Shown: in pieces, positions 1 through 64,000 of the stretch
Layout: every line of letters starts with the position of its first letter
Numbering within the stretch: position 1 is the stretch's first letter
DNA from: a virus
Strand: one strand, 5' to 3'
Virus record (IMG/VR): IMGVR_UViG_3300043411_001575
Span: 105,659 to 169,658 of that record
Length of the DNA: 64,000 nucleotides
Notes under the pieces: generated by a model
The model's database searches: none
What the model was told of the DNA's origin: nothing
Seen by the model: the letters and a program-made list of their open reading frames with translations, nothing else
Position numbers and translations under genes: made by a program

Positions 1-35
1 AGTACAAAAGCCCACATTGCACAAAGCCGATGTTA
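1..35 (+). repeat. Partial attC-like site H0 (right arm only, cut by window edge)
   Basis: TGTTA at 31-35; GTTAGCCGCAGTA is complementary to TATTGCGGCTAAC at the end of cassette 1. Confidence 0.7.
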
Positions 36-766
36 GCCGCAGTACATTCTATCAGGGTGATTGTCTTGTGGAAATGGATAAGATTTCCGATAAAAGTGTG
101 GATATGATTTTATGTGATTTGCCTTATGGAACAACAGCTTGCAAATGGGATAGTGTCATTCCTTTTGAGCCACTTTGGAAGCAATATGAAAGGATTATAA
201 AAGATAACGGGGCAATAGTTTTGACAGCTTCGCAACCATTTACAACAATATTAATAAGCAGCAATATAAAGTTATTCAGGTATGAATTAATTTGGCAAAA
301 GGATAAGGCAAGTGGGTTTTTAAATGCTAATAAAATACCATTGAAAGCACACGAAAACGTTTTAGTATTTTACAAAAAGTTACCTACATATAATCCGCAA
401 AAAACCATTGGTGGGCTGCAAAGGAAAAGGACAAGGAAAAAACCAACGCATGAGGTTTTAGGTAAAACTGGTGTAAATGAAAAACACGTTATTTGGCAAG
501 ATAACACAAGATACCCTATAAGTGTTTTAGAATTTGATGTAGATACTATTAACCACAGTTTGCACCCTACTCAAAAACCAATAGCATTAATGGAATATTT
601 AATAAAAACCTACACCAACGAAGGAGAAACAGTTTTAGATAACTGTATGGGTTCAGGAACAACTGGTGTGGCTTGTAAAAAAACAGGTAGGCACTTTATC
701 GGAATAGAAAAGGATGAAAAGTATTTTGAAATTGCCGTTAGCAGGGTGTCTGCGTATTGCGGCTAA
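17..766 (+). CDS. N6-adenine/N4-cytosine DNA methyltransferase (beta class), cassette 1; true start probably upstream of window
   Basis: DLPY motif IV, HPTQKP, DNCMGSGTTG motif I; frame open to the window edge; stop codon is the TAA of TAAC. Confidence 0.92.
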   Translation: MHKADVSRSTFYQGDCLVEMDKISDKSVDMILCDLPYGTTACKWDSVIPFEPLWKQYERIIKDNGAIVLTASQPFTTILISSNIKLFRYELIWQKDKASGFLNANKIPLKAHENVLVFYKKLPTYNPQKTIGGLQRKRTRKKPTHEVLGKTGVNEKHVIWQDNTRYPISVLEFDVDTINHSLHPTQKPIALMEYLIKTYTNEGETVLDNCMGSGTTGVACKKTGRHFIGIEKDEKYFEIAVSRVSAYCG

Positions 767-878
767 CGTTTTGCAGATAGGCGTTGTTGCCTCACAAATG
801 ATTGATTGAAACACTAAATTTAATAATATGGGAAATGATAATTTAAAAACGGAAAGCAATAACGCCAATGTGCTGTTA
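764..878 (+). repeat. attC-like hairpin H1
   Basis: TAACG-tttt-GCAGATAGGCGTTGTTGC ... GCAATAACGCCAATGTGC-TGTTA. Confidence 0.85.
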
Positions 879-1169
879 GGTGCTGGGTTTGTTTACTTGG
901 TAGAATGTTCATCAGGAAGTTGGGATAGTTACCATTGGTGGGTTGGAGGAATATTTGAAAAGCAAGAAGATGCTGATAAATATGCACAAAGCTTGAATGA
1001 TGAAAACAAACGATTAAAAGAGGTTGAATGCTCAATAAAAACACCATTTGAAGATATGACTGATGAAGAAGAAACGGAGTATTACAGGTGGTGGAATGGT
1101 AACAATGATGCTATGGAATGGAATGGTGCTAAAGTTAAGCAGTACCCCATAAACAAACCTTGCACCTAA
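828..1169 (+). CDS. Hypothetical protein, cassette 2
   Basis: 113 aa ORF; ATG inside the H1 loop, stop in the next TAAC. Confidence 0.8.
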   Translation: MGNDNLKTESNNANVLLGAGFVYLVECSSGSWDSYHWWVGGIFEKQEDADKYAQSLNDENKRLKEVECSIKTPFEDMTDEEETEYYRWWNGNNDAMEWNGAKVKQYPINKPCT

Positions 1170-1254
1170 CGATTGGGTGTATGAGAAGGTTTGCTTAGAT
1201 GAACTTTTAAATTTACACAGAATTTTATAGCAAACTTTCTTATACACCTTGTTA
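1167..1254 (+). repeat. attC-like hairpin H2
   Basis: GGTGTATGAGAAGGTTTGCT / AGCAAACTTTCTTATACACC arms between TAACG and TGTTA. Confidence 0.85.
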
Positions 1255-1317
1255 TGTACAGGCACGGTAAATTACCGATGAACTTAATTAAATGAACGAA
1301 ACTAATAATTTTTAAAA

Positions 1318-2058
1318 ATGTGGGATGGCAAATATGCTTTTGAAAAAAGCAAAATAATACAAGGAGATAGTTTGGATAAAATAAAATATATACCTAATGG
1401 CAGTATTGACTTAATTGTAACTGACCCACCGTATAAAATGACGAAACAAGGTAATTCTTGCAGACCAAATTATATGAAAAGTGGAATGGGTGAAAACTTA
1501 TTTGATGGTGAATTACCAAATACAAAAGAATGGATGAAACTTTGTTTTGATAAACTAAAAGACGATGCCCATTTCTATGTATTTACCAATATAAATAGTT
1601 TGCACGAATACCTTGATGTTGCAAAAGAATGTGGATTTAAACTACATAATATTATAAGTATGATTAAAGATACCAAAATGCCTAATAGATGGTATTTAAA
1701 ATACACTGAATTTGTATTGTTTTTTAGAAAAGGTAAAGCGTTTCCAATAAACGATATGACAAGTAGAGATTATGAATTTGTTGAAACACCAACATTAAAA
1801 AATGGCAAAATACATATATCACAAAAACCATTGAATTTTATTGAAAAACTAATAACAAATTCATCAAATGAAGGTGAAATATGTTTGGATTTATTTAGTG
1901 GAAGCGGAACACTTGCAGAAGCCTGTATAAATACAAATAGAGATTTCATTATTATAGAGAAAAACCCAAATGACTTTGAAAAAGGCAAAGAAAGGGTGGG
2001 AAAAATTTTTAAAAATTATGGAATTAACATACAACCTTTAATCGAAGCACAAATGTAG
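1318..2058 (+). CDS. N6/N4 DNA methyltransferase, cassette 3
   Basis: TDPPY, HISQKP, DLFSGSGT motifs. Confidence 0.92.
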   Translation: MWDGKYAFEKSKIIQGDSLDKIKYIPNGSIDLIVTDPPYKMTKQGNSCRPNYMKSGMGENLFDGELPNTKEWMKLCFDKLKDDAHFYVFTNINSLHEYLDVAKECGFKLHNIISMIKDTKMPNRWYLKYTEFVLFFRKGKAFPINDMTSRDYEFVETPTLKNGKIHISQKPLNFIEKLITNSSNEGEICLDLFSGSGTLAEACINTNRDFIIIEKNPNDFEKGKERVGKIFKNYGINIQPLIEAQM

Positions 2059-2068
2059 TGCTTGTACA

Positions 2069-2155
2069 TAACGTTTTCGGGCTTGGCGAAGGTGGGCTTG
2101 TAGGATGCTCAATTTTAGCACAATGTGTCTGCCCACTTTTGCCAAACCCGTGTTA
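2069..2155 (+). repeat. attC-like hairpin H3
   Basis: CGGGCTTGGCGAAGGTGGGC / GCCCACTTTTGCCAAACCCG arms. Confidence 0.85.
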
Positions 2156-2252
2156 TATGAAGTGCCGACTTATTAAGCAGAATTTTAAATTGAAACTATA
2201 AACAGAAAAACAAAAAAGAAAAAAAGCGTAGGGAATTTTAAAAACAAACAAT

Positions 2253-2519
2253 ATGGAAAAGAATTTTATTGAAAAAGCAGAAAAAGAAATTGGTAGAAAA
2301 TTTGGTTTTTTCATCAGATGTGATGATAAAAACAAACCAACAGAAGTATTAACCGATATGTACTTTGAACTATGGGAAACAGAAAAGATGAACGAGATTT
2401 TATCTTTATGCGAAACACATAATCTTAAATACGATTTTGGTTTAGAAAGTTTTGATACCAAAATAGATGCTATTGAACAAGAAATATGTATTGTTTCAAC
2501 TAATTGCGAAAATTCATAA
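2253..2519 (+). CDS. Hypothetical protein, cassette 4 gene 1
   Basis: 88 aa ORF with A-rich leader; stop abuts the next ATG. Confidence 0.65.
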   Translation: MEKNFIEKAEKEIGRKFGFFIRCDDKNKPTEVLTDMYFELWETEKMNEILSLCETHNLKYDFGLESFDTKIDAIEQEICIVSTNCENS

Positions 2520-2520
2520 A

Positions 2521-3264
2521 ATGGAAGCAAATACGATTTACAAAGGCGATTGCTTTGAACTTATAAAGCAAATAACAAAAGCAGATAACGTCAAACTTAT
2601 TATTACAGACCCACCATATTTACATAATAAAGGAGGTGGGAAAACATCGGGAACAGAGGGTAAAAGTTCAATAGCTAATAGCCCTATGTATAAATTCGAT
2701 TCATTTATGATGGAAGATATGAGTTCTTTTTTAGAGGAAGATGTTTATAATCTATTAGATGAATATAAAAGAATAATGACAAAATTAAACTGCTTTATAT
2801 TTACTAATGACACTTTGATACCGTATTATACAATGTGGGCAGTTAAAAACAATAAAAAGTTTACAATTTTAACTTGGGAAAAACCATTGTCGATTTTAAA
2901 CAGAAATAGATTTAGTCAGAATTTAGAATATGTTGTGAGGATTTACGACAATGGAACTGCACTTAATTTAATAGATTTAGAAGCATATCCCGAAAAGAAA
3001 AACTACTACTCAAAAAACAGAAGGTTAAATTCGCCTACAAATAAGATACACCCAACCCAAAAACCATTAGAATATCTACTTGGATTGATTGAGTTAAATA
3101 CAAATGAAGGCGATTTAGTATTAGATACGTTTTTTGGTAGTGGACAAACAGGTAAGGCTTGTCAGATTTTAAATAGAAATTATATCGGTTTTGAAAGAGA
3201 AGAAAAGTATGTTGAATTATCAAATAAATATTTACAACAAGGATTTGAAAAAACACTATTTTAA
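2521..3264 (+). CDS. N6/N4 DNA methyltransferase, cassette 4 gene 2
   Basis: TDPPY, HPTQKP, DTFFGSGQTG; start MEANTIY chosen at 2521 (ORF track starts at 2467). Confidence 0.9.
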   Translation: MEANTIYKGDCFELIKQITKADNVKLIITDPPYLHNKGGGKTSGTEGKSSIANSPMYKFDSFMMEDMSSFLEEDVYNLLDEYKRIMTKLNCFIFTNDTLIPYYTMWAVKNNKKFTILTWEKPLSILNRNRFSQNLEYVVRIYDNGTALNLIDLEAYPEKKNYYSKNRRLNSPTNKIHPTQKPLEYLLGLIELNTNEGDLVLDTFFGSGQTGKACQILNRNYIGFEREEKYVELSNKYLQQGFEKTLF

Positions 3265-3339
3265 AAGTGTGGTGGCTTTTTTCTTTTTGTTTTTCATTAA
3301 CGGAACTTCAATTGGAAACGGTCAGCAAGGCATTTCATA

Positions 3340-3459
3340 TAACGTTCGAGGGCTTGGCGAAGTGGCTGAACCTGAAGCTAAATAGAATTACTAAACTTAA
3401 AAATTAAGAACGAATGATTGATATAATTACTGAACAGCCATTTTGCCAAACCCGTGTTA
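3340..3459 (+). repeat. attC-like hairpin H4
   Basis: GGGCTTGGCGAAGTGGCTG / CAGCCATTTTGCCAAACCC arms; near-identical to H5, with the same arms as H12. Confidence 0.85.
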
Positions 3460-4223
3460 GTGGCAGTACTTTTGTGAATGCTGATTGCTTTGATGTTTTT
3501 CCTTTTATCGAGGATAAATCAATTGATGCTATTATTTGCGATTTGCCCTATGGAACAACTCAATGTAAATGGGATAGCATTATTAATTTAGATTTGATGT
3601 GGACGCAATACAACAGAATAATAAAAGATAACGGCATTTTTATATTATTTGCAGATGAGCCTTTTACAAGCATATTAATAAATAGTAACATTAAAAATTT
3701 TAAGCAAAGAATAACTTGGGATAAACAAATAGCAGGAGGTCATTTAAACGCTAAAAAAATGCTATTGAAAAGAACTGAGGATATATGCTTATTTTCAAAT
3801 GTTAAAAATGGAAAATATACATACAATCCTATTTTAAAAGATAAGGATTTTAAAAACATAAGAGATAGAAACGGAGAAAACAGAAAAGAGTTTAAAGGCG
3901 GTTATGTAGGGAAACACAATAGTACGTTGAGTAAAGAGCATAACAATAAAAAAAGTTACCCAGATAATTTAATTTCCTTTTCAGCAAGAAAAGGCGATTG
4001 TAACCCTATAAATAGATTACACCCAACACAAAAACCACTTGAATTGATGGAATATCTTATAAAAACCTATACTAATGAGGGCGATTTGGTTTTAGATAAC
4101 ACAATGGGTTCTGGAACAACAATTTTAGCTGCTATAAAAAATAATAGAATTGGTATAGGAATTGAAAAGGAAAAACAATATTATGATGTCGCTGTTCGTA
4201 GGGCTTCGGAGTATTGCCACTAA
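3414..4223 (+). CDS. N6/N4 DNA methyltransferase, cassette 5
   Basis: DLPY, HPTQKP, DNTMGSGTT; ATG in H4 loop. Confidence 0.92.
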   Translation: MIDIITEQPFCQTRVSGSTFVNADCFDVFPFIEDKSIDAIICDLPYGTTQCKWDSIINLDLMWTQYNRIIKDNGIFILFADEPFTSILINSNIKNFKQRITWDKQIAGGHLNAKKMLLKRTEDICLFSNVKNGKYTYNPILKDKDFKNIRDRNGENRKEFKGGYVGKHNSTLSKEHNNKKSYPDNLISFSARKGDCNPINRLHPTQKPLELMEYLIKTYTNEGDLVLDNTMGSGTTILAAIKNNRIGIGIEKEKQYYDVAVRRASEYCH

Positions 4224-4340
4224 CGTTATCGGGCTTGGCGAAGTGGCTGAACCCGAAGCTAAATAGAATTACTAAACTTAAAAATTAAAAACGAATGTCA
4301 AATAGAATTACAGAACAGCCATTTTGCCAAACCAGTGTTA
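4221..4340 (+). repeat. attC-like hairpin H5
   Basis: Same arm family as H4. Confidence 0.85.
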
Positions 4341-5053
4341 GTGGCAGTACTTTTGTAAATGCTGATTGCTTTGATGTTTTTCCTTTTATTGAGGACAAAT
4401 CAATTGATGCTATTATTTGCGATTTGCCTTATGGAACTACTGCTTGTAAGTGGGATACAATTATACCATTTGAGCCGCTATGGGAGCAGTACAAGCGAGT
4501 GATTAAACCTAATGGTGCGATAGTGCTGTTTAGCAAAGAGCCATTTACGTGCATATTGAGAACAAGTGAAATTAAAATTTTTAAGCAACCTCTTATTTGG
4601 GATAAGGTTAATTCAGATAACCCTATGCAGGCAAAAAGAAGACATCTAAACACTACGGAGGATATTTCTATCTTTTACAAATCTCAATGTACTTATAACC
4701 CACAAGGTCTTATAAAGTCAAATATAAAAAAGGGAGGGAAGCAAGGGATAATGATTGATAGTAGTGGTAAGGAAAAAGAACAATATATTCAAGAGAATAC
4801 CAATTATCCGAAAAATATATTAGTGTACCCGATAGAAAGAAAGGCGGTTCATCCAACTCAAAAACCCGAAGCACTCCTGCAATACTTAGTCAAAACCTAC
4901 ACTAACGAAGGCGATATAGTCTTAGATAACTGTATGGGTTCAGGTACAACAAATCTTGCTTGTTTAAAATTAAATCGCAAATCAATTGGAATAGAAAAGG
5001 AAAAACAATATTACGATGTCGCTGTTCGTAGGGCTTCTGAGTATTGCCACTAA
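4295..5053 (+). CDS. N6/N4 DNA methyltransferase, cassette 6 (paralog of cassette 5)
   Basis: DLPY, HPTQKP, DNCMGSGTT; ATG in H5 loop; ends near-identical to cassette 5. Confidence 0.92.
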   Translation: MSNRITEQPFCQTSVSGSTFVNADCFDVFPFIEDKSIDAIICDLPYGTTACKWDTIIPFEPLWEQYKRVIKPNGAIVLFSKEPFTCILRTSEIKIFKQPLIWDKVNSDNPMQAKRRHLNTTEDISIFYKSQCTYNPQGLIKSNIKKGGKQGIMIDSSGKEKEQYIQENTNYPKNILVYPIERKAVHPTQKPEALLQYLVKTYTNEGDIVLDNCMGSGTTNLACLKLNRKSIGIEKEKQYYDVAVRRASEYCH

Positions 5054-5107
5054 CGGTATCCGTATAAGGGAAGTGCGAGGAACGAGCATTTACTTTATAC
5101 GGTGTTA
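5051..5107 (+). repeat. attC-like hairpin H6 (shortest, 57 bp)
   Basis: CCGTATAAGGGAAGTGC / GCATTTACTTTATACGG arms. Confidence 0.85.
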
Positions 5108-5198
5108 GCAAAGTGCGTTGGGATTGTGTGTCGGCTCGTTCCAAAACCATTTATTTTCTTTTTTTTGGGGAGGTTTTGAAAACTTTTTTACTAAAATA

Positions 5199-5229
5199 CT
5201 TGCTAAATGACAATTTATATTTATCTTTG
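5199..5229 (+). promoter_or_regulatory. Bacteroidota sigma70-type promoter inside cassette 7
   Basis: TTG at 5200-5202, 19 nt spacer, TATCTTTG at 5222-5229 (TAnnTTTG -7 consensus). Confidence 0.65.
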
Positions 5230-5260
5230 AACCATATTAATAATCTAAAAACAAAACAAA

Positions 5261-5572
5261 ATGATTTACAAAAAAACACACTATGATAAAAAGGCTTTAA
5301 ACAGCCACGTTTCAAAAATAAAAGATGCAGGAGGAAATGCAATAGTAGATGGATTATCGGTTAGATATTTCTATCCATCCAATACCATTGGTGAAATTAG
5401 ATTAAAGCATAAGAGTTGGAAGAAAACAGAAAGACAAGAAGTTTTGTTTATTGTTTTAGTTTCTGAAAAAGATAAAACGCCATACTATTCAGCAATGTAT
5501 TTCCCGAAATGGGTTGAAATAGGAGGTGTTTATGGAAACAAAAATGACATAACAATAATCGAAAAGTTTTAA
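5261..5572 (+). CDS. Hypothetical protein, cassette 7 gene 1
   Basis: 103 aa ORF downstream of the promoter, A-rich leader. Confidence 0.75.
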   Translation: MIYKKTHYDKKALNSHVSKIKDAGGNAIVDGLSVRYFYPSNTIGEIRLKHKSWKKTERQEVLFIVLVSEKDKTPYYSAMYFPKWVEIGGVYGNKNDITIIEKF

Positions 5573-5574
5573 CT

Positions 5575-5730
5575 ATGAAACTGTCTGTAACAGAATATGC
5601 AAAACAGCTTGGCGTAACTCGTCAAGCCGTTTTGTTACAAATTAAAGAAAAAAGGTTGCCTAAAAATGTGAAGGTTGAAAAAATCGGAAATACTTATTCT
5701 TTAACTGTGGGTGGGCAAAAAAGAAAATAA
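5575..5730 (+). CDS. Small helix-turn-helix DNA-binding protein (excisionase/MerR-like), cassette 7 gene 2
   Basis: Read by hand, absent from the ORF track: MKLSVTEYAKQLGVTRQAVLLQIKEKRLPKNVKVEKIGNTYSLTVGGQKRK (51 aa). Confidence 0.7.
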   Translation: MKLSVTEYAKQLGVTRQAVLLQIKEKRLPKNVKVEKIGNTYSLTVGGQKRK

Positions 5731-5749
5731 ATGGTTTTGGAATGTTTGC

Positions 5750-5839
5750 TAACGTATGGTGCTATGAGCAGGTTTGCCTTGCAGAAATGTTCAAATTTAG
5801 CACTAATGTTATTGGCAAACTTGCTTATAGCACGTGTTA
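5750..5839 (+). repeat. attC-like hairpin H7
   Basis: GTGCTATGAGCAGGTTTGCC / GGCAAACTTGCTTATAGCAC arms. Confidence 0.85.
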
Positions 5840-5875
5840 GCGGTAGTTTATTTTTCAAAAATTAAAATTAAAAAT

Positions 5876-6334
5876 ATGGGAACACAAGTAGTAGGAGAAA
5901 GTAACAGCGTTGAGTATAGCACTCCGTTGAAAATAGTACAGCCATTGATAAACGAATTTGGCTTAACAAGAGATGTTTGTGCAAGTGAATTAAACCACAA
6001 ACTACCCGATTATTGGACAAAAGAAGATAATTCACTTGCTATGAATTGGAAAGGTAATTGTTGGATGAACCCACCATTTAGCAGAGATTTGAATAAGTGG
6101 GTAAAGAAAGCGTGTAATGATGCTGAAAGGTTTGGAGGAACGAAAGTTTGTTTAATACCTGTAAGAAGCAATACAAAATGGTGGGCGGAAGTTTGTGTAA
6201 AAGCAGAAATTCGTTTTATCAATGGCGAAGTAAATTTTAATGATGAAGAACGTGGACTTTGGTTGCCGATGTGTATTATCATTTTCGGTGAGAAGGCAAA
6301 GGTTGGCACGTTCTCTGTCTTAAATTACCGCTAA
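5876..6334 (+). CDS. Phage-type DNA N6-adenine methyltransferase (Dam family), cassette 8
   Basis: STP, DVCAS, WMNPPF, LIPVRSNTKWW, IRFINGEVNF motifs; start at MGTQ. Confidence 0.88.
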   Translation: MGTQVVGESNSVEYSTPLKIVQPLINEFGLTRDVCASELNHKLPDYWTKEDNSLAMNWKGNCWMNPPFSRDLNKWVKKACNDAERFGGTKVCLIPVRSNTKWWAEVCVKAEIRFINGEVNFNDEERGLWLPMCIIIFGEKAKVGTFSVLNYR

Positions 6335-6404
6335 CGTTTTGCAGCTAACAGAAGGCGGCTTTTTAGCAAACTTAGTACTTGCCGCTTTTTGTTAGCTGCT
6401 GTTA
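6332..6404 (+). repeat. attC-like hairpin H8
   Basis: GCAGCTAACAGAAGGCGGC / GCCGCTTTTTGTTAGCTGC arms. Confidence 0.85.
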
Positions 6405-6462
6405 GTGGACTGTTAAATTATTAAAAAAGAAAAAAGGAGGGGTGCGAGGGCATCTAAACATA

Positions 6463-7299
6463 ATGGACAAGAAGAAACTTTTAATTGCTTTTAGTGGTGG
6501 AGAAACATCTGCATTTATGGCTCAATGGTTATGGAAACATAAACAAGGTGAATACGAAATGTTATTTGCTTTTGCTAATACTGGGGTTGAGAATGAAGAA
6601 ACTTTAAACTTTGTGCATAAATGCGAAGTTGAATTTGGTATAAATGTTAATTGGTTGGAAGCAGTAATAGACCAAGAGAAAGGGAAAGGCACAAGGCATA
6701 AGATTGTTGATTACAAAACAGCAAGTAGAAACGGACAACCATTTGAGGAACTGATAAAGAAATACGGTTTACCAAACCAACAGCGATTTCACTGCACAAG
6801 GGAGTTAAAAAATAATACATTGATTTCATTTGCAAAAAGTATTTGGGGAAAGGAAAAGTATTATTTAGCAATAGGAATTAGAGTAGATGAATTTGATAGG
6901 ATGAATGATAAATTTAAAGAGTTGAGAATTGTTTATCCGTTAATTTCAGAAATTCCAATGACAAAGCCAAAGATTAATTTTTGGTGGAAACAACAACCGT
7001 TTAGATTAGAATTAAAAGGTTATCAAGGGAATTGTGTTACTTGCTACAAAAAAAGTGATAAAAAATTGTTTCAGATAGCTAAAGAAAATCCAAGTGCATT
7101 TGATTTCTTTGATAGAATGGAAGAACAATATGGAGAAGGTAAGTATCAATTTTTTAGGCAGAACCGAACAGCTAAACAAATTATGGAACAAGCTAAAGAA
7201 TGGAATGGCAATGTAACCGATGACGCACAAAATGTTACAATACAAACAGATTTATTTAGCGAAAGTTGTGAAGCATTTACAAGCGATTGCGGTGTTTAA
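6463..7299 (+). CDS. PAPS-reductase-like / adenine nucleotide alpha-hydrolase family protein, cassette 9
   Basis: FSGGETS PP-loop, FANTGxE, CTRELK, IGIRxDE, YPL, GNCxxC motifs. Confidence 0.85.
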   Translation: MDKKKLLIAFSGGETSAFMAQWLWKHKQGEYEMLFAFANTGVENEETLNFVHKCEVEFGINVNWLEAVIDQEKGKGTRHKIVDYKTASRNGQPFEELIKKYGLPNQQRFHCTRELKNNTLISFAKSIWGKEKYYLAIGIRVDEFDRMNDKFKELRIVYPLISEIPMTKPKINFWWKQQPFRLELKGYQGNCVTCYKKSDKKLFQIAKENPSAFDFFDRMEEQYGEGKYQFFRQNRTAKQIMEQAKEWNGNVTDDAQNVTIQTDLFSESCEAFTSDCGV

Positions 7300-7368
7300 C
7301 CTTTTCACAGTTTTGAAAAAACTGAAAGAGTGCGTGGGCTTTTTCTTTTTTAATAATTTAATTGCCAC

Positions 7369-7494
7369 TAACGGTTCGCAGGTATATTTAGTTGCGGACT
7401 TAGTAACACAAAACTTTAAATTTAGAAGAAATGAAGAAAGAAGAACAAAACTCGAATGAACCACAAAAACCGCAATTGAATATACCTGCTGTTA
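7369..7494 (+). repeat. attC-like hairpin H9
   Basis: GCAGGTATATTTAGTTGCGG / CCGCAATTGAATATACCTGC arms. Confidence 0.85.
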
Positions 7495-7787
7495 GTTGCA
7501 GTGTTGTTCATTGCAAGAAAGCACCTTATGATGTTTATATTGGAAGACCAAGCAAATGGGGTAATCCATTCACACACATAAAAGACGGTAAAACACTTGC
7601 AAAACATATTGTAGGTAGTAGAGATGAAGCAGTCGAAGCATATCTTGAATGGATTACCAACGGAGAAGGTAAACATTTGATGAGTGATTTACACGAATTG
7701 AAAGATAAGGTGCTTGGTTGTTGGTGTCATCCACAATCTTGTCACGGAGATGTACTTTCGGAGTTGGTTGCTAAACATTGCAACTAA
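7431..7787 (+). CDS. DUF4326-like protein, cassette 10
   Basis: VYIGRPSKWGNPF and LGCWCHPQSCHGDVL motifs; ATG in H9 loop. Confidence 0.85.
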   Translation: MKKEEQNSNEPQKPQLNIPAVSCSVVHCKKAPYDVYIGRPSKWGNPFTHIKDGKTLAKHIVGSRDEAVEAYLEWITNGEGKHLMSDLHELKDKVLGCWCHPQSCHGDVLSELVAKHCN

Positions 7788-7909
7788 CGTTTTGCAGGTA
7801 TATTTAGTGCCGAATTTAAAAACGAAAAATATGAATTTTATACAAAAGTTATTTAAAAGCAGAAAGGTTAATGAACCGATGAACTCGGCATTGAATATAC
7901 CTGTTGTTA
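7785..7909 (+). repeat. attC-like hairpin H10
   Basis: GCAGGTATATTTAGTGCCGA / TCGGCATTGAATATACCTGT arms. Confidence 0.85.
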
Positions 7910-8133
7910 TACCTCGTTTATCTTCTGATTGGATAAAATTTGAGGATGAAAAACCACCACACGAAGTAGTATTAGCTGCTTGCGATACTTATGATTGTGG
8001 ATGGACTATGGATACTGTTTGGTGGTATGAAGATAAGCAATGTTGGATGGTTACTGGTGCAGTTAAAAGTACAGAAGCACATTTACCATACACACATTGG
8101 CGTAAATTACCACCATTTCCAAATGAGGTATAA
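7831..8133 (+). CDS. DUF551-like phage protein, cassette 11
   Basis: WIKFEDEKP...THWRKLPPFP pattern; ATG at 7831 in H10 loop. Confidence 0.7.
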   Translation: MNFIQKLFKSRKVNEPMNSALNIPVVIPRLSSDWIKFEDEKPPHEVVLAACDTYDCGWTMDTVWWYEDKQCWMVTGAVKSTEAHLPYTHWRKLPPFPNEV

Positions 8134-8256
8134 CGTATTGGTGCTATACGAAGGAGGCGATTATTAGCACTAAATTTGATGCGGAGTACAAATGTTTGTT
8201 TAACCACAAATGTTTCTGCGGAGTACCAAACCGCCTCTTTTGTATAGCACGTGTTA
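8131..8256 (+). repeat. attC-like hairpin H11
   Basis: GTGCTATACGAAGGAGGCG / CGCCTCTTTTGTATAGCAC arms; TGCGGAGTAC occurs twice in the loop. Confidence 0.85.
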
Positions 8257-8320
8257 TACGCTGGCACGGTTGATTAAACGAGAAACTTAAATTGAAACAC
8301 AAAACAAAATTTTTATTAAA

Positions 8321-9106
8321 ATGAGCGAGGGCAAAAAAGAAATATTATTAGGAGATTGTTTGGAACTTATGAAGGATATACCAAACGGAAGTATTGATAT
8401 GATACTTTGTGATTTACCATACGGAACAACTGCTTGTAAATGGGATAGTGTAATACCTTTTGAACCACTTTGGAAAGAATATGAAAGGATTATAAAGACC
8501 AATGGTGCTATTTTATTGTTTGGAACACAACCATTCACAACAGAACTAATATTGAGCAATAGAAAATTGTTTAAGTATGATATGGTTTGGTGCAAAGACA
8601 AACCTGCTGACTTCGGAAATGGCAATATAAAACCATTAAGATACCACGAAACAATTTGTGTATTTTATACCAAAACGCCAACATACAATAAGCAATTTGA
8701 AAGCAGAAAAGGAACTGGCTATTCAAGGGCTAAATATCCTGTAAATTACATAAACAATTCAGAGCATAAATTTGGAATGAAAGATGGTTCTTTTGATTAT
8801 GCAAATAAAGACAGAATGATTGGAACTGTAATAGATATTACAACTGGTGCAAGAGGTAGCATAAAACACCCAACAGTAAAGCCCGTTCCTTTATTTGAAC
8901 ATTTAATCAAAACATATACCAACGAAGGTGAATTGGTTTTAGATAATACAGCAGGAAGCGGAACAACTGCAATTGCTTGTTTGAATACTAAAAGGCAATT
9001 TATAGTAATGGAAAAAGAACAAAAGTATTACGATATGATTTTAAAAAGGGTGGGAGATTTTAATAAAAATTTTGAACCGCAAACTCTCTTTGGAAACGAA
9101 ATGTAG
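8321..9106 (+). CDS. N6/N4 DNA methyltransferase, cassette 12
   Basis: DLPY, HPTVKP, DNTAGSGTT. Confidence 0.92.
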   Translation: MSEGKKEILLGDCLELMKDIPNGSIDMILCDLPYGTTACKWDSVIPFEPLWKEYERIIKTNGAILLFGTQPFTTELILSNRKLFKYDMVWCKDKPADFGNGNIKPLRYHETICVFYTKTPTYNKQFESRKGTGYSRAKYPVNYINNSEHKFGMKDGSFDYANKDRMIGTVIDITTGARGSIKHPTVKPVPLFEHLIKTYTNEGELVLDNTAGSGTTAIACLNTKRQFIVMEKEQKYYDMILKRVGDFNKNFEPQTLFGNEM

Positions 9107-9116
9107 TGCTTGCGTA

Positions 9117-9236
9117 TAACGGTATCGGGCTTGGCGAAGTGGCTGAACCGAATGTTTGATAGAAGCACAAAACTTAATAATTAAAAACGAATGATTGATA
9201 GAATTACTGAACAGCCATTTTGCCAAACCCGTGTTA
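9117..9236 (+). repeat. attC-like hairpin H12
   Basis: Same arm family as H4/H5. Confidence 0.85.
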
Positions 9237-9985
9237 TGTGCAGGGCGGTTGATAACCTTGAACTCCTTTTGTCGCAACCTGATGAAAGTGTAGATTTGAT
9301 TTACTGTGATATTCTTTATGGAACGGGTAGGAATTTCGGTGATTACCAAGACTTAAAACCAATTAGAAGCGAAATAGAAAGCCACTACCTACCAAGACTT
9401 ATTGAAATGAAACGAGTTTTAAAAAGTACAGGTAGTATTTATTTGCAAATGGATACACGAATAAACCATTGGATGCGCATTTTGATGGATGATGTTTTTG
9501 GGTATGAAAATTTCCGCAATGAAATAGTATTTGGATATAATGGGGGTGGTGTTTCAAAGAATTGTTATCCTAAAAAACACGACATAATCTTGTTTTATTC
9601 TGTTAGTGATAAATACTATTTTAATAACGAAAAGAAACCATACTCCGCTTTAAGTTCACAAAACTTATTGTGGAAACATAGGAATAAAAAAAGACTTGAT
9701 GAACTTAATGATGGCACACCTGTAACCGATGTATGGACTGATTTGAAGTTTAAAATAAATTACCAAGAGGAAGAATATACAGGATATGCTACCCAAAAAA
9801 CAAAAGAATTATTGAGCCGTATTGTTTTAGCTTCCACAAATGAAGGCGATACAGTTGCAGATTATTATTTAGGTAGTGGCACAACGGCAGTAGTTTGTAA
9901 GGAACTGAACCGAAATTTTATAGGTTGCGATATTAATCCAAAAGCTATTGAAATAACAAATGCTCGTTTAGATGCACTTTCGTAG
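9191..9985 (+). CDS. N6/N4 DNA methyltransferase (Mod-like), cassette 13
   Basis: YCDILY (variant motif IV), FRNEI, YATQK, DYYLGSGTT; ATG in H12 loop. Confidence 0.88.
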   Translation: MIDRITEQPFCQTRVMCRAVDNLELLLSQPDESVDLIYCDILYGTGRNFGDYQDLKPIRSEIESHYLPRLIEMKRVLKSTGSIYLQMDTRINHWMRILMDDVFGYENFRNEIVFGYNGGGVSKNCYPKKHDIILFYSVSDKYYFNNEKKPYSALSSQNLLWKHRNKKRLDELNDGTPVTDVWTDLKFKINYQEEEYTGYATQKTKELLSRIVLASTNEGDTVADYYLGSGTTAVVCKELNRNFIGCDINPKAIEITNARLDALS

Positions 9986-10044
9986 CTTTGCACATAACGT
10001 GTATTTAATGGAATGGAGTGTCAAAATCAATTAGTTACATAATA
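9985..10044 (+). other. Putative attI-equivalent primary recombination site
   Basis: Last TAACG (9995-9999) is not followed by a hairpin and lies directly 5' of the recombinase. Confidence 0.55.
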
Positions 10045-10914
10045 ATGGAAGATAAAATTAACAAATTAAGGAGGGAGTTATCCATAAGGAAATATGCTCC
10101 TAATACAGTTGAAACATATTGTTCATGTCTTAAAGTTATTTTTAGTAAATGTGGAATTAATCCAAGTATTGATTCTTTAAAGTCATATTTATTAACTATT
10201 GAAAATAGAAACTACCATAAACAAATAGTCGCTACATTCAGAAACTACTCTGAATTTGTATTAGGTATTAAATTATCTTTAAACGATGTTCCTTATCCTA
10301 GAAAACAAGAAAGTTTGCCTGAAATATATTCAGTTGAAGAGGTTTCTAAATTAATTAATATTCCTAAAAATTTAAAACATCAATCTATAATTTTTTTATT
10401 GTATGGATGTGGACTTAGAGTTAGTGAATTAATTAATTTAAAATTAACTGATATAGATAGTGATAGAATGGTTGTTAACATCCGAAAAGCAAAAGGAAAT
10501 AAGGACAGGCAAATAATGTTGGATGAATCTTTACTTAAATTACTTCGTGATTATTACACTGAATATAAACCAATAAATTATTTATTCAATGGTCAAAAAA
10601 AAGACCAATATAGTGACAGGTCTGTAAATGAACTTCTTAAATATTGGTCTAAAAAAGCAGGTATAAAAAAACATATTCATGCTCATTTATTAAGGCATTC
10701 ATTCGCTACCCATCTTTTAGATGCAGGAATAGACATGGCTATAATTCAAAAGTTATTAGGTCATTCAAACATAAAAACAACGCAAATTTATGCAAAAATT
10801 TCAACCAAATTAATATCTCAAATTAAATCTCCATTATCAAACATTAAAATCAATTCAAATGAAAAATCTAGTAATATTATTCCTTTGTGGAATTCTGATA
10901 GGTTTCCAAACTAA
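10045..10914 (+). CDS. Tyrosine recombinase (XerD/integron-integrase-like, without the IntI I2 insertion)
   Basis: YGCGLRVSE (R), KGNKDR (K), HLLRHSFATH (HxxR), LGHSNIKTTQIY (H, Y); N-terminal SAM-like domain; ORF track starts at GTG 10018. Confidence 0.93.
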   Translation: MEDKINKLRRELSIRKYAPNTVETYCSCLKVIFSKCGINPSIDSLKSYLLTIENRNYHKQIVATFRNYSEFVLGIKLSLNDVPYPRKQESLPEIYSVEEVSKLINIPKNLKHQSIIFLLYGCGLRVSELINLKLTDIDSDRMVVNIRKAKGNKDRQIMLDESLLKLLRDYYTEYKPINYLFNGQKKDQYSDRSVNELLKYWSKKAGIKKHIHAHLLRHSFATHLLDAGIDMAIIQKLLGHSNIKTTQIYAKISTKLISQIKSPLSNIKINSNEKSSNIIPLWNSDRFPN

Positions 10915-10975
10915 GACCAAAAAGCAATTTAACTTTAAATCTCATTCAAAATTAACTAAAGCTGATTCCTAAAAC

Positions 10976-11737
10976 GTGCTAAAATTAGAAGATAAAGATT
11001 TCAATGACTATGTTACCCATCTTAGTGAATCAGGGTCAAGATTTATTGTAGACGAAAAAAGGAACACTAAAAGTATAATTATTAGTGGAAAATATTTTGC
11101 ATTTACAAAAAACAAAAACCATTTAGCTAAAGGTGAAGAAAAAAAAGAAATGTTATCTCTATTTAGTCAGGTAGGAAAATCTGTTTCAAACTACATAAAA
11201 CTAAATGAGTTTGATGTAGAAAAAATAAAGCAGATTCATCCGCAAACTCAAGTTGACAGAAAAAAATATGAGAAGATGAAAGTAGGAGCTGAGTTCTTCT
11301 ATGTTGATATTTCCCATTGTTTTTGGAGAATTGGTTTTTTAAAAGGATACATTAATCCAAAGCTATACAACAAAGTATTAAAGAACCCAAGTTTAAAGCA
11401 ATTCAGGAACATGTCCCTTGCCATAATTAAAGCAGCTCGCTCTAGGTACTATTTTGATAATGGCAAACTAATAAATAAAGTTACTGAAGAAAGAACCCTG
11501 TGGGAGAATGTATATGATAACATCAGGTTCACCTGCTATAACTTTTTAGGAGAAACAAAGAGTGTTGCAGGAAATAAATTCGTCGCTTACAAAACAGATG
11601 GTATAATGGTCACTAGACCCGCTTTAAAGAAGATTAAAGATGCTTTCACTGCGGCAGGATTCGAATACAAGGTTATCACCTGCTTTAAAGTTGATGATAA
11701 AAACTACTCTTATGGAGGTCTAATTAAGAAGATTTAG
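10976..11737 (+). CDS. Small family-B DNA polymerase palm-like protein
   Basis: YVDISHCF (motif A-like), KQFRNMSL (motif B-like) and YKTDGI (motif C-like) in the correct order; no exonuclease domain. Confidence 0.5.
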   Translation: MLKLEDKDFNDYVTHLSESGSRFIVDEKRNTKSIIISGKYFAFTKNKNHLAKGEEKKEMLSLFSQVGKSVSNYIKLNEFDVEKIKQIHPQTQVDRKKYEKMKVGAEFFYVDISHCFWRIGFLKGYINPKLYNKVLKNPSLKQFRNMSLAIIKAARSRYYFDNGKLINKVTEERTLWENVYDNIRFTCYNFLGETKSVAGNKFVAYKTDGIMVTRPALKKIKDAFTAAGFEYKVITCFKVDDKNYSYGGLIKKI

Positions 11738-11770
11738 AATCAATATCATTGTGCAAAAACTCCAAACAAG

Positions 11771-11908
11771 GGTATTTTTACCCCTGAAAACAAATTATTT
11801 TTACAAGTTATTAACAAATTATGTTAAAATGGTATTTTTACCATATTTATCAATAGTTTCATCACCAAATGAAATACTAAAAACACATTAAAAACAGGTA
11901 ACTTTACC
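11771..11908. promoter_or_regulatory. Three palindromic GGTA-N4-TACC boxes (operator- or origin-like)
   Basis: GGTATTTTTACC at 11771 and 11831, GGTAACTTTACC at 11897, in a gap of about 270 bp. Confidence 0.5.
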
Positions 11909-11938
11909 CCTAATTGTTAATATCTTTTAACTCACAAT

Positions 11939-11969
11939 TTTGGCACTTATCACAAAATACCTACATTTG
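11939..11969 (+). promoter_or_regulatory. Bacteroidota sigma70-type promoter heading the early gene run
   Basis: TTTG 11939-11942, 19 nt spacer, TACATTTG 11962-11969. Confidence 0.75.
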
Positions 11970-12126
11970 TATTGTAATTAACGGTCAAAATAAAACATAA
12001 GCCACCATGAAAATAACTATTCAACTCTCAGATATGGTAACTACCATAGAAAAGATACTAAACTTTGAAGATGTTATGGCAATGGCTCTAATGTACAATC
12101 CTAATTAAACAAATAAAAACAATAAT

Positions 12127-12522
12127 ATGGAAATCAAATTAACACCCCAAGAGAGCGAAAGCTATTTTTATAACGCTTTATGCAACGGAATTGATTATGT
12201 ATCGGGATATGGACTAGAGTTCAATTATAAATCAGAAGACTACCAAAAAGCTAAAAAAGTTTGGGCTAAGGCTAATCCTGATAGTTCACCATGTAGAGAA
12301 GATATATGGCTGCAAATATTAAGAAATGGTGGCGAATTAACGCTTATTGACCATGAGTGTGAAGGTGAGTACACTAAGTCAATAAACATTAAACATGTAC
12401 ACGAAAGAGTTCAATTAACGGAGGTTCAACATTTATTAGATATGCGAAATGAAAATGATGATGCTACTACGGCTGATTGCATACTTCAAACTTGCTTTTA
12501 CGAAGAGATAATTTTCGGATAA
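12127..12522 (+). CDS. Hypothetical phage protein
   Basis: 131 aa; C-terminal DATTADCILQTCFYEEIIFG resembles a recurrent small phage protein family. Confidence 0.8.
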   Translation: MEIKLTPQESESYFYNALCNGIDYVSGYGLEFNYKSEDYQKAKKVWAKANPDSSPCREDIWLQILRNGGELTLIDHECEGEYTKSINIKHVHERVQLTEVQHLLDMRNENDDATTADCILQTCFYEEIIFG

Positions 12523-12541
12523 AATAATCAAATACAAAAAC

Positions 12542-12826
12542 ATGGAAACCATAATAAATAAATTCGGGGAACAACAGACGAGTTGGACAAGTCACAAGCA
12601 CCCAAATAATCCTGATTTCATGCAGGTTGTTAAGTACACTCATATTGTTAAATCAGATGGCAAAACTTCTTTACATTGGAGCTTATTTAACGCTTCATCT
12701 AATGATAATCATGTTATACCAAATATAACATTAGAAGAAGCAAAAAGTAGATTTACAGATGTAAATGAAAAAGAAATTACTGAGGAGAATTTTCAAAAAT
12801 GGTTAAATGAAAAAAAACACCAATAA
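12542..12826 (+). CDS. Hypothetical protein
   Basis: 94 aa ORF in a tight operon. Confidence 0.75.
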   Translation: METIINKFGEQQTSWTSHKHPNNPDFMQVVKYTHIVKSDGKTSLHWSLFNASSNDNHVIPNITLEEAKSRFTDVNEKEITEENFQKWLNEKKHQ

Positions 12827-12837
12827 AACAAGAAATC

Positions 12838-13149
12838 ATGGATACAGAAAACGAAATACAAGAAGACATAAAGCATATTTTAATCTTCGATAGCAAAGGT
12901 GATTATTATTGTGAAACGAATGGAGTAACAAATGCAGGTAAAATAACAGGTGCTAATCCATCAAATATTTTTAGAGTAGCTAATAATGGAGACATAATCA
13001 GCACAAGTGATTATTACTTCATTAGCAGGTCAACTACTAGACAAACAATTGCAGACTTAGAACTCGCTATAAAACTAATCATTATCTGTAAAGATACAAG
13101 GGGGCTTTCAAATAGAATTAGAGAAATTTTAAAAACAATTAAAAAGTAA
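12838..13149 (+). CDS. Hypothetical protein
   Basis: 103 aa ORF in a tight operon. Confidence 0.7.
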   Translation: MDTENEIQEDIKHILIFDSKGDYYCETNGVTNAGKITGANPSNIFRVANNGDIISTSDYYFISRSTTRQTIADLELAIKLIIICKDTRGLSNRIREILKTIKK

Positions 13150-13156
13150 AACAGCC

Positions 13157-13642
13157 ATGAAAAAAGAATTAAGCTTAGGTAAAGTAGCCTACGACGGAAA
13201 AACAAAGTCAAACGAGGTAAGTCTTGAATTGAGAATAGAAACTAAAAAAGAGTGCATCGATTGGGATACATTGAAGCCAATTAAGAATGTAACCGAATTA
13301 GCAATCAGTGGGAATATTTGGAACAGCAAAAAAACTGATGTTTATTGTGGCGGTCAGTGCTTAGATACTATCTCTGAATTCATTAAAACAAAAGAGTTTA
13401 ATCGTATTAAAGCTATTTGGGAAGAATACCACCTAAACGATATGAATGCAGGAACTAAAGCTCAAACTGAGGCTATCAGAAAATGGGAAGCTAAGGGTAA
13501 CAAATATGATTACACTAATGCTTGTAACCACCTTAAAAAAATTGGACTTCTTCACGATAGAGGATACCAATATGGAACAGGATGGTTGTGTCAACAAATA
13601 CCATCTGAAGTAATTAAGGAAATAGAAACTCTTTTTAGTTAA
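13157..13642 (+). CDS. Hypothetical phage protein
   Basis: 161 aa; GGQC, WEEYHLNDMNAGT, YQYGTGWL conserved-looking motifs. Confidence 0.8.
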   Translation: MKKELSLGKVAYDGKTKSNEVSLELRIETKKECIDWDTLKPIKNVTELAISGNIWNSKKTDVYCGGQCLDTISEFIKTKEFNRIKAIWEEYHLNDMNAGTKAQTEAIRKWEAKGNKYDYTNACNHLKKIGLLHDRGYQYGTGWLCQQIPSEVIKEIETLFS

Positions 13643-13667
13643 TTTTAATCATAAAAAAAATAAAGTT

Positions 13668-14120
13668 ATGAAAGAATTAATAACTAACTCGCTAAATGAT
13701 GCTTTTATTCTTTTAGAAAAGCAAGTACCGCAAACAAAAAGGAAAACTGAGAGCATAAGCATTCAAGGTGTAAAGCCATTAGAACTTTCATCATTCATGA
13801 AAGATAATAGTGTACCAAATGATGCTTATTTTAGTGGAAGAGATAACGGATATGATGCTTGGGACGATATTATTTTAGCTTGGGAAGTAGACGTACCTAC
13901 AACAGATAAAGATAAATTATTATTCAAAAGAAAAAGATTCTCAGATATTGCTTTCAGACTCGTATATGATTTGTTAACAAAATGTGGGTACAAAAGAGTT
14001 GGATATAACACAGGTTTATTAAAAGAATTTAAAGATACAACAGTGTACGACATGTATGTTAATAAAGAATTTGATAGACTAGTTAAATACTACTCATTAC
14101 CATTTATTAAAGAATCATAA
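13668..14120 (+). CDS. Hypothetical protein
   Basis: 150 aa ORF. Confidence 0.78.
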   Translation: MKELITNSLNDAFILLEKQVPQTKRKTESISIQGVKPLELSSFMKDNSVPNDAYFSGRDNGYDAWDDIILAWEVDVPTTDKDKLLFKRKRFSDIAFRLVYDLLTKCGYKRVGYNTGLLKEFKDTTVYDMYVNKEFDRLVKYYSLPFIKES

Positions 14121-14169
14121 GTAAACCTATACGTATAATTAAAAGTTAAACAACTAAAAAACAATAACT

Positions 14170-14496
14170 ATGCAACATTTATTTGTAACATACGAAATAG
14201 CTAAGAAGCTAAAAGAATTAGGATTTGATAGACTTTGTTTCACATATTTTTTTGCAGGTACTAATGATTTATATAATGGTACTGTAAGAATGTACAACTT
14301 TAATAAAGGATTAGAAACTTCTGCTCCACTATGGCAACAAGCTATTGATTGGTTTTACGATAACCACGAGATTTTAATAGTTCAGATTCCATCTTACAGT
14401 ATGAAAGTTTGGGAAGTAAGTAAAAAAGGGAATAAAGATGTAATTTCAGGGCTATCAATTAACAAGGCAATCGAGGAAGCAATTAAATTAATTTAA
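14170..14496 (+). CDS. Hypothetical phage protein, homologous to the N-terminal module of 58522-59526
   Basis: FVTYEIAKKLKELGF...APLWQQAIDWF. Confidence 0.8.
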   Translation: MQHLFVTYEIAKKLKELGFDRLCFTYFFAGTNDLYNGTVRMYNFNKGLETSAPLWQQAIDWFYDNHEILIVQIPSYSMKVWEVSKKGNKDVISGLSINKAIEEAIKLI

Positions 14497-14508
14497 AAAA
14501 AACAAATC

Positions 14509-14736
14509 GTGGAAAATTCAAACATAAATTCAGGTTCAGAAGTATTTCGCCCAAAGACAAGAGGTGAGCTATATGATAAAATTAAAGAAGGTGTTAAATG
14601 TGAAGTAGTAGCTTCAAACAAAGCGTTTACATCACTTGCACTACAATCACTAGCAATCATTAAAAAAGAAGGGCTTAAATTCAAAACTAGTCCTTCAAAA
14701 AACATAGGGTGGGTAATTTTCGAAAAGTCAGTTTAA
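14509..14736 (+). CDS. Hypothetical protein
   Basis: 75 aa ORF, GTG start after an A-rich leader. Confidence 0.65.
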   Translation: MENSNINSGSEVFRPKTRGELYDKIKEGVKCEVVASNKAFTSLALQSLAIIKKEGLKFKTSPSKNIGWVIFEKSV

Positions 14737-14757
14737 CTAATTTTAAAAAAAACGATT

Positions 14758-14973
14758 ATGGACGACATAAAAATCGGGGACTTTGTAAAAGGTTCTTATA
14801 AGTTCGGGTGTATCTGTGGAGTTGTTGTTGATGTTAAAAAATCAATTGTAATAATTAAAAAATGTAATCAACATTACAATGAATATACTCTCACAGAAAA
14901 ATTAGTAAATGTAACAAAAAGCAGAATTAGAGAAGTAGGTTTAAATGAAAACGAAACATTAAAATTAAGTTAA
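14758..14973 (+). CDS. Hypothetical SH3/KOW-like small protein
   Basis: IKIGDFV...GVVVDV pattern. Confidence 0.65.
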   Translation: MDDIKIGDFVKGSYKFGCICGVVVDVKKSIVIIKKCNQHYNEYTLTEKLVNVTKSRIREVGLNENETLKLS

Positions 14974-14974
14974 A

Positions 14975-15406
14975 ATGAAAACTAAAGAAGTTGAAACTAA
15001 AAACAGATTAATTCTAAGAATAAACCTGTACGTTGATTATACAAACGATACTCAACCATTAACTGAAAACCATAAGTTGTTTGAAGTAATAAAAGAAACA
15101 GAACACCGATTATACTTCAAGGGTGGCGGCTATACAAACAAAGAAAATATTGGTGATGTAAAAGGAACAATGAGTGTTATTGAAACAGCAGATAACAACT
15201 ACAAAACAATATTCAATTCTTCAATCTATTGTAATCCTGAAGACGAACAAGAGTACCAAGCATTACTAAGAGCTGACTTCATTAATCAAGTTACAAAGAT
15301 GAAAAACCAAGTATCTAAGTTCCACAGCCTTTACGCTCATGATGATATTCTCCCATCAGATTCAGATTATGTTGTCGTAACTAAAAAATCGGAAGTAGTA
15401 ATTTAA
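14975..15406 (+). CDS. Hypothetical protein
   Basis: 143 aa ORF. Confidence 0.75.
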   Translation: MKTKEVETKNRLILRINLYVDYTNDTQPLTENHKLFEVIKETEHRLYFKGGGYTNKENIGDVKGTMSVIETADNNYKTIFNSSIYCNPEDEQEYQALLRADFINQVTKMKNQVSKFHSLYAHDDILPSDSDYVVVTKKSEVVI

Positions 15407-15520
15407 AAAAAACAAAAGCCATGATTTACCTTACAATTTTTAATACAATAGCAATCATCGTAATTTTCTTTTTACTAGGTATACACAAAAAGTTTAGCAT
15501 CGAGGTAAAAACAACTTTTT

Positions 15521-15793
15521 TTGATAAAACAAAAGTTGGCATTCAATTTTAACAATAGAGGGTTCATGTATATTCCTTTAAGAAATAGAAGAAAGATTGA
15601 ACTACACGAAGAAGTTTGTAGATTAATAGCAGGAAGTGAGCAGAATAGAATATATACTCTAAACGCTAAATTTTCTTGGGTAAAAACAGATAGGGAATTA
15701 TATGAATTCGAGAAAGAATATTCTACTGTAGATAGAAAGATTGTTGAAACGCTAGTATCTAATTTCAAAAACAAAAATCATGGAACTCAATAA
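15521..15793 (+). CDS. Hypothetical protein (start uncertain)
   Basis: ORF overlapping the start of the next gene. Confidence 0.55.
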   Translation: MIKQKLAFNFNNRGFMYIPLRNRRKIELHEEVCRLIAGSEQNRIYTLNAKFSWVKTDRELYEFEKEYSTVDRKIVETLVSNFKNKNHGTQ

Positions 15794-16040
15794 AATTTTA
15801 GAAAACCTTTGTTACTATGACAAGCGCAATCCTAACTGCACAATGGATGATAAGGAATTAAAAGAGCATCGTGAAAGCAGAAAACGTAATAATTTAATCG
15901 CTTTGAAAAATCTACGAGCAAAAGGTGTGAAAATAACTGAATACGAATCAGGTTGCTCATGTGACAACTGCTTCTACGGGAGAACAGAATTAGCAGAGGA
16001 AATTTTAAAACTTAAAAATATTCAAAATGAAACAGTATAA
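15780..16040 (+). CDS. Cys-rich hypothetical phage protein
   Basis: LCYYDKRNP...CSCDNCFYGRTELA. Confidence 0.75.
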   Translation: MELNKILENLCYYDKRNPNCTMDDKELKEHRESRKRNNLIALKNLRAKGVKITEYESGCSCDNCFYGRTELAEEILKLKNIQNETV

Positions 16041-16227
16041 ATACAAGGTAATATACCTTAACGGAAACGAAGAAACATTCACCTGTAATGGTTTCAATTC
16101 TGCAATTATTTTAGGCATGGCTCATGCTATCCATAAAGCTTGGGATATGAGAATAAAATACATCACCGATGAAAAAGGTGTACAAATTAAGGATATTGAA
16201 TCACCTACTTACAATTATTCACATTAA
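16027..16227 (+). CDS. Hypothetical protein
   Basis: 66 aa ORF overlapping the previous gene. Confidence 0.65.
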   Translation: MKQYKYKVIYLNGNEETFTCNGFNSAIILGMAHAIHKAWDMRIKYITDEKGVQIKDIESPTYNYSH

Positions 16228-16239
16228 AAGCCAAGCTCA

Positions 16240-16635
16240 ATGAAAAATAAACCTATAAAAATATCAATCCCATTTGGCTTATCTGCAAAAGATGAAGTTA
16301 ATGCAATATCAGAAATGCTTATTCAAAAAAAATTAAGCGGAAAAGGGGTAAATGAAAATAAAAAGCAGATTGGCGATAGAGTTGATGTTCATTACTTAGA
16401 ACAAACAATTATTGTAAAACGTGTTCCAAAAGAAAAAATTATCGAACACGTTAAATGTTCTGCGTGTAATTGTGATTATCAGAGTGACTTATTTTTTCCT
16501 GTATTTGTTAACTATGGTGGCAAAAACAAAAAATTAAAATTTTGTTCTGTTATCTGCCAAGAAAATGTAATTGATTTATGTGGAGAAGGCAGAGCGTCAA
16601 AGAAAAATAATTTAAAACCACTTTTTAAACACTAA
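16240..16635 (+). CDS. Hypothetical protein with TRASH/MYM-like zinc finger
   Basis: CSAC...FCSVIC. Confidence 0.65.
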   Translation: MKNKPIKISIPFGLSAKDEVNAISEMLIQKKLSGKGVNENKKQIGDRVDVHYLEQTIIVKRVPKEKIIEHVKCSACNCDYQSDLFFPVFVNYGGKNKKLKFCSVICQENVIDLCGEGRASKKNNLKPLFKH

Positions 16636-16642
16636 AAACAAA

Positions 16643-16813
16643 ATGAAAACAACAGCAACAGGTTATCGAATTTCTAAAAATGGTAGCATTATACCATCAA
16701 TAGAAAAAGAAGCAATTAAGAAAACTTCATACGAAGGTAATTGCATTAAAGAAGAAGGTATTTATTACTTCTTTGACAGAAAACAAGGAAATATTTTCAT
16801 TTATTTACCCTAA
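16643..16813 (+). CDS. Small hypothetical protein (56 aa)
   Basis: Read by hand: MKTTATGYRISK...; fills the gap, A-rich leader. Confidence 0.55.
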   Translation: MKTTATGYRISKNGSIIPSIEKEAIKKTSYEGNCIKEEGIYYFFDRKQGNIFIYLP

Positions 16814-16823
16814 CAAAAAAATC

Positions 16824-17174
16824 ATGGAACTAAGTAAAGAACAAATCATTGATGATTATAAAAGAAGATTAGAAAATATTTCTGAATTAATCAAAAGTCA
16901 AACACATAATGGAAGTGTTTACGACATACAAAAAAGAGAAAGACTTGTCACTAAGCAATCTGAATATAGAACTTTTATATCAGATTTATCAAAATTAGCT
17001 CCTGCTAAAAATAATACTCAATCTAAAATTGACGAGTATACTGAAATGTTGAATAACATGAAGGAAAATCAATCTAAAGAAATTGACCATCTAAATGATG
17101 AGCAAATTCATTCTTACGAAGAATGTATCAGATTAACAGCAGGTTTCATTAAAACACTAAAAGAATTACTTTAA
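16824..17174 (+). CDS. Hypothetical coiled-coil protein
   Basis: Start MELSKEQ preferred over 16773. Confidence 0.7.
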   Translation: MELSKEQIIDDYKRRLENISELIKSQTHNGSVYDIQKRERLVTKQSEYRTFISDLSKLAPAKNNTQSKIDEYTEMLNNMKENQSKEIDHLNDEQIHSYEECIRLTAGFIKTLKELL

Positions 17175-17235
17175 AAAAATAATCGTTCTTTATAAAAAAT
17201 CAACCCAATTTAAAAACAAAAAAACAAAAACAGTT

Positions 17236-17931
17236 ATGCAAACACAAGCAAACGAAGTTACTTCAAAAAAACAAAACACAGGTAACACAGAAAAAAAAGT
17301 AAACAATGGAGAAGGAGTTAAATTAGCATTTGAAAATGCTATGAATAAACTACCTGAAAAATTAGATGGTCTTTGGGAAAAAGAAGGCGGAAAAAAATTC
17401 CTCAGCCATTTAATGTTCTCCTTCTTGCCAATCAACAGAAAAGAAGTATTTCAAATCGGAAATTTTGATTTACACAAAAAGTACAATGATGTACCTAAGA
17501 TTTGTGCGCTTACAGGATTCGCTGTTGCTGATGTTACTTTTTCAATGGATGAAGTTACAAAAAATCATTTCCAAGAAAAAGGATTGAAAGTTAATAAATT
17601 GGTTTTCAACATCCCTTGTGTTGGTAGTACTGAATCAACAAAAATGGTTTCTACTTTTGCACTAAACATATTTAATGATTGGGTTCTTAAGGCTCTTGGA
17701 GAAGGAGAAACTAAAAAGTCCAATGAGATTAATAAAATCATAACTGCTGCACGAAGAAAAGCAGACGGAACATTCAAGGTTAAAACAGAAGAAGCTCCTA
17801 AGAAGAAAAAAGTAGTATCTGAAAACACTAAGAATTTAGTAGTAGATAATCAAATTGTTGGTGAGCAAAAACCTCAAACCTATACTATGGGTGACAAATT
17901 TGATTTCAGTAAACTAAAATTTAACGATTAA
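17236..17931 (+). CDS. Hypothetical protein
   Basis: 231 aa ORF followed by a terminator. Confidence 0.8.
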   Translation: MQTQANEVTSKKQNTGNTEKKVNNGEGVKLAFENAMNKLPEKLDGLWEKEGGKKFLSHLMFSFLPINRKEVFQIGNFDLHKKYNDVPKICALTGFAVADVTFSMDEVTKNHFQEKGLKVNKLVFNIPCVGSTESTKMVSTFALNIFNDWVLKALGEGETKKSNEINKIITAARRKADGTFKVKTEEAPKKKKVVSENTKNLVVDNQIVGEQKPQTYTMGDKFDFSKLKFND

Positions 17932-17941
17932 AAAAAACAAT

Positions 17942-17972
17942 AATCCCCATTTACAAAAGTAGATGGGGATTT
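17942..17972 (+). terminator. Intrinsic terminator
   Basis: AATCCCCAT...ATGGGGATT hairpin right after the stop codon. Confidence 0.65.
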
Positions 17973-18010
17973 AATTAAAAAAAGTTGGTAAATAATTTAA
18001 TATAAATACC

Positions 18011-18667
18011 ATGAAAGAATTTACATTGTTTTGGTTGAATGGAAAATCCGAATTGATTTCCGCAACTACAATTGAAGAAGCTGTAACATCAATTACTAAA
18101 AAAGGAAGAGTTGTTTATTATCATGAAGGTAATTGCCTAGATGATTATGAGTTTGATAGAAATGATAAATTTTGGTCTCCAAAAGCTAATGTAGAATTTA
18201 ATTTAGAATTTTTTCCATTAGAAATGCAGGAAGGAGCAACCGATAAAAAAGGAAATACAATCCGCTCATTCTTCATTGATGATACAGGAAAGAATAAGCT
18301 TATTGTTAAGCAAAACAATAAACTAATAACACTTACTCTTAAATTAGGAGAAACTAAACCACGCCATATAGGTACTGCTACAAAAAGTACAAGAACTATT
18401 GCTATGGTAAGAACAAGGGATAAACATTTGTTTCGTAAAGGGAATGCTTATGGATTCGGATACTACGTACTAAAAAATCAATCTCTTATTGATTGGGTTA
18501 GATTATCCGACGACTTAGGTAATCATTGGAAAATACCTGTTAGATACATAGTTGAAAAAGGTAAGTTTCTATACTTTAAAAATCAAGGTTTCGAGTTGCA
18601 ACGTTTTGTTTCACTTGAAGCACTTGAACAATTCAGAATTACAGAACGAGAAAATAGAAGATTTTAA
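18011..18667 (+). CDS. Hypothetical protein
   Basis: 218 aa ORF. Confidence 0.78.
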   Translation: MKEFTLFWLNGKSELISATTIEEAVTSITKKGRVVYYHEGNCLDDYEFDRNDKFWSPKANVEFNLEFFPLEMQEGATDKKGNTIRSFFIDDTGKNKLIVKQNNKLITLTLKLGETKPRHIGTATKSTRTIAMVRTRDKHLFRKGNAYGFGYYVLKNQSLIDWVRLSDDLGNHWKIPVRYIVEKGKFLYFKNQGFELQRFVSLEALEQFRITERENRRF

Positions 18668-18679
18668 AATCATAATAAA

Positions 18680-18886
18680 ATGGAAAAGACAAACTACGAA
18701 GTACTTTGGAGAAACGGAATTGAAAATGATATTTTCGAAACTGATGAACCTGTAGATAACGAAACTGTTTTCAAAACGTTTGCTCAAGCTAAGAAAAAAT
18801 TACTCGCTCTACTAAAAAATGAAATCACTGAAGTGAAATTCAGGATTGAAGAGGTAAAGAAAAAAACTAAGGAAAATAACTTTTAA
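18680..18886 (+). CDS. Hypothetical protein
   Basis: 68 aa ORF. Confidence 0.65.
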   Translation: MEKTNYEVLWRNGIENDIFETDEPVDNETVFKTFAQAKKKLLALLKNEITEVKFRIEEVKKKTKENNF

Positions 18887-18898
18887 AAAACGGAAATA

Positions 18899-19126
18899 AT
18901 GGAAGTAGAATTCACAAAAGAAGAAAACAAAATCATGGCTCTCATGTGTAAAGAGCTTTCTGATAGAGAAATTGGAATTAAGTTAAAATTAAAAACAAAG
19001 CTAGTAAACAAAAGAACTGCTGCTTTGATTATTAAGACTAATTCAAAAACACGAGTAGGAGTAGCGTTATATTACTTCAAATCAAAACTTAAAAAAGAAA
19101 ATCCAAAACCAATTATTAATTTATGA
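18899..19126 (+). CDS. LuxR/GerE-type HTH regulator
   Basis: FTKEENKIMALMCKELSDREIGIKL...KTNSKTRVGVALY. Confidence 0.7.
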   Translation: MEVEFTKEENKIMALMCKELSDREIGIKLKLKTKLVNKRTAALIIKTNSKTRVGVALYYFKSKLKKENPKPIINL

Positions 19127-19914
19127 TAATCAAAAATAAAAATCAGGCAGGATTAAACTTCACTGAGTTTCAAAAACAAAGGTTAATAAAAGAAAGATTT
19201 GGTTCTATTGATTCTTTAAATATTGATGAGAATTTAAAAAGAACCTCTAAGGATAGACTAATGAAAACAATAGAAGCAGATGGAAGTAAATTCTACCTGC
19301 TAACTAAAACTGTTTTAGATTTAGCCTCAAGAGTTAAGATTGATTTGAATAATTTTGATTATAAATTTTTGGACACAATCACTGAGAACAAAATAACTTT
19401 CCTTTTGGGAGATAGATTCTATCGTTGGACAAAAACGGAAGGTAAAATAAATGTTCTTTGTGTTGAGCAACAAGAAATACCTGATTACATGAAGGGTGCA
19501 TATCCAATAGGTACGACTCATGATATTTCTTACGTGTTTTTTTCTTTTGATACACATTATGGAGCATTATCTTTTCCTAATAATGCAGTAAAACCATTCA
19601 GTGAAGAAACAGCACTTGAATTCCTTCAGCTTTTAGTTTTCACTGAACTTTCTCCGATTGAAACAAAGTCTATTTTTCCTAATCAAAGTACAGGAACTAG
19701 AAGAGCAGGAAAATACACAAATGATAGCAACTCAAAAGTTATTATTGTTGATTCCACTTGGAATTTAAACATTGTGATAACAGGAGCATTTATTGTAAGT
19801 GGTTTTTTCCGCATGCAGCCATTTGGTGAAAATAATTCAAAAAGAAAATTAATTTGGATTTCTTCATTTAAAAAGAATGGATACACAAGAGGAGCAAAGA
19901 AAATTAATCATTAA
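19123..19914 (+). CDS. Hypothetical phage protein
   Basis: 263 aa; C-terminal VSGFFRMQPFG...RKLIWISSFKK motif. Confidence 0.75.
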   Translation: MIIKNKNQAGLNFTEFQKQRLIKERFGSIDSLNIDENLKRTSKDRLMKTIEADGSKFYLLTKTVLDLASRVKIDLNNFDYKFLDTITENKITFLLGDRFYRWTKTEGKINVLCVEQQEIPDYMKGAYPIGTTHDISYVFFSFDTHYGALSFPNNAVKPFSEETALEFLQLLVFTELSPIETKSIFPNQSTGTRRAGKYTNDSNSKVIIVDSTWNLNIVITGAFIVSGFFRMQPFGENNSKRKLIWISSFKKNGYTRGAKKINH

Positions 19915-19956
19915 AAAAAATGTTCATGGATGTTTTTTTTTATTAAAAAAAAATTG

Positions 19957-19964
19957 TATATTTG
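19957..19964 (+). promoter_or_regulatory. Bacteroidota -7 promoter element upstream of tnpB
   Basis: TATATTTG. Confidence 0.6.
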
Positions 19965-20098
19965 CAATGCGCAATTAATTTTAGTCCATGAAAACCACAA
20001 AAAAATAAATATTTAAAATAAACCTTCAAGCAAGTAGGAATCTTCTCTATCATGGAGTTTTGATTGCGCAAACCTACTTGTAAGAAGGCTCTTTTGCA

Positions 20099-21268
20099 AT
20101 GTTAACCTATAAAAGAAAACTAAAAATAACTAAGGCTCAGGAGGAAAGAATTTCTTCATGGATTGGTGCGTGTCGTTTGGTTTACAATATGGGCTTAGAA
20201 ATTAAAAAAGAAACGTGGAAAAATAAACAGCAAAATGTTTCTGCTTATGATTTATCGAAACAACTTCCCTCAATAAAAGACGTAGAATGGGTAGCTGATG
20301 TTCCTGCTCAATGCCTTCAGAATTCATTGGAACGACTTGATAGGTCATATAAAAACTTCTTCCGTAATTTTAAATCAGGAGGCGGATTTCCAAAATTTAA
20401 ATCAAAAAGAGATTATAAGTCTATGTTGTTTAAACAAGGTGATTTAAATGCAAAGACACCTTTAATAACTCTTAGTAAAAACAAAATAAAACTTCCTAAG
20501 CTTGGTGAGGTATCATTTTTCAAAGATAAATCACCGATTATAGGTAAAATAAAAACAGTAACAATAAAGATAGAACCAACAGGATTTTTCTTGTACATTG
20601 TCTGTGACGGAGTTAGTAAAAGCATCTCAAACCCTGACGAAAGCCAAGTCATAGGGATTGACATGGGAGTAGCTAACTTCTGTTCAGACAGCAACGGAAA
20701 CTTCATCGAAAACCCAAGACACTTCAATAAATATGAAGATAGGCTTCGTATTGAAAATAGGAGTTTAGCTAGAAAAAAAAGAGGAAGTAACCGTTGGAAA
20801 AAACAAGCGAAAAAGCTATCACTTTTGCATCACAAAATATCTAATATTAGGAAGGATTTTTTGCATAAAGAATCCACCAAAATGGCTAAAAATTTCCATA
20901 CTATTTATTTGGAAGATTTGAATATTTCGAATATGTCGAAACGTCCAAAACCAAAGCAGGATGAGAATGGTAAGTTTATTCTAAATGGTTCTTCTGCAAA
21001 ATCAGGATTAAACAAATCAATCCTAGATGCAGGTTGGGGAATGTTTAGGGATATGCTCGAATACAAAACAAATGTAGTTCGAGTAGACCCAAAATACACC
21101 TCTCAAAAGTGCAACGAATGTGGCGAAAAAGATTCAAAGAATAGGTTATCACAAAGCGAATTTGTTTGTTTAAGCTGCGGTCACATCAGTCATGCTGATA
21201 CAAATGCAGCGAAAAATATTTTGAGCAAGGGCATTGCTCTCAATCGTGAACGTAAGGCACTAGTCTAA
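20099..21268 (+). CDS. tnpB: RNA-guided endonuclease TnpB (IS200/IS605 family, no tnpA)
   Basis: N-terminal HTH (YKRKLK...GACRLVYN), GFPKFK, RuvC-I GIDMG, RuvC-II LEDL, zinc finger CNECG/CLSCG, RuvC-III HADTNAAKNI. Confidence 0.93.
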   Translation: MLTYKRKLKITKAQEERISSWIGACRLVYNMGLEIKKETWKNKQQNVSAYDLSKQLPSIKDVEWVADVPAQCLQNSLERLDRSYKNFFRNFKSGGGFPKFKSKRDYKSMLFKQGDLNAKTPLITLSKNKIKLPKLGEVSFFKDKSPIIGKIKTVTIKIEPTGFFLYIVCDGVSKSISNPDESQVIGIDMGVANFCSDSNGNFIENPRHFNKYEDRLRIENRSLARKKRGSNRWKKQAKKLSLLHHKISNIRKDFLHKESTKMAKNFHTIYLEDLNISNMSKRPKPKQDENGKFILNGSSAKSGLNKSILDAGWGMFRDMLEYKTNVVRVDPKYTSQKCNECGEKDSKNRLSQSEFVCLSCGHISHADTNAAKNILSKGIALNRERKALV

Positions 21269-21334
21269 GCGTTGGTTGAATAACCTCGTTTCCTTTAGGT
21301 TCGAGGTAGTTCACAGCCTGTATCCAAGTTGAAA
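21200..21334 (+). ncRNA. Putative omegaRNA/reRNA: tnpB 3' end, right-end hairpin and flanking guide
   Basis: ACCTCG/CGAGGT hairpin at 21283-21307, then TTCAC at 21310-21314; boundaries inferred from IS200/IS605 organisation. Confidence 0.55.
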
Positions 21335-21527
21335 TAGGCTCTGATTTAGTTGTAATGACCAAAGAAGAGCTTGAAAAAAACAGGATGGATTTTCATCTTT
21401 CTATGGAAGGAACAGGTGATTGGAATTCTTGGCAATAGCCAAGCCAATCGCATGAAAAGTTTTAAACAAAATTCTATAATAATAAAATTAGTTGTATTTT
21501 TACAACTCATGGTCAAATACTAAAAAA

Positions 21528-22253
21528 ATGGAAAAAGAAAACGTAATTATCCCTCAGTTGGATATGCAAAAGCTTCAGGACGAGGCTAACAAATTCGCAA
21601 TGCAAGGTGCTGTTAAAAGCATAGAAGAGTTCTATAGCGGATATAATTCACCCTACAGAAAAGCATTGGAAGAAAAATTAATCAAAACAGAAATCGGAGC
21701 TAATTTTGATTTGCCAAATATTATCGCTGCAATAAATGATTCTCTTTCAAAAGAAATTGATGCAATTGCAAACACAGCCATCTCGAAAACTTTTATTCCA
21801 TTAGTACATAAGTTTCTAACTCGTGAGAAAAAAGAAATTAATTTTTCTGATGTTCTTAAGGAGTTTATTGAAGCTACTGACTCTAAAGATATGGATGATT
21901 GTTCAGTTGAAATCGTAAAAAATGATAGACACGATTGGCTAGATTTAACTCTATATGGATGTAAAGAAAAACAGTACCGATTAACATTACACTCTGACTA
22001 TCGTAGCCGACAAGAGCAAGTTAAAAAATATCAATTTCTTTCCCTTCCAAATAACTACAATGACTACAAACAAACTATGAAGTTATCAATAGAAGGTGGA
22101 ACTTTAGAACTTCCTTTCACAAGAGATATTTTGCACGATGATTTTGTTTCTTATATAGCTAGATTAATCATGGCAGGCTCATTGATTACTATGGATTGCA
22201 CTGATTTTAATGAGGATATGTTCCCTAGAGAAGATGAGTGTCATTGTAATTAA
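21528..22253 (+). CDS. Hypothetical protein
   Basis: Start MEKENVII after an A-run (ORF track starts at 21492). Confidence 0.8.
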   Translation: MEKENVIIPQLDMQKLQDEANKFAMQGAVKSIEEFYSGYNSPYRKALEEKLIKTEIGANFDLPNIIAAINDSLSKEIDAIANTAISKTFIPLVHKFLTREKKEINFSDVLKEFIEATDSKDMDDCSVEIVKNDRHDWLDLTLYGCKEKQYRLTLHSDYRSRQEQVKKYQFLSLPNNYNDYKQTMKLSIEGGTLELPFTRDILHDDFVSYIARLIMAGSLITMDCTDFNEDMFPREDECHCN

Positions 22254-22264
22254 AGAAAACAAAC

Positions 22265-22585
22265 ATGTATTCACAAAAAACAGTTAAAACATTAAAGCCT
22301 GAATGGTACTTGAAACTTTCACAAAAAGAAAAAATGGAAAGCCAAAAGTTATTAATAGAAACAAGAAATGTAATGTGGAATAATAAACCTCCTATTATTA
22401 AAAGTGGAACTTTCTTGACATCTAAAAAAGGTGGAAACTCAGTAACTAAAGGAAAAAAATATGCTATTCAAAACCATTTTTGTACATTAGTTACAACCAT
22501 ATATGATTCAAATTGGAATCAGTTCGTAACTATTAAAAATGATGTTGGATTTACTGTAAAAATGAACTTAAATAATTTCGAATAA
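22265..22585 (+). CDS. Hypothetical protein
   Basis: 106 aa ORF. Confidence 0.7.
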   Translation: MYSQKTVKTLKPEWYLKLSQKEKMESQKLLIETRNVMWNNKPPIIKSGTFLTSKKGGNSVTKGKKYAIQNHFCTLVTTIYDSNWNQFVTIKNDVGFTVKMNLNNFE

Positions 22586-22586
22586 A

Positions 22587-22847
22587 ATGAGCATGAAAAG
22601 TAAATTCGGAGCGTTAGGCATGTTAGCGGCTATGGTAGCTATGGGTAGTGATACACCCTACGATTACAGCGAACCAATTAAACATAAAGAAACAGAAGAA
22701 GAGCGCAAAAAGAGATTATCCGAAGCGGAAATTAAAACAAAAAAAGCTAATGGATTGAAGGAATTTTTTTATGGCGAAAATAGCTTGTTTGCACTGAATC
22801 AAAAGTCTGCTGATAAAAAAGCAAGAAAGCTAAATTGGATAAAATAA
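22587..22847 (+). CDS. Hypothetical protein
   Basis: 86 aa ORF; GLKEFFYGENSLFALNQKSADKKA. Confidence 0.72.
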   Translation: MSMKSKFGALGMLAAMVAMGSDTPYDYSEPIKHKETEEERKKRLSEAEIKTKKANGLKEFFYGENSLFALNQKSADKKARKLNWIK

Positions 22848-22850
22848 AAA

Positions 22851-22878
22851 GGGTGTGACCGAAACCACACCCAATTTT
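22851..22878 (+). terminator. Intrinsic terminator
   Basis: GGGTGTG...CACACCC hairpin followed by AATTTT. Confidence 0.55.
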
Positions 22879-23045
22879 AAATACATCTTAAAACAGCAAA
22901 AAGACGCATTCGTAACAGCGAGATAAAGGTAATTAGTTGTATTGGTTTTTCATTGAAAAATAAATAGATAATAATCCTAGATTGCAACACTTTTTTTTGT
23001 TAACTTAGTGCCTTCGTAAAATCGGTCAAATTTTAAATTAAAATT

Positions 23046-23987
23046 ATGGAACAGAAAGTTATTATTACACAGTCAATGATGAAAGAATACCAAGAGTATC
23101 ATCTTGGAAATGCTTGTGGATTAGTATTTGTAGAAAAATACATTAACAAAAGATATGATTTATTTCCACCATCTGATTCAATGCAGGTGGGAAATTGGTT
23201 TGAATATCAGTGCTTGGGAGCAACAACAAAAAGTGATTTAATTCCTCAACCTGAGAAAACAAAATCAGGTGAGTTAACAGCTCCTTACAAGCGTATGCAA
23301 TCCCATATAAACAATTTCAAACTTTTCATGACTCAGTATGGAATTGAAATCGTAAGTGTTCAAGAAAAACTAAAGGTAGGTGAAACCATAATTGAAATAG
23401 AAGATAAAAATACAGGGGAAATAGTTCCATTTAACATTGATGGTCTTGAAGGCACTACAGATGCTATTTGCAGAGCAACAAAAGATATTTATGGGTTTTA
23501 TGACACCAAAGATGAAGGTAACAAAAGAGTAATTAAAACTGATGAATCTGTTATTATAAAAGCAGGAGAAAAGTTCATCATGGACGTAAAAACGAGTGGG
23601 CTACTTTCGGATAAATTTTCGGACTTTGGATGGCATTTAGACTATCTTTCAGGTAAAGAGAAAATAATCAGGCAACCAATCCATTACAAGTATGTGAGTG
23701 AATTAATTTATGGAAAGCAATATCCTTTTTTATTCTTACTATTCAGCCAAACAAACGAGTACGACTTCCGTTCTATTCTATTTAATATTGATGAAGACCA
23801 ACATATTAAAGAACACAAAGAAAGAATTGTATGGACTAATAAATGGATTAAATACCATCTTAAAAAAGGATTCAAAGCTAATCCTGATGTTGTAAGATGT
23901 CATGATTGCCCATTAAAAGTAGGATGTAAACATTTTGCAGCAGTCCCGAAGATTCAGATATTTTATTATCAGCCACAGACCACCTAA
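23046..23987 (+). CDS. Cas4/AddB-like PD-(D/E)XK exonuclease
   Basis: GTTD and MDVKTS nuclease motifs; N-terminal Cys plus C-terminal CxxC-x5-C (Fe-S cluster pattern). Confidence 0.7.
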   Translation: MEQKVIITQSMMKEYQEYHLGNACGLVFVEKYINKRYDLFPPSDSMQVGNWFEYQCLGATTKSDLIPQPEKTKSGELTAPYKRMQSHINNFKLFMTQYGIEIVSVQEKLKVGETIIEIEDKNTGEIVPFNIDGLEGTTDAICRATKDIYGFYDTKDEGNKRVIKTDESVIIKAGEKFIMDVKTSGLLSDKFSDFGWHLDYLSGKEKIIRQPIHYKYVSELIYGKQYPFLFLLFSQTNEYDFRSILFNIDEDQHIKEHKERIVWTNKWIKYHLKKGFKANPDVVRCHDCPLKVGCKHFAAVPKIQIFYYQPQTT

Positions 23988-24007
23988 TTTAACGTGTTAA
24001 TAACTTT

Positions 24008-24041
24008 TTTGCGTGTAATATCAAAAATGTTATTATATTTG
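24008..24041 (+). promoter_or_regulatory. Bacteroidota sigma70-type promoter
   Basis: TTTG 24008-24011, TATATTTG 24034-24041. Confidence 0.65.
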
Positions 24042-24082
24042 CAATGGTCAAATACTAAAATTCAATTTTAAAATTCAAATAG

Positions 24083-24418
24083 ATGAAAAAATTTAACGAG
24101 AAAATACAAGCGCAATTTTCAAAAATGTGCGCAACAGGAAAATTATTTAGAGTTGACTTAAGTGGTCAACAAGTATGGGATTTGTACTTAAAATCATTTG
24201 ATAATGACCCAACATTCCGTGACCCTAATAGCTCTACGCATGCATGTAACACCTGTAATAACTTCATCAGAAGATACGGGAATATCGTATCTATTGATGA
24301 GAATTACAAAACAATGACAATATTTGATGTAGATGCAGAAGATGAATTCATCCCTGTAGCAAAAGCATTGTCAGAAGCACTTAAAAAATCTACTCACCAT
24401 AAGGGTTTAAATAATTAA
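24083..24418 (+). CDS. Hypothetical protein, possibly an N-terminal fragment of a longer phage protein
   Basis: WDLYLKSF...HACNTCNNFIRRYGNIV motif, abrupt end. Confidence 0.6.
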   Translation: MKKFNEKIQAQFSKMCATGKLFRVDLSGQQVWDLYLKSFDNDPTFRDPNSSTHACNTCNNFIRRYGNIVSIDENYKTMTIFDVDAEDEFIPVAKALSEALKKSTHHKGLNN

Positions 24419-24428
24419 AATTAAAAAA

Positions 24429-25892
24429 ATGGCAAAGAATAACAGCAAACAAGAAGCAGACCTTTTTGAAAACACAGCATTTGGTACTTTCGAAACAGAA
24501 GGAGAAAACAAACCGCAGGATAATGAAATATTGAAAGCGGAAGATATTTTCGGTTCAGAAGAACAACCAAATGCATTCATGTCAAATGACACAAGCATAT
24601 TTGATTCAGAGCCTCCTGAAATTGAAGAAACAGAAGAATTCGTTGGAAACGAAGATGAAAAAAAGGAAAATATTACTGAAGAAGTAAAAATAGAGTCTTC
24701 AAATAAATCTACCGCTGCTCCTATCATTCAGTCATCTGAACAAGTTACATCTGCACTAAAAAAAGATTCTATTCAAATTTTCGAGCTACAGAGTAAACCT
24801 CTAATTGAAAAAGCTGCGAAAATAATTTCCATAAGTACTGACGAAGACAATACATCCGCACGTACAATAGGAAAAGAACTTGCTGACCTTAAAACAAAAG
24901 TTAATGCAGAAAAATTAGCTAGAAACAAACCTCTTAAAATAGAGATGGATTCTAATATTGAGAAAGCAAAAAAAATAATAGAACCTATTGAATCACAAAT
25001 TGACAGAGTTAAAATATTAATCACAAATTACGAGCTTGAAAAAGAACGTAAAAGAAAAGATGAAATCGCTAAGATAGAAGCAGAGAAGAAAGAGCGAGAA
25101 GAAAAAGAAAGATTAAACAATGAGCGTATTGCAAAGATACGTTTAGAGATTCAAAAATTAAGAGAATTATCTTCTAAAAGCATTGGAGATACAAAAACAC
25201 TTGCTGACTTATTGAAGATTGAAACTAATATGGCTACTTGGAAGCCAAAACAAGAGTATTTCATGGAGTTTTTTGATGAAGTTGATATTACACTAAGAAA
25301 CGAAATAAAATCTCTTATTGAAGCTAAAAAACCTATTCTTATCGAATTAGATGAGCAAAGAGATAAAGCTGCCAAATTAGAAGAAAAAAACAAAGATGCT
25401 GCCGATAGAGAGAGAAAATTAATTGAAGAAAAACTAGAGGCGGAAAAAAAGAAAAAAGAACAGGAAGACGCTATAAAAAAGGCTCAGGAAGAAACTGAGG
25501 AAATGAATGCTAAAAATGAAATTACAGTTCTTGTAGCATCATTAGGCATTAAGGATTTTGAGCCTTACATCGAAAATATTTTAAAGAAGTATGGAAACTA
25601 CCGAACTGCATCTGAATCTCGTGAAAAAATAATTGAATCATTCCAAGAGGAGCAAGAAGAGAAAAGAAAAAAAGCTATTCTTGATGCTCAAAAAATGAAG
25701 AATCAACGTGTAGATTATGACTTTGAAATAATTGATGCATCTAAAGTCCCACTTCAATATTGGAGCGTAGATGAATCAAAAATTAAAAAAGCAATCCAAG
25801 AAGCTAGGGTTTTACTTGAAAAAGATGTAAATTCGTTCAAAATTGATGGTATTGAAATTACTTCAACAACAAAAACAGTTTTAAAAAAGTAA
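24429..25892 (+). CDS. Coiled-coil protein of the recombination module (Gp157/Gam-like C-terminus)
   Basis: Acidic N-terminus, long E/K heptad region, C-terminal FEIIDASKVPLQYWSVDESKIK...IDGIEI. Confidence 0.65.
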   Translation: MAKNNSKQEADLFENTAFGTFETEGENKPQDNEILKAEDIFGSEEQPNAFMSNDTSIFDSEPPEIEETEEFVGNEDEKKENITEEVKIESSNKSTAAPIIQSSEQVTSALKKDSIQIFELQSKPLIEKAAKIISISTDEDNTSARTIGKELADLKTKVNAEKLARNKPLKIEMDSNIEKAKKIIEPIESQIDRVKILITNYELEKERKRKDEIAKIEAEKKEREEKERLNNERIAKIRLEIQKLRELSSKSIGDTKTLADLLKIETNMATWKPKQEYFMEFFDEVDITLRNEIKSLIEAKKPILIELDEQRDKAAKLEEKNKDAADRERKLIEEKLEAEKKKKEQEDAIKKAQEETEEMNAKNEITVLVASLGIKDFEPYIENILKKYGNYRTASESREKIIESFQEEQEEKRKKAILDAQKMKNQRVDYDFEIIDASKVPLQYWSVDESKIKKAIQEARVLLEKDVNSFKIDGIEITSTTKTVLKK

Positions 25893-26150
25893 ATGCTACC
25901 TGTACTTCTTAAAGATAAGATAAGAGAAAAGTTAGTTAAAGATGCTGTTAAAGATTTACAAAGATGGATGTTTCCTAAAGTAAATAATATAAACATCTTT
26001 ACTGATATAACATATGCTTATTTTTTCGAAAGAATTTTAGAGAAACAAATAGGAAAAAACGACCAAATTGATTTGGTAATAACAGGAATAAGGTATGAGC
26101 TATTTGATTTACATAACTCAAACAAACAAGTAAAAATTAAAAGAAGATGA
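25893..26150 (+). CDS. Hypothetical protein
   Basis: 85 aa ORF coupled to its neighbours. Confidence 0.65.
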   Translation: MLPVLLKDKIREKLVKDAVKDLQRWMFPKVNNINIFTDITYAYFFERILEKQIGKNDQIDLVITGIRYELFDLHNSNKQVKIKRR

Positions 26151-26389
26151 AGGCAGAGGAATTTAATAATAAGTGGAAGGACTACATCGAAGAAGGATTC
26201 GGAGGTTCTGAAACTGATAACGAAGATGTAAACAGTTATTTAGATTCTCAATTCACAAAAGAAATTGCAGTTAATCCTGATTTCAAATTTAATCAGATTA
26301 AATGGAAGTTTGGCTCAATTAGAATCTATGCAAATAGCGACAAAACTTCTGATTGGGAAAATAATATTAATGCTAATTTAAAGATTTAA
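26147..26389 (+). CDS. Hypothetical phage protein
   Basis: QIKWKFGSIRIY motif (QxKxKFGxLRxY family). Confidence 0.7.
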   Translation: MKAEEFNNKWKDYIEEGFGGSETDNEDVNSYLDSQFTKEIAVNPDFKFNQIKWKFGSIRIYANSDKTSDWENNINANLKI

Positions 26390-26394
26390 ATAAA

Positions 26395-27090
26395 ATGACA
26401 AACGAAAACAATAAGTTATCAGTAAGAAAAACTCAAAGTTTAAAACCTGAAATAAAGCAATTAACAACTGAAGAGTTAAAAGAAGAGTCGAAAATTTATT
26501 TTAATTCAGGGTTAGCTCCTTCCCATTTGAAAAATTGGGAAGCTGTTTTTGTCGCTAAAAGTTGGGCGCAAGGATTAGGAATGCATACTACATTAGGTCT
26601 TAGGGATATTTTTGTTATTGATAACATTCCATCATTAAGAACAGAAGCGGCAATGGCTCTTGTTGAAATAAGTGGCTTTTGTGAAAACTTTGAACAAGAA
26701 TTCATAGGCAAACCATATGATGATAATTTTACTGCTGTGTGTAAAGTTAAAAGAAAAGGTAGAAAAGAACATATTTCTACATTTTCAGTTAAGGATGCAA
26801 AAATAGCTCTGCTTTGGGGAAAGAAAACTAACACAGGTAAACCAACAGCATGGGTTACATATCCTCAGAGAATGTTGATGTATCGAGCCGTTGGATTTGC
26901 CATAAGGGACATATTTAGTGATGTTTTACGTGGAAGCCGCTTATACGAAGAAATTGTCGATTATCCACAATATGAAATAATTGATGATAAATCTAATTCA
27001 ACTGAAGTTAATGTTGTAGTTGGAAATAAAAAAACATTTAACGGAGGTAACAAACCAATTAACCTACTTAATGATGAACCGCCTGAATAA
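26395..27090 (+). CDS. RecT/Bet-like single-strand annealing protein
   Basis: FSVKDAKIALLWGK...WVTYPQRMLMYRAVGFAIRDIFSDVLRG. Confidence 0.75.
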   Translation: MTNENNKLSVRKTQSLKPEIKQLTTEELKEESKIYFNSGLAPSHLKNWEAVFVAKSWAQGLGMHTTLGLRDIFVIDNIPSLRTEAAMALVEISGFCENFEQEFIGKPYDDNFTAVCKVKRKGRKEHISTFSVKDAKIALLWGKKTNTGKPTAWVTYPQRMLMYRAVGFAIRDIFSDVLRGSRLYEEIVDYPQYEIIDDKSNSTEVNVVVGNKKTFNGGNKPINLLNDEPPE

Positions 27091-27361
27091 ACCAAAAATT
27101 TTAAATACAAAGGCTGAACTAGCTAAGTTAATTAAAGAAAAAGTTAATCCATTATTATTTAATAAATCACCAATGCATAATTACTATTGGTCAGGTAGTT
27201 ATGAAATAAATGGAATTAAATATCATATTTTCTTTCAATTATATTGCAACTCAATTAAAAGAGGAACAGTTCATTATGTTGATATACGATTTTTACAAAA
27301 TCATAAATCATTAACTGTTACTGAAATTAAAAAATTATTAGAAGAAGTAAAAAAATTGTGA
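27071..27361 (+). CDS. Hypothetical protein
   Basis: ORF between the annealase and RusA genes. Confidence 0.6.
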   Translation: MMNRLNKPKILNTKAELAKLIKEKVNPLLFNKSPMHNYYWSGSYEINGIKYHIFFQLYCNSIKRGTVHYVDIRFLQNHKSLTVTEIKKLLEEVKKL

Positions 27362-27939
27362 TGAGACTTAAGAAAAAAGATTTATCAAAAATAGGATTAA
27401 AAATTGAAGGTGGAGTCGTTATAAAAAAGACTATCAAAATAGACAAGGTTATTCGTGTAAAAGAGTCTCTAGGTAGCTTTAAATTCAACAATGGAACTCC
27501 TACCTCAGTTGATAGTTCAAAATACGTTTTAGATAAATCTAGGAGGTTTTATGCATTTGATGTTGTTCCTATGGGTAAACCAAGAATGACTCAATCAGAT
27601 AAATGGAAAACAGACCCAAATCATCCTGACCCACTTAAAAGAAAAAGAGAAGTTGTTCATCGTTATCATCAATTACAAAATAGAGTTAGAGAGCAAGCGG
27701 AAAAAATGAAATTCGTTTTAGGAAAAACTTTTGAAGCAGTTTTTTTTGTTCCCCTACCAAATTCATGGAGTGATAAAAAGAAAAGTGAATTAGTTGGAAT
27801 GCCATGTGAAGAGAAGCCCGATATTGACAATTACACGAAATTTTTTTTGGATACGATGGCAAAAGAAGATAAATCAGTTTGGAATATAAAAGCCGAAAAA
27901 AGATGGGCTTATTACGGAAGTATAATAATTTTTCAATAA
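27358..27939 (+). CDS. rusA: RusA-like Holliday junction resolvase
   Basis: PMGKPRM, PNSWSDKKK, KPDIDNYTKFFLD, EDKSV. Confidence 0.8.
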   Translation: MMRLKKKDLSKIGLKIEGGVVIKKTIKIDKVIRVKESLGSFKFNNGTPTSVDSSKYVLDKSRRFYAFDVVPMGKPRMTQSDKWKTDPNHPDPLKRKREVVHRYHQLQNRVREQAEKMKFVLGKTFEAVFFVPLPNSWSDKKKSELVGMPCEEKPDIDNYTKFFLDTMAKEDKSVWNIKAEKRWAYYGSIIIFQ

Positions 27940-27946
27940 TAAAAAT

Positions 27947-28687
27947 ATGAAGCGACTTGTCGAGACAGACAGATGGAAAGACTCTTTTTTCGTTGAACTA
28001 CATCCCAATGCAAAGCTATTGCTTTCATATATGTATGATAATTGTAATGAGGCAGGATTCATAGATTTAAATTGGGTTATATGGTCTAGTCAATTAAACA
28101 TGCAACAAGAATTCATTAAAACTAGCTTAATAGCACTATCAAGTTTATTAGTTAGCGATAAGAAAAAGAAATTATTTATTAAGGATTTCCTGAAGCATCA
28201 AAGAAAATTACCTCTTATTAAAGGAAATGAAGAGTCAGATTTAATTATAGAAAAACTTCAATCTAATCTAAAAAAATTCAATGATGCGCCTGAGATACTT
28301 GAATTACTTAATTCAGTTAAGGTTAAAGTTGAATTTGAAGAAGAAAAAGTAAAGAGTGTAAAAAAAAATAGAACTCAAAGCGTAAAATTCACTCCTCCTT
28401 CTTATGAAGATTTTGAAGCTTATTACTTATCAGAAAGTCCTGATACAGGAACAGAGAATATTAAAGAACTTTTCGACCACTACGTAGGTGTTGGATGGGT
28501 AACAAAAGGAGGAACACCTGTAAAGGATTATCAAGCAACTATTAGAAACGCAATAAGAAGAGCTGAGAAAAATGAGATAAGTAAAGCAAAACAAGAATAT
28601 GTTTCTAAATCATTCGGAAAAGAAAAAAAACAATCTAGGACTGATATAACTTTTTCTTTGGCTGATTCTATGAAAAAAGAAAATTAA
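27947..28687 (+). CDS. Phage replication initiator-like protein
   Basis: N-terminal wHTH-like W.DSFF.EL...KLL..YM.DNCN.AG; C-terminal FTPPS...FDHY...GW...KDYQAT. Confidence 0.65.
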   Translation: MKRLVETDRWKDSFFVELHPNAKLLLSYMYDNCNEAGFIDLNWVIWSSQLNMQQEFIKTSLIALSSLLVSDKKKKLFIKDFLKHQRKLPLIKGNEESDLIIEKLQSNLKKFNDAPEILELLNSVKVKVEFEEEKVKSVKKNRTQSVKFTPPSYEDFEAYYLSESPDTGTENIKELFDHYVGVGWVTKGGTPVKDYQATIRNAIRRAEKNEISKAKQEYVSKSFGKEKKQSRTDITFSLADSMKKEN

Positions 28688-28695
28688 TAATAATT

Positions 28696-29571
28696 ATGGA
28701 ACAAGAAAAAAATAACAATTTAATTGTGAGTGAAAAGTTAATGAATCATCCTACACTAACAATTAGTGATATTCAAAAATCAACTATTCCCGAACTAACT
28801 AAGCAAGTGATAATTGCATCTCAAAATTTCCCTAAAATAAGAACATTAGATGAAAAAGTAGTAAAGCATAGTCTTATTGATTTAATACTTGCTATAATTT
28901 GGGAATCAGGTCACAATTTAGATGAAAAAGAGCAGACTGTTTTAGTTACCTATATGATTGAGGAGATTAAAAATGATTTCTCTAACCTAACATTAGAAGA
29001 GGTTAAAATAGCGTTAAAAAAAGGATTAAGAGGTTATTATGGTCAAGTATTTGGGATGAATGTCAAAATGATGTATTCATGGCTAGAAGGATACGTTTCA
29101 GAAACAAAAGCCGAATCATTAAAATACCTTACTATAATTGAGAAAAAAGAACCTGAAGAAAAATCAGATGACCATAAAAGGTATTTACATTTCGAATGGC
29201 TGAAATTATGTATTAATGCTTATGAAGAATACAAAGAAACAGGTAAAACAAGTTTTGTTGATGCTAAAAATAATCTCTATGATTACATCAGGTACAAGCT
29301 AAAATTAGCTGACCTAACAAAAGAAGAAGTTGATAATATTTGGCAATATGCAGTACTTGAATATAAATCAAATCACTCAATTGAAAAATCTAAAAACAAA
29401 TATGAATTAGTAGATTTTAGGATAGCAATAAAAAAATTTCAAGATGGCGATTCTACTGAACAAGAAAAAGTAAAATTTATAGCAAGGAAAATCGCCCTCA
29501 ATAAACTTTTTGAAAAGATTAAAGGGGCGAATATTGATTTTAGAGCGAAAATAATTGAATTCGAAAAATAA
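28696..29571 (+). CDS. Replication-associated protein (helicase loader/inhibitor-like)
   Basis: LTLEEVKIALKKGLRGYYG motif; position after the initiator gene. Confidence 0.45.
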   Translation: MEQEKNNNLIVSEKLMNHPTLTISDIQKSTIPELTKQVIIASQNFPKIRTLDEKVVKHSLIDLILAIIWESGHNLDEKEQTVLVTYMIEEIKNDFSNLTLEEVKIALKKGLRGYYGQVFGMNVKMMYSWLEGYVSETKAESLKYLTIIEKKEPEEKSDDHKRYLHFEWLKLCINAYEEYKETGKTSFVDAKNNLYDYIRYKLKLADLTKEEVDNIWQYAVLEYKSNHSIEKSKNKYELVDFRIAIKKFQDGDSTEQEKVKFIARKIALNKLFEKIKGANIDFRAKIIEFEK

Positions 29572-29847
29572 TTATTCTTTTACAATACTTGGAGATTTAA
29601 CATTTCTCCATTTAGTACATTTACCCTTAGTATCTTCTGCCTCACATACTTTTGTATATCCTGCAACATTTGATTTTTCTTCTGATTTAGAACTAATCAA
29701 ATACCCAACTACTGCACCTACTGCGAGACCTATTCCTGCAAACATTAACATTCCTTTAGTAGGCTTTTTCATTAAGAATGCTACACCTGCTAATCCTGCT
29801 GCACCGATGCCCGCACCGATTGCCATTGGTTTTATTTTTTCTTTCAT
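29572..29847 (-). CDS. Small glycine-zipper membrane protein
   Basis: Two Gly/Ala-rich hydrophobic helices; paralog of 46727-47026. Confidence 0.75.
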   Translation of the reverse strand: MKEKIKPMAIGAGIGAAGLAGVAFLMKKPTKGMLMFAGIGLAVGAVVGYLISSKSEEKSNVAGYTKVCEAEDTKGKCTKWRNVKSPSIVKE

Positions 29848-29872
29848 TTTTTTGGTTTTTGTTATTTTTTAT

Positions 29873-30580
29873 TTAATGATTCAATTTTTTATCTACATAC
29901 TTACTAGTTGAAGCACCTATTACAGCTCCCGCTAATAAATTAACCCAAGTACGCTCATACCATTTCTTTTTAGGCTCATATACGAACCCACTAATATTAG
30001 ATGTCTTGATATATGGATTACTATTATTAACCTCTACAACTAAACTAGATTTCATTTTAAGAAAACCTGTTCTTTTATCTCCAATAATTATTTTAGCTTC
30101 ATTAGGTATTTTTAAACTATCAATCGTTAAACCTGTATTAGCAATAGTAGTATAGAATAAAAAATCTTTTGTTTCCTTCTTGGCTTGAAATGGCTTGAAA
30201 TCACAAGGTATAACTTTATCAAAAGGAACAGGTACTTCTCTAACTATTGTTGTTTCTCTTACTATTACACCACCTTTAACTTCTTTAAATTTAGAAATCC
30301 ATTCTCTCATTGTATCATCTGATGCAAGAAGAGATTTCATTTGGTCTTGTGTTTCTAAAGCTAAAGCTCTATTAGTATTAATTTCTAAACCAAGTTTTGT
30401 TTTATATACAGATGATTCAGTTTTATAATTAGCAATATCACTAACTAATTTATCTGTTTTATTTTGATTAGAACATTCACGAAATAAAAAAATAGCTACA
30501 ATAATAATTATTGCAATTATATAATTCCTGTGAGTTTTTGATTCAGGATTAAATTGAGGTATATTAAATCTACTTACCAT
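29873..30580 (-). CDS. Membrane-anchored lysis accessory (spanin-like) protein
   Basis: N-terminal TM, coiled region, C-terminal KKKWYE plus hydrophobic segment; next to the amidase. Confidence 0.5.
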   Translation of the reverse strand: MVSRFNIPQFNPESKTHRNYIIAIIIIVAIFLFRECSNQNKTDKLVSDIANYKTESSVYKTKLGLEINTNRALALETQDQMKSLLASDDTMREWISKFKEVKGGVIVRETTIVREVPVPFDKVIPCDFKPFQAKKETKDFLFYTTIANTGLTIDSLKIPNEAKIIIGDKRTGFLKMKSSLVVEVNNSNPYIKTSNISGFVYEPKKKWYERTWVNLLAGAVIGASTSKYVDKKLNH

Positions 30581-30584
30581 TTTT

Positions 30585-31046
30585 CTATCCTAAGTCTTCT
30601 ATTTTATTTTTTTCTTCATTTGACTTATCATCTACCTTAGCATCTTTCTTTTCATCTACAGGTGCTTCATTTGATTTATCAGGAGTAGTATTGTTTTCTG
30701 TTTTAGGAGCAGCTTCATTAGCTCCAAAGTATTTGGATGCCATTCTAATTCCATATAATCCACAAACAAAAGTAAGTATAGATATAAAATAATATTCAGG
30801 AAGCAAATGTGATGGAGCATATATTACAGCAACAATGGTTGCAAATGCTAATATCTTAGCAAAGATAAACGCAGTTAGAGATTTACCACTAGCCTTACCA
30901 TTTTCAGAAAATGATGCAAGAAACCAAACTTTCAATTCCTTATCTTTAAATACATATCTACTAACAATCCAAACAGAAATAAGGTATACTAATAATATTA
31001 TTAGTACATAAATTTGTTTTGAATATTGTTGTAGTATCTGTTGCAT
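30585..31046 (-). CDS. Holin-like membrane protein
   Basis: Three TM segments and a charged C-terminus; adjacent to the endolysin. Confidence 0.55.
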   Translation of the reverse strand: MQQILQQYSKQIYVLIILLVYLISVWIVSRYVFKDKELKVWFLASFSENGKASGKSLTAFIFAKILAFATIVAVIYAPSHLLPEYYFISILTFVCGLYGIRMASKYFGANEAAPKTENNTTPDKSNEAPVDEKKDAKVDDKSNEEKNKIEDLG

Positions 31047-31047
31047 T

Positions 31048-31749
31048 TTAAATTCCTTGTTCTATTTCTTGAAGCATTTTAATAACCTTTGGAAGTGGTG
31101 CTAAATCGAACTTATCACTTCTGTAACTCACATGACTGAATATACCATTTTCTCCATCCAATGCTCTTGTACAAATATCCCACATATCAGCATTATATTT
31201 TTTTGATATTTTATACTTATCGCATAAATAAATTACAAGTTCTTTTAATGATGCTATTTGAGAGTCAGTCAAGTCTTGGTAGTATAAATATCCACGATGC
31301 GGTTTATCTAAAGTGACAACTTCATTAGCAGGAACTATTCCATTTACATAATTTTTGAAGTTACCATCTTTATCTTTAATTAAACATCCCCAATTGCATA
31401 TCTCTACTGCTACAGACTCTTTAGCTCTTTGAGTTTCTAAAGTAAAATTATGGTACTTTGAAGGCACTTTGTTTGTATTTTTGCTAAACGCAATATGGTA
31501 AGCCCAATATTTAGAACCAAAAGCTTGGAAAATTTCACCGTCTTTTTCTGTTTTACTACCACGAGAAATGACAAAAGCAGTACCAACTCTTTCAGGATTA
31601 AACTGCCATCCATGAATAGTATTAGCCGCACTTGGCGCACCTGCCGTGAAATGCAATAAGATTTGTTTTTTTACAGCAGAACAATCTTCTTTGAAGTATT
31701 GATTCGGAGTAAGTTCTTCCTGATTAATTTTCGTTACATCTAAAGGCAT
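31048..31749 (-). CDS. N-acetylmuramoyl-L-alanine amidase (endolysin)
   Basis: ILLHFTAG, WAYH, AVEICNWG, SHVSYRSDKFD zinc amidase_2 motifs. Confidence 0.85.
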   Translation of the reverse strand: MPLDVTKINQEELTPNQYFKEDCSAVKKQILLHFTAGAPSAANTIHGWQFNPERVGTAFVISRGSKTEKDGEIFQAFGSKYWAYHIAFSKNTNKVPSKYHNFTLETQRAKESVAVEICNWGCLIKDKDGNFKNYVNGIVPANEVVTLDKPHRGYLYYQDLTDSQIASLKELVIYLCDKYKISKKYNADMWDICTRALDGENGIFSHVSYRSDKFDLAPLPKVIKMLQEIEQGI

Positions 31750-31769
31750 GGCTGTTATTTTTTTTAATA

Positions 31770-32024
31770 TTATTTGCTGTAAAAAAGTTCAACTAAAAAT
31801 TTAGCTAACCAAAGTATTCCACCGCCAAGAAATCCATATATTCCTATCTGAGCCTTCTTTACAGCTTGATTTTTTTCATATTCAACTTTGAATTCAGTAA
31901 GTTCTCGTTTTAAATCATTAACTTTAGCTATAAGACCCTTCTCTCCCGTACCCTCATCATTGTGAAGATAGTTTATCACCTTGTCAATTTTCCTAGTTAA
32001 AATTGCAACTTCTTCGTCAGACAT
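31770..32024 (-). CDS. Small coiled-coil protein with C-terminal TM
   Basis: GEKGLIAKVNDL plus hydrophobic C-terminus. Confidence 0.7.
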   Translation of the reverse strand: MSDEEVAILTRKIDKVINYLHNDEGTGEKGLIAKVNDLKRELTEFKVEYEKNQAVKKAQIGIYGFLGGGILWLAKFLVELFYSK

Positions 32025-32111
32025 AATTATTGTATATTTTTTGTAAAAATAATGAATAATATTATTTCTTAAAGAATAATATTTGTAACAAAAAAATCAT
32101 AAAATGTTGCG

Positions 32112-32678
32112 TTAGTACTTTCCTTCAAAAAGTAGCTCTGTAGTGAACTCATTCCTGAATCTAATGTAGTCCTGTGGGAAGGCAATAGAAAGTAAAGTAA
32201 ATTGAAGAGTACCCATGTTTAAAGCTTCAAAGCTTTTTCTTACAGATTGACTGCAAATATTATATTTGCCTCTTAATTTAATTTTTAATTTAAAACCGAA
32301 AGCTCGGTTCAGTAATTCCTTTATTCCATTTCTGAAATCATATTTTGTTCTAGCCTCATCACTCTCATTTATGAAATCAACAACGTTAGATTGAATAATA
32401 TCTTCGTCTACACTGCTTCTTATAACAATGAAGTCTGAGTTCTTGTAATAACTCTCAATTCTTGTTGATAGCCATTCAGGTTTATTACCTCTTGCATTAC
32501 TATCTACAATTAAAAATCTATTTTTTAATTTTACAACTCTTCCAATATGGGAGGCAAATGAATCACTATCTGCCTCCCTTATTACTGAAGCTACTACTCC
32601 TGTTCCACTAAAAAGAATAAAATCGCCATCTTTTATTTGACCACGAACTCTTTTGTATTTTTCAGAAATAGTTTCCAT
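32112..32678 (-). CDS. Permuted papain-like (NlpC/P60, YiiX/YebB-like) protein
   Basis: GDFILFSG, SHIG (His), YD, ICSQ (Cys), PQD in permuted order. Confidence 0.75.
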   Translation of the reverse strand: METISEKYKRVRGQIKDGDFILFSGTGVVASVIREADSDSFASHIGRVVKLKNRFLIVDSNARGNKPEWLSTRIESYYKNSDFIVIRSSVDEDIIQSNVVDFINESDEARTKYDFRNGIKELLNRAFGFKLKIKLRGKYNICSQSVRKSFEALNMGTLQFTLLSIAFPQDYIRFRNEFTTELLFEGKY

Positions 32679-32685
32679 TTAAATT

Positions 32686-33108
32686 TTAATCTTTCGTTTC
32701 ATCATGCTCAATAAGTTCATACAACTTTGCCATAGTTGTTCCTTTCAATCCTTTTATTTTTTTAAGTTCAGATTCTTTTATCGTAAAAATTTTAGTGTCA
32801 ACAGTAGCATCTTGAATTTTTTCAATCTCAGAAATATAATTATCTTTATCTTCTTTTGATTTGAAAACATAAGAATTATTTTCTACCTTGTAATTACCAT
32901 CTTCACCCAAGCTGATATGTTTTTTCTTGAAAGATTCAATAGTTTTATTAATGGCTTTTTCTACCATACCTAAATTATTTATTGTCTTTGCTATTTGATA
33001 GTTAGTTTTAAAATCTTCAATATCAAGATTACCTAATTCTGTCAATCCAATAATAATACGTGTAACTTCACTGTTTAAAATAACACCTGTTTTTTTTTCT
33101 TTTTCCAT
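32686..33108 (-). CDS. Hypothetical protein
   Basis: 140 aa ORF with an upstream -7 element. Confidence 0.75.
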   Translation of the reverse strand: MEKEKKTGVILNSEVTRIIIGLTELGNLDIEDFKTNYQIAKTINNLGMVEKAINKTIESFKKKHISLGEDGNYKVENNSYVFKSKEDKDNYISEIEKIQDATVDTKIFTIKESELKKIKGLKGTTMAKLYELIEHDETKD

Positions 33109-33126
33109 TTTTATTTATTTTTAATA

Positions 33127-33134
33127 CAAATATA
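33127..33134 (-). promoter_or_regulatory. Bacteroidota -7 promoter element
   Basis: CAAATATA reads TATATTTG on the minus strand. Confidence 0.55.
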
Positions 33135-33145
33135 AATAATATTTT

Positions 33146-34639
33146 TTAAAATTTAGTTATTGGGTCATTAACAAACCCGTCATCTATACCATAACAAGGT
33201 GGATAAGAAACACCAAGACCCTTACTTATTCCATTAGGAATATTATTAATATATCTTATACCTAAATTAGAGCCTGCATTACTCAAATCAGTAATTATTA
33301 ACAGTTGATTTCTATTTGTTATGGTACAATTACTTATTTTTATGAATTTAGATATTTTTTCAAAATTATCAGTAAAAGAAATAATATAATTAGATGTAGA
33401 TGTAGATGTTATTCTAGTTTTTATTTCAGCAGACCCACTAAAAAATTCATTCATTGTTAAAGCTCCACCTCCTGATACAAAAACTCTCTTAAATACAATT
33501 CTATTTATATTTATAAGAGTAGCTGTATTAACAGTAAAATCTACATTTTTACCACTTACAGCTGCAAGCCTTTTTACTTCCATTGTGGCATTACTGAAAA
33601 TAGTATTACTTGTTAATGTTGTATTACAGCCATTTTCAAAAATAACATTACATCTTAGTTGTCCACCACCTGACCAAGTTCCTCTATCATAAAAAACAAT
33701 AGTACCTGTACTTATATTTAATATGTTAGGTGCAACCAAATTTTTAGTATAAAAATAACCTGTTCCAGCATTTATTGCACCATTTGTTGAAAGTTGTATA
33801 GTATCTCTAACAATAACGTCACCATTTGGAATAAGAGTTACACTCCCAGCAACTGCTCTAATACCATGTATTACAAGTCCATTTAATTCAAAAGTTGTTG
33901 TTCCAGTTCCTAAACGGAAAAAACTCCAGTCCATATTAACAAAACCACTTAAATATTTAAATGTTCTACCTGAATAATTGTAGAATTTTTCAGTAGTAAC
34001 AAAAGTTCCATGTAGTAAAGTACAAGTTCCTGTTCCACAATCAATTGTAGTATCTAAACAAATACCTGCATTTTGTCCTGAACTTGCACCAATTGAGGTA
34101 TTATCTCCTGTTATAATTACACCTGAAGTTCCTGTTGTTAATACATTAGTTCCATTATTTATAAATGTTGAATTATCTTCAATGTAAAAATTATTACCAT
34201 TAATAACAGAAAGAGAACTTCTAACAATTCCGTTATTAATATAAAAATCATCTCCTAGTGTACAGGTTGTGCTTGAACCAAATGCAATTGGAAAATTAAT
34301 AACAAGTGCATTACTTGTTATTGTCATATTAGCATTAAAAACAAAAGTATTTGATGTAGTACTAACAACACTCATTGTATTTGAAAAAATACAACTAGTT
34401 CCATTAATCTGTAAATTGAGAGTGGTGAATGTAAAAGTATTTGAATAACCTGTACAATCTAAATTTGCACAAACTTTGTTTGAAGTATCAATTGTACAAT
34501 TACCACTATTAGTTGTAAAGAAAGCATTATCAGCAGTTGTTGGAACAGCACCATCAGCACCTCCACCATCTGTTAAACTCCAATTACTTGCAGTTCCCCA
34601 ATTAACATTTCCTGTATTTCTAAAGTAATAATCAGCCAT
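33146..34639 (-). CDS. Beta-helix-like virion spike/fibre protein
   Basis: N-terminal NWGTASNWS...VPTTADNAFF motif; T/N/S/G-rich beta repeats. Confidence 0.6.
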   Translation of the reverse strand: MADYYFRNTGNVNWGTASNWSLTDGGGADGAVPTTADNAFFTTNSGNCTIDTSNKVCANLDCTGYSNTFTFTTLNLQINGTSCIFSNTMSVVSTTSNTFVFNANMTITSNALVINFPIAFGSSTTCTLGDDFYINNGIVRSSLSVINGNNFYIEDNSTFINNGTNVLTTGTSGVIITGDNTSIGASSGQNAGICLDTTIDCGTGTCTLLHGTFVTTEKFYNYSGRTFKYLSGFVNMDWSFFRLGTGTTTFELNGLVIHGIRAVAGSVTLIPNGDVIVRDTIQLSTNGAINAGTGYFYTKNLVAPNILNISTGTIVFYDRGTWSGGGQLRCNVIFENGCNTTLTSNTIFSNATMEVKRLAAVSGKNVDFTVNTATLININRIVFKRVFVSGGGALTMNEFFSGSAEIKTRITSTSTSNYIISFTDNFEKISKFIKISNCTITNRNQLLIITDLSNAGSNLGIRYINNIPNGISKGLGVSYPPCYGIDDGFVNDPITKF

Positions 34640-35061
34640 TAATAATCATTCGCAAAAGCAATTCCATGATTTAAGTCTTGCGCCCCAGCGTAAACAGATT
34701 GACATATCCCGATTAATTGTCCTGACCTCATAATGATAGGTTGAGCAAAAGTAATAGTAACAGAAGAGCCAAGAACCGTGTTGCTCCTTGTTGCTGATGC
34801 CATTACACCTTGCCCAATTAACCTAAAGTTAGCCCCCGCAACATCAGACAAGAAAATATTTATCCTCATGGCAGAAGAGGCGGCAGGGGATGCTTGTGCA
34901 TTGGTTATAGTTACTCCGTCAACTCTAGTTCCATCTGCGTTTGCCGTTACTAAAGTTACAATAGTTCCTGAGCCATCAGACGCTGTGTTTGCTGTTGTTC
35001 CAAGTGAAACAGGAAGCATGTTTCCTGAATCACAAAATATAGGTATAGTATTAGCTGCCAT
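34639..35061 (-). CDS. Putative virion structural protein
   Basis: MAANTIPIF...TANTASDGSG...DY; small beta-rich protein. Confidence 0.6.
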   Translation of the reverse strand: MAANTIPIFCDSGNMLPVSLGTTANTASDGSGTIVTLVTANADGTRVDGVTITNAQASPAASSAMRINIFLSDVAGANFRLIGQGVMASATRSNTVLGSSVTITFAQPIIMRSGQLIGICQSVYAGAQDLNHGIAFANDY

Positions 35062-35330
35062 TAGTTTTCAGAATTAGATAATTTTTCTATATAATCATTT
35101 AACATCGTAATTTCTTCCTCTATTTTAGGTACTAAAGAATCAATAAAATCAGAAACTACTTTTTCATAAATAGGATTTTCGACCAATGTATTGAAAGTTA
35201 CTGACTCTGTATTAGTTCTTATACTAATCCCTTTTACTTGTTTACCTTTTTGTAAAAGATAAGATTCCTTTGTCATTTTTAACTGAGAAATTTTATCAGT
35301 TAAAACTTCTATTTGTTCTTGTTTTGTCAT
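35061..35330 (-). CDS. Hypothetical protein
   Basis: 89 aa ORF coupled to its neighbour. Confidence 0.7.
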   Translation of the reverse strand: MTKQEQIEVLTDKISQLKMTKESYLLQKGKQVKGISIRTNTESVTFNTLVENPIYEKVVSDFIDSLVPKIEEEITMLNDYIEKLSNSEN

Positions 35331-35332
35331 GG

Positions 35333-35959
35333 TTATATGAATTGATAATAATTAAATAATCTATTTGAAACGGCTGTATTGTTTGATATTGCTTGTGAAA
35401 CAAAAGCTGTTGTTGCTAACTTTGTTGAGTTATCATTTACTGCCTGAGTAGGAGCGGTTGGTGTACCTATAAAAGCAGGTGAATTTAACACCGCATAATT
35501 TGATATTATATAGTTTATTTGCCCTTGTGCCTTTTCCGACACTTCTTGAAAATCATCCCCAACTACAATAGCTGTATTTGATGGGGCAAAAGGAGTTTTT
35601 ATAACCGTACCACTAAATTCAATCCAAGTTAATCCATTATAATAATTAAAAGATAATGTTGTTGTATTATAAATTAAAAGAGCATTTACGGGAGTAATAA
35701 TAGCATCCCTTTGAATAGTTGTCATTCGTGGACTTAAAAAACCTTGTGTAGTAGAGGTTAAGTCTAGTAAAGCAGAAGCATCAGGAGTAATAGTTCCTAA
35801 ACCTGCTGAAATACCATTATCGAAAAACATACTGTTTCCAATATTTAATCCATCAGGAGTGAATTTACACAAATAATTTAGTGTACCACCACCTCCGATA
35901 GTACCTCCGCCACCACCTCCGCCTGCGCCACTAAATCCAAATGGAGAATTTCCGAACAT
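35333..35959 (-). CDS. Short fibre/spike protein
   Basis: ASALLDLTSTTQGFLSPRMTT and SPAFIGTPTAPT...NSTKLATTAFV fibre motifs. Confidence 0.7.
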   Translation of the reverse strand: MFGNSPFGFSGAGGGGGGGTIGGGGTLNYLCKFTPDGLNIGNSMFFDNGISAGLGTITPDASALLDLTSTTQGFLSPRMTTIQRDAIITPVNALLIYNTTTLSFNYYNGLTWIEFSGTVIKTPFAPSNTAIVVGDDFQEVSEKAQGQINYIISNYAVLNSPAFIGTPTAPTQAVNDNSTKLATTAFVSQAISNNTAVSNRLFNYYQFI

Positions 35960-36001
35960 TGATTATTATTTTAAATTACTACTAAAAATATATTCCTAAA
36001 A

Positions 36002-36247
36002 TTAAGCAACAGGTGGATAAGTCGCTAAAATATAAGCATCAACTTGTGTTTGTGTAACAGCCATAATGTTTGCTACATCCGCAACAGGACAAACTAAATT
36101 AAATATTGTTTGAGGTGTAACTAAATCCAAATATGTATTCCCCTCCACATAAAGTTCTGTATTTGCTTGATAAGTTACTGCTGTATTATCTTCGTTAAAT
36201 CTTAATGAAGATTCTAATACTACTGTGTTTCTTGATTTTATTGTCAT
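36002..36247 (-). CDS. Hypothetical protein (possible fibre chaperone)
   Basis: 81 aa ORF between the fibre genes. Confidence 0.65.
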   Translation of the reverse strand: MTIKSRNTVVLESSLRFNEDNTAVTYQANTELYVEGNTYLDLVTPQTIFNLVCPVADVANIMAVTQTQVDAYILATYPPVA

Positions 36248-36262
36248 GACTTTTTTATTATA

Positions 36263-38863
36263 TTAAACTTTTCTGCCTACTACTAAATCTCCATTTGCTA
36301 AAATATTGGCTGCGGTATCTACATATAAATCGCCACTAGATAATCCAGCATTTCCTGTTTGTAAAGACATGTTTATAATTCCACCTGATTTAATAGACAT
36401 TCTTTCAGAACCCGTTGTAACAAAAGCTAAATCATGCGCTGATGTCGTTCCAAATAATGCTCTTTGACCTATTACTGCTTGAACTAAATTGGTTACGTTG
36501 TCAGAAACTAATGTGCCTATTTCACCATTTAGTATTTGAACGTGAAATTTATAAGCAGGTAAAGCAACTCCTACTCCAACAAACCCATCATTCCTTACAT
36601 AAAGCAAAGGAGAGGGTGCAGAGTTATCTACTTTTAATGCGTAGTTTGATGATGTTTCATCAACTCCTTTAACTTGTAATTTAGCTGATGCAGAATCAAC
36701 CCCTATACCAACAGTATTATTTACCATTGATAAAATAGAGGTTGCAGTATCTATTGTTCCATTATAAAACCTCCAATATCCTAAATCAGCGTTTATAAAT
36801 TGAAACCCTGCTACTCCTGTACCTAAATATAGACTTCCTGTATTATTAGCTCCATAAGCAGTAAAGGCATTTACCGCAGAACCTTTAACCCCCATTGTAA
36901 TACCCGTATTTCCTCCCGATAACCATTCGGTATGAACCATAGCATTAGTGGCATTTGATTCAACTCTTGATAATACTTGATAAGCCCCACCCGTTGTGTA
37001 AACGTGTAGTTTATTTTGTGGAGTACTTGTTCCTATACCTACATTTCCACCATTTGCTTGTAATGATAAATTAAGTATAGTAGCATTAGTTGATAATGCT
37101 TGAATGTTAGGCACATTAGTTCCTCCTAATTGAAATGCTAAAGTAGAATTTGTTGCATTTGGCGTTAATGCTTCACTATCAGCAATCCATAATTGTCTGT
37201 TATTACCTGTGTTTACGCCAAGAAGCATAGATATACCACCTGTACTTGAAGCAATACCTAAAAAATCAGCACCACTAAGTTTAAGGTGTTCTTGTGTAAA
37301 AGAGCTTTCCTCAAGTTGTAGTTTAGCTGTTGGAGATGTTGTTCCAATGCCGACATTGCCAAACTCGTTAATAACCATTTTTTCAGTTGGTGTTCCTGCG
37401 GTAGTTGTAAAGAACTTCAAAAAACCATCTTCACTTCCATTAGTGTTATCAACAATTCCACCACTTATAACCGCATACGTTTTTTGAGAGCCAACTGAAT
37501 TATTTAAGTCAAAATTAATTGCATAACCATAAGTTAAATTTGGCTCATTTCTATGTAGAGTAAAAGTATTTGGGCTTAATCTTGCAAGTGTAGAACTACC
37601 ATGATACCAAGTAAAATCATAAGCATTACTATCTGCTCTAAAGAATAATTCTGTTTGACCTGCTCCATTATAAGAAACACCCAATCCACTTCTTCCTATT
37701 CCATTATTATAAATAACTAATTTAGGATTAGCCCCATTTACATTTGAATATTGCCCCCCTAAGTCTAATGATATTGGTGATACAACAGAAACAAAAGTAT
37801 TGTTACCCATATAAGCATTACCATCATTTCTAACATAGAATAAAGGAGAAGAAGCAGAGTTATCTACCTTTAATGCGTAGTTAGAATTTGTTGCATCCTC
37901 TCCTCTAATTTGTAATGTAGAAGAAGCTGCAAAATATGTTGCTCCAATACCAAAGTATTTATTCGGCTGCAAGAACATATTGAAATTATCACCAAAAAAT
38001 GTTCCACTCGTAACAGCTCCATTATTTATTTTAAAAGAAATTGATGGATTTGAACCTCCATTACTTATCATATTTAGAGCAGCATTTCCTGCTCTCATAG
38101 TGAAATTATTGCCATTATATGTAGCAAAACTATTATCGTCAATAGAAAATACTTCTCCAATAGTATTAAAATTAACAGATAGTCCTTTTGCTCCTGTACT
38201 AACAGTATTTTGAAGTATATCTAATTTAGCAGAAGGAGTTTTACCAACACCTAAATTACCTGCTGTACTAAGAGTCATGGTAGTCGAAGTACCATTATAG
38301 AATGTCAAATCATTGGCATAATCAAAAACAGAAGCCATAAAAATAGTTCCTATTCTGTGAGTTGCATCTCCAATATTTGAGCCTGTTGTAACAGGAAGAT
38401 AATCATTAGTTGAGTAATACCAAGTAGCATCTCCAATTACGCTGTTACCACCATCAGTCCAAAGAACAGCACGATTAGTCGTTCCACTTCCTGAAACATC
38501 ACCGCCTGTTGAAGTGTCAATTTGAATCCAAGTTGAACCATTCCAATAATTGAAAAATGATGATGAGGTATTATAAATAAACAATCCATTAACGGGAGCT
38601 ACAATTGCATCACGCTCCACAGTTGTCATTCGTGGACTTAAAAAACCTTGTGTAGTAGAGGTTAAGTCTAGTAAAGCAGAAGCATCAGGAGTAATAGTTC
38701 CTAAACCTGCTGAAATACCATTATCGAAAAACATACTGTTTCCAATATTTAATCCATCAGGAGTGAATTTACACAAATAATTTAGTGTACCACCACCTCC
38801 GATAGTACCTCCGCCTCCACCTCCGCCTGCGCCACTAAATCCAAATGATGTATTTCCAAACAT
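36263..38863 (-). CDS. Long fibre/receptor-binding protein
   Basis: Repeated GNVGIGTxxPxxKL units; NYALKVDNSAxSPLxYVRNDG occurs twice. Confidence 0.75.
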   Translation of the reverse strand: MFGNTSFGFSGAGGGGGGGTIGGGGTLNYLCKFTPDGLNIGNSMFFDNGISAGLGTITPDASALLDLTSTTQGFLSPRMTTVERDAIVAPVNGLFIYNTSSSFFNYWNGSTWIQIDTSTGGDVSGSGTTNRAVLWTDGGNSVIGDATWYYSTNDYLPVTTGSNIGDATHRIGTIFMASVFDYANDLTFYNGTSTTMTLSTAGNLGVGKTPSAKLDILQNTVSTGAKGLSVNFNTIGEVFSIDDNSFATYNGNNFTMRAGNAALNMISNGGSNPSISFKINNGAVTSGTFFGDNFNMFLQPNKYFGIGATYFAASSTLQIRGEDATNSNYALKVDNSASSPLFYVRNDGNAYMGNNTFVSVVSPISLDLGGQYSNVNGANPKLVIYNNGIGRSGLGVSYNGAGQTELFFRADSNAYDFTWYHGSSTLARLSPNTFTLHRNEPNLTYGYAINFDLNNSVGSQKTYAVISGGIVDNTNGSEDGFLKFFTTTAGTPTEKMVINEFGNVGIGTTSPTAKLQLEESSFTQEHLKLSGADFLGIASSTGGISMLLGVNTGNNRQLWIADSEALTPNATNSTLAFQLGGTNVPNIQALSTNATILNLSLQANGGNVGIGTSTPQNKLHVYTTGGAYQVLSRVESNATNAMVHTEWLSGGNTGITMGVKGSAVNAFTAYGANNTGSLYLGTGVAGFQFINADLGYWRFYNGTIDTATSILSMVNNTVGIGVDSASAKLQVKGVDETSSNYALKVDNSAPSPLLYVRNDGFVGVGVALPAYKFHVQILNGEIGTLVSDNVTNLVQAVIGQRALFGTTSAHDLAFVTTGSERMSIKSGGIINMSLQTGNAGLSSGDLYVDTAANILANGDLVVGRKV

Positions 38864-38880
38864 TGATTATTGTTTTATAA

Positions 38881-39144
38881 TTATCTACCAACTATAATTA
38901 AAGCCTCACCTGCTGATGCATCAATAACATATCCATCAATAGGAAATTGAAATGATACATTAAGAGGAGTGCCACTAGATAGAGTTATAGGGTCACTTGT
39001 TCTCGCTCCTAAACTTAAACTACCACTAACAGTTACAGTTCCGCTAACTAGTAAAACAGATACACTAGTAACACCCATACTTGCTACTATTGTCAAAGTA
39101 TCTGCTGATAATACGTATGTACCTACGTTTTCTGTGAATGCCAT
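38881..39144 (-). CDS. Small beta-rich structural protein
   Basis: 87 aa, V/T/S-rich. Confidence 0.6.
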   Translation of the reverse strand: MAFTENVGTYVLSADTLTIVASMGVTSVSVLLVSGTVTVSGSLSLGARTSDPITLSSGTPLNVSFQFPIDGYVIDASAGEALIIVGR

Positions 39145-39155
39145 TTTATTTTATT

Positions 39156-39545
39156 TTAACTAATTAATTCTTCTATTTTAACCTCTCTAATTGGAGTGTC
39201 ATTATTATACAAATATAATCTTGGATTAAAATCATCGCTTGTAGTATAAAACCTTCCATTCACAGTGTTTTCATCAATATTCTCTTTTTTAGCAAAATTA
39301 GCTAACGCATTACCTAAATACGTATTAACTAAAGGTGCTTGAATTGGATTAAGACCAAGTAAATCTTTTAAACTCACTTCACTAACCGAATCCATTTTTT
39401 GCATTACATCACATTTTACTGTGCTTGCAATAAATCCTTTTTTTCGAGATATACGAACACGAACTTCTTTTGTTGGTATTCCATTACTCTCAGCGCAACT
39501 TTTTAAAGCTGACTGAATTTTACTTACAATTTCTGCTGTTTCCAT
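39156..39545 (-). CDS. Hypothetical protein
   Basis: 129 aa ORF. Confidence 0.75.
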   Translation of the reverse strand: METAEIVSKIQSALKSCAESNGIPTKEVRVRISRKKGFIASTVKCDVMQKMDSVSEVSLKDLLGLNPIQAPLVNTYLGNALANFAKKENIDENTVNGRFYTTSDDFNPRLYLYNNDTPIREVKIEELIS

Positions 39546-39621
39546 TGTGTTTTTATTTTTTTGCTGTTAAGGTTCAAAAATAATAAAAATAATGGTTACT
39601 TATAAAAAAAAGACACTCAAC

Positions 39622-40152
39622 TTATGTAACATTTTCAACATCTTTATTTGTGCTACTAGTTACATCAGCTAAAGTAAAAGGAAGTTCAAATGGATATTTT
39701 TTCATATTTACAATTCCTGCCTTTATGTTCAATTTTCCTTTTATAAGGATTTTAACATTTTTCTGATTATTAAGTAAATCTGAAATATTAGCTATACCTG
39801 CTTTTACTACATCTTTTGGGTCTAAATTAACATAGAATGGTATTTTAGAAACTGAGTTAGACTTAATCTTAACATCCTCATCGTTTGTTATTTTAGAAAC
39901 AAATTTTCCATTTACAAATACATCATAATTTTGTCCTGATATAATTACACTTAAATCACCTTTATTATCTACATTATAGAATAAAGTAAAGCTAATTTTA
40001 TCTAAAGCTACCTTTAGATTTTTAACTCCACCCATTGCCCATTTAGCATTATAAATGTAGTCGAATTGTTTTTTTAGATAAAGTCCTACTACTCCTAAAA
40101 CAAGTGTAACTCCACCTGCTATTCCCCATTTTTGTCCTTTTGTTAGTGTCAT
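39622..40152 (-). CDS. LEA_2/WHy-like membrane-anchored protein
   Basis: N-terminal TM; VDNKGDLSVIISGQNYDVFVNGKFVS pattern. Confidence 0.65.
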   Translation of the reverse strand: MTLTKGQKWGIAGGVTLVLGVVGLYLKKQFDYIYNAKWAMGGVKNLKVALDKISFTLFYNVDNKGDLSVIISGQNYDVFVNGKFVSKITNDEDVKIKSNSVSKIPFYVNLDPKDVVKAGIANISDLLNNQKNVKILIKGKLNIKAGIVNMKKYPFELPFTLADVTSSTNKDVENVT

Positions 40153-40181
40153 TTTGTTATTATTTTTAATACTTATTTATT

Positions 40182-40847
40182 TTAAATCAAGATGTCTAGT
40201 ATCGAATTAACTCCAATTAGCTTCTTTATATAGTTTGCTGTTTCAGTTGGAACTAACTTGATTAATTCATTTGTTGAACCTTTGAATGGAATTATTTTCT
40301 TTGATGATTTACTAAATCTACCACCGTTATAAACAGCAATCACCTTATCTAATCTAACCTTACCATTTTCAACAAATTCATCACATAATTGCTTCAGCAA
40401 TATGCTCCCCACCAAAATGCTAAAACTTGGATTTAAAAGGTCTGATTTCGTTATAAATGTCTTACCTAATGATTTCTGTTTAGGCTTAACTTTTTCAATT
40501 ATTGAATACCTATTACCTAAATATTTTTTCAGTAAGTCTTGCTCAGGTTTATCTAATCTACCTGCACCTTTTTCGAAAATAAGAGCATCCGAAGCCGTTG
40601 CGGGTGAAAGTTGCATGATTCCTATTGCGTATGGTGATTGAGCGTCCCACTTACCTGCCGACTCCACGAACATAACACCTTCAATTAATTCTGAAGGTAA
40701 GCCAACTATACTTCCAATATAATTAATTGTTTTCCCATACTTAGGTCTAATGAAATTTACTATTTTTTCTTCATTAGCTTTAGCGGAATCATCATCATAA
40801 AATGATTGTGATATAGCAGGTATTTTTATATTAAGCGTAGAAGCCAT
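40182..40847 (-). CDS. Lytic transglycosylase (SLT domain)
   Basis: VESAG, AIGIMQLSPATA, LLNP, AVYNGG, ETANYI. Confidence 0.85.
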   Translation of the reverse strand: MASTLNIKIPAISQSFYDDDSAKANEEKIVNFIRPKYGKTINYIGSIVGLPSELIEGVMFVESAGKWDAQSPYAIGIMQLSPATASDALIFEKGAGRLDKPEQDLLKKYLGNRYSIIEKVKPKQKSLGKTFITKSDLLNPSFSILVGSILLKQLCDEFVENGKVRLDKVIAVYNGGRFSKSSKKIIPFKGSTNELIKLVPTETANYIKKLIGVNSILDILI

Positions 40848-40861
40848 TTTGTTTTATTTTT

Positions 40862-41098
40862 TTAATCTTCTCTTGTAAAAACTATTTTATTTTTTTTTGA
40901 ATCAGCGTCAACTTTACCTTCTCCAACTAAATCATCTTCTACTGCAAAATACCCTAATGCTGCTCCTGCTATTAAACCAATAACTGAAGAAACAATATTG
41001 TTTGCGGAAGGTCTCCTAAAAATAAATTTAGAAATAGAGTATCCAACAAGAGTTCCTGTTGCTCCAAATCCTAATGCGTATTTAACTTTTTTATTCAT
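40862..41098 (-). CDS. Small two-TM membrane protein
   Basis: Two hydrophobic Gly-rich helices. Confidence 0.7.
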   Translation of the reverse strand: MNKKVKYALGFGATGTLVGYSISKFIFRRPSANNIVSSVIGLIAGAALGYFAVEDDLVGEGKVDADSKKNKIVFTRED

Positions 41099-41100
41099 GA

Positions 41101-41535
41101 TTAGCTTAATTTTTTATTTAATAATAAAATTGAGGCTGAAATTAACACTACTCCTAATGAAGCTATAGCTATGTATTTACCTAGTTTGTTTTCTTTTTTA
41201 ATAACTCTTTTCGAAACAATTGGTACATCAGCTAATATAGTTTGAGCATCTTCTTTTAGAGTTTTTTTAATGGCTCTTATAGGCATACCCATACCTGTTA
41301 AATCAATAGGAACTACAGATTTCGCAGGGAAAATATTTTTATTATATCCAACCATAGTGATGGTTATATAATCAGAATCTTGAACTCCATCAAGAATCCA
41401 TTTTCCTTTTTCATCTGACTGAGTATTTTTAGAACCTGATAATGGCTTTCCATTTGCATCAGATGTGTAGATGGTAGCAAACTCAATTGGCTTGTTACTT
41501 GAATCTACTAATTGACCCATTACTTTATATCCCAT
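41101..41535 (-). CDS. Carboxypeptidase-regulatory-like (prealbumin fold) protein with C-terminal TM
   Basis: GQLVDSSNKPIEFATI...TQSDEKGKWIL...ITMVGY. Confidence 0.7.
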   Translation of the reverse strand: MGYKVMGQLVDSSNKPIEFATIYTSDANGKPLSGSKNTQSDEKGKWILDGVQDSDYITITMVGYNKNIFPAKSVVPIDLTGMGMPIRAIKKTLKEDAQTILADVPIVSKRVIKKENKLGKYIAIASLGVVLISASILLLNKKLS

Positions 41536-41855
41536 TATTTTAATTTATTAAGAAATTCTCTTACTTTTATTTTCTCTGATGCAGTTAGAGACTTTTCTGA
41601 ACTTTCGCCTTTGCTAAGCATCGACATAAATTCATTATGACTTTTTCTGTTGAATTTATCTAAATATTTTTTCTTAACTAAAGCTAGTCTATCAACAGAA
41701 ATATCAAAAATATCCTGTCCTTTATTTTTAGACAAACTTACAAGCGCATCAAAATCTGAATCAGAAAGTTTATTATCTTTTTTATAGATGTATATTCCAA
41801 CACCTATACCTAATGCAGCTAATACAGTAACCCCTAATAATAATCCTTTTTTCAT
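41535..41855 (-). CDS. Membrane-anchored hypothetical protein
   Basis: N-terminal TM followed by YKK. Confidence 0.72.
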   Translation of the reverse strand: MKKGLLLGVTVLAALGIGVGIYIYKKDNKLSDSDFDALVSLSKNKGQDIFDISVDRLALVKKKYLDKFNRKSHNEFMSMLSKGESSEKSLTASEKIKVREFLNKLK

Positions 41856-41885
41856 TTTATTTTTTTTTAATTTCTTATGAAATTT

Positions 41886-42311
41886 TTATTTTGTAAAAAA
41901 ACCATCAAATCCACTATCAAGATTTTCCATATTTGATAAATCACTTCCATCAAATGCAGTTATAGTTTGAACTTTGTTTTTATTATTTGAAACTTCACGA
42001 ACAGGTAAAACATCAAATCCAATACTAAGGGCATCAATATATTTTCTATCTCCACTTAAAGGATTAACTAAAACCCAATATTCACGTTCAATAGTTTGAA
42101 CACCTCCTGTTCTATCAGGACGTATTACATTAATTTTAGATGTATTATCTTTAATAATAAAAGAATTACCTATGTTTACAGGAACATTTATTCCGTTTAA
42201 TTCGTCTAAATAGCCATCTGATTTAACCGAAAAAACATATGTTTGTTGCGGTAAAACTTGTTGACCTGTACGTGGGTCAACTCTCGGTCTATTGAACACT
42301 AATCTTTTCAT
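41886..42311 (-). CDS. Hypothetical protein
   Basis: Start MKRL; ends with two FDG motifs. Confidence 0.65.
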   Translation of the reverse strand: MKRLVFNRPRVDPRTGQQVLPQQTYVFSVKSDGYLDELNGINVPVNIGNSFIIKDNTSKINVIRPDRTGGVQTIEREYWVLVNPLSGDRKYIDALSIGFDVLPVREVSNNKNKVQTITAFDGSDLSNMENLDSGFDGFFTK

Positions 42312-42315
42312 ATGT

Positions 42316-42870
42316 TTATTTTTTAGGTGGAACAATTTTTACAGATGCAGCAGCTACCAATGTACCTATAAATGAGAATAACAATGCGTATCCAATATAA
42401 CCTTTAACACTTGATTTTTTATAGTGAGCAAATCCTAAACCTGCTACAAAACCAATAGGAGATAATACTTTTGCTCTATCTGAAAAAGATTTCAATTTAC
42501 CCATTGCGCTTTCTAATGATTTAGGCAGTTCTATTGTTGCATTTGTATTTACATCAGATTGTTTTATAGCATCAGAAGGAGCGATAAGCATCTGTGGTTT
42601 ACCTCCAATAAATCCTTTTGGAATCCAATTCATGTACATTCCGTTGTCTGCAATTAACTTATTATTTTCTTTACTAACAATATTAATAGAACGATAATCC
42701 TTACCATCATTTCTGTTAGTAACTTTATCACGTAAATTAACTCCATAATTAGGCGCAAAAATAATTGTTGAAGGAACAATGAAGTCCTCTATTTTATCAG
42801 GAAATAAATACCCTTTTATTTCTTTACCTTCAGCTTGTGCCGTACCTTTTATAGTAATTAATTCTGCCAT
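42316..42870 (-). CDS. Membrane protein (two C-terminal TM)
   Basis: Hydrophobic C-terminal hairpin. Confidence 0.7.
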   Translation of the reverse strand: MAELITIKGTAQAEGKEIKGYLFPDKIEDFIVPSTIIFAPNYGVNLRDKVTNRNDGKDYRSINIVSKENNKLIADNGMYMNWIPKGFIGGKPQMLIAPSDAIKQSDVNTNATIELPKSLESAMGKLKSFSDRAKVLSPIGFVAGLGFAHYKKSSVKGYIGYALLFSFIGTLVAAASVKIVPPKK

Positions 42871-42890
42871 TTTTTTTTAAATTATATTAT

Positions 42891-43478
42891 TTATTTTTTT
42901 GATTTACTTAAATTACCTGAAACACTTACTCTATCATAATCTATGATAATCGTAACTGTTGTTTTTGGTTGAATAACGTAATCTAAAAAGCAAGTACCAT
43001 CTAATATTAAATTATTCGGTCTAATCTCGGTCATTTTAGATTGAAACTGCATAGTTGACATCATTGGTATATACTCTTCAGTAGCAGAATTTCCTGATGC
43101 ATCCTTACAAGTCTTTACAAACATTTGATTTGTTTGAGACACTGCGTTTACTCCATTAGCTATTACTTTTATTGTTTTAACTTTCTTAGGTTCTCTAGGA
43201 AGAGTTTGATTAAAGTAAGGTAAGTTTGTATTTGATAAACTAGAATAATTACCTCCACCATAAGTATCAAACAATCTTATTTGAACAGCATTTGATGAAT
43301 TATTTTTAAATGCAAATTGGGTTAAAGAAGCCTTGCCAAAATTATCCAACATGTCTTCAACAAAGTTAGACTTATCTTCTTGCTCTTTATTTTTTCTGTA
43401 TTTTTTTACACCAATAACAACTAATGTAGCTGCTAAAACAACACCACATGCTAATAATATTTTATTGTTTTTTGTCAT
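42891..43478 (-). CDS. Beta-rich putative capsid-associated protein with N-terminal TM; paralog of 60024-60641
   Basis: Shared DASGN/DANGN, QxQS and ILD motifs. Confidence 0.55.
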   Translation of the reverse strand: MTKNNKILLACGVVLAATLVVIGVKKYRKNKEQEDKSNFVEDMLDNFGKASLTQFAFKNNSSNAVQIRLFDTYGGGNYSSLSNTNLPYFNQTLPREPKKVKTIKVIANGVNAVSQTNQMFVKTCKDASGNSATEEYIPMMSTMQFQSKMTEIRPNNLILDGTCFLDYVIQPKTTVTIIIDYDRVSVSGNLSKSKK

Positions 43479-43484
43479 TTCTTA

Positions 43485-44207
43485 TTATGCTAATTTAAAT
43501 TTTGTGTTTTTATTAATAAATCCGAAATAAACTATCCCTGCAATTCCTAAACTAATTAATAGAATCGGAATAACATGGCTATCTTTCACTCCTTGTTCCA
43601 CTTCATTAGCAGTAATTTCAGCAGCGTTTTTTAATTGGTCTATAATTCCTGCGATTTTATTTCCGCCTTGTCTTACTAAACTACTATCACTTTTTATTCT
43701 ACTATCTAAAGCAACTCTAACTAGTTCGTTTTTATTAGCAATACCTTTTGAAACAGCTTCATTAAAATCATTTGCAAATCTTTGAAACCATCCTGAACCA
43801 TTCCATGTAGCATAAATAAAATTAAATAAAAGCCTATCATCAGATTCAATTATTTTTCTTGATTCAGAAGACAGGTATCTATTTGCTAATTTATCATATT
43901 GTTCATACATAACATCAGCAGCACCTAATTTTAATTTATCTTCATATTGCCCACCTTTGTAATTCCACTTCCAATTTTTTCTAGCTCCAACCAAATCTAT
44001 GGCTTTCCAAAATCTAATTCCTGAAGGAGATGTGTTCAAGCTACCACCATTTTTTCTATCAATACCAAACATGGTTTCACCGCTACTTGCATATCGATTA
44101 TCTTTAACTCTTCCATCTTTCAACATATCAGGATGGTAGTATCCACCCTCAATATTATCTATAATGAAATTAGTTATCTTTATATATCTTTCCTTATTTA
44201 TTGACAT
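43485..44207 (-). CDS. Glycoside hydrolase 108-like lysozyme with C-terminal TM
   Basis: IEGGY...SGETMFGIDR motif. Confidence 0.65.
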   Translation of the reverse strand: MSINKERYIKITNFIIDNIEGGYYHPDMLKDGRVKDNRYASSGETMFGIDRKNGGSLNTSPSGIRFWKAIDLVGARKNWKWNYKGGQYEDKLKLGAADVMYEQYDKLANRYLSSESRKIIESDDRLLFNFIYATWNGSGWFQRFANDFNEAVSKGIANKNELVRVALDSRIKSDSSLVRQGGNKIAGIIDQLKNAAEITANEVEQGVKDSHVIPILLISLGIAGIVYFGFINKNTKFKLA

Positions 44208-44596
44208 TATTTATTATCAAAAATATTATGCATCAATTTTAGAAAATTAGTATTTTTCTCTTCGTTATTTTTAGCTAAACCATTTTTAGCTGTTTCGTAA
44301 ACAATCTTTAGTTCATCAAGCGTTATTAATTCAGAAAGATTTTCAATCTGTTTTAAAAGTCTTAAATCATATCCAAAAGGTGTTGGATATTCAACATATT
44401 TAACACCTTCATGAAATTCATCGAAATTATTAATTTCCTTATATTTTTCACGCATTGAGTTTATGAATTTCTGATTCTCACTTAATGCTTCTTCTTCTTT
44501 TTTCTTTAACCTATAGGAAGAGACAGCGGCATTTGTAGCAAGTGAAAGTCCTAATCCAACAATTAAAAAAAATACTATTTTAGTTCCCTTTGTCAT
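44207..44596 (-). CDS. Membrane-anchored hypothetical protein
   Basis: N-terminal TM. Confidence 0.72.
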   Translation of the reverse strand: MTKGTKIVFFLIVGLGLSLATNAAVSSYRLKKKEEEALSENQKFINSMREKYKEINNFDEFHEGVKYVEYPTPFGYDLRLLKQIENLSELITLDELKIVYETAKNGLAKNNEEKNTNFLKLMHNIFDNK

Positions 44597-44967
44597 TAAA
44601 TCTTTTTTAAATCTTCAAATAATTTTTCAATTTCTTTTTCCTTAATCGCTTTCAAACCTTTTTCTGAAATAACAGAAATATTAATTTCATTCTTTTTTTC
44701 ATTTGGAATAGTAGCCATAAAGTAGTCGTAAAATGGATTAAAATCATCAGTTTTCATTGATGATAAAGTTTTTTTCCAATTGCTAATTAACTCTTCGTTT
44801 CCACCTTCTAATTTTGTTTTATCAGATAATATTTTTTTAGTTACTTCATCTAAAATTTTCTTTTCTTTATTTTTTCGTAATAGATAAATAGTACCAAAGT
44901 ACCCAACGGATATTACTGATGGAACTAAAACGGCAATCAATATGTTTTTAACTAAAGTCTTATTCAC
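44596..44967 (-). CDS. Membrane-anchored hypothetical protein
   Basis: N-terminal TM followed by basic residues. Confidence 0.72.
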   Translation of the reverse strand: MNKTLVKNILIAVLVPSVISVGYFGTIYLLRKNKEKKILDEVTKKILSDKTKLEGGNEELISNWKKTLSSMKTDDFNPFYDYFMATIPNEKKNEINISVISEKGLKAIKEKEIEKLFEDLKKI

Positions 44968-44977
44968 TATTTATATA

Positions 44978-45529
44978 TTATTTGAAACGGTATTGAGGCA
45001 TTGTTTTTAAAATATTAGCTAGTCTATCTACTAATAGAATAGAACCTCCTTGACTTGTAGTTAAAATTCCAATAGAGCCTTTTCTAAAAGCAGATTCTTC
45101 AAATATATCCTGCATTAAATTTCTTGTTGTTAATTTAACATAAGCTAAGTTGACCATTTGCCACTCTAAAACACTCCCTATTTTATTAAGAGTATTATAA
45201 AAAGAATCTGTATCTGTTCCTACTCTTTCAATTGCCTTTCTAAAATCACTTGCTAACTGAACGGTTATTTTACCCCAATCTTCTTTTTTATTATTAAAAA
45301 TTTTAACTCCTTTTGGAAGTGGATTTGTTTTAGTATCTAATAAGTTTTTTTTGTATAAATTTTCTATAATATTTACATCTCCACTATTTTCAGTTTTAAA
45401 TTCTTCTATTTTCTCAAGAATAAAATCAACCTCTGCGCTCTTTTTAGCTCTATTATATAGAATAAAAATAGTTGTACCTGTAACAATAATACCACCAATT
45501 ATTAATAATTTATTATCTTTTAAGTTCAT
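44978..45529 (-). CDS. Membrane-anchored protein with an annexin-like repeat
   Basis: LASDFRKAIERVGTDTDSFYNTL...VNLAYVKLTTRNLMQDIFEE. Confidence 0.6.
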   Translation of the reverse strand: MNLKDNKLLIIGGIIVTGTTIFILYNRAKKSAEVDFILEKIEEFKTENSGDVNIIENLYKKNLLDTKTNPLPKGVKIFNNKKEDWGKITVQLASDFRKAIERVGTDTDSFYNTLNKIGSVLEWQMVNLAYVKLTTRNLMQDIFEESAFRKGSIGILTTSQGGSILLVDRLANILKTMPQYRFK

Positions 45530-45930
45530 TTTTTTATCCCTCCCCCGACTAAAGCATTTGGATTTTTCGCTACATTATAAACAAGAAGTCCTAAGCCTAA
45601 AATTAATATTCCTCCAACTGCAAAAGCAGCATATTTTCCAATTTTCATGATATTACCAAAAGAATCTGAAATACCTCCACCTAAGTCAGCTATTTCATTT
45701 AGAACACCTTCTGATATATTAATACCATCTTCAGAAAGAACCTTTCTTAATTGATAAGTATTAGCATCTTTACTTCCACGTTTTCTCCATGCAGCCATGA
45801 ATATACGAGCAGAATCTTGTCTTCCATATCTGCCATTTATTTTGTCGTACCAATTAATCCACTCAAAATCTTTTGATTTGAAATTTGGCATTGACAAAAG
45901 AAGCTTAACATTTTTTTCTTTAATGTTCAT
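45526..45930 (-). CDS. Membrane-anchored hypothetical protein
   Basis: C-terminal TM. Confidence 0.72.
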   Translation of the reverse strand: MNIKEKNVKLLLSMPNFKSKDFEWINWYDKINGRYGRQDSARIFMAAWRKRGSKDANTYQLRKVLSEDGINISEGVLNEIADLGGGISDSFGNIMKIGKYAAFAVGGILILGLGLLVYNVAKNPNALVGGGIKK

Positions 45931-45931
45931 C

Positions 45932-46723
45932 TTAAATAATTTTATAGTAAGGCTTTAAAAAACACTTACGTAATTTTAGAGTTCCGACAACTTCTTCGTA
46001 CTTGGCTTTTCTTTGAAGTATTTGCTCAAAGTGCGATTCATGAATTTCGTTGCCGACTAAATGTTGTCTTAAAATACTTTCCTGATTATTACTATTATCA
46101 TAGTCAGGTAAAATCAAATCTCCTGATGGATTAGGCTCTTCAGTTTTAACTTGTTCAGTTGATTGAACCTGAGTATTAACTAAATTTTCCTGACCAACAG
46201 AAGGTACATCTTGAGTAGAAGGAACAGTTCTAATTGGAGCTGTTGTTTTAAAATACTCTTGACTTAAAAGTTCGCTTCCTTGCAGGCTGCCTCCATCTGA
46301 TTTCTTCTCATAATTTTCAATATTTTGAAGTTCAAAAAGAGGCATACCTTTATTGGAATCGGTAAAGAATAAAGTATAATCTTGAGACCCTTCAATTTTT
46401 ATATTTTCGGGACTAGCTTTATCTGTTAGAATTCCTTGTTGCTTAAGAACATCAATGATTTTATCATTTTTAGTTCCAAAAGGAAATTCAATAAGTTTTT
46501 CAGAAGAAAAAATTTGATTTACATAAAATCCACTATCATTGCTTCCATGAATGTCATAAGTTACTAACCTACAACTTACATTTTCAACAACATTACCTCC
46601 ATCAGCAAGTTTTTTACTACCACTAACTTCTTTTTTTGAATTTTTCATAAATCGATTACCTGCGGGTTTAACAACCTGCTTGTCATTTATTTTTTTCTTC
46701 TTACTATCCTTATTTTCAGACAT
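45932..46723 (-). CDS. Short GG-linker modular protein
   Basis: LADGG and KSDGG linkers; C-terminal RKCFLKPYYK shared with 47071-52041. Confidence 0.75.
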   Translation of the reverse strand: MSENKDSKKKKINDKQVVKPAGNRFMKNSKKEVSGSKKLADGGNVVENVSCRLVTYDIHGSNDSGFYVNQIFSSEKLIEFPFGTKNDKIIDVLKQQGILTDKASPENIKIEGSQDYTLFFTDSNKGMPLFELQNIENYEKKSDGGSLQGSELLSQEYFKTTAPIRTVPSTQDVPSVGQENLVNTQVQSTEQVKTEEPNPSGDLILPDYDNSNNQESILRQHLVGNEIHESHFEQILQRKAKYEEVVGTLKLRKCFLKPYYKII

Positions 46724-46726
46724 AGA

Positions 46727-47026
46727 TTACTTACCTGCCTCTACGTTAGCAACTGTTTTAACTGCTTCTGCTGCTGCTTTAACTGCATCTGCGGTTTTAG
46801 CTGTAGCTTCTGCTGCCTTAACTTCAGGGTTAACTTGTTTAAGTGTAGTGTCAGCTTTTTTACCTCCTAAGAAGTAACCCGCTAAAGCACCTGCAACTAA
46901 TCCTGCACCTGCAAAAATTAACATGTTTTTCATGTCTTTTTTCTTCATAAAATAAGCGATTGCTGCTCCTGAAGCTGTACCGATACCTCCCCCGATAAGC
47001 ATTGTTTTCATGTCCATTTTTTTCAT
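46727..47026 (-). CDS. Small glycine-zipper membrane protein
   Basis: Paralog of 29572-29847. Confidence 0.75.
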   Translation of the reverse strand: MKKMDMKTMLIGGGIGTASGAAIAYFMKKKDMKNMLIFAGAGLVAGALAGYFLGGKKADTTLKQVNPEVKAAEATAKTADAVKAAAEAVKTVANVEAGK

Positions 47027-47070
47027 TTTTCTTTTTTTTTTAAATTATTAATTTGATTTATATACAGGGT

Positions 47071-50000
47071 TTAATCTGCCACTTTAAAGTATGGTCTTAA
47101 AAAGCACTTGCGCACCTTAAATCCAACCACGTTTTCTTCAAACTTAGGTTTACGACCTAAGTAAGAAGTCAATTTATCTACGCTCACTTCTTTTCCTGAA
47201 GAAAGAGATTTAAGTATTGAACCTTCGATTCCTACTAAATCAAATTCTCCAACAGAACCTCCATCTTCAAACTCTTTTACATCTTTAATATCAAGACCTT
47301 TTTCTTTAGCTACACTCTTTAATTTACTTTGTATTTTAGAAGTAGTTGGAGAAAACTTTTTATCTAATATTTTAACAACATCTCCTTTACGAGTTGCTAT
47401 TAATGTATAGTAGTTTCTAAGTAAAATTTCTTTATCATATTCATTGTAATGAGTAGATAAGTTTTTAGTTGATACTTCTTCGGTTGAAGTAAGGAAACTT
47501 TCGATTACATCTTCATTTTTACCAACTCGTCCACCTTTAGCAAATTTATAAGTAGCAGCCTGATTGAACATACTTAAAAATTCACTTGCTGCGGATGTTT
47601 TACCTCCACTATTTCTTTTTCCACCAAAAGAGTTTTTAAATTCATTTTTATATTTTGAATCTAAAACCTTATCCAAATGGTTTATGATGTTTTTCTTTAG
47701 TTCAGGTTTTGGGCATTCACAGTCTTCCAATATACTTTTGAATTTCTCAATGTTTTCTTTTGATGCTTCTTTATCAGAAATAGAAAGTAACTTATCCATT
47801 TTTTCATTTCCTTTCATATCACTTGATAATTCGGATAAACCATCAAACCAAGAGTCGGTATCCTCATTGAATGAAGAAGATATTTTACCACCTTTAGCAT
47901 AAGTACCTGCTCTATCAAAAATAACATAACCCTGTTCAAGCATAGTATCAATAAATGAATCAATCATGTACCTTTCATGGTAATACAATTCAGAATCATC
48001 ATGACCTTCATCAGTTAAATCTCCGTTATCATCATAATAGAATCCATCAGTAATAGCAGGAGCTTCAGTTAATCCAAAACCTTGTGCGCCAATATCATCA
48101 AAATACATAAGTTCAGAATTCCCTCTTACATCATCAAATAATTCTGACATGATATAATCATCATTTCTGTCATCATCACGCATTTCTAAAACTTCTGCTC
48201 TTCCATCTTCATCTAATGTAATTTTCAAATTACCATTAGGTGTAATATCAAGGCTAATGTATCTTCCTGAATGTAAATGTTTAGACAAATCTAATTTACC
48301 ACCTTCTTTAAGAATAGGATTTTTAGTTGTTCTAACTTCAAACCAACCTTCTTGATTCTTTAAAGCTTCAGCATTTTTATTTATAGCCTCATTCATTTCT
48401 TTAGTATCTCTACCATTCATAGTTAATGATGATTTTTTAAATACTCTACTTGATGGACTTTCTTTATATTCAATACCAAAAATAAATCTTTCACTAATAC
48501 CACCGCCATTTTTCATTTCTTTATTTCCTTTAACTATTTCTTGTAATAATTTTAAAATATTATCATAAGTTTTAGGCATCTCGTACCCATTCATTTCATC
48601 CCATATTTTTACTCTTACTTTATAATCAAAATTATTATCTTTTTCAAAATAGTAAATTAAATCTTTTAAATCCCATCGGTGTTTTTTAACTGCTTTAGTC
48701 ATATACTCAGCAATTTTTTCTAAATCTTCAGAACTTGTAATTTTTAAATTAGATTCTTCTCCAACTCCACCGCCTTTAGCAAAGTTTTCATTTACCATAA
48801 CACTAGCACTATCAAACGTACTAGCAAAATCTTCTGCTTCTATTTCATTATCAAAATATTTTTCAATGTTTTGAGTTTTATAATTATAAACATAGTAAGG
48901 CTTTTCTGATTCAACATCACCGCCATTTTTCATTTCGTTATTTAAAAGCTTATCGTAATCAACATACTCTTTGTATTTCAAAGTATCAATATTTTCTTTG
49001 AGTGTCTTTTTATAGTTCTCAGCAAACTTCTCAATCGCTTTTAACACAGCACCTTCTTCTTTAGTAGGGGTTCTAAAAGGAATCTTAACTGATTTCATAG
49101 CTAAGTATTGTTCCTTTGGGTCATTCATATTTGGATTTCTATAAATAGATTGACCACCATTACCTCCAAATATTTGAGGATGTAATTCAAGTGAAGATAA
49201 GTCTAAAGTAAGACTAACAGCTTGTGGGTATTGACCTCTTACATTATTAATAGCGTAATCAGAAGCGGCAATAACGATACCTAAATTTTTACCTTCTGAG
49301 AAGAAGTTTTTATATGTCCAAATGTTATGATAAAAATTAGGAACTACTTTATTTAAAATAGCTTCAATTTTTGATTTTAATTCTTGTTCTTTTTCAGTAA
49401 GTTCTCCGCCTTCTGCAAACTTCTTTGTTCTATTAACATCAGAACGATTTTCTCTGTTTTCATAGTAAACATTACCTTCAGCAGAAACACGTTTTCCACC
49501 ATGTAAAGCTTTCACTGATTTATCTCTTGAAATTGCTAACTTAGAACGTTTTAAACTTCCACCTTTTTTATATTGTCCACTATTAACATGTGCTTCTAAA
49601 ACTCGTTTTGTGTGGTCAGTTAAATCAGAATAATTTTTATCTTTTTGAACAATCCTAGAATAACCTAAATTATTTTCTAATCTATCATCATCTAAAAGTT
49701 CACTATGGTCTAATAAAAAGTGACTTCTTTGAGCCTCACTCCAATTATTCCAAATATCTTCAGAACTATGACCATCATATTTATTTTTTAAACTAATTTT
49801 TCCACCTTTTTTGAAAACACCTAATTGATGAATCATTCCATCATCTCCAACTTCAAGGTCAACACTTTTCATTTCACGAGCAGCGTTTTCTAATTTTTCT
49901 TCAACATCTTTATCGTAACCTCTATCAAAGAATCCTGCACCATGACCATTACGTGTAAGCCATATATCATGACCTAGTTGCTCATCAGATGAACCACTTG

Positions 50001-52041
50001 CTTCAATAGCATCGTAGTTATCTTCAATGAACATTTTAACGTCCTTGTACATTCTTTCTCTTGTAGCAGGAGCAATATCAGAAACAGAGTAATTAGCATC
50101 TAATGGCTCATCAGTATCCATATCAGTAGAAGACCATAAAGCGGCAATCATGTAGTTATCTAAAACTTCATTTATTCTATCTTCAGAAATCTCTCCACCT
50201 TTAGCGTATTCTTTTTTACTTTCAAAGTCAATAAAATCAAAATCAACATACATAGTTCTGCCATTAGAAGAAGTTACTTCATATCCATATGATAATACTT
50301 CTTCAATTTTAGCACTCATTCCTGATGGCTTTATCTTTATAGTATCTCCAACTTTTTTATCACCAACCCCACCGCCATTAGCGTATATCAACCTATCAAC
50401 CCTATCTTTTAGGGGTAAATCTATACCGTATTTTTCCACCTTTGACTTTATAGTTGGATTTTCACCTAACGGCTCGTAATAAGCTGACCATTCAGTATCC
50501 AATCCCATTTCAAGTATATGAAGTGCTAATCTCTTAACCTCATCCGACTTTCTTGTAGATATAATTTTGAATAACCTATACTTACCTGAACTTCTATCTA
50601 AAAGAGATTCTTCTTTTGCTTGAAAATCAAATCCGTTTTTATTTAAAAAATTCACTATTGCTGAATCTGTATATTCACCTTTTGAAGAAATATTAATACC
50701 TCTAAAATTATGAACACCTCCATTAAAACGAATTGCTTTTACAAGTTCATTCCAATTTGATATAGTTCTAATTTTACCAACTCCACCACCTTTAGCGTAT
50801 GTTTTTTTGCCATCTTCAGTATTTATATTATGTCCTCTTCTTTGTTTTGCTCTTAAATAAAATCCTCTATCATCTTGAAGATAACCCTTAAATCCGTTCC
50901 AAATATTTTGACCTACACCAACAGGTTCAAAAACTCCAAATAAACCATCTTGAGGAGTTGAATCATAACCATTATAACCATCTACAATAGATGCCTCCCC
51001 AACATATTTATTTCCCTTAAGAAAAACATTTTCAGGTAATGTTATTTTATTATAATTATCAATAACATCTTTATATTTAATGTTTTTAATTTTACCAACT
51101 CCACCACCTTTAGCGTAATCCTCATCTTCTTCATCTATAACGTATCCATTTTCTAAAGCATCTGAATAAAAATGAGGGTATTCTAAATATTCTTTGTAAT
51201 AGAAATCCATTACTTCTCCAATATTTTTTAATTTAAGAATTTCTTTTTTTATTTTTTTAGCATCTTTTTCCCATAAATCATCATAAGTTTTATCAAAAGA
51301 ATGTTTGTAGTCAGCTTGATTAAATCTCCAAGCTTTATTACCTCCACTTAGCCAATAAACAATTGTTTTTTCATCAGATTTTTTTAATTGTTTTGGAGTA
51401 ATAGCTATCTCACGAATTTTAGGATTTTTTTTGTATTTACTATTTATCATTATAGCTACTGCTTCACCAATATCATCAGTACTATATCTCCAACCTGTCG
51501 AATTATTAGAGTCAAAATCAACATCTAAAGTACCATCACTACGTCTTTCAATTAATAATGGATGTTCAAGAAACTCTTGCTTAATAGAACCACCTTTAGC
51601 GAACTCTTCTTCTTCATTTAATTCACGTTCTTGCCAAAAATTATCGTATTGTTTTTCAGAAACATTTGGAACATTATAACTTGAATCAGAACTAATAATT
51701 GTCATATCACCATTAGTAGACCAAGTAGCTGAAATCAAATCTTTACCTACTGATTTAGATTCAGTATTTAAGTATTTTTGAATTCTTTTTGTTGGTGCTT
51801 CGTAATTCCAATATTTATAAGGGATAGAAACGCAATATGAATCTTCAAACTTTTCTTTAGCTTCTTCAAGAGTTAATTCATCTGTAGAACCACCTTTAGC
51901 GAATCTCTTTGTTCTGTTGACATCAGAACGATTTTCACGATATTCATAATAAGTATTACCATCAGCAGATGTACGTTTACCTGCGTGTTGAGCCTTAATA
52001 TTTTTGTCTCTTGCTAAAGCTAATTTTGTTCTTCTGTTCAT
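47071..52041 (-). CDS. Giant modular protein/polyprotein A (1656 aa)
   Basis: About 16 [FYML]xxGG linkers separating unrelated modules. Confidence 0.85.
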   Translation of the reverse strand: MNRRTKLALARDKNIKAQHAGKRTSADGNTYYEYRENRSDVNRTKRFAKGGSTDELTLEEAKEKFEDSYCVSIPYKYWNYEAPTKRIQKYLNTESKSVGKDLISATWSTNGDMTIISSDSSYNVPNVSEKQYDNFWQERELNEEEEFAKGGSIKQEFLEHPLLIERRSDGTLDVDFDSNNSTGWRYSTDDIGEAVAIMINSKYKKNPKIREIAITPKQLKKSDEKTIVYWLSGGNKAWRFNQADYKHSFDKTYDDLWEKDAKKIKKEILKLKNIGEVMDFYYKEYLEYPHFYSDALENGYVIDEEDEDYAKGGGVGKIKNIKYKDVIDNYNKITLPENVFLKGNKYVGEASIVDGYNGYDSTPQDGLFGVFEPVGVGQNIWNGFKGYLQDDRGFYLRAKQRRGHNINTEDGKKTYAKGGGVGKIRTISNWNELVKAIRFNGGVHNFRGINISSKGEYTDSAIVNFLNKNGFDFQAKEESLLDRSSGKYRLFKIISTRKSDEVKRLALHILEMGLDTEWSAYYEPLGENPTIKSKVEKYGIDLPLKDRVDRLIYANGGGVGDKKVGDTIKIKPSGMSAKIEEVLSYGYEVTSSNGRTMYVDFDFIDFESKKEYAKGGEISEDRINEVLDNYMIAALWSSTDMDTDEPLDANYSVSDIAPATRERMYKDVKMFIEDNYDAIEASGSSDEQLGHDIWLTRNGHGAGFFDRGYDKDVEEKLENAAREMKSVDLEVGDDGMIHQLGVFKKGGKISLKNKYDGHSSEDIWNNWSEAQRSHFLLDHSELLDDDRLENNLGYSRIVQKDKNYSDLTDHTKRVLEAHVNSGQYKKGGSLKRSKLAISRDKSVKALHGGKRVSAEGNVYYENRENRSDVNRTKKFAEGGELTEKEQELKSKIEAILNKVVPNFYHNIWTYKNFFSEGKNLGIVIAASDYAINNVRGQYPQAVSLTLDLSSLELHPQIFGGNGGQSIYRNPNMNDPKEQYLAMKSVKIPFRTPTKEEGAVLKAIEKFAENYKKTLKENIDTLKYKEYVDYDKLLNNEMKNGGDVESEKPYYVYNYKTQNIEKYFDNEIEAEDFASTFDSASVMVNENFAKGGGVGEESNLKITSSEDLEKIAEYMTKAVKKHRWDLKDLIYYFEKDNNFDYKVRVKIWDEMNGYEMPKTYDNILKLLQEIVKGNKEMKNGGGISERFIFGIEYKESPSSRVFKKSSLTMNGRDTKEMNEAINKNAEALKNQEGWFEVRTTKNPILKEGGKLDLSKHLHSGRYISLDITPNGNLKITLDEDGRAEVLEMRDDDRNDDYIMSELFDDVRGNSELMYFDDIGAQGFGLTEAPAITDGFYYDDNGDLTDEGHDDSELYYHERYMIDSFIDTMLEQGYVIFDRAGTYAKGGKISSSFNEDTDSWFDGLSELSSDMKGNEKMDKLLSISDKEASKENIEKFKSILEDCECPKPELKKNIINHLDKVLDSKYKNEFKNSFGGKRNSGGKTSAASEFLSMFNQAATYKFAKGGRVGKNEDVIESFLTSTEEVSTKNLSTHYNEYDKEILLRNYYTLIATRKGDVVKILDKKFSPTTSKIQSKLKSVAKEKGLDIKDVKEFEDGGSVGEFDLVGIEGSILKSLSSGKEVSVDKLTSYLGRKPKFEENVVGFKVRKCFLRPYFKVAD

Positions 52042-52064
52042 CTTGAGTGTCTTTTTTTATTTAA

Positions 52065-52568
52065 TTAAATAGCTACGTTTAAACCTACTGATGGCATTTT
52101 ATAATCTACACCATTAGCTCCGCCTTTGAAGTAAATCATAATAGTACCTTTGCTATCTTTAGTTGCTTTTGTTATTCTACCTAAGAATTTATCTTTTGTA
52201 GTTTTGAATGCTTCTTTACCTGCTAAATCATACACTTTTAAACCATCTATTTTAGCGGAAATACTTTTTCCATTTGCGCCATCAGTATTCTCTGATAAAT
52301 AATCAATCAAAGTAACTAATTTAGTTGGCTTGTAAGCAACTCCTAAATTACCTGAACCTGTAGATGTTCGAGATGGTTTTACGTTAGAACTTGGACTAAT
52401 ATCACTAGGAATATCAGAGCCACTTTCAGGATTACTTTCCTTACTTGAATCACCTCCTGTATCAGTATTATCAGGCTTGTTCTTTCTGTAAGAATAAATT
52501 GCTATACCTGCTGCAATAGCTAATAAGCTTCCGCCTATCAATAATACTTTTTTTAATTGAGGTGTCAT
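52065..52568 (-). CDS. Membrane-anchored hypothetical protein
   Basis: N-terminal TM, Ser-rich linker. Confidence 0.75.
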   Translation of the reverse strand: MTPQLKKVLLIGGSLLAIAAGIAIYSYRKNKPDNTDTGGDSSKESNPESGSDIPSDISPSSNVKPSRTSTGSGNLGVAYKPTKLVTLIDYLSENTDGANGKSISAKIDGLKVYDLAGKEAFKTTKDKFLGRITKATKDSKGTIMIYFKGGANGVDYKMPSVGLNVAI

Positions 52569-52630
52569 TTGAAAATTTGCTTTAAAAAATATTTGTAAAA
52601 TTAATGAATATTAATCTTTTATTTTAAACA

Positions 52631-52671
52631 ATATCTGTAACACCTTTTGAGAATGTTACAGATATTTTTTT
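52631..52671. terminator. Intrinsic terminator hairpin
   Basis: ATATCTGTAACA...TGTTACAGATAT perfect 12 bp stem right after the stop codon of 52672-58491. Confidence 0.7.
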
Positions 52672-55600
52672 TTAGTATGCTCTTTTATTTTTAGGGTTTT
52701 TATCTGAATGGTCACGACGATTCTCCTGATAAATCATTTTTCTCGCTTTCACATCTCCTTCTTCATATGCTTTAATATCTTTTTGGGTCACAGGTTTGTA
52801 ATATTCTTTATCTGTTTTTTTAATTTTACGCATCATTCCTGTAGACTTATCTAAAATCTTACGATAACGGTATCCAACAAGTCGGGATTGTACTGACGTG
52901 TCTCTTGAACCATAAGGAACATCTCTTTCATATTGTGCGCCTCTTTGTTTGATAGCTCCACCTTTTTTGTAGTCATCCTCACCTGCCCAATCTGAATAAC
53001 CAACGTTAAAGGCAATAGGGTCATTCTTTCTTAACCAAAGTCCATAAGTATTTAAATGCTTATAAGGAACTCTTCCTCCGTATTCAGGATGGTCATGTTC
53101 AGGAACTCCTATTTCGTTTAGAAGCTCAACGTATTTTGCTTTTGTTTTTTTTAAGCTTCCACCTTTAGCAAATTCTTCATCATCGAATTCAGGAACTCCT
53201 GCTGCTTCTAATAATTCAACATCACCTTTATCAATATATTTTGATAATGATTGAAGTTCAATCAATTCACCTTGACTAATTCGTTCTTCACGAAGTTCTC
53301 CTCTCAAATATTCTAATCGTTCTTTAATTTCTTCCGTATTATCAAGTCCACCACCATCAGCGTATTCATTAAAATATTTTATCAATTCGTTTTCTTCTTC
53401 ATCCGTTAAAGAAAGTTGTCCACTTGAATAAAGATTATTTAATTCTTGTTTTGATGGCTTATAGCCATACTTTTTTTCATATTTTCCAATAATATTTTTA
53501 ATTAAAATACTTTCACCAACTCCACCACCATCAGCGTATTCATCATTTATTTTTAATTTTTCTCCTATAAAATACTCTTTACCATTATACACTACAACAA
53601 AATTACCTTTTTTTAATTCTTTTCGTATAAATGGCTTTGTTCTTTTTATAAATTCTTCTACTTCTTCTCCCGTTTCAAATGTCATTCCACCCTGCGAACT
53701 ATAAATATCTTTATATCTAAATTTTTCTTCTTCCACTTCATCATCATCTTCAAATTCAGGAACTCCTGCTGCTTCTAATAATTCCACATCACCTTTATCA
53801 ATATATTTTGATAATGATTGAAGTTCAATCAATTCACCTTGACTAATTCGCTCTGCACGAAGTTCTTTTCTAAGATACTCTAATCTTTTTTTAATTTTTT
53901 TCGTATCACTAACTCCTCCACCTTTAGCAAATTCTTCATCATTTTCGTATTCCCAAAAACCAAAGTCAGAACCATTTCCTTCGTGTGAACCAAAAGAAGT
54001 TCCTTCAGGAGCAATGTTATTTAATAAATCGAAAATATCTTCATTTAAAATGTATGTAGCGGTTTCTTCAGACTCACCAACGAAATCACCATCTTCATCT
54101 TTTTCTAAAGCATTAACTTCTTCCTGAAGATTATTTACTTTTTCTTCAATACCAAGTTCTACTTTTACAGATTGTAAAAAATCCATGAAAGACTCTATAA
54201 GATGTTCTGACTTCAATGTACCACTTGATAGAGATTTGCCTATCATACTTGATGACAATTCACCGCCATTAGCCATTTTACCTTTACTACTTCTTGCTTC
54301 ATATTCTTCTTGGTATCTAGGCAAGTTATGTGGTTCATTAGGAAATAACTCTTTCAAACGTGCTTTGTTTTTTTCACTTAACGGAACACCTTTTGGGTTA
54401 TAAAAATCAAGGTCTGTTTCAGGGATATATTTTAATCCTGAATTATCTAACATCCTTACAACAACTAATCCTTTTGCTATTGGATTTCCTGTTTGGTCTG
54501 TGTATCCAAAAATTTGACCTTTATCACCATAATATTTATTTTTAGCAATACCTATTACGAAGTCATCTTCTTGGAACTTTCTTAACCCACCACCTTTAGC
54601 GTAATTATTAAACCAATTATCAATACTTTTTTTACCATTTTCAAATGATGATGCTGTACCCATACTTACACCATCCATTACAATATCCCAAGCTAATTTA
54701 CCCTCTCCCTTATCACCTTTTGGTATAGTATTTCTTACAAGATGAAATGTGCTACCTTTAATTTCTTTTTCATAGTAAATAGGAACAGCCCTTTTACCCC
54801 AATGTCCGTAATGAGTATATGCAATTGGTTCACCAACCCCACCACCATTAGCGTATTTAGGATTTAATAATCCTATAATCTGCTTGACCTTTTCTAAATA
54901 TGTATTTCTTCTTTCTTTACTGTTTGAAATTATTACCCTTTTATTATTATGAGTATCGGTGAATAACTCCTCAACTAACCATTTTGAAGTCCTAATTTTT
55001 TTATTTTCATCTATTTTTGATTTTACTCCGTTTAATGTCGTTCTCATATCGAAAGGAAGAATAATAATATCTCCAACTTTAATATCACCAACCCCACCGC
55101 CATTAGCAAAACTTTCTACAAACTCATATTGGTTTCCTTCGTAATGTAAAGTATAACCAACAAATCCATTGTTTTTATACCATAGTTCTTTTGTTTTTCC
55201 ACCATCATCTGAAACTATTATTTCTTTACCTTTTTTTGAAATTAGTTTATATCCACTCGGTTTTGATGTGTTAGGTTGACCACCCATAAGTTCTTCACCA
55301 ACCCCACCACCATTAGACATTTTCTTTTTATTCTTGTCCTTGCTTCTTTCGAATTCATCAACAATACTCATTTTTGATGGAGGAAATATTCTTTTAATTT
55401 TATCTTTACCTATGAATGTTAATCTTCCATCTCCATTATTATCTCTTCCAATAAATGTATATAATTGACCATCACTTGAATTTTTATACAATTTGTTTAT
55501 TTCAAAATCATCATAATCTAAACTACCACCTTTTTCTTTTTTATTTGTATTATTTCTTTCGAATTCATCAACAATCTCTTCAACGAAGTCATCACCTTTA

Positions 55601-58491
55601 TGACCTCCAAATGTTTTGAATGTAGTAGTTAATATTTCAACAGGTGAACCTAACTTAATTTTTTTCTTTTTAGAACCATCATCATAAAGTTCATAGTAAT
55701 TAACGTCAGAATCCTGTTGCGCATCAAATGTAACTGAAGTACCATCTTTAAATTCAAGATTAACTGAGTGTTTACCATCAACAACTTCTTCATAAAACTT
55801 CATTAAAACATCTTCTTTAGATTCTCCTTCTAAGAATATTGGGTCTCCGTAGTTACCACGAACATCACCACCCATGTGAGGATGAGCTATCAAAACAAAA
55901 CGTACATCGTATACGCTGTAAATTCTAAAGTTCCAATTAAATAATCCAAGATAACTTGAGTTATAAGTATTGTCAGAAGCTACTTGTTCAAAATCTTCTC
56001 CTTCAGGACTTTGTAATCCCCATCCACTATCATCTACTTTCAATGAAGTTGCTTTTTCAAAAGCTTCGGTAGAACCATACATAGCTGATTTTCTTACTTT
56101 ATCAAGAAACTCTTTGTTTGATTTTTCATCATTAGCATCAAAGCTTCCATGATTATAAGAATTCCAATAATTAACAGCAGATTTTAAATGAGGAACAATG
56201 TTTTCATTAATCCATTCTCTTCTTTCTGCATATCCCATTTCTTTCACAGGAGTATTTGGGTCACTCTTTTGTTTTTCGTTTTCTACATCATATCTCTTTA
56301 CAAGAGTTATTTTTTTATCTTTAACTAATTGTTGACCTTCCTGATGAGAGATTTTCTTTACAAGTTTTTTTGATTTATCATAAAGTAAATAATAATCAAT
56401 ATCCTTTTGAGAAGGAGTTAAAACAGAAACAATGTATCCATCTTTTTGTTTTTCACCATCTAATGAATACTTAACTTTAAATGTAGCCTTATATTCACCA
56501 ATAGTAACAGAACCGCCTTTTGCGAACTTACGAGAAAAACGAACAGGTTCTTTATCACTATGGTCTGCACGATTTTCGAAACCAAGCATTTTACGAGCTG
56601 TTACATCACCATCTTTATAAGCTTTAATTTCTTTTTGAGTTGGAGTAGCATAATATTTTTTATCCTTTTTTGTAACTACAAGTAATCTTCCTGTCTTAGG
56701 GTCACGTATTCTTTCATAACGGAATCCAACAGGTTTAGCTTTACGCTTTCTATCTCCTGAGCCATATCCATCAATCTTATATTGTGCGCCTTTTTGTTTC
56801 ACAGCACCACCTTTAGCTAATTTTATTGGAGCAACACTACCATTAACTTTTTTAGAAAAATCATCTGCTAATTCTTTTTCATCTTCTCCAAAAAGTCTTT
56901 CTCTCATTTGACCTTCTTCACTTACATAAAAAACTATGTATTTTGTTTTCTTCAAATTACCTCCTTTTTTAAAGTGTGAGCGCATTACTAAGTTTAAAGG
57001 TATATTATAACCTTCAGGGTCAATAACAGGCTCAGATGGTAAATTTCCTTCTTCATCAGGCTCACCTTCTTCATCTGTTACATATTCAATATCTAACCAA
57101 TCAGAAGTTTCAGGATTGTCGCTTCCGAAAGAATCACGAACTCGTGCAGCATCACCACTATCACTCAACATAATTTCATATCCACCTGAATTTGAAACTG
57201 TGTAATGACCATGAACAACAAATTCTTCATCTTCATCACCTTCAGTATACTCTTCTCTTATTTTATCATCAAATTCTTCTTCAGAATAAATTTGGCTGTT
57301 ATTTGGTATTATACCTAAATCCATTAAATACTTTGTAAGTCTATTCAAATCTTCATCTGCTTTATACTTTAAGAATCCATCTTGAATCAAGCTATTCATT
57401 TGTTCGGAATCTTCTATACTATAAACAACTTCATCTTTTGGGTTTCTAACATCAGCAGAATACTCTCCTCTTTCATCTAAATTAACGACTAAATAAAAGT
57501 CAGTATTTTTTTCAACCCCACCGCCTTTAGCCATGTATTTACTTTCAAGATATTTTTGTGCTTCTTTATATTTAGCCTTTTTAGAAGCATCTACTTTATG
57601 CCCATAAAACATATTGTATATACCTAATTCACCTGCGTATAATTCTAAAGCACCTTGAACATTTTTATTAGACTTATTGTACAAATCATCTAAATGAGAA
57701 TCATTTAATCCACCACCTTTAGCATATTTTTCTTTGTATAAAAATCTTTGGTTTAAAGTTGAAGCACTGCCATCCGACCATTCTACAGAAACATCTTTCC
57801 CATCAAAATCAATTACTTTACCCTCTTTCTTTATTGGTGCAGCATAAGGATTTTTATTGTAATTTTCTAATATGTAAACATCATCACCTTTTCTATATTC
57901 AAAATTATATATACCCCAATAATCACCAATGTCTAATTTATGAACTAAAATAGTATCTAAATTATCAAGTTGAACCTTATATTTAGAGCCTATTATATCT
58001 ATAACAGTCCCAATTGTTCCAACTTTTGCATAATATGGACTTTTATCATTAAAATCCTTGCTCTCAGTTTCTTGAAGAGCCTCTAATTTAGTATTAATAC
58101 GAACATTTTCAATCCCACCTCCATTAGCATACTCTCTTACATTTTCATTTATGTAATCAACTACTTCATCAAACATACCTTCTTGCATATTTGCATAACG
58201 GAAGAATTGTCTTTTTTGAGACTCATCCATATCGTTGTAAAGTTCTTTTACTTGAGTTCTATTTCCATTAATAAGACTATCATTGATGTAATCAAAATAT
58301 TCTTCAATAGAAGTAAAATCTAGTGGAGTCCAAAGGTCTCCGCCTTTACCAAATCTCTTTGTTCTGTTGACATCAGAGCGATTTTCACGATATTCATAAT
58401 AAGTATTACCATCAGCAGATGTACGTTTACCTGCGTGTTGAGCCTTAATATTTTTGTCTCTTGCTAAAGCTAATTTTGTTCTTCTGTTCAT
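52672..58491 (-). CDS. Giant modular protein/polyprotein B (1939 aa)
   Basis: About 18 xxxGG linkers; internally duplicated modules; first 47 aa identical to polyprotein A. Confidence 0.85.
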   Translation of the reverse strand: MNRRTKLALARDKNIKAQHAGKRTSADGNTYYEYRENRSDVNRTKRFGKGGDLWTPLDFTSIEEYFDYINDSLINGNRTQVKELYNDMDESQKRQFFRYANMQEGMFDEVVDYINENVREYANGGGIENVRINTKLEALQETESKDFNDKSPYYAKVGTIGTVIDIIGSKYKVQLDNLDTILVHKLDIGDYWGIYNFEYRKGDDVYILENYNKNPYAAPIKKEGKVIDFDGKDVSVEWSDGSASTLNQRFLYKEKYAKGGGLNDSHLDDLYNKSNKNVQGALELYAGELGIYNMFYGHKVDASKKAKYKEAQKYLESKYMAKGGGVEKNTDFYLVVNLDERGEYSADVRNPKDEVVYSIEDSEQMNSLIQDGFLKYKADEDLNRLTKYLMDLGIIPNNSQIYSEEEFDDKIREEYTEGDEDEEFVVHGHYTVSNSGGYEIMLSDSGDAARVRDSFGSDNPETSDWLDIEYVTDEEGEPDEEGNLPSEPVIDPEGYNIPLNLVMRSHFKKGGNLKKTKYIVFYVSEEGQMRERLFGEDEKELADDFSKKVNGSVAPIKLAKGGAVKQKGAQYKIDGYGSGDRKRKAKPVGFRYERIRDPKTGRLLVVTKKDKKYYATPTQKEIKAYKDGDVTARKMLGFENRADHSDKEPVRFSRKFAKGGSVTIGEYKATFKVKYSLDGEKQKDGYIVSVLTPSQKDIDYYLLYDKSKKLVKKISHQEGQQLVKDKKITLVKRYDVENEKQKSDPNTPVKEMGYAERREWINENIVPHLKSAVNYWNSYNHGSFDANDEKSNKEFLDKVRKSAMYGSTEAFEKATSLKVDDSGWGLQSPEGEDFEQVASDNTYNSSYLGLFNWNFRIYSVYDVRFVLIAHPHMGGDVRGNYGDPIFLEGESKEDVLMKFYEEVVDGKHSVNLEFKDGTSVTFDAQQDSDVNYYELYDDGSKKKKIKLGSPVEILTTTFKTFGGHKGDDFVEEIVDEFERNNTNKKEKGGSLDYDDFEINKLYKNSSDGQLYTFIGRDNNGDGRLTFIGKDKIKRIFPPSKMSIVDEFERSKDKNKKKMSNGGGVGEELMGGQPNTSKPSGYKLISKKGKEIIVSDDGGKTKELWYKNNGFVGYTLHYEGNQYEFVESFANGGGVGDIKVGDIIILPFDMRTTLNGVKSKIDENKKIRTSKWLVEELFTDTHNNKRVIISNSKERRNTYLEKVKQIIGLLNPKYANGGGVGEPIAYTHYGHWGKRAVPIYYEKEIKGSTFHLVRNTIPKGDKGEGKLAWDIVMDGVSMGTASSFENGKKSIDNWFNNYAKGGGLRKFQEDDFVIGIAKNKYYGDKGQIFGYTDQTGNPIAKGLVVVRMLDNSGLKYIPETDLDFYNPKGVPLSEKNKARLKELFPNEPHNLPRYQEEYEARSSKGKMANGGELSSSMIGKSLSSGTLKSEHLIESFMDFLQSVKVELGIEEKVNNLQEEVNALEKDEDGDFVGESEETATYILNEDIFDLLNNIAPEGTSFGSHEGNGSDFGFWEYENDEEFAKGGGVSDTKKIKKRLEYLRKELRAERISQGELIELQSLSKYIDKGDVELLEAAGVPEFEDDDEVEEEKFRYKDIYSSQGGMTFETGEEVEEFIKRTKPFIRKELKKGNFVVVYNGKEYFIGEKLKINDEYADGGGVGESILIKNIIGKYEKKYGYKPSKQELNNLYSSGQLSLTDEEENELIKYFNEYADGGGLDNTEEIKERLEYLRGELREERISQGELIELQSLSKYIDKGDVELLEAAGVPEFDDEEFAKGGSLKKTKAKYVELLNEIGVPEHDHPEYGGRVPYKHLNTYGLWLRKNDPIAFNVGYSDWAGEDDYKKGGAIKQRGAQYERDVPYGSRDTSVQSRLVGYRYRKILDKSTGMMRKIKKTDKEYYKPVTQKDIKAYEEGDVKARKMIYQENRRDHSDKNPKNKRAY

Positions 58492-58521
58492 ATTGAAGTG
58501 TTTTAAATATTTTGATTTTTT

Positions 58522-59526
58522 TTAATTCCAAGATTTTGATTTATCAAGACTATGCTCTAAATATGCCCATCTGCTATCGCCTGCACGATTTATAGCTCCG
58601 TCCATATACCACCCAACCATCATTTGTTGAGAATTTAATTGGTCTTTCAATTCCTTAGACTTAAGGAACTCTTCAGCATCATTCATTTCCGCATAACCTT
58701 CTTCAAGGTTTTTTAAATTCAATGGAATACCTAATCCGTATGATACCAAGTCAGTATAACCAACTTCATCTGCATTTATTCCCGCTGAATCAGCACATGA
58801 CTCAATATGTGCCTTATCAATAAATTCAATAGAAGGATAAATACTCAATGAAATGATAAATGGTTTTTCTTCAAACCTATCATCTCCTGTTGCTTCATAA
58901 AAGTTTTCTATTGTAGCTACAAGTACAAGTGGAATTTCTTTTTCATCATCTCCAACTATTACTTGACCAAAATCTCTTTTGAAATACATTTGGTCTCCAT
59001 AGTCTGCGATTTCAACGAACTCGTTTTCTCCTGACATATTTTTATTTTTTGAATTATCTTTTAAATCTCCGCCTTTTTTGAATTCTTTTTCATCAATCAT
59101 TTTTAAAGCTCTTATGAGTGACTTTTCTCTTGCTTCATAAAGAGTATCAAATCCATCCTTTAAAATCTCAAAGAAATCATCTGAAATATTTTCATTATAT
59201 TTTGATACCATTACTTTATAAAATCCTATTTTTTCACCTCTATAAACAGGATATGGGTGTAAACCTATTGCATATTTTGACTCAATAAAATCAAAAGCTT
59301 GTTGCCATAGTGGAGCTGTACAAATAGCTTGTTTACCCGCTGATGGATGCCTCTCTAATCTAAAATTATTATTATCATATCTCTCTCTAAAATAATTAAG
59401 TTCTGTAGATGTAAAAGGCTCTTTTTCCTCTTCAAAAGATAACTGATAATAAGCTAAACAAGGCTCATTAAAACCTAAATCCTTTAGACTTTTAGCTATT
59501 TCAAACGAAACGAACTGCTCTTTCAT
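58522..59526 (-). CDS. Two-module GG-linker protein
   Basis: N-terminal module homologous to 14170-14496, EFKKGG linker, acidic second module. Confidence 0.78.
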   Translation of the reverse strand: MKEQFVSFEIAKSLKDLGFNEPCLAYYQLSFEEEKEPFTSTELNYFRERYDNNNFRLERHPSAGKQAICTAPLWQQAFDFIESKYAIGLHPYPVYRGEKIGFYKVMVSKYNENISDDFFEILKDGFDTLYEAREKSLIRALKMIDEKEFKKGGDLKDNSKNKNMSGENEFVEIADYGDQMYFKRDFGQVIVGDDEKEIPLVLVATIENFYEATGDDRFEEKPFIISLSIYPSIEFIDKAHIESCADSAGINADEVGYTDLVSYGLGIPLNLKNLEEGYAEMNDAEEFLKSKELKDQLNSQQMMVGWYMDGAINRAGDSRWAYLEHSLDKSKSWN

Positions 59527-59528
59527 AA

Positions 59529-59924
59529 TTAAGGATTTTTTTGTTTTAATTTTAATACACTAACCAATACCCCTAAAGACTGAGTATCCATAAGTCCCAT
59601 TGTCTTTTCAATTGGTTCTTCAAAACGATTTAACCAATTTTTAGCATATGAATCACTTGAATCTCTTTGAAAACGATTCTGAATAAACAATTCACTTATG
59701 CTTAATTTAGGATTTGTAACAGTTAATGGAACTTCCCTGTAGTAATCAGTTTGTTTTGCCTTTTCTTCAATTGATTGAATTAAAGCTGCACGAGTAGTGC
59801 TATCACCTTCGTTCCAAACCTTTTGAATCCCTTTTTCCCAACGATTCATCCAAGTTTTAAGGTAACTATCATTTGGGTCTAAACCTCCAAATCTGTTTTC
59901 TATAAATATTTCGAATAATGACAT
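59529..59924 (-). CDS. Hypothetical protein with internal duplication
   Basis: ExFIxNRF...DSYxKxWxNRxE occurs twice. Confidence 0.72.
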   Translation of the reverse strand: MSLFEIFIENRFGGLDPNDSYLKTWMNRWEKGIQKVWNEGDSTTRAALIQSIEEKAKQTDYYREVPLTVTNPKLSISELFIQNRFQRDSSDSYAKNWLNRFEEPIEKTMGLMDTQSLGVLVSVLKLKQKNP

Positions 59925-60023
59925 TTTTTTAAACTTTTTAAATACGTACAATATTAATGATTTCCAAATTAATAACAATGATTTTTACCTACTTTATTGG
60001 TAACACTTTTTGTTACTTTTTTT

Positions 60024-60641
60024 TTATTTTTTTCTTCCGTTAAAAATCATTGGTTCGTTGCTCATTTTTCTCAAAAATGATTCTGAAACCTTAACATCAA
60101 TCAATCCCATTGTTCTTTCTAATTCTTTAAAAACAACTTGACCTGATAACATTTCTATTCTTTTTATTTGCTTATAAAAAACAAGCATTCTTGTCGCACT
60201 ATTAGCAGGGAAAGTATATTGACTAAAAAGGCTATTGTCATCCAATATAAATTCATTCTTTTTAAAGTCTAAAGATGCTATGTTTGATTGAATCTGATTA
60301 ACTGAAAGCTCTGTATTTGGTAATCTTGGAAACTGACATTGATTTCCATTAGCGTCTCTTTTTAGTATCGTTAATGGCTGTGAGAATTGAGATATATTTT
60401 CTACTATTAACTCAATTCTTCTAACTAACATTGGACTATTTTGAATATCCTGAAGTAATGAATTATAGTTGTATGGGCTAGTTATATAAAATCCACTTCC
60501 TGAAGAAGCAAAATTAGTAAGTGTAATTGAGTTAAAAATATCAATAGTAACAGGAGAACCTGTTGGATTAACAAAATCCACCTGAGTATAATCCCACATT
60601 GCGTTTAGTGGGAAATCGTTATTTGGATTCTGTAAACTCAC
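60024..60641 (-). CDS. Beta-rich putative capsid-associated protein; paralog of 42891-43478
   Basis: YNSLLQDIQNSPMLV...RDANGN...QIQS...FILDD...YTFPANS. Confidence 0.55.
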   Translation of the reverse strand: MSLQNPNNDFPLNAMWDYTQVDFVNPTGSPVTIDIFNSITLTNFASSGSGFYITSPYNYNSLLQDIQNSPMLVRRIELIVENISQFSQPLTILKRDANGNQCQFPRLPNTELSVNQIQSNIASLDFKKNEFILDDNSLFSQYTFPANSATRMLVFYKQIKRIEMLSGQVVFKELERTMGLIDVKVSESFLRKMSNEPMIFNGRKK

Positions 60642-60644
60642 TGA

Positions 60645-61514
60645 TTATGCCGCCTTAGCGTACTCTTTTAAATCTCCATCATTAAACTTCTTAATGAAGT
60701 CTTTTATGATTAAGTATCTTTTATGATTACCTTCTGTTGCAGCACCTTTGAATACGTATAAGAACGCTTGGTGAGCTTCAATTTCAGAGTAACCCAAAGA
60801 TAAATAAATATTCAAGGCATTAATATCCGCTCCTGTTTCATAACCGATAGCATTTCCATCTTCAGGGTTTTTCCACTTATGAGAATACTCATGAAGTAGA
60901 ATAACCATTCTCATCGGAATAGTATATTTTAAGAAGTCTTCTTTGCTTATTTCAACTGTACCTGTAGCGTGACCGATACGAGCAGGAGTATTTAATTTTC
61001 TACCTGTTTTTCTATCCTTTATTTTATCCCAATAATCGAAAGTAAATTCACCACAATCAGAACGATAAACAGAAGGAACTTCCTTACCATTAACAAATTG
61101 AGAAGCCGATAAATGAGATGCATTTTCGCAGAAAAACTGAACGAACTTAATGAAGTTTCTATCCCTTTCAGAAAGCCAAACAGGTTTAGTTTTCAGAGGA
61201 GCTGCTTCAAATTTTTCTATTGTAAAAGTTGGGTCTTCAGTACCTTTAAATTTACCATTTTTTTGATTAAAAATATCAATATGTAATTTAGATGGAACTT
61301 GCGGAAACTTTAATTCAAAAGTTCTCTCTCCATTCACTATTCCCTTACGCTTAACGTATCCTGTTTTAATAGGAACTTGCTTTTGAACGCCATCAATCTT
61401 CATCATACCATCAACAATATCGTAAGCTTGAAGAACAATACATTCAGGTTTTTTAGTTTTAACCTTTACAACTAGTGTAAAAGGAACATTATATGTTGGG
61501 AATGTGAAATACAT
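60645..61514 (-). CDS. Zincin-type metallopeptidase
   Basis: ILLHEYSH (HExxH) with downstream ETGAD (third zinc ligand E). Confidence 0.75.
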   Translation of the reverse strand: MYFTFPTYNVPFTLVVKVKTKKPECIVLQAYDIVDGMMKIDGVQKQVPIKTGYVKRKGIVNGERTFELKFPQVPSKLHIDIFNQKNGKFKGTEDPTFTIEKFEAAPLKTKPVWLSERDRNFIKFVQFFCENASHLSASQFVNGKEVPSVYRSDCGEFTFDYWDKIKDRKTGRKLNTPARIGHATGTVEISKEDFLKYTIPMRMVILLHEYSHKWKNPEDGNAIGYETGADINALNIYLSLGYSEIEAHQAFLYVFKGAATEGNHKRYLIIKDFIKKFNDGDLKEYAKAA

Positions 61515-61529
61515 TGAATGTCTTTTTAA

Positions 61530-61715
61530 TTATTTAGATTTTCCTAATTTAAGTTTTGGAATCATAGTAACACCAAGTCCTACAATACCAATACCTAAAG
61601 CCCAATATCTTCTGTTAACAGCTTTATTATTATCTCTAACAAAAAAACTGCTTGAAAACAATAGTACAGAACTTGCTTGAAGTACTAAACCTACTAATTT
61701 AACTTTATCTTTCAT
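61530..61715 (-). CDS. Small two-TM membrane protein
   Basis: Two hydrophobic segments. Confidence 0.6.
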   Translation of the reverse strand: MKDKVKLVGLVLQASSVLLFSSSFFVRDNNKAVNRRYWALGIGIVGLGVTMIPKLKLGKSK

Positions 61716-61723
61716 TTTATTTT

Positions 61724-62389
61724 TTAAATTATTTTTTTCCATTTAAGTAATCCGAAAATAGCTCCTAAAACAGCAACAGCAGAAACTCCAACTATTACTT
61801 TTTTCTTGGTAGACCATCCTTCTGATTCAGATGGTGCTTTTTCTTTACTAGCATCAGGAGTTGTAGTTTCAACTTCAGTAGTTTTAACTTCTTCTGTTTT
61901 TGTAGCAGGTTGAGTGGTAGTGTTTTCTTTATATGGTTCAATTACAGAACCAGCACGACCTCCAAAACCAATTTCAAGCATAGCATCTCCAATATCAACA
62001 ACCAAAAAATTAGGTGGTTCACTAGTTCTTTTGTTTATTATCACTACACCTTCAACTATATCTCCTACCTTATAGGTTACTTTTTTATTGTTTCTAAAAT
62101 GTGTATTTAAAGCATTAACATTCTGTTTTTTTAACTTTGCACTTCCCATAAATGGATTCGTGAAAATAAACTTTGATTTTACAGATTTTTTCTCGTTTCT
62201 CTTTGCTTGTATTGTTCTTATTCCAACGTTTTTAGGGGATGAATTTGATTCTACTGCATGTGAGGATAAAACTCCAATTTCAGAAGCCATATTTCCTCCT
62301 GTTGTTTCAGTTGCTATTCCTAAAACTTGAGAAAAACCATTATCCATATTAGAACTATTTGGTTCGAAAAATACATTTCTATCTTGCAT
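61724..62389 (-). CDS. Membrane-anchored protein (C-terminal TM)
   Basis: T/E-rich linker, then KKKVIVGVSAVAVLGAIFGLLKWKK. Confidence 0.75.
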   Translation of the reverse strand: MQDRNVFFEPNSSNMDNGFSQVLGIATETTGGNMASEIGVLSSHAVESNSSPKNVGIRTIQAKRNEKKSVKSKFIFTNPFMGSAKLKKQNVNALNTHFRNNKKVTYKVGDIVEGVVIINKRTSEPPNFLVVDIGDAMLEIGFGGRAGSVIEPYKENTTTQPATKTEEVKTTEVETTTPDASKEKAPSESEGWSTKKKVIVGVSAVAVLGAIFGLLKWKKII

Positions 62390-62394
62390 AATAA

Positions 62395-63351
62395 TTATTT
62401 TTTAAGTTTAACATACAATTTATATCCTCCGAAAGCAAGTGCTAATCCACCAACTATAGCAACAGAAATTCCAATTTTTTTAGGCATCCATAAAAACTTT
62501 TTTTCATCAGCAGACTCATCAGATTTACTTTCAGAAGACTCTTTATTAGAGTCACCTTGAGTGTCTTTTGAAGTATCTTTTTTAACGCCTCTATTACCTT
62601 TAACAAAGGTATCGGATTGTAACGAAGTTCCACTATTTTTTTTAGTTGGTTTTATCACAAGCGTTTTGTTGATAACAAATTTTGGTGGTACTGTAGGAGC
62701 TGTAGTAGATGTTGATGGAACAACAATAGGAGGGGGAGTTAGTCCTTTAGATTGCATTTTTAATTGAGCGAGTCCACCCGCTCTTTTAAAGTCTCTCCAT
62801 CTTTTTCTCCATCCCCATTGTTTTTTTGGTATTCTAATGCAAACATTTTTTTCTACTAATCTAATCTTAGGTATATTTGCACAAACTTCTTCTCTTCTTT
62901 TACAATCACCAGCTCTGTGACCATCTCTATTAAGAGTATACCATGCTACACAAAAACTTTTACACTCTCTTTCTGTATACGCTTTTGGTAATTTTATTTT
63001 CCTACACTTTTTCTTCATTACAATACGAGTTTTTCCGTACTGTGCCTTTAGTTCAAGCTTCTTATTTCTAACAAGACTTCTGAATTTAGGAAGGTCTTGT
63101 TCAGAAACCCCTTCTTCATCAGAGAACTCTGAATCAGTACTATCCTCATCTTCATATTCTTGCTCATCTTCACTTCCGTAATCAGATGAATTAATATCTC
63201 CATCTGTTTCATCATCATCAGAAGCCTCATATTCTCCACTTTCTAAACCATCAGCAGAGGAAAAGTTACCTCCCATTTGAAATACACTATCATCTAAATC
63301 ATAACTATTAAAATTAGATGATGGTTCAAATAAAACTTTATTATTTTTCAT
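62395..63351 (-). CDS. Membrane-anchored protein with acidic and Cys/Lys-rich segments
   Basis: Acidic N-terminus, basic Cys-containing middle, C-terminal TM. Confidence 0.75.
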   Translation of the reverse strand: MKNNKVLFEPSSNFNSYDLDDSVFQMGGNFSSADGLESGEYEASDDDETDGDINSSDYGSEDEQEYEDEDSTDSEFSDEEGVSEQDLPKFRSLVRNKKLELKAQYGKTRIVMKKKCRKIKLPKAYTERECKSFCVAWYTLNRDGHRAGDCKRREEVCANIPKIRLVEKNVCIRIPKKQWGWRKRWRDFKRAGGLAQLKMQSKGLTPPPIVVPSTSTTAPTVPPKFVINKTLVIKPTKKNSGTSLQSDTFVKGNRGVKKDTSKDTQGDSNKESSESKSDESADEKKFLWMPKKIGISVAIVGGLALAFGGYKLYVKLKK

Positions 63352-63356
63352 GTTAA

Positions 63357-63974
63357 TTATTTTTTTCTAAATTTAAAATAGGCTAAAGTTCCTATTGCTA
63401 TTGCCGTAACAACTATGGTTGTTCCAATCCAAAACTTTTTCTTTTCAATTCCAAATATTTCATTCTTACCCTCTGAGTCATCAACTATTTTAGCTAATTC
63501 TTTTTCGTCAGTTGGTAATGGAGCATTAGGAATGTCAGCGGTTTCAGGTATGTTAGCTAATTCTTCCGCTTTAGCACCTTGTTTTTTTGCATAGTCTTTA
63601 AATATTCCACCCATAGAAGCAAATGCAGTTGCACCTAAACCCATTCCTGCTGCGGCTGCTTTTGTTGTACCTGTAGGCTCAGGCGTAAGTAATAATGCAG
63701 TTGACGCTACCCCCAATAAAGATGAGGCTGCTAAAATAGAGTTAGCTGCCGTATTAGCATTTTTCCCATCAGCATTTGAATAACTACCATCAAAACCTTT
63801 TTTATTTTTTTGGAACTTCTCAACTAAATCTTTGAATAAAGCTTTTCTCTTACTCCCTCTAATCATAGCTTGGTCAAACTTAGCTTTTTCTCCTCCCCAC
63901 TTCCACCATTTCTGCATTACTTTTTCCCAATCTTCTTGGCTCTTAGCTTTTAAATCAGCTAATGCAGATGCCAT
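63357..63974 (-). CDS. Membrane protein, possibly 5'-truncated by the window edge
   Basis: Hydrophobic hairpin and C-terminal TM; frame stays open to the edge. Confidence 0.7.
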   Translation of the reverse strand: MASALADLKAKSQEDWEKVMQKWWKWGGEKAKFDQAMIRGSKRKALFKDLVEKFQKNKKGFDGSYSNADGKNANTAANSILAASSLLGVASTALLLTPEPTGTTKAAAAGMGLGATAFASMGGIFKDYAKKQGAKAEELANIPETADIPNAPLPTDEKELAKIVDDSEGKNEIFGIEKKKFWIGTTIVVTAIAIGTLAYFKFRKK

Positions 63975-64000
63975 ACCAACAACATTGTTAGATAGTATAG

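Follow-up and report, generated by a model that had tools for sequence, protein, structure and literature searches.

Integrons (attC/attI) and the attC clusters of phages (CALINs) are the closest described counterparts of the phage array analyzed here, which occupies one end of a 64,000-nucleotide stretch of viral DNA, the window. As in those systems, small and mostly promoterless cassettes are arrayed between imperfect hairpins (57-127 nt), in which only the AAC/GTT core is conserved, an unpaired spacer is present on one side and the terminal loop varies. Self-complementary cassette ends, a simple site adjoining a tyrosine recombinase of the Xer/IntI group and stop codons that often fall in a ...TAAC box are likewise held in common; the inverse core sites of integron attC provide the parallel for a stop codon whose TAA belongs to TAAC. 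Clusters of attC sites (CALINs) are known from virulent phages, and phage methyltransferase cassettes have already been noted (Qi et al. 2023, PMC9892861). In contrast to integrons, the hairpin of the phage array lies 5' of the ORF rather than 3', the ORFs face a recombinase that is co-directional and downstream rather than divergent and upstream, and this recombinase is without the IntI-specific insertion and falls below the IntI model cut-off. The sense strand folds better in the phage array, and its loops carry start codons fused in frame to the cargo.

Recombination sites with a role in translation have precedents. Approximately 20% of class 1 integron cassettes are TIR-deficient, and ORF-11, ORF-17 and ORF-18 of attI1 as well as short attC ORFs have been described, with the proposal that the stem is melted when the site is translated (PMC8876359). 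There, as in the phage, an initiation region in the recombination site would help cassettes that have none of their own, and a short ORF crosses the crossover. These ORFs resemble 16 of 80 phage hairpins in which the loop ORF stops 2-20 codons past GTTA, before a gene with its own start. However, the class 1 site ORF ends and the gene is re-initiated (coupling), whereas the phage site ORF is usually the gene's own 5' end (fusion), and the phage initiation signal is an A-rich unpaired loop in place of the Shine-Dalgarno sequence of class 1. Synthetic attC sites placed in coding sequence worked both within lacZ and when they served as peptide linkers (Nivina et al. 2020, PMC7439510), such that one DNA stretch likewise meets folding constraints and a reading frame. 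Those sites are engineered and belong to IntI1, whereas the phage sites are natural, widespread, N-terminal and include the start codon, and one natural phage arm is read in two frames (QPFCQTRV and SHFAKPVL). The best family matches of the phage recombinase are XerA, XerD and XerC. In CTX-type phages, a folded single-stranded hairpin is an Xer substrate. In contrast to Xer modules (dif, pdif, CTX attP), the phage sites follow the integron pattern, with hairpins built on an AAC/GTT core bounding the successive cassettes of an array. We found no publication in the literature describing recombination hairpins that hold gene starts. We describe here how these sites and cassettes are built, the linkage of cargo frame to loop ATG, the co-movement of head and gene, the in-frame exchange of heads and the layout of the array. 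Window positions 1-10044 very probably represent the part of an integron-like array nearest to its recombinase, in which hairpin heads combine a recombination site with a translation start.

Hairpin heads and their cargos

The array appears to comprise ~38 kb and at least 41 cassettes in a ~170-kb phage of Flavobacterium type, and it extends ~28 kb upstream of the window. Genome-wide, 14 loop starts occur among at least 41 hairpins; loop starts account for about a third of cassettes here and 43% in a wider sample. Hairpins and genes within the window, together with the head at its edge, are as follows.

1..35, +, end of a 125-nt head hairpin (right arm, then GTTA at 32-35), opening 89 nt before the window (genome 105569-105693)
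genome 105621, +, loop ATG of that head, 37 nt before the window start (ORF table)
2..766, +, N6/N4 DNA methyltransferase (Pfam PF01555, 9e-34), start in the preceding head, leader ...KPTLHKADV, stop at the TAA of TAAC 764-767
764..878, +, head hairpin, 115 nt, loop ATG 828, seam in phase 2, fold z -3.2
828..1169, +, 113-aa ORF without known function, loop start, leader MGNDNLKTESNNANVLL, stop TAA in TAAC
1167..1254, +, short hairpin without start, 88 nt
1318-2058, +, methyltransferase, cargo of 1167..1254, own A-rich leader, ATG 64 nt past GTTA
2069..2155, +, short hairpin without start, 87 nt, arms related to QPFCQT heads
2253-2519, +, ORF, cargo of 2069..2155
2521-3264, +, methyltransferase, cargo of 2069..2155
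3340..3459, +, head hairpin, 120 nt, loop ATG 3414, Val codon GTT at 3456-3458, fold z -3.2
3414..4223, +, N6/N4 methyltransferase, 269 aa, leader MIDIITEQPFCQTRV, Pfam PF01555 from residue 37, stop TAA in TAAC
4221..4340, +, head hairpin, 120 nt, loop ATG 4295, fold z -5.4, 11-bp base stem
4295..5053, +, N6/N4 methyltransferase (Pfam match), 252 aa, leader MSNRITEQPFCQTSV, stop TAA in TAAC
5051..5107, +, short hairpin without start, 57 nt
5261-5572 and 5575-5730, +, ORFs of the 57-nt-hairpin cassette
5750..5839, +, short hairpin without start, 90 nt
5876-6334, +, Dam-family methyltransferase (PF05869), cargo of 5750..5839, stop TAA in TAAC
6332..6404, +, short hairpin without start, 73 nt
6463-7299, +, PAPS-reductase-like ORF, cargo of 6332..6404
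7369..7494, +, head hairpin, 126 nt, loop ATG 7431, fold z -6.3
7431..7787, +, DUF4326 protein, 118 aa, leader MKKEEQNSNEPQKPQLNIPAV, stop TAA in TAAC
7785..7909, +, head hairpin, 125 nt, loop ATGs 7831 and 7879, fold z -5.0
7831..8133, +, 100-aa ORF without known function, leader ...NSALNIPVV, stop TAA in TAAC
8131..8256, +, long hairpin without start, 126 nt, extra stem formed by the loop
8321-9106, +, methyltransferase, cargo of 8131..8256, own ATG 65 nt past GTTA
9117..9236, +, head hairpin, 120 nt, loop ATG 9191, fold z -6.1
9191..9985, +, N6/N4 methyltransferase (Pfam, 1e-43), 264 aa, leader MIDRITEQPFCQTRV, last cassette of the array

Inspection of the sequence and ORF tables reveals six loop ATGs (828, 3414, 4295, 7431, 7831 and 9191), each within a TAAC...GTTA hairpin. 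RNA folds place all six in an unpaired, A-rich large terminal loop above stems that are significant (fold z -3.2 to -6.3), where the 11-bp base stem of hairpin 4221..4340 arises because both flanks are complementary. From each ATG the frame stays open across the 3' arm and GTTA and enters an ORF of 100-269 aa, so that sequence, ORF tables and folds agree with the sequence-only reading, which had placed these starts behind A-rich leaders in frame with the right arm and GTTA. The leader peptides it had listed also match the translated tails, which in order from 828 to 9191 are ...SNNANVLL, ...QPFCQTRV, ...QPFCQTSV, ...PQLNIPAV, ...SALNIPVV and ...QPFCQTRV. GTT of the seam is a Val codon in five of the six genes, and at 828 the seam reads CTG TTA. 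Cargos of the six starts are three N6/N4 methyltransferases, one DUF4326 protein and two proteins without known function; a Pfam search gave no match for the ORF at 828..1169. The methyltransferase at 2..766 is 51% identical to its own-start paralogue at 8321.

Two further claims stood in part. Seven genes do stop at the TAA of TAAC (764-766, 1167-1169, 4221-4223, 5051-5053, 6332-6334, 7785-7787 and 8131-8133), but the TAAC holding the stop codon, earlier described as closing, is the opening of the next hairpin. A division by length holds for the six start-bearing hairpins (115-126 nt) and for most of those without a start (88, 87, 57, 90 and 73 nt), but not for 8131-8256, which is start-less at 126 nt. 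The TAA of the next site serves as stop in about a quarter of cassettes. Loop starts may be coupled to upstream termination at this TAA; only three of the six heads come after a gene stopping in TAAC, where the loop ATG lies 46-74 nt beyond that TAA.

Frame linkage between loop start and cargo

Heads of the QPFCQT and LNIPxV types are present in more than 150 IMG/VR contigs, of which the QPFCQT type occurs in more than 116. QPFCQT heads with the ATG 42 nt before GTT have an in-frame ORF of at least 50 aa past GTTA in 64/80 cases, as compared with 4/81 and 0/85 for the other frames. In heads of a variant whose loop ATG is shifted to -41, the same arm is read as ...SHFAKPVL, and long ORFs follow in the shifted frame (22/26) rather than in frame 0 (1/27). 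ATG phase (-42 versus -41) and cargo frame are therefore linked (Fisher p = 4.6e-16). LNIPxV-type heads are in frame in 33/36 cases, and none has a long ORF in another frame. That is to say, the match between loop-ATG phase and cargo frame far exceeds chance. A further 16/80 start-bearing heads encode a short peptide ahead of an own-start cargo, so the loop ATG does not start the gene in every case. Proteins under the same leaders include PF01555 (N6/N4) and PF00145 (C5) methyltransferases, an HNH nuclease and many without a family, and the predicted search result, the same leaders on many unrelated phage proteins, is thus borne out.

Open frames through the arm could instead be a by-product of arm sequence, with true starts at or after GTTA and the loop ATGs incidental. 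Three cargos of this genome carry an in-frame ATG at the seam (window 9191, genome 84314 and genome 81162), and such 9191-type cargos, where GTT ATG places a second in-frame ATG at 9236, could also start there. A GTG 18 nt past the seam, at 3474, is a possible alternative start for 3414 and the sole in-frame one ahead of its motif DLPYG. Against this account, cargo frame is predicted by ATG phase in both head families, as well as for the two phases in which one arm is read, and the distance from ATG to seam changes in multiples of three (leaders of 15, 20, 21, 25 and 26 aa). Near the seam, no in-frame ATG or GTG was found for 828, 4295, 7431 and 7831 in the ORF table and sequence: the next in-frame ATG of 828 comes only 228 nt on, the 4295 frame is free of ATG and GTG from GTTA as far as the catalytic DLPYG, and 7431 has no in-frame start in the 90 nt past GTTA. 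Several cargos continue for more than 200 nt without one. Alignment of the 4295 methyltransferase with its own-start paralogue 8321 places the paralogue's Met near the seam. Conserved Pfam domains of loop-start cargos begin 4-22 residues past the seam, as in the DUF4326 protein (residue 25, four residues past it).

Composition and accessibility of the leaders also match those of real starts. Loop-ATG leaders contain 53% A and 6% G, where ordinary starts have 49% A and internal ATG codons 38% A and 20% G; predicted unpaired probability is 0.65 for loop ATGs, 0.60 for ordinary starts and 0.44 for internal ATGs. One locus (L064) has GTG in place of the loop ATG at an unchanged position. GenBank starts placed at the loop ATG are gene-caller predictions. 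Taken with the cargo frames, these properties make incidental loop ATGs highly improbable, and initiation most likely occurs at the loop ATG. The sequence-only reading had also considered loop frames that turn out random, with real starts downstream of GTTA; this does not hold, because loop frames are non-random in the larger set and most cargos are without a usable start past GTTA. Its proposal that the att site encodes the protein N-terminus is upheld by a start codon and first codons that lie within the hairpin and by frame linkage in the larger sets.

Movement of heads with the genes behind them

If the array followed classical integron polarity, each hairpin would be the attC of the preceding cassette, with crossover at G|TTA, and its loop ATG would be given to a start-less newcomer, which is the portable module in its strict sense. 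Several observations fit this arrangement. The same cargo occurs behind two or three start-bearing heads, with identity from exactly GTTA. The DUF4326 cargo of 7431 is also found behind two other head variants (L137 and L142). Own-start cargos sometimes follow start-bearing heads (16/80), and the 8321 cargo does so in L046. The far end of the array is a half site, right arm and GTTA only. On the sense strand, it is the AAC-bearing arm that carries the additional bases of the sites, an arrangement that in classical attC marks the non-recombined top strand (PMC5027507); by IntI rules, crossover would therefore be at GTTA and not TAAC.

Pairwise comparisons point the other way. The hairpin differs in 100/100 pairs with a common upstream gene and a different downstream gene (shared 0/100). 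Pairs with a common downstream gene and a different upstream gene have the same hairpin in 214/247 cases and a different one in 33; these counts represent non-independent events, and the 206 QPF pairs are biased by the fetching of loci, with 8 same versus 8 different in the unbiased subset. A 506-bp indel distinguishes the cultured phages mumin6-1 and mumin6-3: it comprises TAAC, an ATG-bearing hairpin, GTTA and the gene gp008 and extends to the following TAAC, the repeat at its junction is TAACGTT, and the next hairpin stays in place. A paralogue pair within this genome agrees over the whole cassette: 9191 matches genome 84240-85135 from the head TAAC to the TAAC after the gene. Hairpin 5051..5107 with its 5' leader is ~97% identical to genome 83626 onward, the identity starting at TAAC. 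Homologues of ORF 7831 carry the same head in three loci (L129, L143 and L154). Random assortment predicts many start-less cargos behind start-less hairpins, but among 425 hairpins 181 have an embedded start, 238 precede a cargo with its own start and only 6 have neither. The conserved simple site beside the recombinase also begins at TAAC, with all variation to its left. Together these observations make classical polarity very unlikely.

Normally, therefore, a hairpin and the gene that it starts belong to one cassette, of which the hairpin forms the 5' part. Head exchange at GTTA nevertheless separates the two in 33 pairs, in frame every time for a start-less cargo, so the unit of head and gene is not absolute. 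The earlier notion of a portable module stands as far as these exchanges go but not against the co-movement of hairpin and following gene; heads are therefore exchangeable but not free.

Terminal site, recombinase and a probable dual role of the hairpin

The array ends at the following two features.

9995..10044, +, terminal attI-like simple site, TAAC 9995-9998 without hairpin partner, then ~45 conserved nt to the recombinase start
10045..10914, +, Xer-like tyrosine recombinase (PF00589, 1.8e-43), 289 aa, downstream of and co-directional with the cassettes

The recombinase has an XerA-like best NCBIfam match (206 bits, cut-off 220) and scores 155 bits in two stretches against the integron-integrase model TIGR02249 (cut-off 265). 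Comparison of L002-L004 shows conserved sequence on the right-hand side of the terminal TAAC and variable sequence on its left, and a TAAC simple site also precedes three distant recombinase genes (L020, L118 and L120). In seven loci from several lineages the array is terminated in this way, the recombinase always downstream, co-directional and after the TAAC simple site.

Hairpins of this kind might instead act mainly as RNA elements, that is, as mRNA stabilizers or stems for processing or translation control, with the mosaic generated by homologous rather than site-specific recombination. Such a role would suit start codons located in loops and also the G-T (G-U) wobble pairs that make the sense strand the better-folding one in 397/434 sites, and 113/120 loci have no recombinase within the fetched stretch. 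However, the TAAC/GTTA core is invariant while the remainder of the site varies. The two ends of a cassette are complementary to each other (4.69 of 7 nt) and not to those of neighbors (2.3, as for random pairs), which is sensible only for a circular intermediate. The junction repeat between the cultured phages, at 7 nt, is too short for homologous recombination, and in seven loci the array ends in a conserved simple site and a tyrosine recombinase. We regard a mainly RNA function as very unlikely, although RNA and DNA roles are not exclusive.

Under the integron-like reading, each cassette runs from head hairpin (TAAC, imperfect stem, loop, GTTA) through cargo ORF(s) to a brief inverted repeat of its own opening bases and TAA; in this order the hairpin is 5' of its own gene, opposite to classical integron cassettes. 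The neighboring recombinase may act on the sense strand in its folded form and cross over within TAAC. In start-bearing cassettes the loop holds an unstructured A-rich leader and ATG, a Bacteroidota-type initiation region replacing a Shine-Dalgarno sequence, and a ribosome initiating there would read the 3' arm, the GTTA core and approximately three more site-dictated codons before the start-less cargo, such that the recombination site would encode the first 15-26 residues. With the start in the loop of the recombination hairpin, one piece of DNA would therefore be both recombination site and translation start.

Start codons within the hairpin loops

Each of the six ATGs that the sequence-only reading had placed in hairpin loops (828, 3414, 4295, 7431, 7831 and 9191) lies inside a TAAC...GTTA hairpin of 115-126 nt located 5' of a cargo ORF, an element referred to here as a head. 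All six reading frames remain open through the 3' arm and across the GTTA seam into ORFs of 100-269 aa, and the leader peptides end exactly as that reading had given. The observation of loop-embedded starts reading into cargo genes is confirmed, and the interpretation originally placed on the sites is supported in part. Of the six cargos, three are methyltransferases of PF01555 and one is a DUF4326 protein; the remaining two have no assigned family. Seven stops on the TAA of a TAAC are likewise found in the window (764, 1167, 4221, 5051, 6332, 7785 and 8131). The proposed relation between hairpin length and an internal start holds for the start-less hairpins of 57-90 nt, with the exception of 8131-8256, which spans 126 nt and contains no start.

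Inspection of RNA folds for the six hairpins reveals z-scores of -3.2 to -6.3, where the ATG and the ~40 nt before it form a large, mostly unpaired terminal loop. The predicted unpaired probability around loop ATGs (0.65) is close to that of ordinary starts (0.60) and above that of internal ATGs (0.44). In base composition, the 25-nt stretch preceding a loop ATG contains 53% A and 6% G; the same interval is 49% A before ordinary starts in these arrays, and 38% A and 20% G before internal ATG codons. For 828, 7431 and 7831, the next in-frame ATG occurs more than 130 nt further on in genes encoding proteins of just 100-118 aa, and at 4295 neither ATG nor GTG precedes the catalytic DLPYG motif. 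Domain onset falls four residues after the seam for the DUF4326 protein and 19-22 residues after it for the methyltransferases. Paralogues that use their own start, meaning a cargo ATG downstream of GTTA, have 24-30 residues ahead of the same domain, and the Met of the paralogue at 8321 aligns at about the seam. The GenBank starts of gp006 and gp008 in the mumin phages (cultured Flavobacterium phages) coincide with the loop ATG, which represents a gene caller's choice rather than proof.

Ribosomes terminating upstream had also been proposed to modulate the stem. Three of the six heads (764, 4221 and 7785) follow a gene that stops within TAAC; for the remaining three, the preceding stop lies 11-76 nt before it. 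The loop ATG is positioned 46-74 nt after TAAC. Termination at this point would melt the lower part of the stem, but the start region already lies unpaired in the loop. Translational coupling of this kind may occur, but is less likely than not.

Organization of the array and ownership of the hairpins

The window covers positions 105659-169658 of a 169,658-bp virus record. A whole-genome scan for TAAC...GTTA pairs with complementary arms reveals at least 41 hairpins, the last 12 of which are those of the window. The array extends from genome position 77,358 (numbered on the whole record) to window position 9236, with all hairpins on the + strand, as are the genes, and 14 start-bearing heads are present in the whole genome. 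Sites were called by arm-alignment score; an MFE fold demanding paired TAAC/GTTA was too strict and returned only 6 sites. These counts represent lower bounds, where the arm-alignment scan misses sites such as the head of genome ORF 86852. All sites span 57-127 nt, with a 4-nt one-sided bulge after the core and loops of 10-70 nt. In keeping with attC sites, the hairpins pair imperfectly: the conserved AAC/GTT core closes the stem at its base, a spacer is left unpaired and the terminal loop varies. An Rfam scan at gathering thresholds returned no family match anywhere in the window. The array terminates in a partner-less TAAC (9995-9998), and the following gene lies directly behind it:

10045-10914, + strand (same strand as the cassettes): tyrosine recombinase (PF00589, 1.8e-43)

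This gene is downstream of the array and co-directional with it in 7/7 loci. Its best matches are Xer families, headed by the XerA-like model NF040815 (206 bits, cut-off 220). The integron integrase model TIGR02249 scores 155 bits in two stretches (cut-off 265), and NF011946 scores 108 bits (cut-off 435). Assignment to IntI, which calls for the IntI-specific extra domain and a score above the curated cut-off, does not hold for this enzyme. A simple attI-like site is present, where TAAC and ~45 nt are conserved in four related loci and the cassette side is variable. Comparison with three relatives encoding 76-79% identical recombinases indicates conservation from TAAC rightwards and variability leftwards, and three distant loci (38-39% identical recombinases) share the same layout, with a TAAC simple site before the gene.

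Several further features were observed in and around the array. At its far end, ~28 kb upstream of the window, genome 77250-77362 holds a half site consisting of a right arm and GTTA, lacking TAAC or a left arm in front, with a normal cassette behind it; possible readings are that the oldest head was truncated, or that this is where the array has its outer boundary. A G-rich word (roughly AGTGCGTGGGC plus a T run) at 3264-3292, 5108-5125, 6428-6450 and 7325-7350 occupies the space separating a cargo ORF from the TAAC that follows, or directly succeeds a hairpin, and is also present at ~3507-3520 of L004, one of the compared loci. At least seven members of a 50-61-aa family (M..LSVT.YAK.LGVTRQA.LLQIKEKRLP...) are encoded in the array (window 5575-5730; genome 80918, 84036, 89190, 93899, 94736 and 103422), always as the final ORF of its cassette directly before the next hairpin. 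Its members have no Pfam match, are helix-turn-helix-like in appearance, and could act as a regulator or recombination directionality factor. A 253-aa ORF just after the recombinase (10976-11737) has no Pfam match, and the region behind it (11740-12120) is non-coding and AT-rich. The unannotated 497-aa ORF at 33146-34639 returned no match by tblastn against GenBank phages.

To which gene each hairpin belongs was addressed through comparison of junctions. For pairs sharing only the upstream gene, the hairpin differs in 100/100, and for pairs sharing only the downstream gene 214 have the same hairpin and 33 a different one, where the 206 QPF pairs (heads with the QPFCQT-type arm of 3414, 4295 and 9191) are biased by the search and the unbiased subset gives 8 same versus 8 different. 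Two copies of the 9191-type methyltransferase in the genome are alike from the head TAAC up to the TAAC that follows the gene, and their similarity stops there. The otherwise collinear mumin6-1 and mumin6-3 differ by 506 bp, comprising TAAC, a loop-ATG hairpin, GTTA and gp008 up to the next TAAC, with TAACGTT as the junction repeat. The pair test, the paralogue copies, the recombinase-side site and the mumin indel together define the cassette as head plus gene, such that the array is an integron written backwards relative to its genes. The classical polarity, with the hairpin 3' of its gene, is suggested by the position of the extra bases in the stem and is rejected by the pair test, the paralogues and the mumin indel. 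High-identity alignments end at TAAC and never at GTTA, a pattern biased by how the loci were fetched.

The bases flanking each gene were also compared. Between the 7 nt that follow GTTA and the 7 nt that precede the next TAAC, 4.69/7 positions are complementary, versus 2.38/7 for the 7 nt before the TAAC of the same hairpin, which is the random level (controls 2.3). That is to say, each gene is bracketed by its own inverted repeat, an arrangement that fits a putative circular intermediate and does not by itself give the polarity. Cassettes are shared in different neighbourhoods across loci, as discrete units would be.

At 397/434 sites, the sense strand forms the more stable fold of the two strands (median 2.8 kcal/mol, DNA parameters) because the mismatches are G-T on the sense strand. 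This bias fits recombination of a folded sense strand with a TAAC crossover, and equally a stem in the mRNA. On the sense strand, the extrahelical bases fall within the AAC-bearing arm, giving a geometry unlike that of IntI substrates, a difference that fits a Xer-like enzyme. In classical attC sites, by contrast, the recombined strand carries extrahelical bases opposite the AAC arm (PMC5027507). Judging from breakpoints and the simple site, we infer TAAC of the sense strand as the probable crossover, including the strand cut and the position of the cut, and the IntI rule may not apply to a non-IntI enzyme. Overall, a head hairpin that serves as both recombination site and translation start within a reversed-polarity array is probably the mechanism at work.

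Reading frames and exchange of heads

Random loop ATG frames in a larger set would have counted against the sites encoding N-termini, and the frames proved to be far from random. Exact copies of the right arm of the 3414, 4295 and 9191 heads are present in more than 116 IMG/VR contigs. For heads with the ATG 42 nt upstream of GTT, 64/80 sites continue in that frame into an ORF of 50 aa or more beyond GTTA, versus 4/81 and 0/85 for the other two frames. In a loop variant with the ATG at -41, the same arm reads ...NSHFAKPVL rather than ...EQPFCQTRV, and the long ORF is found in the shifted frame in 22/26 and in frame 0 in 1/27. ATG phase therefore predicts cargo frame (Fisher p = 4.6e-16). A single 25-nt arm (window 3435-3459) is translated in two frames across head variants in the compared loci L010, L023, L098 and others, with each frame matched to cargos in that frame. 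The arm of the 7431 and 7831 heads (LNIPxV type) occurs in 36 contigs, of which 33 show a long ORF in the frame set by the loop ATG. Its leaders comprise 15, 20, 21, 25 or 26 residues, so their length changes in whole codons, and in locus L064 a GTG replaces the loop ATG at the same position. Across 425 hairpins from ~120 loci, 181 starts are embedded in the loop, 238 lie downstream and 6 hairpins have neither, with the GTTA seam used in three phases (102, 65 and 14 cases).

The expectation that the same leaders would head unrelated phage proteins is borne out. Cargos under QPFCQTRV or SHFAKPVL include several PF01555 methyltransferase families, an HNH nuclease, a C5 methyltransferase with a PF00145 domain from residue 22 onwards, and no fewer than 10 families without a Pfam match; at least 17 different cargos occur under LNIPxV. 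Roughly three residues recur after the seam (SGS, MCR, MRS, ICS and others), representing the inverted-repeat end of the cassette.

Identity between loci sometimes begins exactly at GTTA. A start-less methyltransferase beginning SGSTF... is found in frame behind three head types (...QPFCQTRV, ...TQSCQTSV and ...ALSIARV), a PAVP... cargo behind two phase-2 heads and an MCRAVDNL cargo behind two heads, both also in frame. As judged from these comparisons, heads are exchangeable between cargos. The idea of a portable initiation module stands insofar as heads are exchanged in frame at GTTA, and is qualified in that the hairpin is normally part of a cassette with the gene behind it. Among start-bearing QPF heads, the loop ORF runs on as the gene itself in 64/80; the other 16/80 precede a cargo with its own start, and their loop ORF terminates within 2-20 codons of GTT, leaving 25-105 nt to the cargo start.

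Tentatively, heads may function as in-frame adaptors in all three seam phases, which would capture start-less ORF fragments, create immediate N-terminal fusions and occasionally re-head a gene at GTTA; we consider this a possibility of somewhat below even standing. The cassette system would then be widespread and undescribed, with a non-IntI recombinase and reversed polarity, recombination would build and shuffle genes rather than merely store them, and its main use would be to vary the anti-restriction methyltransferase set of the phage.

Two kinds of mosaicism were also observed among cassettes. In methyltransferase cassettes (window 3414-5053 and 9191-9985; genome 77818, 84314, 86852 and 102169), similarity is 87-100% over 100-300 nt at the 5' end and over 200 nt at the 3' end, and 40-60% in the middle, which suggests exchange of target-recognition parts. 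A 57-nt hairpin with a ~150-nt leader is 97-100% identical between window 5051-5290 and genome 83626-83870; the ORFs behind it differ and identity stops at about the ORF start, such that the cargo seems to have been replaced inside a reused scaffold.

Relation to integrons and consequences for phage biology

In a classical integron, each ORF is followed by its attC, a common promoter is located at attI, and the integrase is divergent, with the ORFs reading away from it. In contrast, the hairpin here precedes the ORF and the recombinase is downstream and co-directional; compared to classical attC, the AAC arm itself carries the extra bases. A CALIN consists of at least two attC without a nearby integrase, which differs from this array with its adjoining tyrosine recombinase; the label may suit the mumin phages, where no recombinase is annotated in the first 9 kb. 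The array belongs to the integron kind, as a variant with reversed polarity and site-encoded starts.

Clusters of attC, some with methyltransferase cassettes, are known in virulent phages (Qi et al. 2023, PMC9892861), and class 1 integrons have att sites that aid translation (PMC8876359). The 16/80 heads with a short loop ORF before an own-start gene resemble ORF-11 of attI1, where the site ORF ends near the crossover, in contrast to the site ORFs that continue as the gene. Recombination sites embedded in coding sequence have been engineered (PMC7439510), and loop-start heads represent their natural counterpart. Beyond Qi et al. and the class 1 integron translation work, our search found no literature on reversed-polarity cassettes or phage cassette arrays with site-encoded starts. 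For the mumin phages, 15 methyltransferase genes that vary among isolates have been linked to plating efficiency on different hosts, in a paper that reports neither hairpins nor cassettes (PMC7077304).

Stem-loops are also found upstream of the integrase in Polaribacter phages Freya_10 and Freya_1 (L006/L007; MT732472, MT732463), and among ten cultured Freya isolates, otherwise nearly identical, the stretch of small ORFs and stem-loops immediately before this gene varies by 0-4.9 kb. The Freya integrase is 31% identical and its sites look different from those of the window. These cultured phages may harbor a second, more distant cassette system with the same layout.

If true, integron-type recombination is not confined to IntI-bearing bacteria, and many Flavobacterium-type phages, cultured isolates included, carry large arrays run by a Xer-like enzyme. 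The recombination site would have been recruited both to start translation and to encode the N-terminus, such that a single insertion would supply a gene ready for translation, with neither a Shine-Dalgarno sequence nor a promoter. Loop-start heads would explain the odd shared N-terminal peptides that gene callers place on unrelated phage proteins, and would provide a rule for locating cassette boundaries. Orphan DNA methyltransferases predominate among the cargos, which, together with the link to mumin plating efficiency, makes the cassette system a plausible engine of host-range variation against restriction.

Follow-up and report, generated by a model that had tools for sequence, protein, structure and literature searches.

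An integron-like gene-cassette array of reversed polarity beside a Xer-like tyrosine recombinase gene in a Flavobacterium-type phage

Background

Integrons are defined by an IntI integrase and by cassettes in which an open reading frame (ORF) is followed by its attC site, with expression from one promoter at the insertion end. The viral locus described here raises the question of whether a long row of hairpin-bearing gene cassettes, beside a tyrosine recombinase gene that does not encode IntI, is a system of the same kind, and if so which unit moves, where it is joined and by which enzyme. We analysed a window of 64,000 nt (positions 105,659 to 169,658 of IMG/VR record IMGVR_UViG_3300043411_001575) together with the remainder of the array to its left. 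The carrier is a 170-kb Flavobacterium-type phage in which ~47 cassettes form a 38-kb array, 22% of the genome, with a Xer-like recombinase gene as its neighbour.

Arrays classed as CALINs have been published from virulent phages, including Polaribacter phage P12002L, with methyltransferase cargo and no integrase in those phages; the sites were treated as classical attCs for bacterial IntI, and P12002L_attC1 was the only one of six tested sites without verified IntI1 recombinants (Qi et al. 2023, PMC9892861). Unlike the present work, that study describes no dedicated recombinase, polarity or large arrays (PMC9892861), and beyond such phage "CALINs" we found no published description of this recombinase, of the polarity or of an array on this scale. 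We hold it likely, at a probability of roughly 0.7, that the locus is a phage-borne, integron-like platform for gene-cassette capture, reversed in polarity and driven by a Xer-like tyrosine recombinase instead of IntI, catalysis being inferred.

Results

Organization of the array

The whole array spans genome positions 77.2/77.8–115.66 kb, of which 28 kb lie left of the window. The features within the window, each on the + strand, are as follows.

1..9998, +: recombinase-proximal 10 kb of the array, 13 cassettes, all genes on the + strand
1..35, +: right arm and R' box GTTAGCCGC of a hairpin starting 89 nt before the window
17-766, +: methyltransferase gene with its start in the loop of the hairpin ending at 35
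764..878, +: attC-like hairpin, R' = GTTAGGTGC; the loop holds ATG 828 of a 113-aa gene
1167..1254, +: attC-like hairpin, intergenic; R'' = GCACCTAAC, R' = GTTATGTAC
2069..2155, +: attC-like hairpin, intergenic, of the GGGCTTGGCGAAG stem family
3340..3459, +: hairpin H4, 120-nt family; contains ATG 3414 and ~14 codons of methyltransferase gene 3414-4223
4221..4340, +: hairpin H5; contains ATG 4295 of methyltransferase gene 4295-5053
5051..5107, +: hairpin H6, short type, unrelated to H5
5750..5839, +: hairpin before the cassette of a Dam-type methyltransferase (gene ~5876-6334)
6332..6404, +: hairpin before the cassette of a PAPS_reduct-like (PP-loop) gene, 6463-7299
7369..7494, +: hairpin; loop with ATG 7431 of DUF4326 gene 7431-7787
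7785..7909, +: hairpin, R' = GTTATACCT; loop with ATG 7831 of a 100-aa gene, 7831-8133
8131..8256, +: hairpin before methyltransferase cassette 8321-9106
9117..9236, +: hairpin, 120-nt family, R' = GTTATGTGC; contains ATG 9191 of the last-cassette methyltransferase gene 9191-9985
9990..9998, +: terminal R'' box GCACATAAC, no hairpin behind; proposed crossover TAA|C to TAAC|G
9999..10044, +: attI-like flank, non-folding, conserved in relatives, motif AAAATCAATTAGTTA
10045..10914, +: Xer-like tyrosine recombinase, 289 aa

Throughout the array the genes lie on the + strand and each cassette starts with an attC-like hairpin; all 47 hairpins share one strand, and only a single minus-strand ORF of at least 100 aa occurs in the 38 kb. 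The cargo consists mainly of orphan DNA methyltransferases and other likely anti-restriction genes, while the H6 cassette combines a promoter-like motif with two genes, one of 103 aa and one of 51 aa that is of helix-turn-helix type. At its left end, at 77 kb, the array carries a promoter-like motif and a half-degenerate hairpin without a clear TAAC box. Promoter motifs of Bacteroidota type are present in ~7 cassettes; although the usual gradient of expression with cassette position had been expected to be either reversed or absent, these promoter-bearing cassettes fit an absent gradient better than a reversed one, expression itself being inferred.

Anatomy of the hairpin sites

Each site reads, in order, xxxxxTAAC, a spacer of 4-5 nt, a ~20-bp stem, the loop, the returning stem, T and GTTAyyyyy. 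Both boxes are present at 47/47 hairpins, so that the criterion of attC-type boxes used for integrons is met, and between them the stems are diverse and the hairpins vary in length from 57 to 130 nt. The ends of successive sites are related to each other: in genome 77.8-115.66 kb, the 47 pairs of neighbouring hairpins include 37 in which the five bases of R' that follow GTTA and the five of R'' that precede the next TAAC are exact reverse complements. Shuffling the partners 10,000 times gave a mean of 2.5 such matches and a maximum of 9, and the pattern is far beyond chance.

The + (coding) strand forms the more stable hairpin in 44/47 cases. The asymmetry stems from a 5'-side bulge of 4 nt and from G.T wobbles, which are conserved. 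A preference for the + strand is equally compatible with selection on mRNA. About one third of the cassettes have the start codon of their gene inside the hairpin loop, and no Rfam family matches the hairpins.

The mobile unit and its crossover

The sequence-only reading of this locus had proposed that each hairpin belongs to the gene downstream of it, pointing to two paralogous cassettes (its cassettes 5 and 6, the N6_N4 methyltransferase genes 3414-4223 and 4295-5053) with similar hairpins upstream and unrelated ones downstream. The measurement agrees, with an identity of 90% for H4 and H5 against just 39% for H5 and H6, and of 71% for the gene bodies, but on its own this comparison is weak evidence because the H4/H5 family includes the start codon and the first ~14 codons of the gene. 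Four independent presence/absence events of cassettes in cultured Flavobacterium phages (indels or replacements in Muminvirus and Lillamyvirus) establish the assignment. In three of them the hairpin at the empty site is identical or nearly so to the one downstream of the extra cassette or cassettes (identity 1.00, 0.93 and 1.00) and resembles the upstream one only at 0.62, 0.59 and 0.59; the fourth event is an indel of 506 bp that distinguishes isolates of 99.9% identity. The junctions of all four events fall within the 7-nt window TAACGTT, to the left of the hairpin, where a crossover at the AAC of the plus strand had been predicted, and they link hairpins with unrelated bodies (~60% alike) that have just TAACGTT in common. 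The IntI-integron criterion of an ORF placed before its own attC, with crossover G|TT in the distal box, is not met in the four indels.

Comparisons within and between genomes give the same boundaries. Two paralogous cassettes of this phage, at 84239-85149 and 114774-115657, have TAAC at both ends, and within the genome unrelated hairpins come after gene 3' ends with 94-97% identity; in Logan contigs of another metagenome, the gene ends at window 772 and 9997 recur with different hairpins attached. Together with the indels these observations, which come from assembled contigs only and include no circle-junction data, show that the mobile unit is the upstream hairpin, the gene and xxxxxTAA. Some exchange also occurs at the right-hand side or inside genes, because a 120-nt hairpin module is 92-97% identical in other phages where both of its flanks differ, and because the homology of the gene body from 77887 begins at GTTA, behind an unrelated hairpin.

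Under the opposite, canonical polarity, a gene would move with the hairpin behind it, crossover would be at G|TTA, attI would lie at the 77-kb end and the recombinase would be distal by chance. The + strand order of gene, xxxxxTAAC, hairpin and GTTA does resemble an ORF followed by attC, the 77-kb end has its promoter-like motif and degenerate hairpin, and one gene homology starts exactly at GTTA. We nevertheless find this arrangement barely credible: the downstream hairpin is kept at the empty site in 4/4 natural indels, identical gene ends run into unrelated hairpins, no hairpin stands behind the last cassette, and the TAAC junction on the recombinase side is conserved in eight relatives.

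The same junctions count against a view in which the hairpins act mainly at the RNA or regulatory level, as 5' leaders, processing sites or terminators, and are shuffled as a by-product of homologous or microhomology-mediated recombination between repeats, a route proposed for T4-type phages and their promoter-stem-loop modules. Such a role would suit the better folding of the coding strand with its G.U-compatible wobbles, the start codons in loops, and hairpin modules that are more conserved than the genes; we judge it quite improbable even so, given hairpin bodies only ~60% alike at junctions that share only TAACGTT, the lack of any Rfam match, and an exact 9-nt complementarity of cassette ends that has no obvious RNA role over 300-1400 nt and is a known signature of circularising cassettes.

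The junction on the recombinase side

GTG 10018 opens the longest recombinase ORF, but comparison with relatives places the start at ATG 10045. The last TAAC (9995-9998) lies in box 9990..9998, the junction between the last cassette and a conserved flank, and this terminal box is the reverse complement of the R' that comes after hairpin 9117-9236. As had been noticed from the letters alone, no hairpin follows it: the 46 nt to ATG 10045 do not fold (-0.5 kcal/mol, vs -1.9 for shuffles), and the flank was likewise non-folding in the five relatives tested, making 6/6 with the window. The layout of a variable last cassette ending in (T/C)AAC, a conserved stretch of ~45 nt and the recombinase start is conserved in the window and in eight relatives (L010, L028, L029/L030, L036, L035, L050, L051 and L052), whose recombinases have 48-80% amino acid identity. 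In the window and 4/8 relatives (L029, L035, L036 and L051) the box before TAAC/CAAC complements the R' of the last hairpin, as it does over 8 nt in L052. The array ends 40-60 nt from the recombinase start in 9/9 loci, among them one on a Flavobacterium chromosome and others on phage backbones that differ.

Read on the minus strand, the locus has the canonical integron geometry with every ORF inverted, as the sequence-only reading held. Its placement of cassette insertion at about 9997 gains indirect support from the layout kept in the eight relatives, the insertion event itself remaining an inference, and from four Muminvirus species, whose differences in cassette content concentrate at that end of the array.

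The recombinase

The protein has a full Phage_integrase domain, with the catalytic residues R, K, H-x-x-R, H and Y present in alignments. Its best match among solved structures is XerA (4A8E, 2.9e-44), and its nearest solved relatives are XerA, XerD and XerH; it scores under the equivalog cut-offs for XerC, XerD and XerA. Its alignment with VchIntIA (2A3V) is broken in two, 25 residues standing in place of the 68 of IntI, and against TIGR02249 the protein reaches 154.8 bits in two stretches, where the cut-off is 265. The additional domain specific to IntI is the alpha-I2 insertion between patches II and III. A classification of the locus as an IntI integron was rejected, since the recombinase lacks this insertion and resembles archaeal XerA.

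Neither a Y1 transposase nor a second tyrosine recombinase was found in the phage. An HUH (Y1) enzyme could in principle move the cassettes as single-strand transposable units, in the manner of IS200/IS605 or PATEs, with insertion 3' of TAAC; the units are strand-specific with a subterminal hairpin, each of their two junctions carries a fixed tetranucleotide, and the intermediates would be single-stranded circles. This explanation is hardly tenable when Y1_Tnp (PF01797) is missing from this phage and from four cultured array phages, when each unit has one hairpin and not the two, one at either end, that IS200/IS605, PATE and REP-RAYT elements call for, and when the units occur only in tandem, at one locus, beside a tyrosine recombinase.

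Arrays without a recombinase

Arrays of this kind also occur in nine complete phage genomes, five of them from cultured phages and four from IMG/VR records rated 100% complete by CheckV, that have no tyrosine recombinase; the same holds for a fifth array-bearing IMG/VR record, 68% complete, and the arrays of Muminvirus, Lillamyvirus and P12002L come with no tyrosine recombinase at all. Phages lacking the enzyme still gain and lose cassettes, as seen from one cassette that differs between isolates 99.9% identical. Such turnover implies that the enzyme may come from elsewhere, or that the recombinase next to the array has another task.

The second alternative would make the movement a TAAC-specific reaction of a host or other enzyme acting in trans, and 10045-10914 an ordinary integrase or dimer resolvase whose own site borders the array by chance. 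It draws on the nine complete array phages that lack a Phage_integrase domain and yet show recent cassette gain or loss, and on the generic character of the small Xer-like protein. We regard it as unlikely, because the 40-60 nt spacing in 9/9 loci makes a coincidence unlikely and arrays without recombinase would be explained by enzyme supplied in trans from co-infecting phages or the host.

Discussion

Relation to known systems

The array shares with integrons its tandem single-gene cassettes, imperfect-palindrome sites bounded by ...AAC and GTT... boxes, first cassette bases that complement the box at the other end, and a strand-specific folding asymmetry. The conserved unfolded flank beside the 5' end of the recombinase gene, with variable cassettes next to it in nine loci, would correspond to the unfolded primary site of integrons. 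The array differs in its recombinase, which is without the IntI-specific insertion and nearest to XerA, in a site that comes before the gene and in many cases encodes the start of that gene, in an asymmetry derived from a 5'-side 4-nt bulge and G.T wobbles instead of extrahelical 3'-arm bases, in having no single Pc-type promoter where cassettes would insert, and in its viral carrier. The CALIN criterion of at least two attC sites and no IntI is formally met, the neighbouring recombinase not being IntI; the label describes such arrays and explains nothing about them. Among published phage CALINs, P12002L_attC1 has the same site anatomy, located between two methyltransferase genes and on their coding strand.

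In the "inverted integrase" integrons of Treponema, Chlorobium and others, the integrase is flipped, the order of ORF then attC is kept and the enzyme is a true IntI. The phage locus resembles them in that recombinase and cassette genes have the same orientation, but it keeps the canonical integrase-attI geometry and has its ORFs flipped. Among Xer recombinases and the elements that exploit them (XerA/dif, XerCD/dif and the folded single-strand attP of CTX phage), action on a folded single-strand hairpin is known, and Xer/dif systems use a single dif-type site of ~28 bp, two 11-bp arms around a 6-8-bp centre. The array sites do not meet this two-arm criterion; in contrast to dif, dozens of different hairpins have only TAAC and GTTA in common. 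The promoter-early stem-loop (PeSL) modules of T4-type phages, whose exchange is thought to be driven by homology, likewise flank small accessory genes with stem-loops in a hyperplastic region and are linked to gene shuffling, whereas the junctions of the phage array connect unrelated hairpins through a motif of 7 nt, and its cassettes have complementary ends.

A possible mechanism

On the reversed-polarity reading, a cassette would open with C and a 4-5-nt spacer, continue through the hairpin (a stem of ~20 bp, its loop and the returning stem), T and GTTAxxxxx, and close with the gene and xxxxxTAA, every ORF being inverted relative to its attC as compared with classical integrons. In the excised circle the two cassette ends are predicted to pair into an R stem of 9-10 bp at the base of the cassette's own hairpin. 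The strand that folds would be the + (coding) strand, with strand exchange at the 5' arm of the hairpin in TAAC(GTT). This single-strand chemistry is inferred, the greater + strand stability of 44/47 hairpins being indirect evidence only, and so is its catalysis by this recombinase. Cassettes may enter at the attI-like site, which is unfolded and lies ~46 nt before the start of the recombinase gene; the newest cassette would then adjoin the recombinase, at the 3' end of the co-oriented row of genes; this direction of growth is an inference as well.

A wider proposal, to which we give even odds, is that a separate non-IntI clade of small Xer-like recombinases runs a reversed-polarity cassette system in phages of Flavobacteriia and occasionally in host chromosomes. 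The site would double as a translation-start module, and the cassettes, for the most part anti-restriction methylases, would belong to a single pool on which virulent phages without the enzyme also draw, the activity reaching them in trans through co-infection or from the host.

Implications for phage biology

Relative to integrons the logic of the folded site is kept, while the enzyme clade, the polarity of the genes and the carrier are changed, and the locus offers what would be a testable second instance of gene capture via single-strand hairpins; a small recombinase with short structured sites might also serve as a tool. The finding also suggests a reason for the failure of one such phage attC in published IntI1 assays. 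Reversed polarity puts new cassettes at the far end of transcription units, so that cassette-borne starts and periodic internal promoters become necessary, a different solution to the expression of captured genes, inferred as its consequences for expression are. The system would explain the swapping of methyltransferases among Flavobacterium phages; a published study connects phage methyltransferases with unequal plating efficiency on Flavobacterium host strains (PMC7077304), and methylase cassettes would serve to defeat host restriction. If the reading of a non-IntI clade is true, folded-DNA gene capture had its origin or diversified in a lineage other than IntI, and cassette capture serves phages as an arsenal against host defence.

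Extent and cargo of the array

The virus record (169,658 bp, 30.7% G+C, 82% complete by CheckV), whose final 64 kb are the window, is strongly enriched in TAACG on the plus strand between 75 and 120 kb of the genome. A scan for AAC...GTT inverted repeats yields about 47 hairpins, all in a single orientation, between 77.8 and 115.66 kb (the latter equal to window position 9998), and the array in the window is the right-hand end of this much larger structure. Along the array stretch, 36 open reading frames of at least 100 amino acids lie on the plus strand and one on the minus strand, and cassettes range from 296 to 1476 nt in length, with a median of 878 nt. At least 17 of the plus-strand frames resemble the Pfam-verified N6_N4 or Dam methyltransferases of the window; further cargo in the window consists of a PP-loop (PAPS_reduct) protein, a DUF4326 protein and small unknown proteins. 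At the left end, 28 kb before the window, lies a hairpin-like element (genome ~77,233–77,366) whose right box, GTTATAAGC, complements GCTTATAAC at 77,777. No TAAC is found to the left of this element, which is preceded by a 69-amino-acid gene and a promoter-like motif.

Over window positions 1–10000, the freshwater metagenome run X2 covers the recombinase-adjacent backbone contig at a depth of 41 and several cassette contigs at 5.6–19. These depths are only a hint of population-level variation in cassette content, and such use of depth has been warned against.

Anatomy of the hairpin sites

Read on the plus strand, every site follows one order: a left box xxxxxTAAC (R''), a G and four bases left unpaired, a roughly 20-bp stem, a 10–80-nt loop, the returning stem, a T, and a right box GTTAyyyyy (R'). 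The stems belong to several unrelated sequence families that have in common two G.T wobbles in which the 5' arm contributes the G. Computed with DNA parameters, the plus-strand fold is the more stable one in 44 of 47 sites (means -15.0 versus -12.9 kcal/mol for the minus strand), and a search of window positions 1–11000 against Rfam gave no match at E ≤ 0.1. Successive sites are chained: in 37 of 47 pairs the 9-nt right box of one hairpin and the 9-nt left box of the following one are exact reverse complements, against a mean of 2.5 and a maximum of 9 when partners were shuffled; where the chain breaks, self-comparison reveals chimeric cassettes formed by homologous exchange inside repeated genes. 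A likeness of some R'' boxes, such as GCGCATAAC, to a dif arm was set aside; the five variable positions vary freely from one cassette to another. The hairpin loop contains the ATG of the main gene in about one third of cassettes, so that translation includes the right arm and the GTTA box, and in ten cassettes the TAA of TAAC is the stop codon.

One 120-nt hairpin module, including the ATG and about 14 codons, occurs three times in the window (3340–3459, 4221–4340 and 9117–9236) and on three unrelated phage contigs (L013:2400–2519, L022:588–710 and L020:994–1121). Its copies in this phage and on such contigs are 92–97% identical, with neighbouring genes that are unrelated or only about 75% identical; either a shared cassette origin or an additional exchange at the GTTA side could account for this.

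The hairpin travels with the downstream gene

The features of the window that bear on cassette polarity and insertion are as follows.

3340–3459, plus strand, attC-like hairpin H4
4221–4340, plus strand, attC-like hairpin H5
5051–5107, plus strand, attC-like hairpin H6
9995–9998, plus strand, last TAAC
9999–10044, attI-like flank
10045–10914, plus strand, Xer-like tyrosine recombinase gene

The sequence-only reading had assigned each hairpin to the gene downstream of it, on the grounds that the paralogous cassettes 5 and 6 have near-identical hairpins upstream and unrelated ones downstream. The hairpins are as described (90% identity for H4 and H5, 39% for H5 and H6), and the two cassettes carry paralogous methyltransferase genes, yet this observation alone cannot settle polarity: complementary boxes are compatible with both polarities, hairpins of the H4/H5 family form part of the coding sequence of the genes, and a member of this family also stands before an unrelated methyltransferase gene at 9117.

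What decides the matter is sequence comparison among cultured Flavobacterium phages (Muminvirus and Lillamyvirus), which carry the same kind of array, with 10–14 cassettes and the same 9-nt chain. Between the isolates mumin6-1 and mumin6-4, which share 99.9% identity, the difference is a 506-bp segment; bounded by two copies of TAACGTT, it comprises exactly one hairpin, gene gp008 and TTGCATAAC. Where snork9-1 lacks a cassette present in mumin, the hairpin at the empty site matches the one downstream of the extra cassette (identity 1.00) rather than the one upstream (0.62); the converse comparison, an extra snork cassette seen from mumin, gives 0.93 and 0.59, and three extra cassettes of filifjonk9-1 give 1.00 and 0.59. 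In all of these cases the left flank, through the 5 nt that precede TAAC, derives from one side, and from about 3 nt after TAAC the sequence derives from the other, which makes the mobile unit an upstream hairpin, its gene and xxxxxTAA. The canonical polarity, with crossover at GTTA, is rejected, for empty sites keep the downstream hairpin. The hairpins brought together at these junctions are too unlike one another for homologous recombination.

The genome containing the window agrees. Its last cassette (genome 114774–115657) and a paralogue at 84239–85149 share homology from the TAAC left of the upstream hairpin to the TAAC after the gene, and gene ends that are 94–97% identical continue into unrelated hairpins. 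In contigs of another metagenome, other hairpins follow the gene ends located at window positions 772 and 9997. The assignment of each hairpin to its downstream gene is thus borne out by gain and loss in the cultured phages and by the window's own genome, and the proposed crossover at AAC on the plus strand is supported, as the comparative junctions fall within TAACGTT, the inferred crossover window.

In Logan contigs, which break at the hairpins, no circle junction was seen. Several apparent contig joints (for example from 4226 to 8139) were rejected as cross-mapping of paralogous cassettes elsewhere in the genome.

The recombinase-proximal end

As had been noted from the sequence, no hairpin follows the last TAAC (9995–9998) and the recombinase is close by: 46 nt of unfolded sequence lead to its ATG at 10045. 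The same junction is present in all eight recombinase homologues with readable DNA (48–80% identity), where differing last cassettes end in (T/C)AAC and the recombinase starts 40–60 nt further on. Between the two lies a conserved stretch (AAAATCAATTAGTTA and variants) in which no fold was found in any of the six loci folded (the window and five relatives), each folding worse than shuffled sequence. Complementarity between the box before the terminal TAAC or CAAC and the last hairpin's R' box is seen in the window and in four relatives (L029, L035, L036 and L051), and over 8 nt in a further one, L052.

Three of these loci have features of their own. On a chromosome contig of Flavobacterium sp. 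GCA_046293665.1 (L035:3590–8000), which holds a copy of the phage layout, the post-hairpin box GTTGTAGGC has its complement, GCCTACAAC, 4.2 kb further on and 55 nt ahead of a recombinase of 48% identity, and genes for a SulP sulfate transporter and an NhaA antiporter lie between the two boxes. Next to the recombinase of L051 (5900–6000) is an apparently 'empty' cassette, with GTTATGCGG and CCGCATAAC only 12 nt apart and then the conserved flank. In the 118-kb relative L036, a Cas12f1-like_TNB (TnpB-type) domain hit and LAGLIDADG and GIY-YIG genes occur a few kb downstream of the recombinase (15800–19600).

The Muminvirus phages, which lack the enzyme, likewise have different last cassettes ending at TAAC before an identical flank. 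Among four of their species the first eight cassettes are collinear and the differences lie at the last-cassette/flank end, the internal gp008 indel being the exception. Both this end variation and the junction in relatives fit the earlier suggestion that new cassettes would enter at the TAAC–flank junction, at about 9997 in the window, and do not prove it.

The recombinase and its distribution

The recombinase is the only tyrosine recombinase of the phage. It has a complete Phage_integrase domain (1.9e-43), and the catalytic R, K, H-x-x-R, H and Y align to XerA. The best NCBIfam model is archaeal XerA (206 bits, just below the cut-off) and, among solved structures, Pyrococcus XerA (4A8E) matches best, with Thermoplasma XerA, VchIntIA and XerD next. 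Alignment to VchIntIA places 25 residues of the protein against 68 of IntI; the IntI-specific insertion is therefore absent, and the enzyme is not an integron integrase by the usual definition. A scan of bacterial genome contigs for relatives returned only a 30%-identical match in a Christensenellales genome. Within the Flavobacteriaceae, 43 of 151 genomes have a match at E ≤ 1e-55; most of the inspected loci encode integrases of about 380 amino acids with a different N-terminus and lack a TAAC junction, and only L035/L038 and perhaps L045 resemble the phage layout.

No tyrosine recombinase was found in nine complete phage genomes with such arrays, and no Y1 transposase in this phage or in the array phages tested. 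One cassette nevertheless differs between near-identical isolates of phages lacking the recombinase, which implies either that the enzyme acts in trans, from the host or a co-infecting phage, or that a different enzyme takes part. A role for the recombinase in cassette movement, catalysis included, is inferred.

Promoters and expression

Thirteen of the 18 plus-strand genome matches to the motif TTTG-N17-21-TAnnTTTG lie in the array, several of them inside copies of one hairpin family and so not independent. About seven cassettes dispersed over the array contain a looser Bacteroidota-type promoter motif, each time before a small gene and a 51-amino-acid helix-turn-helix gene. From motifs only, expression is predicted to be patchy and cassette-borne and not a gradient from one promoter.

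The helix-turn-helix gene is present in at least seven copies along the array at 83–97% DNA identity, near 80.9, 84.0, 89.2, 93.9, 94.7, 103.4 and 111.2 kb of the genome (window 5100–5730 among them). Its sole Pfam matches are weak and sub-threshold (HTH_17, E = 0.067), and the protein could be a regulator or a directionality factor.

Relation to integrons

Qi et al. 2023 (PMC9892861) described 'CALINs' in virulent phages, including two methyltransferase cassettes of Polaribacter phage P12002L, whose site P12002L_attC1 was the only one of six without verified IntI1 recombinants. We find that this site (L037, NC_028924, ~29,980–30,080) lies on the methyltransferase coding strand and has the same anatomy as the hairpins described here. 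Nilsson et al. 2020 (PMC7077304) noted that the methyltransferase content of Muminvirus is patchy and correlates with plating efficiency, without mention of hairpins or cassettes. A full-text literature search returned no description of an Xer-like recombinase tied to such arrays, of reversed polarity, or of phage arrays of this size.

Read on the minus strand, the region has, as proposed, the canonical integron layout with its genes inverted: a recombinase pointing away, an attI-like site, and cassettes that start with TTA... and end with a hairpin. On this reading the 'bottom' strand, which folds and is cut in its 5' arm at ...TAA|C, would be the plus strand; no excision product has been observed, and the strand so proposed is the one computed to fold better. 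Comparative sequence evidence supports the core of this interpretation, namely a hairpin that moves with its downstream gene, a crossover at the plus-strand AAC and an insertion point beside the recombinase. The difference from integrons is that all genes here are inverted relative to the site, and consequently the hairpin occupies the 5' leader of its own gene or the part that encodes the N-terminus, and the newest cassette would be the last gene of the row, adjoining the co-directional recombinase gene. We regard the system as one variant of the integron principle, outside the IntI integron family.

What the first reader, a model, noticed from the sequence alone, without database searches (positions are those of the whole stretch)
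45932..59526. Giant polyproteins punctuated by [FYML]xxGG linkers
Seen: the 1656 aa and 1939 aa proteins contain about 16 and 18 copies of a motif such as FAKGG, YAKGG, YANGG, YADGG, MKNGG or FKKGG. These cut them into mostly unrelated modules of roughly 40-330 aa; two neighbours (45932, 58522) carry the same linker. Established: adenovirus protease cleaves (M/I/L)xGG-x, and ASFV polyproteins are cut after GG-x by a Ulp1-like protease. Inference: these are virion-packaged polyproteins processed into dozens of small effectors delivered at infection. The linker DNA (recurrent CCACCTTTAGC on the plus strand) could also give microhomology for module shuffling, a protein-level cassette system parallel to the DNA array.
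Basis: partly seen in the sequence, partly recalled or inferred. Interest (0 to 1): 0.8.

Follow-up and report, generated by a model that had tools for sequence, protein, structure and literature searches.

The report
Mosaic phage giant proteins, conserved joint
Two giant proteins of an uncultured 170-kb flavobacterial phage are strings of small unrelated protein modules joined by one short conserved peptide that is probably a cutting signal, so the phage may make dozens of small proteins from two genes, but no cutting has been shown.

Summary
The 1656-aa and 1939-aa proteins carry 16 and 17 copies of [FYML]xxGG (2-3 expected by shuffling), and the motif is almost confined to these genes in the 170-kb genome. 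Over 100 metagenomic relatives use the same joint, [Y/F/M]-A-[K/D]-G-G-x-[V/I/L]. Homology blocks end at the joints, module order is heavily shuffled, some modules exist as free genes without the joint, and a fold shows confident domains separated by low-confidence joints. The joint is conserved far above its flanks, so it is a selected peptide signal, not a plain spacer.

These are best read as polyvalent proteins (Iyer et al. 2017) with a previously undescribed joint code, most likely a processing site. Cleavage, the enzyme and virion packaging remain unproven. No Ulp1/adenain-type protease was found, and the hydrophobic residue is spaced differently from adenovirus sites. The ORF at 60645-61514 is a conserved jelly-roll plus M48-like zincin, the best but weakly linked candidate. 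The ORF at 32112-32678 is papain-like but dispensable.

This scan had already noted the same [FY]AxGG joint in giant tape measure proteins of at least eight other uncultured phages. I confirmed the motif in lambda gpH's cleaved region and beside the inferred T5 pb2 cut.

The parts
52672..58491 (-). P0002, a 1939-aa giant of 18 modules joined by 17 joints. It starts with the shared 51-aa basic module and ends with a second copy of a basic 94-98-aa module.
47071..52041 (-). P0001, a 1656-aa giant of 17 modules joined by 16 joints. It has the same 51-aa N-terminal module, an internal copy of it, and a conserved C-terminal tail.
45932..46723 (-). P0003, a 263-aa protein with one clear joint (LADGG). 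Its last ~47 residues are homologous to the C-terminal end of P0001, including the KCFL[RK]PY[YF]K tail.
58522..59526 (-). P0004, a 334-aa two-module protein. Residues 6-141 match the 142-position stand-alone family phrog_25117, followed by the joint FKKGG at 149-153 and a second module.
14170..14496 (+). Free 108-aa gene homologous to the N-terminal module of P0004 (34% identity, E = 8e-9). It shows that one module type occurs both free and fused within this genome.
49801..50193 (-). Module at P0001 residues 617-747 (phrog_1915 type). It is bounded by the joints at 612-616 and 743-747, is found as a free 123-130-aa protein in many phages, and is confidently folded (pLDDT 91-98).
51889..52041 (-). 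The 51-aa basic N-terminal module of P0001. It is 98% identical to the start of P0002 (58339-58491), and an internal copy lies at 49405-49557. In relatives this module is the first module in 28 of 45 occurrences, so it is a candidate address or DNA-binding tag.
47074..47118 (-). C-terminal tail of P0001 (KCFLRPYFK type), shared with P0003, several relatives and small neighbouring ORFs in related loci. It is a candidate docking tag.
60645..61514 (-). P0126, 289 aa: an N-terminal jelly-roll plus an M48-like zincin with invariant H208, E209, H212, E226 and D230. It is the best available candidate for a processing protease, three genes upstream of the giants.
32112..32678 (-). P0125, 188 aa, probably a permuted papain-like (YiiX/NlpC-P60-type) enzyme with His44 before Cys142. 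It lies beside the lysis genes. I considered it as the protease and judged it unlikely.

Best explanation
P0001 and P0002, and in small form P0003 and P0004, belong to a large, almost unannotated class of mosaic polyvalent proteins of Bacteroidota-type phages. Each is a string of small, independently folding modules (median 83 aa). Some modules also exist as free small phage genes. Recombination concatenates and reshuffles them.

Every junction carries one conserved seven-residue joint, [Y/F/M]-A-[K/D]-G-G-x-[V/I/L]. It is flexible and under protein-level purifying selection. I read the joint as a proteolytic processing signal. The giants are made late, beside lysis, tail-fibre and membrane-protein genes. 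A conserved basic N-terminal module and a conserved C-terminal tail probably address them to the particle. They are then cut at the joints into dozens of small proteins that act early in the next infection.

Shown: the joint, its specificity, its conservation, its coincidence with domain borders, the module shuffling and the free homologues.

Inferred: cleavage, the scissile bond, the enzyme and packaging. The best enzyme candidate is the neighbouring jelly-roll/M48-like zincin P0126. A host enzyme or the unknown activity that matures tape measure proteins is also possible.
For: - Enrichment and confinement of the motif.
- Same joint in relatives: nearly all of 76 giant relatives and most of 43 shorter ones, typically 8-31 copies per giant against under 1 expected. 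Distant giants on other viral contigs use it too.
- Unbiased profile of 1595 GG sites: F/Y/M at -3 in 68% (background 12%), A at -2 in 44%, V/I/L at +3. I, V and W are almost never at -3.
- Conservation: across 1544 joints inside alignments of 25-70% identity, the two Gly are 85-86% identical against about 42% for flanks, the pattern is kept in 72%, and swaps stay within F/Y/M/L.
- Borders: block ends fall within 5 aa of a joint in 53% against 13% at random.
- Shuffling: 1120 modules in 416 clusters, with the downstream neighbour conserved in only 14% of homologous pairs.
- Free homologues without the joint: P0090, P0093, P0107, P0091, phrog_1915, phrog_25117 and the window gene 14170-14496.
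- Fold of P0001 residues 600-890: the domain has pLDDT above 90, and the low-confidence stretches overlap all four joints.
- Link to polyvalent proteins: relatives carry ArdA and LPD11.
- Tape measure precedent: the motif occurs twice in the glycine-rich region of lambda gpH that is removed on maturation. A 92-residue T5 pb2C puts the mapped cut directly before A-E-G-G.
- Candidate enzyme: a conserved zincin with invariant HExxH...E lies three genes upstream and recurs in related phages.
Against: - No experiment or proteome shows cleavage or packaging, and no cultured relative was found.
- No GG-specific cysteine protease, prohead protease or Prp was found in the held genome. The genome is only 82% complete.
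- The zincin family is far wider than the giants. Only 7 of 63 loci have a linker-rich ORF within 10 kb, and 13 of 49 whole records have P0001-like modules. One 100% complete genome has the zincin but essentially no linker-rich protein.
- In G045 the zincin lies about 13 kb from the giants.
- The modules contain no embedded peptidase motif.
- Lys and Asp alternate at one joint position, which is unusual for a tightly read protease subsite.
- The window proteins themselves match no known conflict domain.
Confidence: 0.45

Rival explanations
1. Uncut beads on a string. The joint is a conserved hinge or docking peptide and not a cutting site. The giants stay whole, and the small module size plus flexible Gly-Gly joints lets the chain be packed and threaded through a narrow channel. 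Alternatively the aromatic-Ala-Lys part binds a common partner such as a chaperone, a packaging receptor or DNA.
For: - Module sizes are tightly limited (5th-95th percentile 40-209 aa).
- The joints are predicted flexible.
- No dedicated protease tracks the giants.
- Polyvalent proteins such as ArdC and TraC1 are transferred full length, according to PMC5512222.
- Some relatives attach a membrane helix or a short basic tail through the same joint.
Against: - A pure hinge does not need a specific aromatic/Met, Ala and V/I/L kept at 72% across 45%-identical proteins.
- Free homologues of the modules lack the motif entirely.
- The same motif lies in the regions of lambda gpH and T5 pb2 that are cleaved.
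Confidence: 0.28
2. Recombination scar. The joint persists because new module fusions form only by recombination at the short shared DNA sequence that encodes it, so each junction inherits the motif without the peptide itself having a function.
For: - The 11-mer CCACCTTTAGC covers 12 of 33 joints.
- Ala is GCT in 21 of 23 joints against 55% in the background.
- Joints with the same pentapeptide are slightly more alike in DNA than codon usage predicts, 0.90 against 0.84, in all ten lineages tested.
- Module order is extensively shuffled exactly at the joints.
Against: - The excess DNA identity is under one base per 15.
- The first Gly uses GGT and GGC in nearly equal numbers, and the second uses GGT and GGA.
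- F, Y and M have different codons but replace each other.
- A conserved V/I/L two residues after GG lies outside the shared DNA word.
- The motif stays intact between proteins of 25-70% identity while the flanks decay.
- This rival may still explain how modules move, alongside a peptide function.
Confidence: 0.1
3. Tail-lumen proteins. The giants are divergent tape measure-like proteins or their cargo extensions, and the joint is the tape measure-type [FY]AxGG element. They would sit in the tail and leave ahead of the DNA.
For: - The motif is shared with lambda gpH and resembles the sequence at the T5 pb2 cut.
- Other agents of this scan report the same joint fencing cassettes in giant tape measure proteins (unchecked notes).
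- The genes lie upstream of an SLT lysin and tail-fibre genes.
- No other ORF over 512 aa exists in the held genome that could be the tape measure protein.
Against: - No Tape_meas_lam_C or PhageMin_Tail match anywhere in the genome, and no Pfam hit in the giants.
- The giants have no hydrophobic segment.
- The modelled part is a globular domain, not a long coiled coil.
- There are two giants with the same N-terminus, plus small proteins of the same build.
- No sheath or other tail core gene was recognised, and the genome is incomplete.
Confidence: 0.12

Closest known systems
Polyvalent proteins of phages and conjugative elements (Iyer, Burroughs, Anand, de Souza, Aravind 2017, PMC5512222)
   Same: - Very large phage proteins made of many unrelated small domains, with extensive mosaicism.
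- Relatives carry ArdA and the polyvalent-protein domain LPD11.
- Processing by a zincin-like metallopeptidase is the published prediction, and a zincin gene sits beside the giants here.
   Different: - The paper does not mention a conserved linker or glycine motif (0 occurrences of either word).
- The peptidase here is a separate neighbouring gene, not an embedded domain.
- The window's own modules match none of the described domains.
- Modules are unusually small and numerous (17-18 per protein).
Maturation of tape measure proteins: lambda gpH to gpH* plus gpHC, and T5 pb2 to pb2* plus pb2C (PMC12617516; bioRxiv 10.1101/2022.09.20.507954)
   Same: - Lambda gpH has FATGG at 733 and YATGG at 778, in the glycine-rich region where about 14 kDa is removed.
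- A 92-residue pb2C places the T5 cut directly before A-E-G-G.
   Different: - For lambda, the exact site and the enzyme are unknown.
- The T5 residue before the cut is Arg, not F/Y/M.
- The giants here lack tape measure domains, hydrophobic segments and coiled-coil character.
- They carry 16-17 joints rather than one or two.
Adenovirus protease (adenain) and ASFV pS273R polyprotein processing at Gly-Gly (from established knowledge)
   Same: A Gly-Gly core preceded by a hydrophobic residue, punctuating virion precursor proteins.
   Different: - Adenain sites are (M/I/L)-x-G-G, with the hydrophobic residue two before GG. Here it is three before GG, with Ala and Lys/Asp between.
- No clan CE protease (Peptidase_C5, C48) was found in the held genome.
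T4 internal proteins and phiKZ-type head proteins cut by the prohead protease
   Same: Proteins carried in the particle, addressed by a terminal tag, cut at a short recurring motif and injected to act early.
   Different: - The motif is different (L/I-x-E in T4).
- No S77 or S78 prohead protease was recognised (the S77 control rang nowhere).
- Packaging of the giants is not shown.

Membership tests
Polyvalent proteins (Iyer et al. 2017) | Many unrelated domains in one polypeptide of a phage or conjugative element, with mosaic architectures among relatives | tested here: met
   17 and 18 modules in the two giants; 416 module clusters in 77 giants; downstream neighbour kept in only 14% of homologous pairs; folded domain between flexible joints.
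Polyvalent proteins (Iyer et al. 2017) | Presence of known conflict or LPD domains (ArdA/ArdC, methylases, nucleases, LPD families) | tested here: inconclusive
   The window proteins have no Pfam hit. Relatives carry ArdA (P0047) and LPD11 (P0065). A Pfam tally over 24 giants gave only LPD11, DUF7659, DUF5824, DUF6496 and a marginal IF4E hit, once each.
Polyvalent proteins (Iyer et al. 2017) | Embedded zincin-like or other peptidase domain for self-processing | tested here: not met
   HExxH occurs in only 1 of 1120 modules. A separate zincin gene lies three genes upstream instead.
Polyvalent proteins (Iyer et al. 2017) | Delivered into the recipient cell with the DNA | not testable with these tools
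   The only indication is the position in a late-type, minus-strand block with lysin, tail-fibre and lysis genes.
Adenain / ASFV pS273R-type Gly-Gly polyprotein processing | Clan CE cysteine protease (Peptidase_C5 or C48) encoded by the virus | tested here: not met
   No match at E <= 0.1 in the held genome. The genome is 82% complete, so absence is not proven.
Adenain / ASFV pS273R-type Gly-Gly polyprotein processing | Site consensus with the hydrophobic residue two positions before Gly-Gly | tested here: not met
   The hydrophobic residue is three positions before GG (1.34 bits at -3). Position -2 is mostly Ala.
Tape measure proteins | Tape measure sequence domains (Tape_meas_lam_C, PhageMin_Tail) | tested here: not met
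   No match in the genome at E <= 0.1 and no Pfam hit in the giants.
Tape measure proteins | Hydrophobic segments and a long helical or coiled-coil body | tested here: not met
   No hydrophobic segment in either giant. The modelled 291 residues form a compact domain plus flexible joints. Only one stretch was modelled.
Tape measure proteins | [FY]AxGG element near the matured C-terminal region | tested here: met
   The motif is shared with lambda gpH at residues 733 and 778. On its own it does not define the family.
M48-like zincin metallopeptidases (for P0126, window 60645-61514) | HExxH with a downstream acidic third ligand, conserved across the family | tested here: met
   H208, E209, H212, E226 and D230 are invariant in 40 sequences of 48-82% identity.
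M48-like zincin metallopeptidases (for P0126, window 60645-61514) | Fold similarity to M48 peptidases | tested here: inconclusive
   The best matches of residues 134-280 are BepA (6sar, Z 8.0, rmsd 3.7, 119 aligned), ZMPSTE24 (Z 6.7), 3c37 (Z 6.7) and Ste24p (Z 6.2). These Z values are middling. Foldseek gave nothing at E <= 0.001, and there was no Pfam hit at E <= 1.
Permuted papain-like YiiX/NlpC-P60 enzymes (for P0125, window 32112-32678) | Conserved His before the catalytic Cys, with sequence similarity to a solved member | tested here: inconclusive
   phmmer hit to 3kw0 'cysteine peptidase' at E = 0.003 over residues 6-63 only. His44 and Cys142 are present. It was not folded.

The most novel reading that the evidence does not exclude
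[F/Y/M]-A-x-G-G-x-[V/I/L] is a general phage maturation code. The same still-unidentified activity that cuts lambda gpH and T5 pb2 would also dice cargo polyproteins in many uncultured phages. These 33-joint proteins would then be the richest natural substrate set for finding that activity and its scissile bond. The enzyme that cuts gpH has been unknown for some 40 years.
Probability: 0.15. Interest if true: 0.85.

Novelty: new variant of a known kind. Interest (0 to 1): 0.62.

Why it matters
If the joints are cut, a phage can encode dozens of small early-acting proteins in two genes, deliver them ready-made, and exchange them as cassettes. That would be a protein-level counterpart of the methyltransferase cassette array other agents of this scan reported in the same genome. 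The modules are almost all unknown to Pfam, so the joints give a simple rule for parsing a large body of viral dark matter into domain-sized units for structural and functional study. The shared motif with lambda gpH and T5 pb2 offers a concrete, testable lead on how tape measure proteins are matured. If the joints are not cut, the class still shows a conserved peptide at every domain junction that needs another explanation.

Tried and rejected
I used the search for related loci, the genome search and the fetch from genomes instead.
- The search for related loci with whole P0001 found nothing in viral contigs.
- tblastn of P0002, of a window structural ORF, of the G045 giant and of its 963-aa neighbour found no cultured phage. 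megablast of 17 kb also found nothing.
- Complex prediction of the zincin with P0001 residues 300-430 gave no verdict (score 0.00). It counts neither way.
- The protein atlas gave no usable hit for two modules.
- Foldseek against PDB gave nothing significant for the zincin or for the folded module.
- Family searches of the genome found no Ulp1, adenain, S78, S77, Prp, tape measure, sheath or Terminase_6N match. The S77 control rang nowhere, and the genome is 82% complete.
- I looked for a different punctuation motif in the large ORFs downstream of distant zincin genes. Those ORFs are Gly/Ser-rich repeat proteins of tail-fibre type, not polyproteins.
- A small presence/absence profile over four complete genomes singled out no protease. 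The one ORF that tracks the giants (window 10976-11737) has no Pfam match.
- The motif is not enriched next to protein termini, so that test did not separate cleavage from linkage.
- The first literature search for the motif was swamped by unrelated words. The narrower one found nothing relevant.
- The Prp analogy (cut after Phe before Ala) came from memory and gained no support.
Full report
**Setting.** The window is the last 64 kb of a 169,658-base IMG/VR virus record, estimated 82% complete. Other agents of this scan describe it as a large flavobacterial phage. From about 29.9 kb to the window's end, all genes lie on the minus strand. In order of transcription they include:
- several unknown ORFs;
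- a 289-aa ORF (60645-61514), then two small ORFs;
- P0004 (334 aa), P0002 (1939 aa), a 167-aa membrane protein, P0001 (1656 aa), a 99-aa glycine-zipper protein, and P0003 (263 aa);
- a run of single-pass membrane proteins;
- an SLT lytic transglycosylase;
- tail-fibre-like proteins of 866 and 208 aa;
- a 188-aa ORF, an amidase and a two-helix membrane protein.

P0001 has 16 and P0002 has 17 matches to [FYML]xxGG, against 1.9 and 3.2 in shuffles. The tighter pattern gives the same counts against 0.4 and 0.7 expected. Elsewhere in the 589 ORFs of the genome there are only about 11 isolated matches. P0003 and P0004 each carry one clear copy. The plus-strand word CCACCTTTAGC occurs 12 times, all inside the two genes.

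**The motif marks a protein class.** A search of 5.8 billion proteins found 76 relatives of 910-2890 aa. They cover only 5-50% of P0001 and nearly all carry 6-31 copies of the motif. A second search found 43 shorter relatives, most with several copies. Giants on other viral contigs, including complete genomes of 55-85 kb, use the same motif.

Over 891 sites the consensus is Y/F/M, then A (65%), K or D, G, G, any residue, then V/I/L. An unbiased profile of all 1595 GG sites gives 1.34 bits at -3, 1.07 at -2, 0.54 at -1 and 0.85 at +3, with F/Y/M at -3 in 68% of sites against a 12% background. Some relatives double the unit in tandem.

**The motif sits at domain borders.**
- Ends of BLAST blocks between giants fall within 5 residues of a motif in 53% of cases, against 13% for random placement.
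- Cutting at the motif gives 1120 modules with a median of 83 aa, in 416 clusters of which 263 are singletons. A homologous pair keeps the same downstream neighbour in only 14% of cases.
- P0001 residues 618-736 match phrog_1915, a 141-position stand-alone family. tblastn finds it as free hypothetical genes in phages of Escherichia, Mycobacterium, Pseudomonas and other hosts.
- Free metagenomic versions of 123-130 aa and 93 aa start with Met and have no motif.
- The first module of P0004 matches phrog_25117 and also a free 108-aa gene in the same window.
- An AlphaFold model of P0001 residues 600-890 has one domain at pLDDT 91-98. Its low-confidence stretches at model residues 7-15, 144-151, 227-250 and 266-281 overlap the four joints at 13-17, 144-148, 225-229 and 276-280.

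**The joint is selected as a peptide.** I examined 1544 joints lying inside alignments of 25-70% identity (mean 45%). The two glycines are 85-86% identical against about 42% for the flanks. The pattern is kept in 72% of cases, and changes at the first position are almost all among F, Y, M and L, which have different codons.

At the DNA level, Ala is GCT in 21 of 23 joints and the first Gly favours GGT and GGC while avoiding GGA. The same skew at the first Gly appears in the other phages examined. Joints encoding the same pentapeptide are only a little more alike than codon usage predicts, 0.90 against 0.84, in all ten lineages tested. So short DNA microhomology exists and may help modules move, but it does not explain the motif.

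**Shared end elements.** The 51-aa basic first module of P0001 and P0002 is 98% identical between them and recurs inside P0001. In relatives it is the first module in 28 of 45 occurrences. Its core also occurs in a 255-aa protein beside a lysine-rich stretch on small viral contigs. A C-terminal tail of the KCFLRPYYK type ends P0001, P0003, several relatives and small neighbouring ORFs in related loci. These look like address or docking tags, but that is inference.

**What the modules are.** The window proteins match no Pfam family. Among relatives I found ArdA, LPD11, DUF5824, DUF6496 and DUF7659, and a P-loop kinase/ATPase-like module in a linker-rich protein of G045. This places the class among the polyvalent proteins of Iyer et al. 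2017 (PMC5512222). That paper predicts processing by zincin-like peptidases but never mentions a conserved linker. Full-text searches for the motif found nothing relevant.

**Who might cut.** No Ulp1-like, adenain-like, S78, S77 or Prp family member was found in the held genome.

The ORF at 60645-61514 (P0126) has over 423 homologues of similar length. H208, E209, H212, E226 and D230 are invariant in a 40-sequence alignment. Its model is confident (pLDDT 92.6), with an N-terminal jelly-roll and a C-terminal domain. The best structural matches of that domain are four M48 zincins, led by BepA at Z 8.0.

The link to the giants is weak. Of 63 viral loci with this gene, 7 have a linker-rich ORF within 10 kb. 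Of 49 whole records, 13 have P0001-like modules. One complete genome has the zincin with essentially no linker-rich protein, and in others the two are far apart.

The ORF at 32112-32678 (P0125) resembles a permuted papain-like enzyme. It occurs in only 3 of 49 records and is missing from near-complete genomes whose giants use the same joint.

**Tape measure connection.** Notes from other agents of this scan report the same [FY]AxGG joint fencing cassettes in giant tape measure proteins of at least eight other uncultured phages. I checked the underlying claim:
- Lambda gpH has FATGG at 733 and YATGG at 778. This is the glycine-rich region from which about 14 kDa is removed, but PMC12617516 states that the exact site and the enzyme are unknown.
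- For T5, the cut was mapped by mass spectrometry. PMC12617516 gives pb2C as 92 residues. That places the cut after Arg1127, directly before A-E-G-G.

The giants here are not recognisable tape measure proteins. They have no tape measure domain, no hydrophobic segment and a globular modelled part. The held genome has no other ORF above 512 aa, and its head and tail core genes were not recognised, so the location of the giants in the particle stays open.

**Verdict.** The architecture, the joint, its conservation and the module shuffling are shown. I judge cleavage at the joints the most likely meaning, at about even odds. An uncut hinge or docking peptide comes next, and a recombination scar is least likely as the sole cause. 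The adenovirus/ASFV analogy fails on spacing and on the protease. The finding is a new variant of a known kind: polyvalent proteins with an explicit, widely shared joint code.

Noticed in passing
L012 483-9466; L013 115-7405; L014 2585-9993; L015 1973-6019; window about 41101-45930: Upstream of the zincin gene, related phages carry arrays of 8-12 paralogous small proteins with a shared N-terminal motif (LLDE.FSN type) and a C-terminal membrane anchor ending in basic residues. The window has a comparable run of single-pass membrane proteins downstream of the giants.
   Followed up: partly
G034 (L096-L097), record positions 51961-67977: A 5338-aa open frame with a 4618-aa open frame on the opposite strand and several long frames in other phases. 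This suggests a very long, simple repeat-coding gene in an 84-kb phage with inverted terminal repeats.
   Followed up: no
L008 3716-4483 and L009 9776-10543: The core of the giants' N-terminal basic module (73% identical over 37 residues) sits inside a 255-aa protein, next to a lysine/alanine-rich histone-like stretch, on ~13-kb viral contigs without any joint motif.
   Followed up: partly
window 47071-58491 (joint codons) and loci L012-L015, L085, L106: The first Gly codon of the joint avoids GGA and is enriched for GGC (10 of 33 in the window against 4% background). Most other lineages examined also avoid GGA at this codon. This may avoid the Shine-Dalgarno-like word AAAGGAGG.
   Followed up: partly
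relatives P0050, P0088, P0092, P0095, P0096, P0100, P0112, P0113: Many shorter relatives end, just after a last joint, with a short tail containing S/T-x-H-K/R followed by two to three residues. This is a second conserved C-terminal ending, distinct from the KCFLRPYYK tail.
   Followed up: no
relatives P0094, P0110, P0115 and P0105: Some linker-rich proteins begin with a glycine-zipper-like membrane helix, which a joint connects to the first module. The 99-aa ORF at window 46727-47026, between P0003 and P0001, has weak glycine-zipper and YtxH matches.
   Followed up: partly
G045 (L106) 2355-5876: A 1173-aa linker-rich protein of a complete 68.8-kb phage carries a P-loop ATPase / polynucleotide kinase-like module. 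It is followed by a MoxR-type AAA ATPase gene and by a 963-aa unknown ORF that directly precedes a 1387-aa linker-rich giant. G034 and G005 show the same large-ORF-then-giant pairing.
   Followed up: partly
window 10976-11737 (+): A 253-aa ORF next to the cassette-array recombinase has homologues in the three complete giant-bearing genomes (G045, G034, G005) but not in G040, which lacks giants. It has no Pfam match.
   Followed up: partly
window 27358-27939 (+) and 40182-40847 (-): A RusA-type Holliday junction resolvase and an SLT lytic transglycosylase. The latter is probably a virion-associated lysin within the late block.
   Followed up: no
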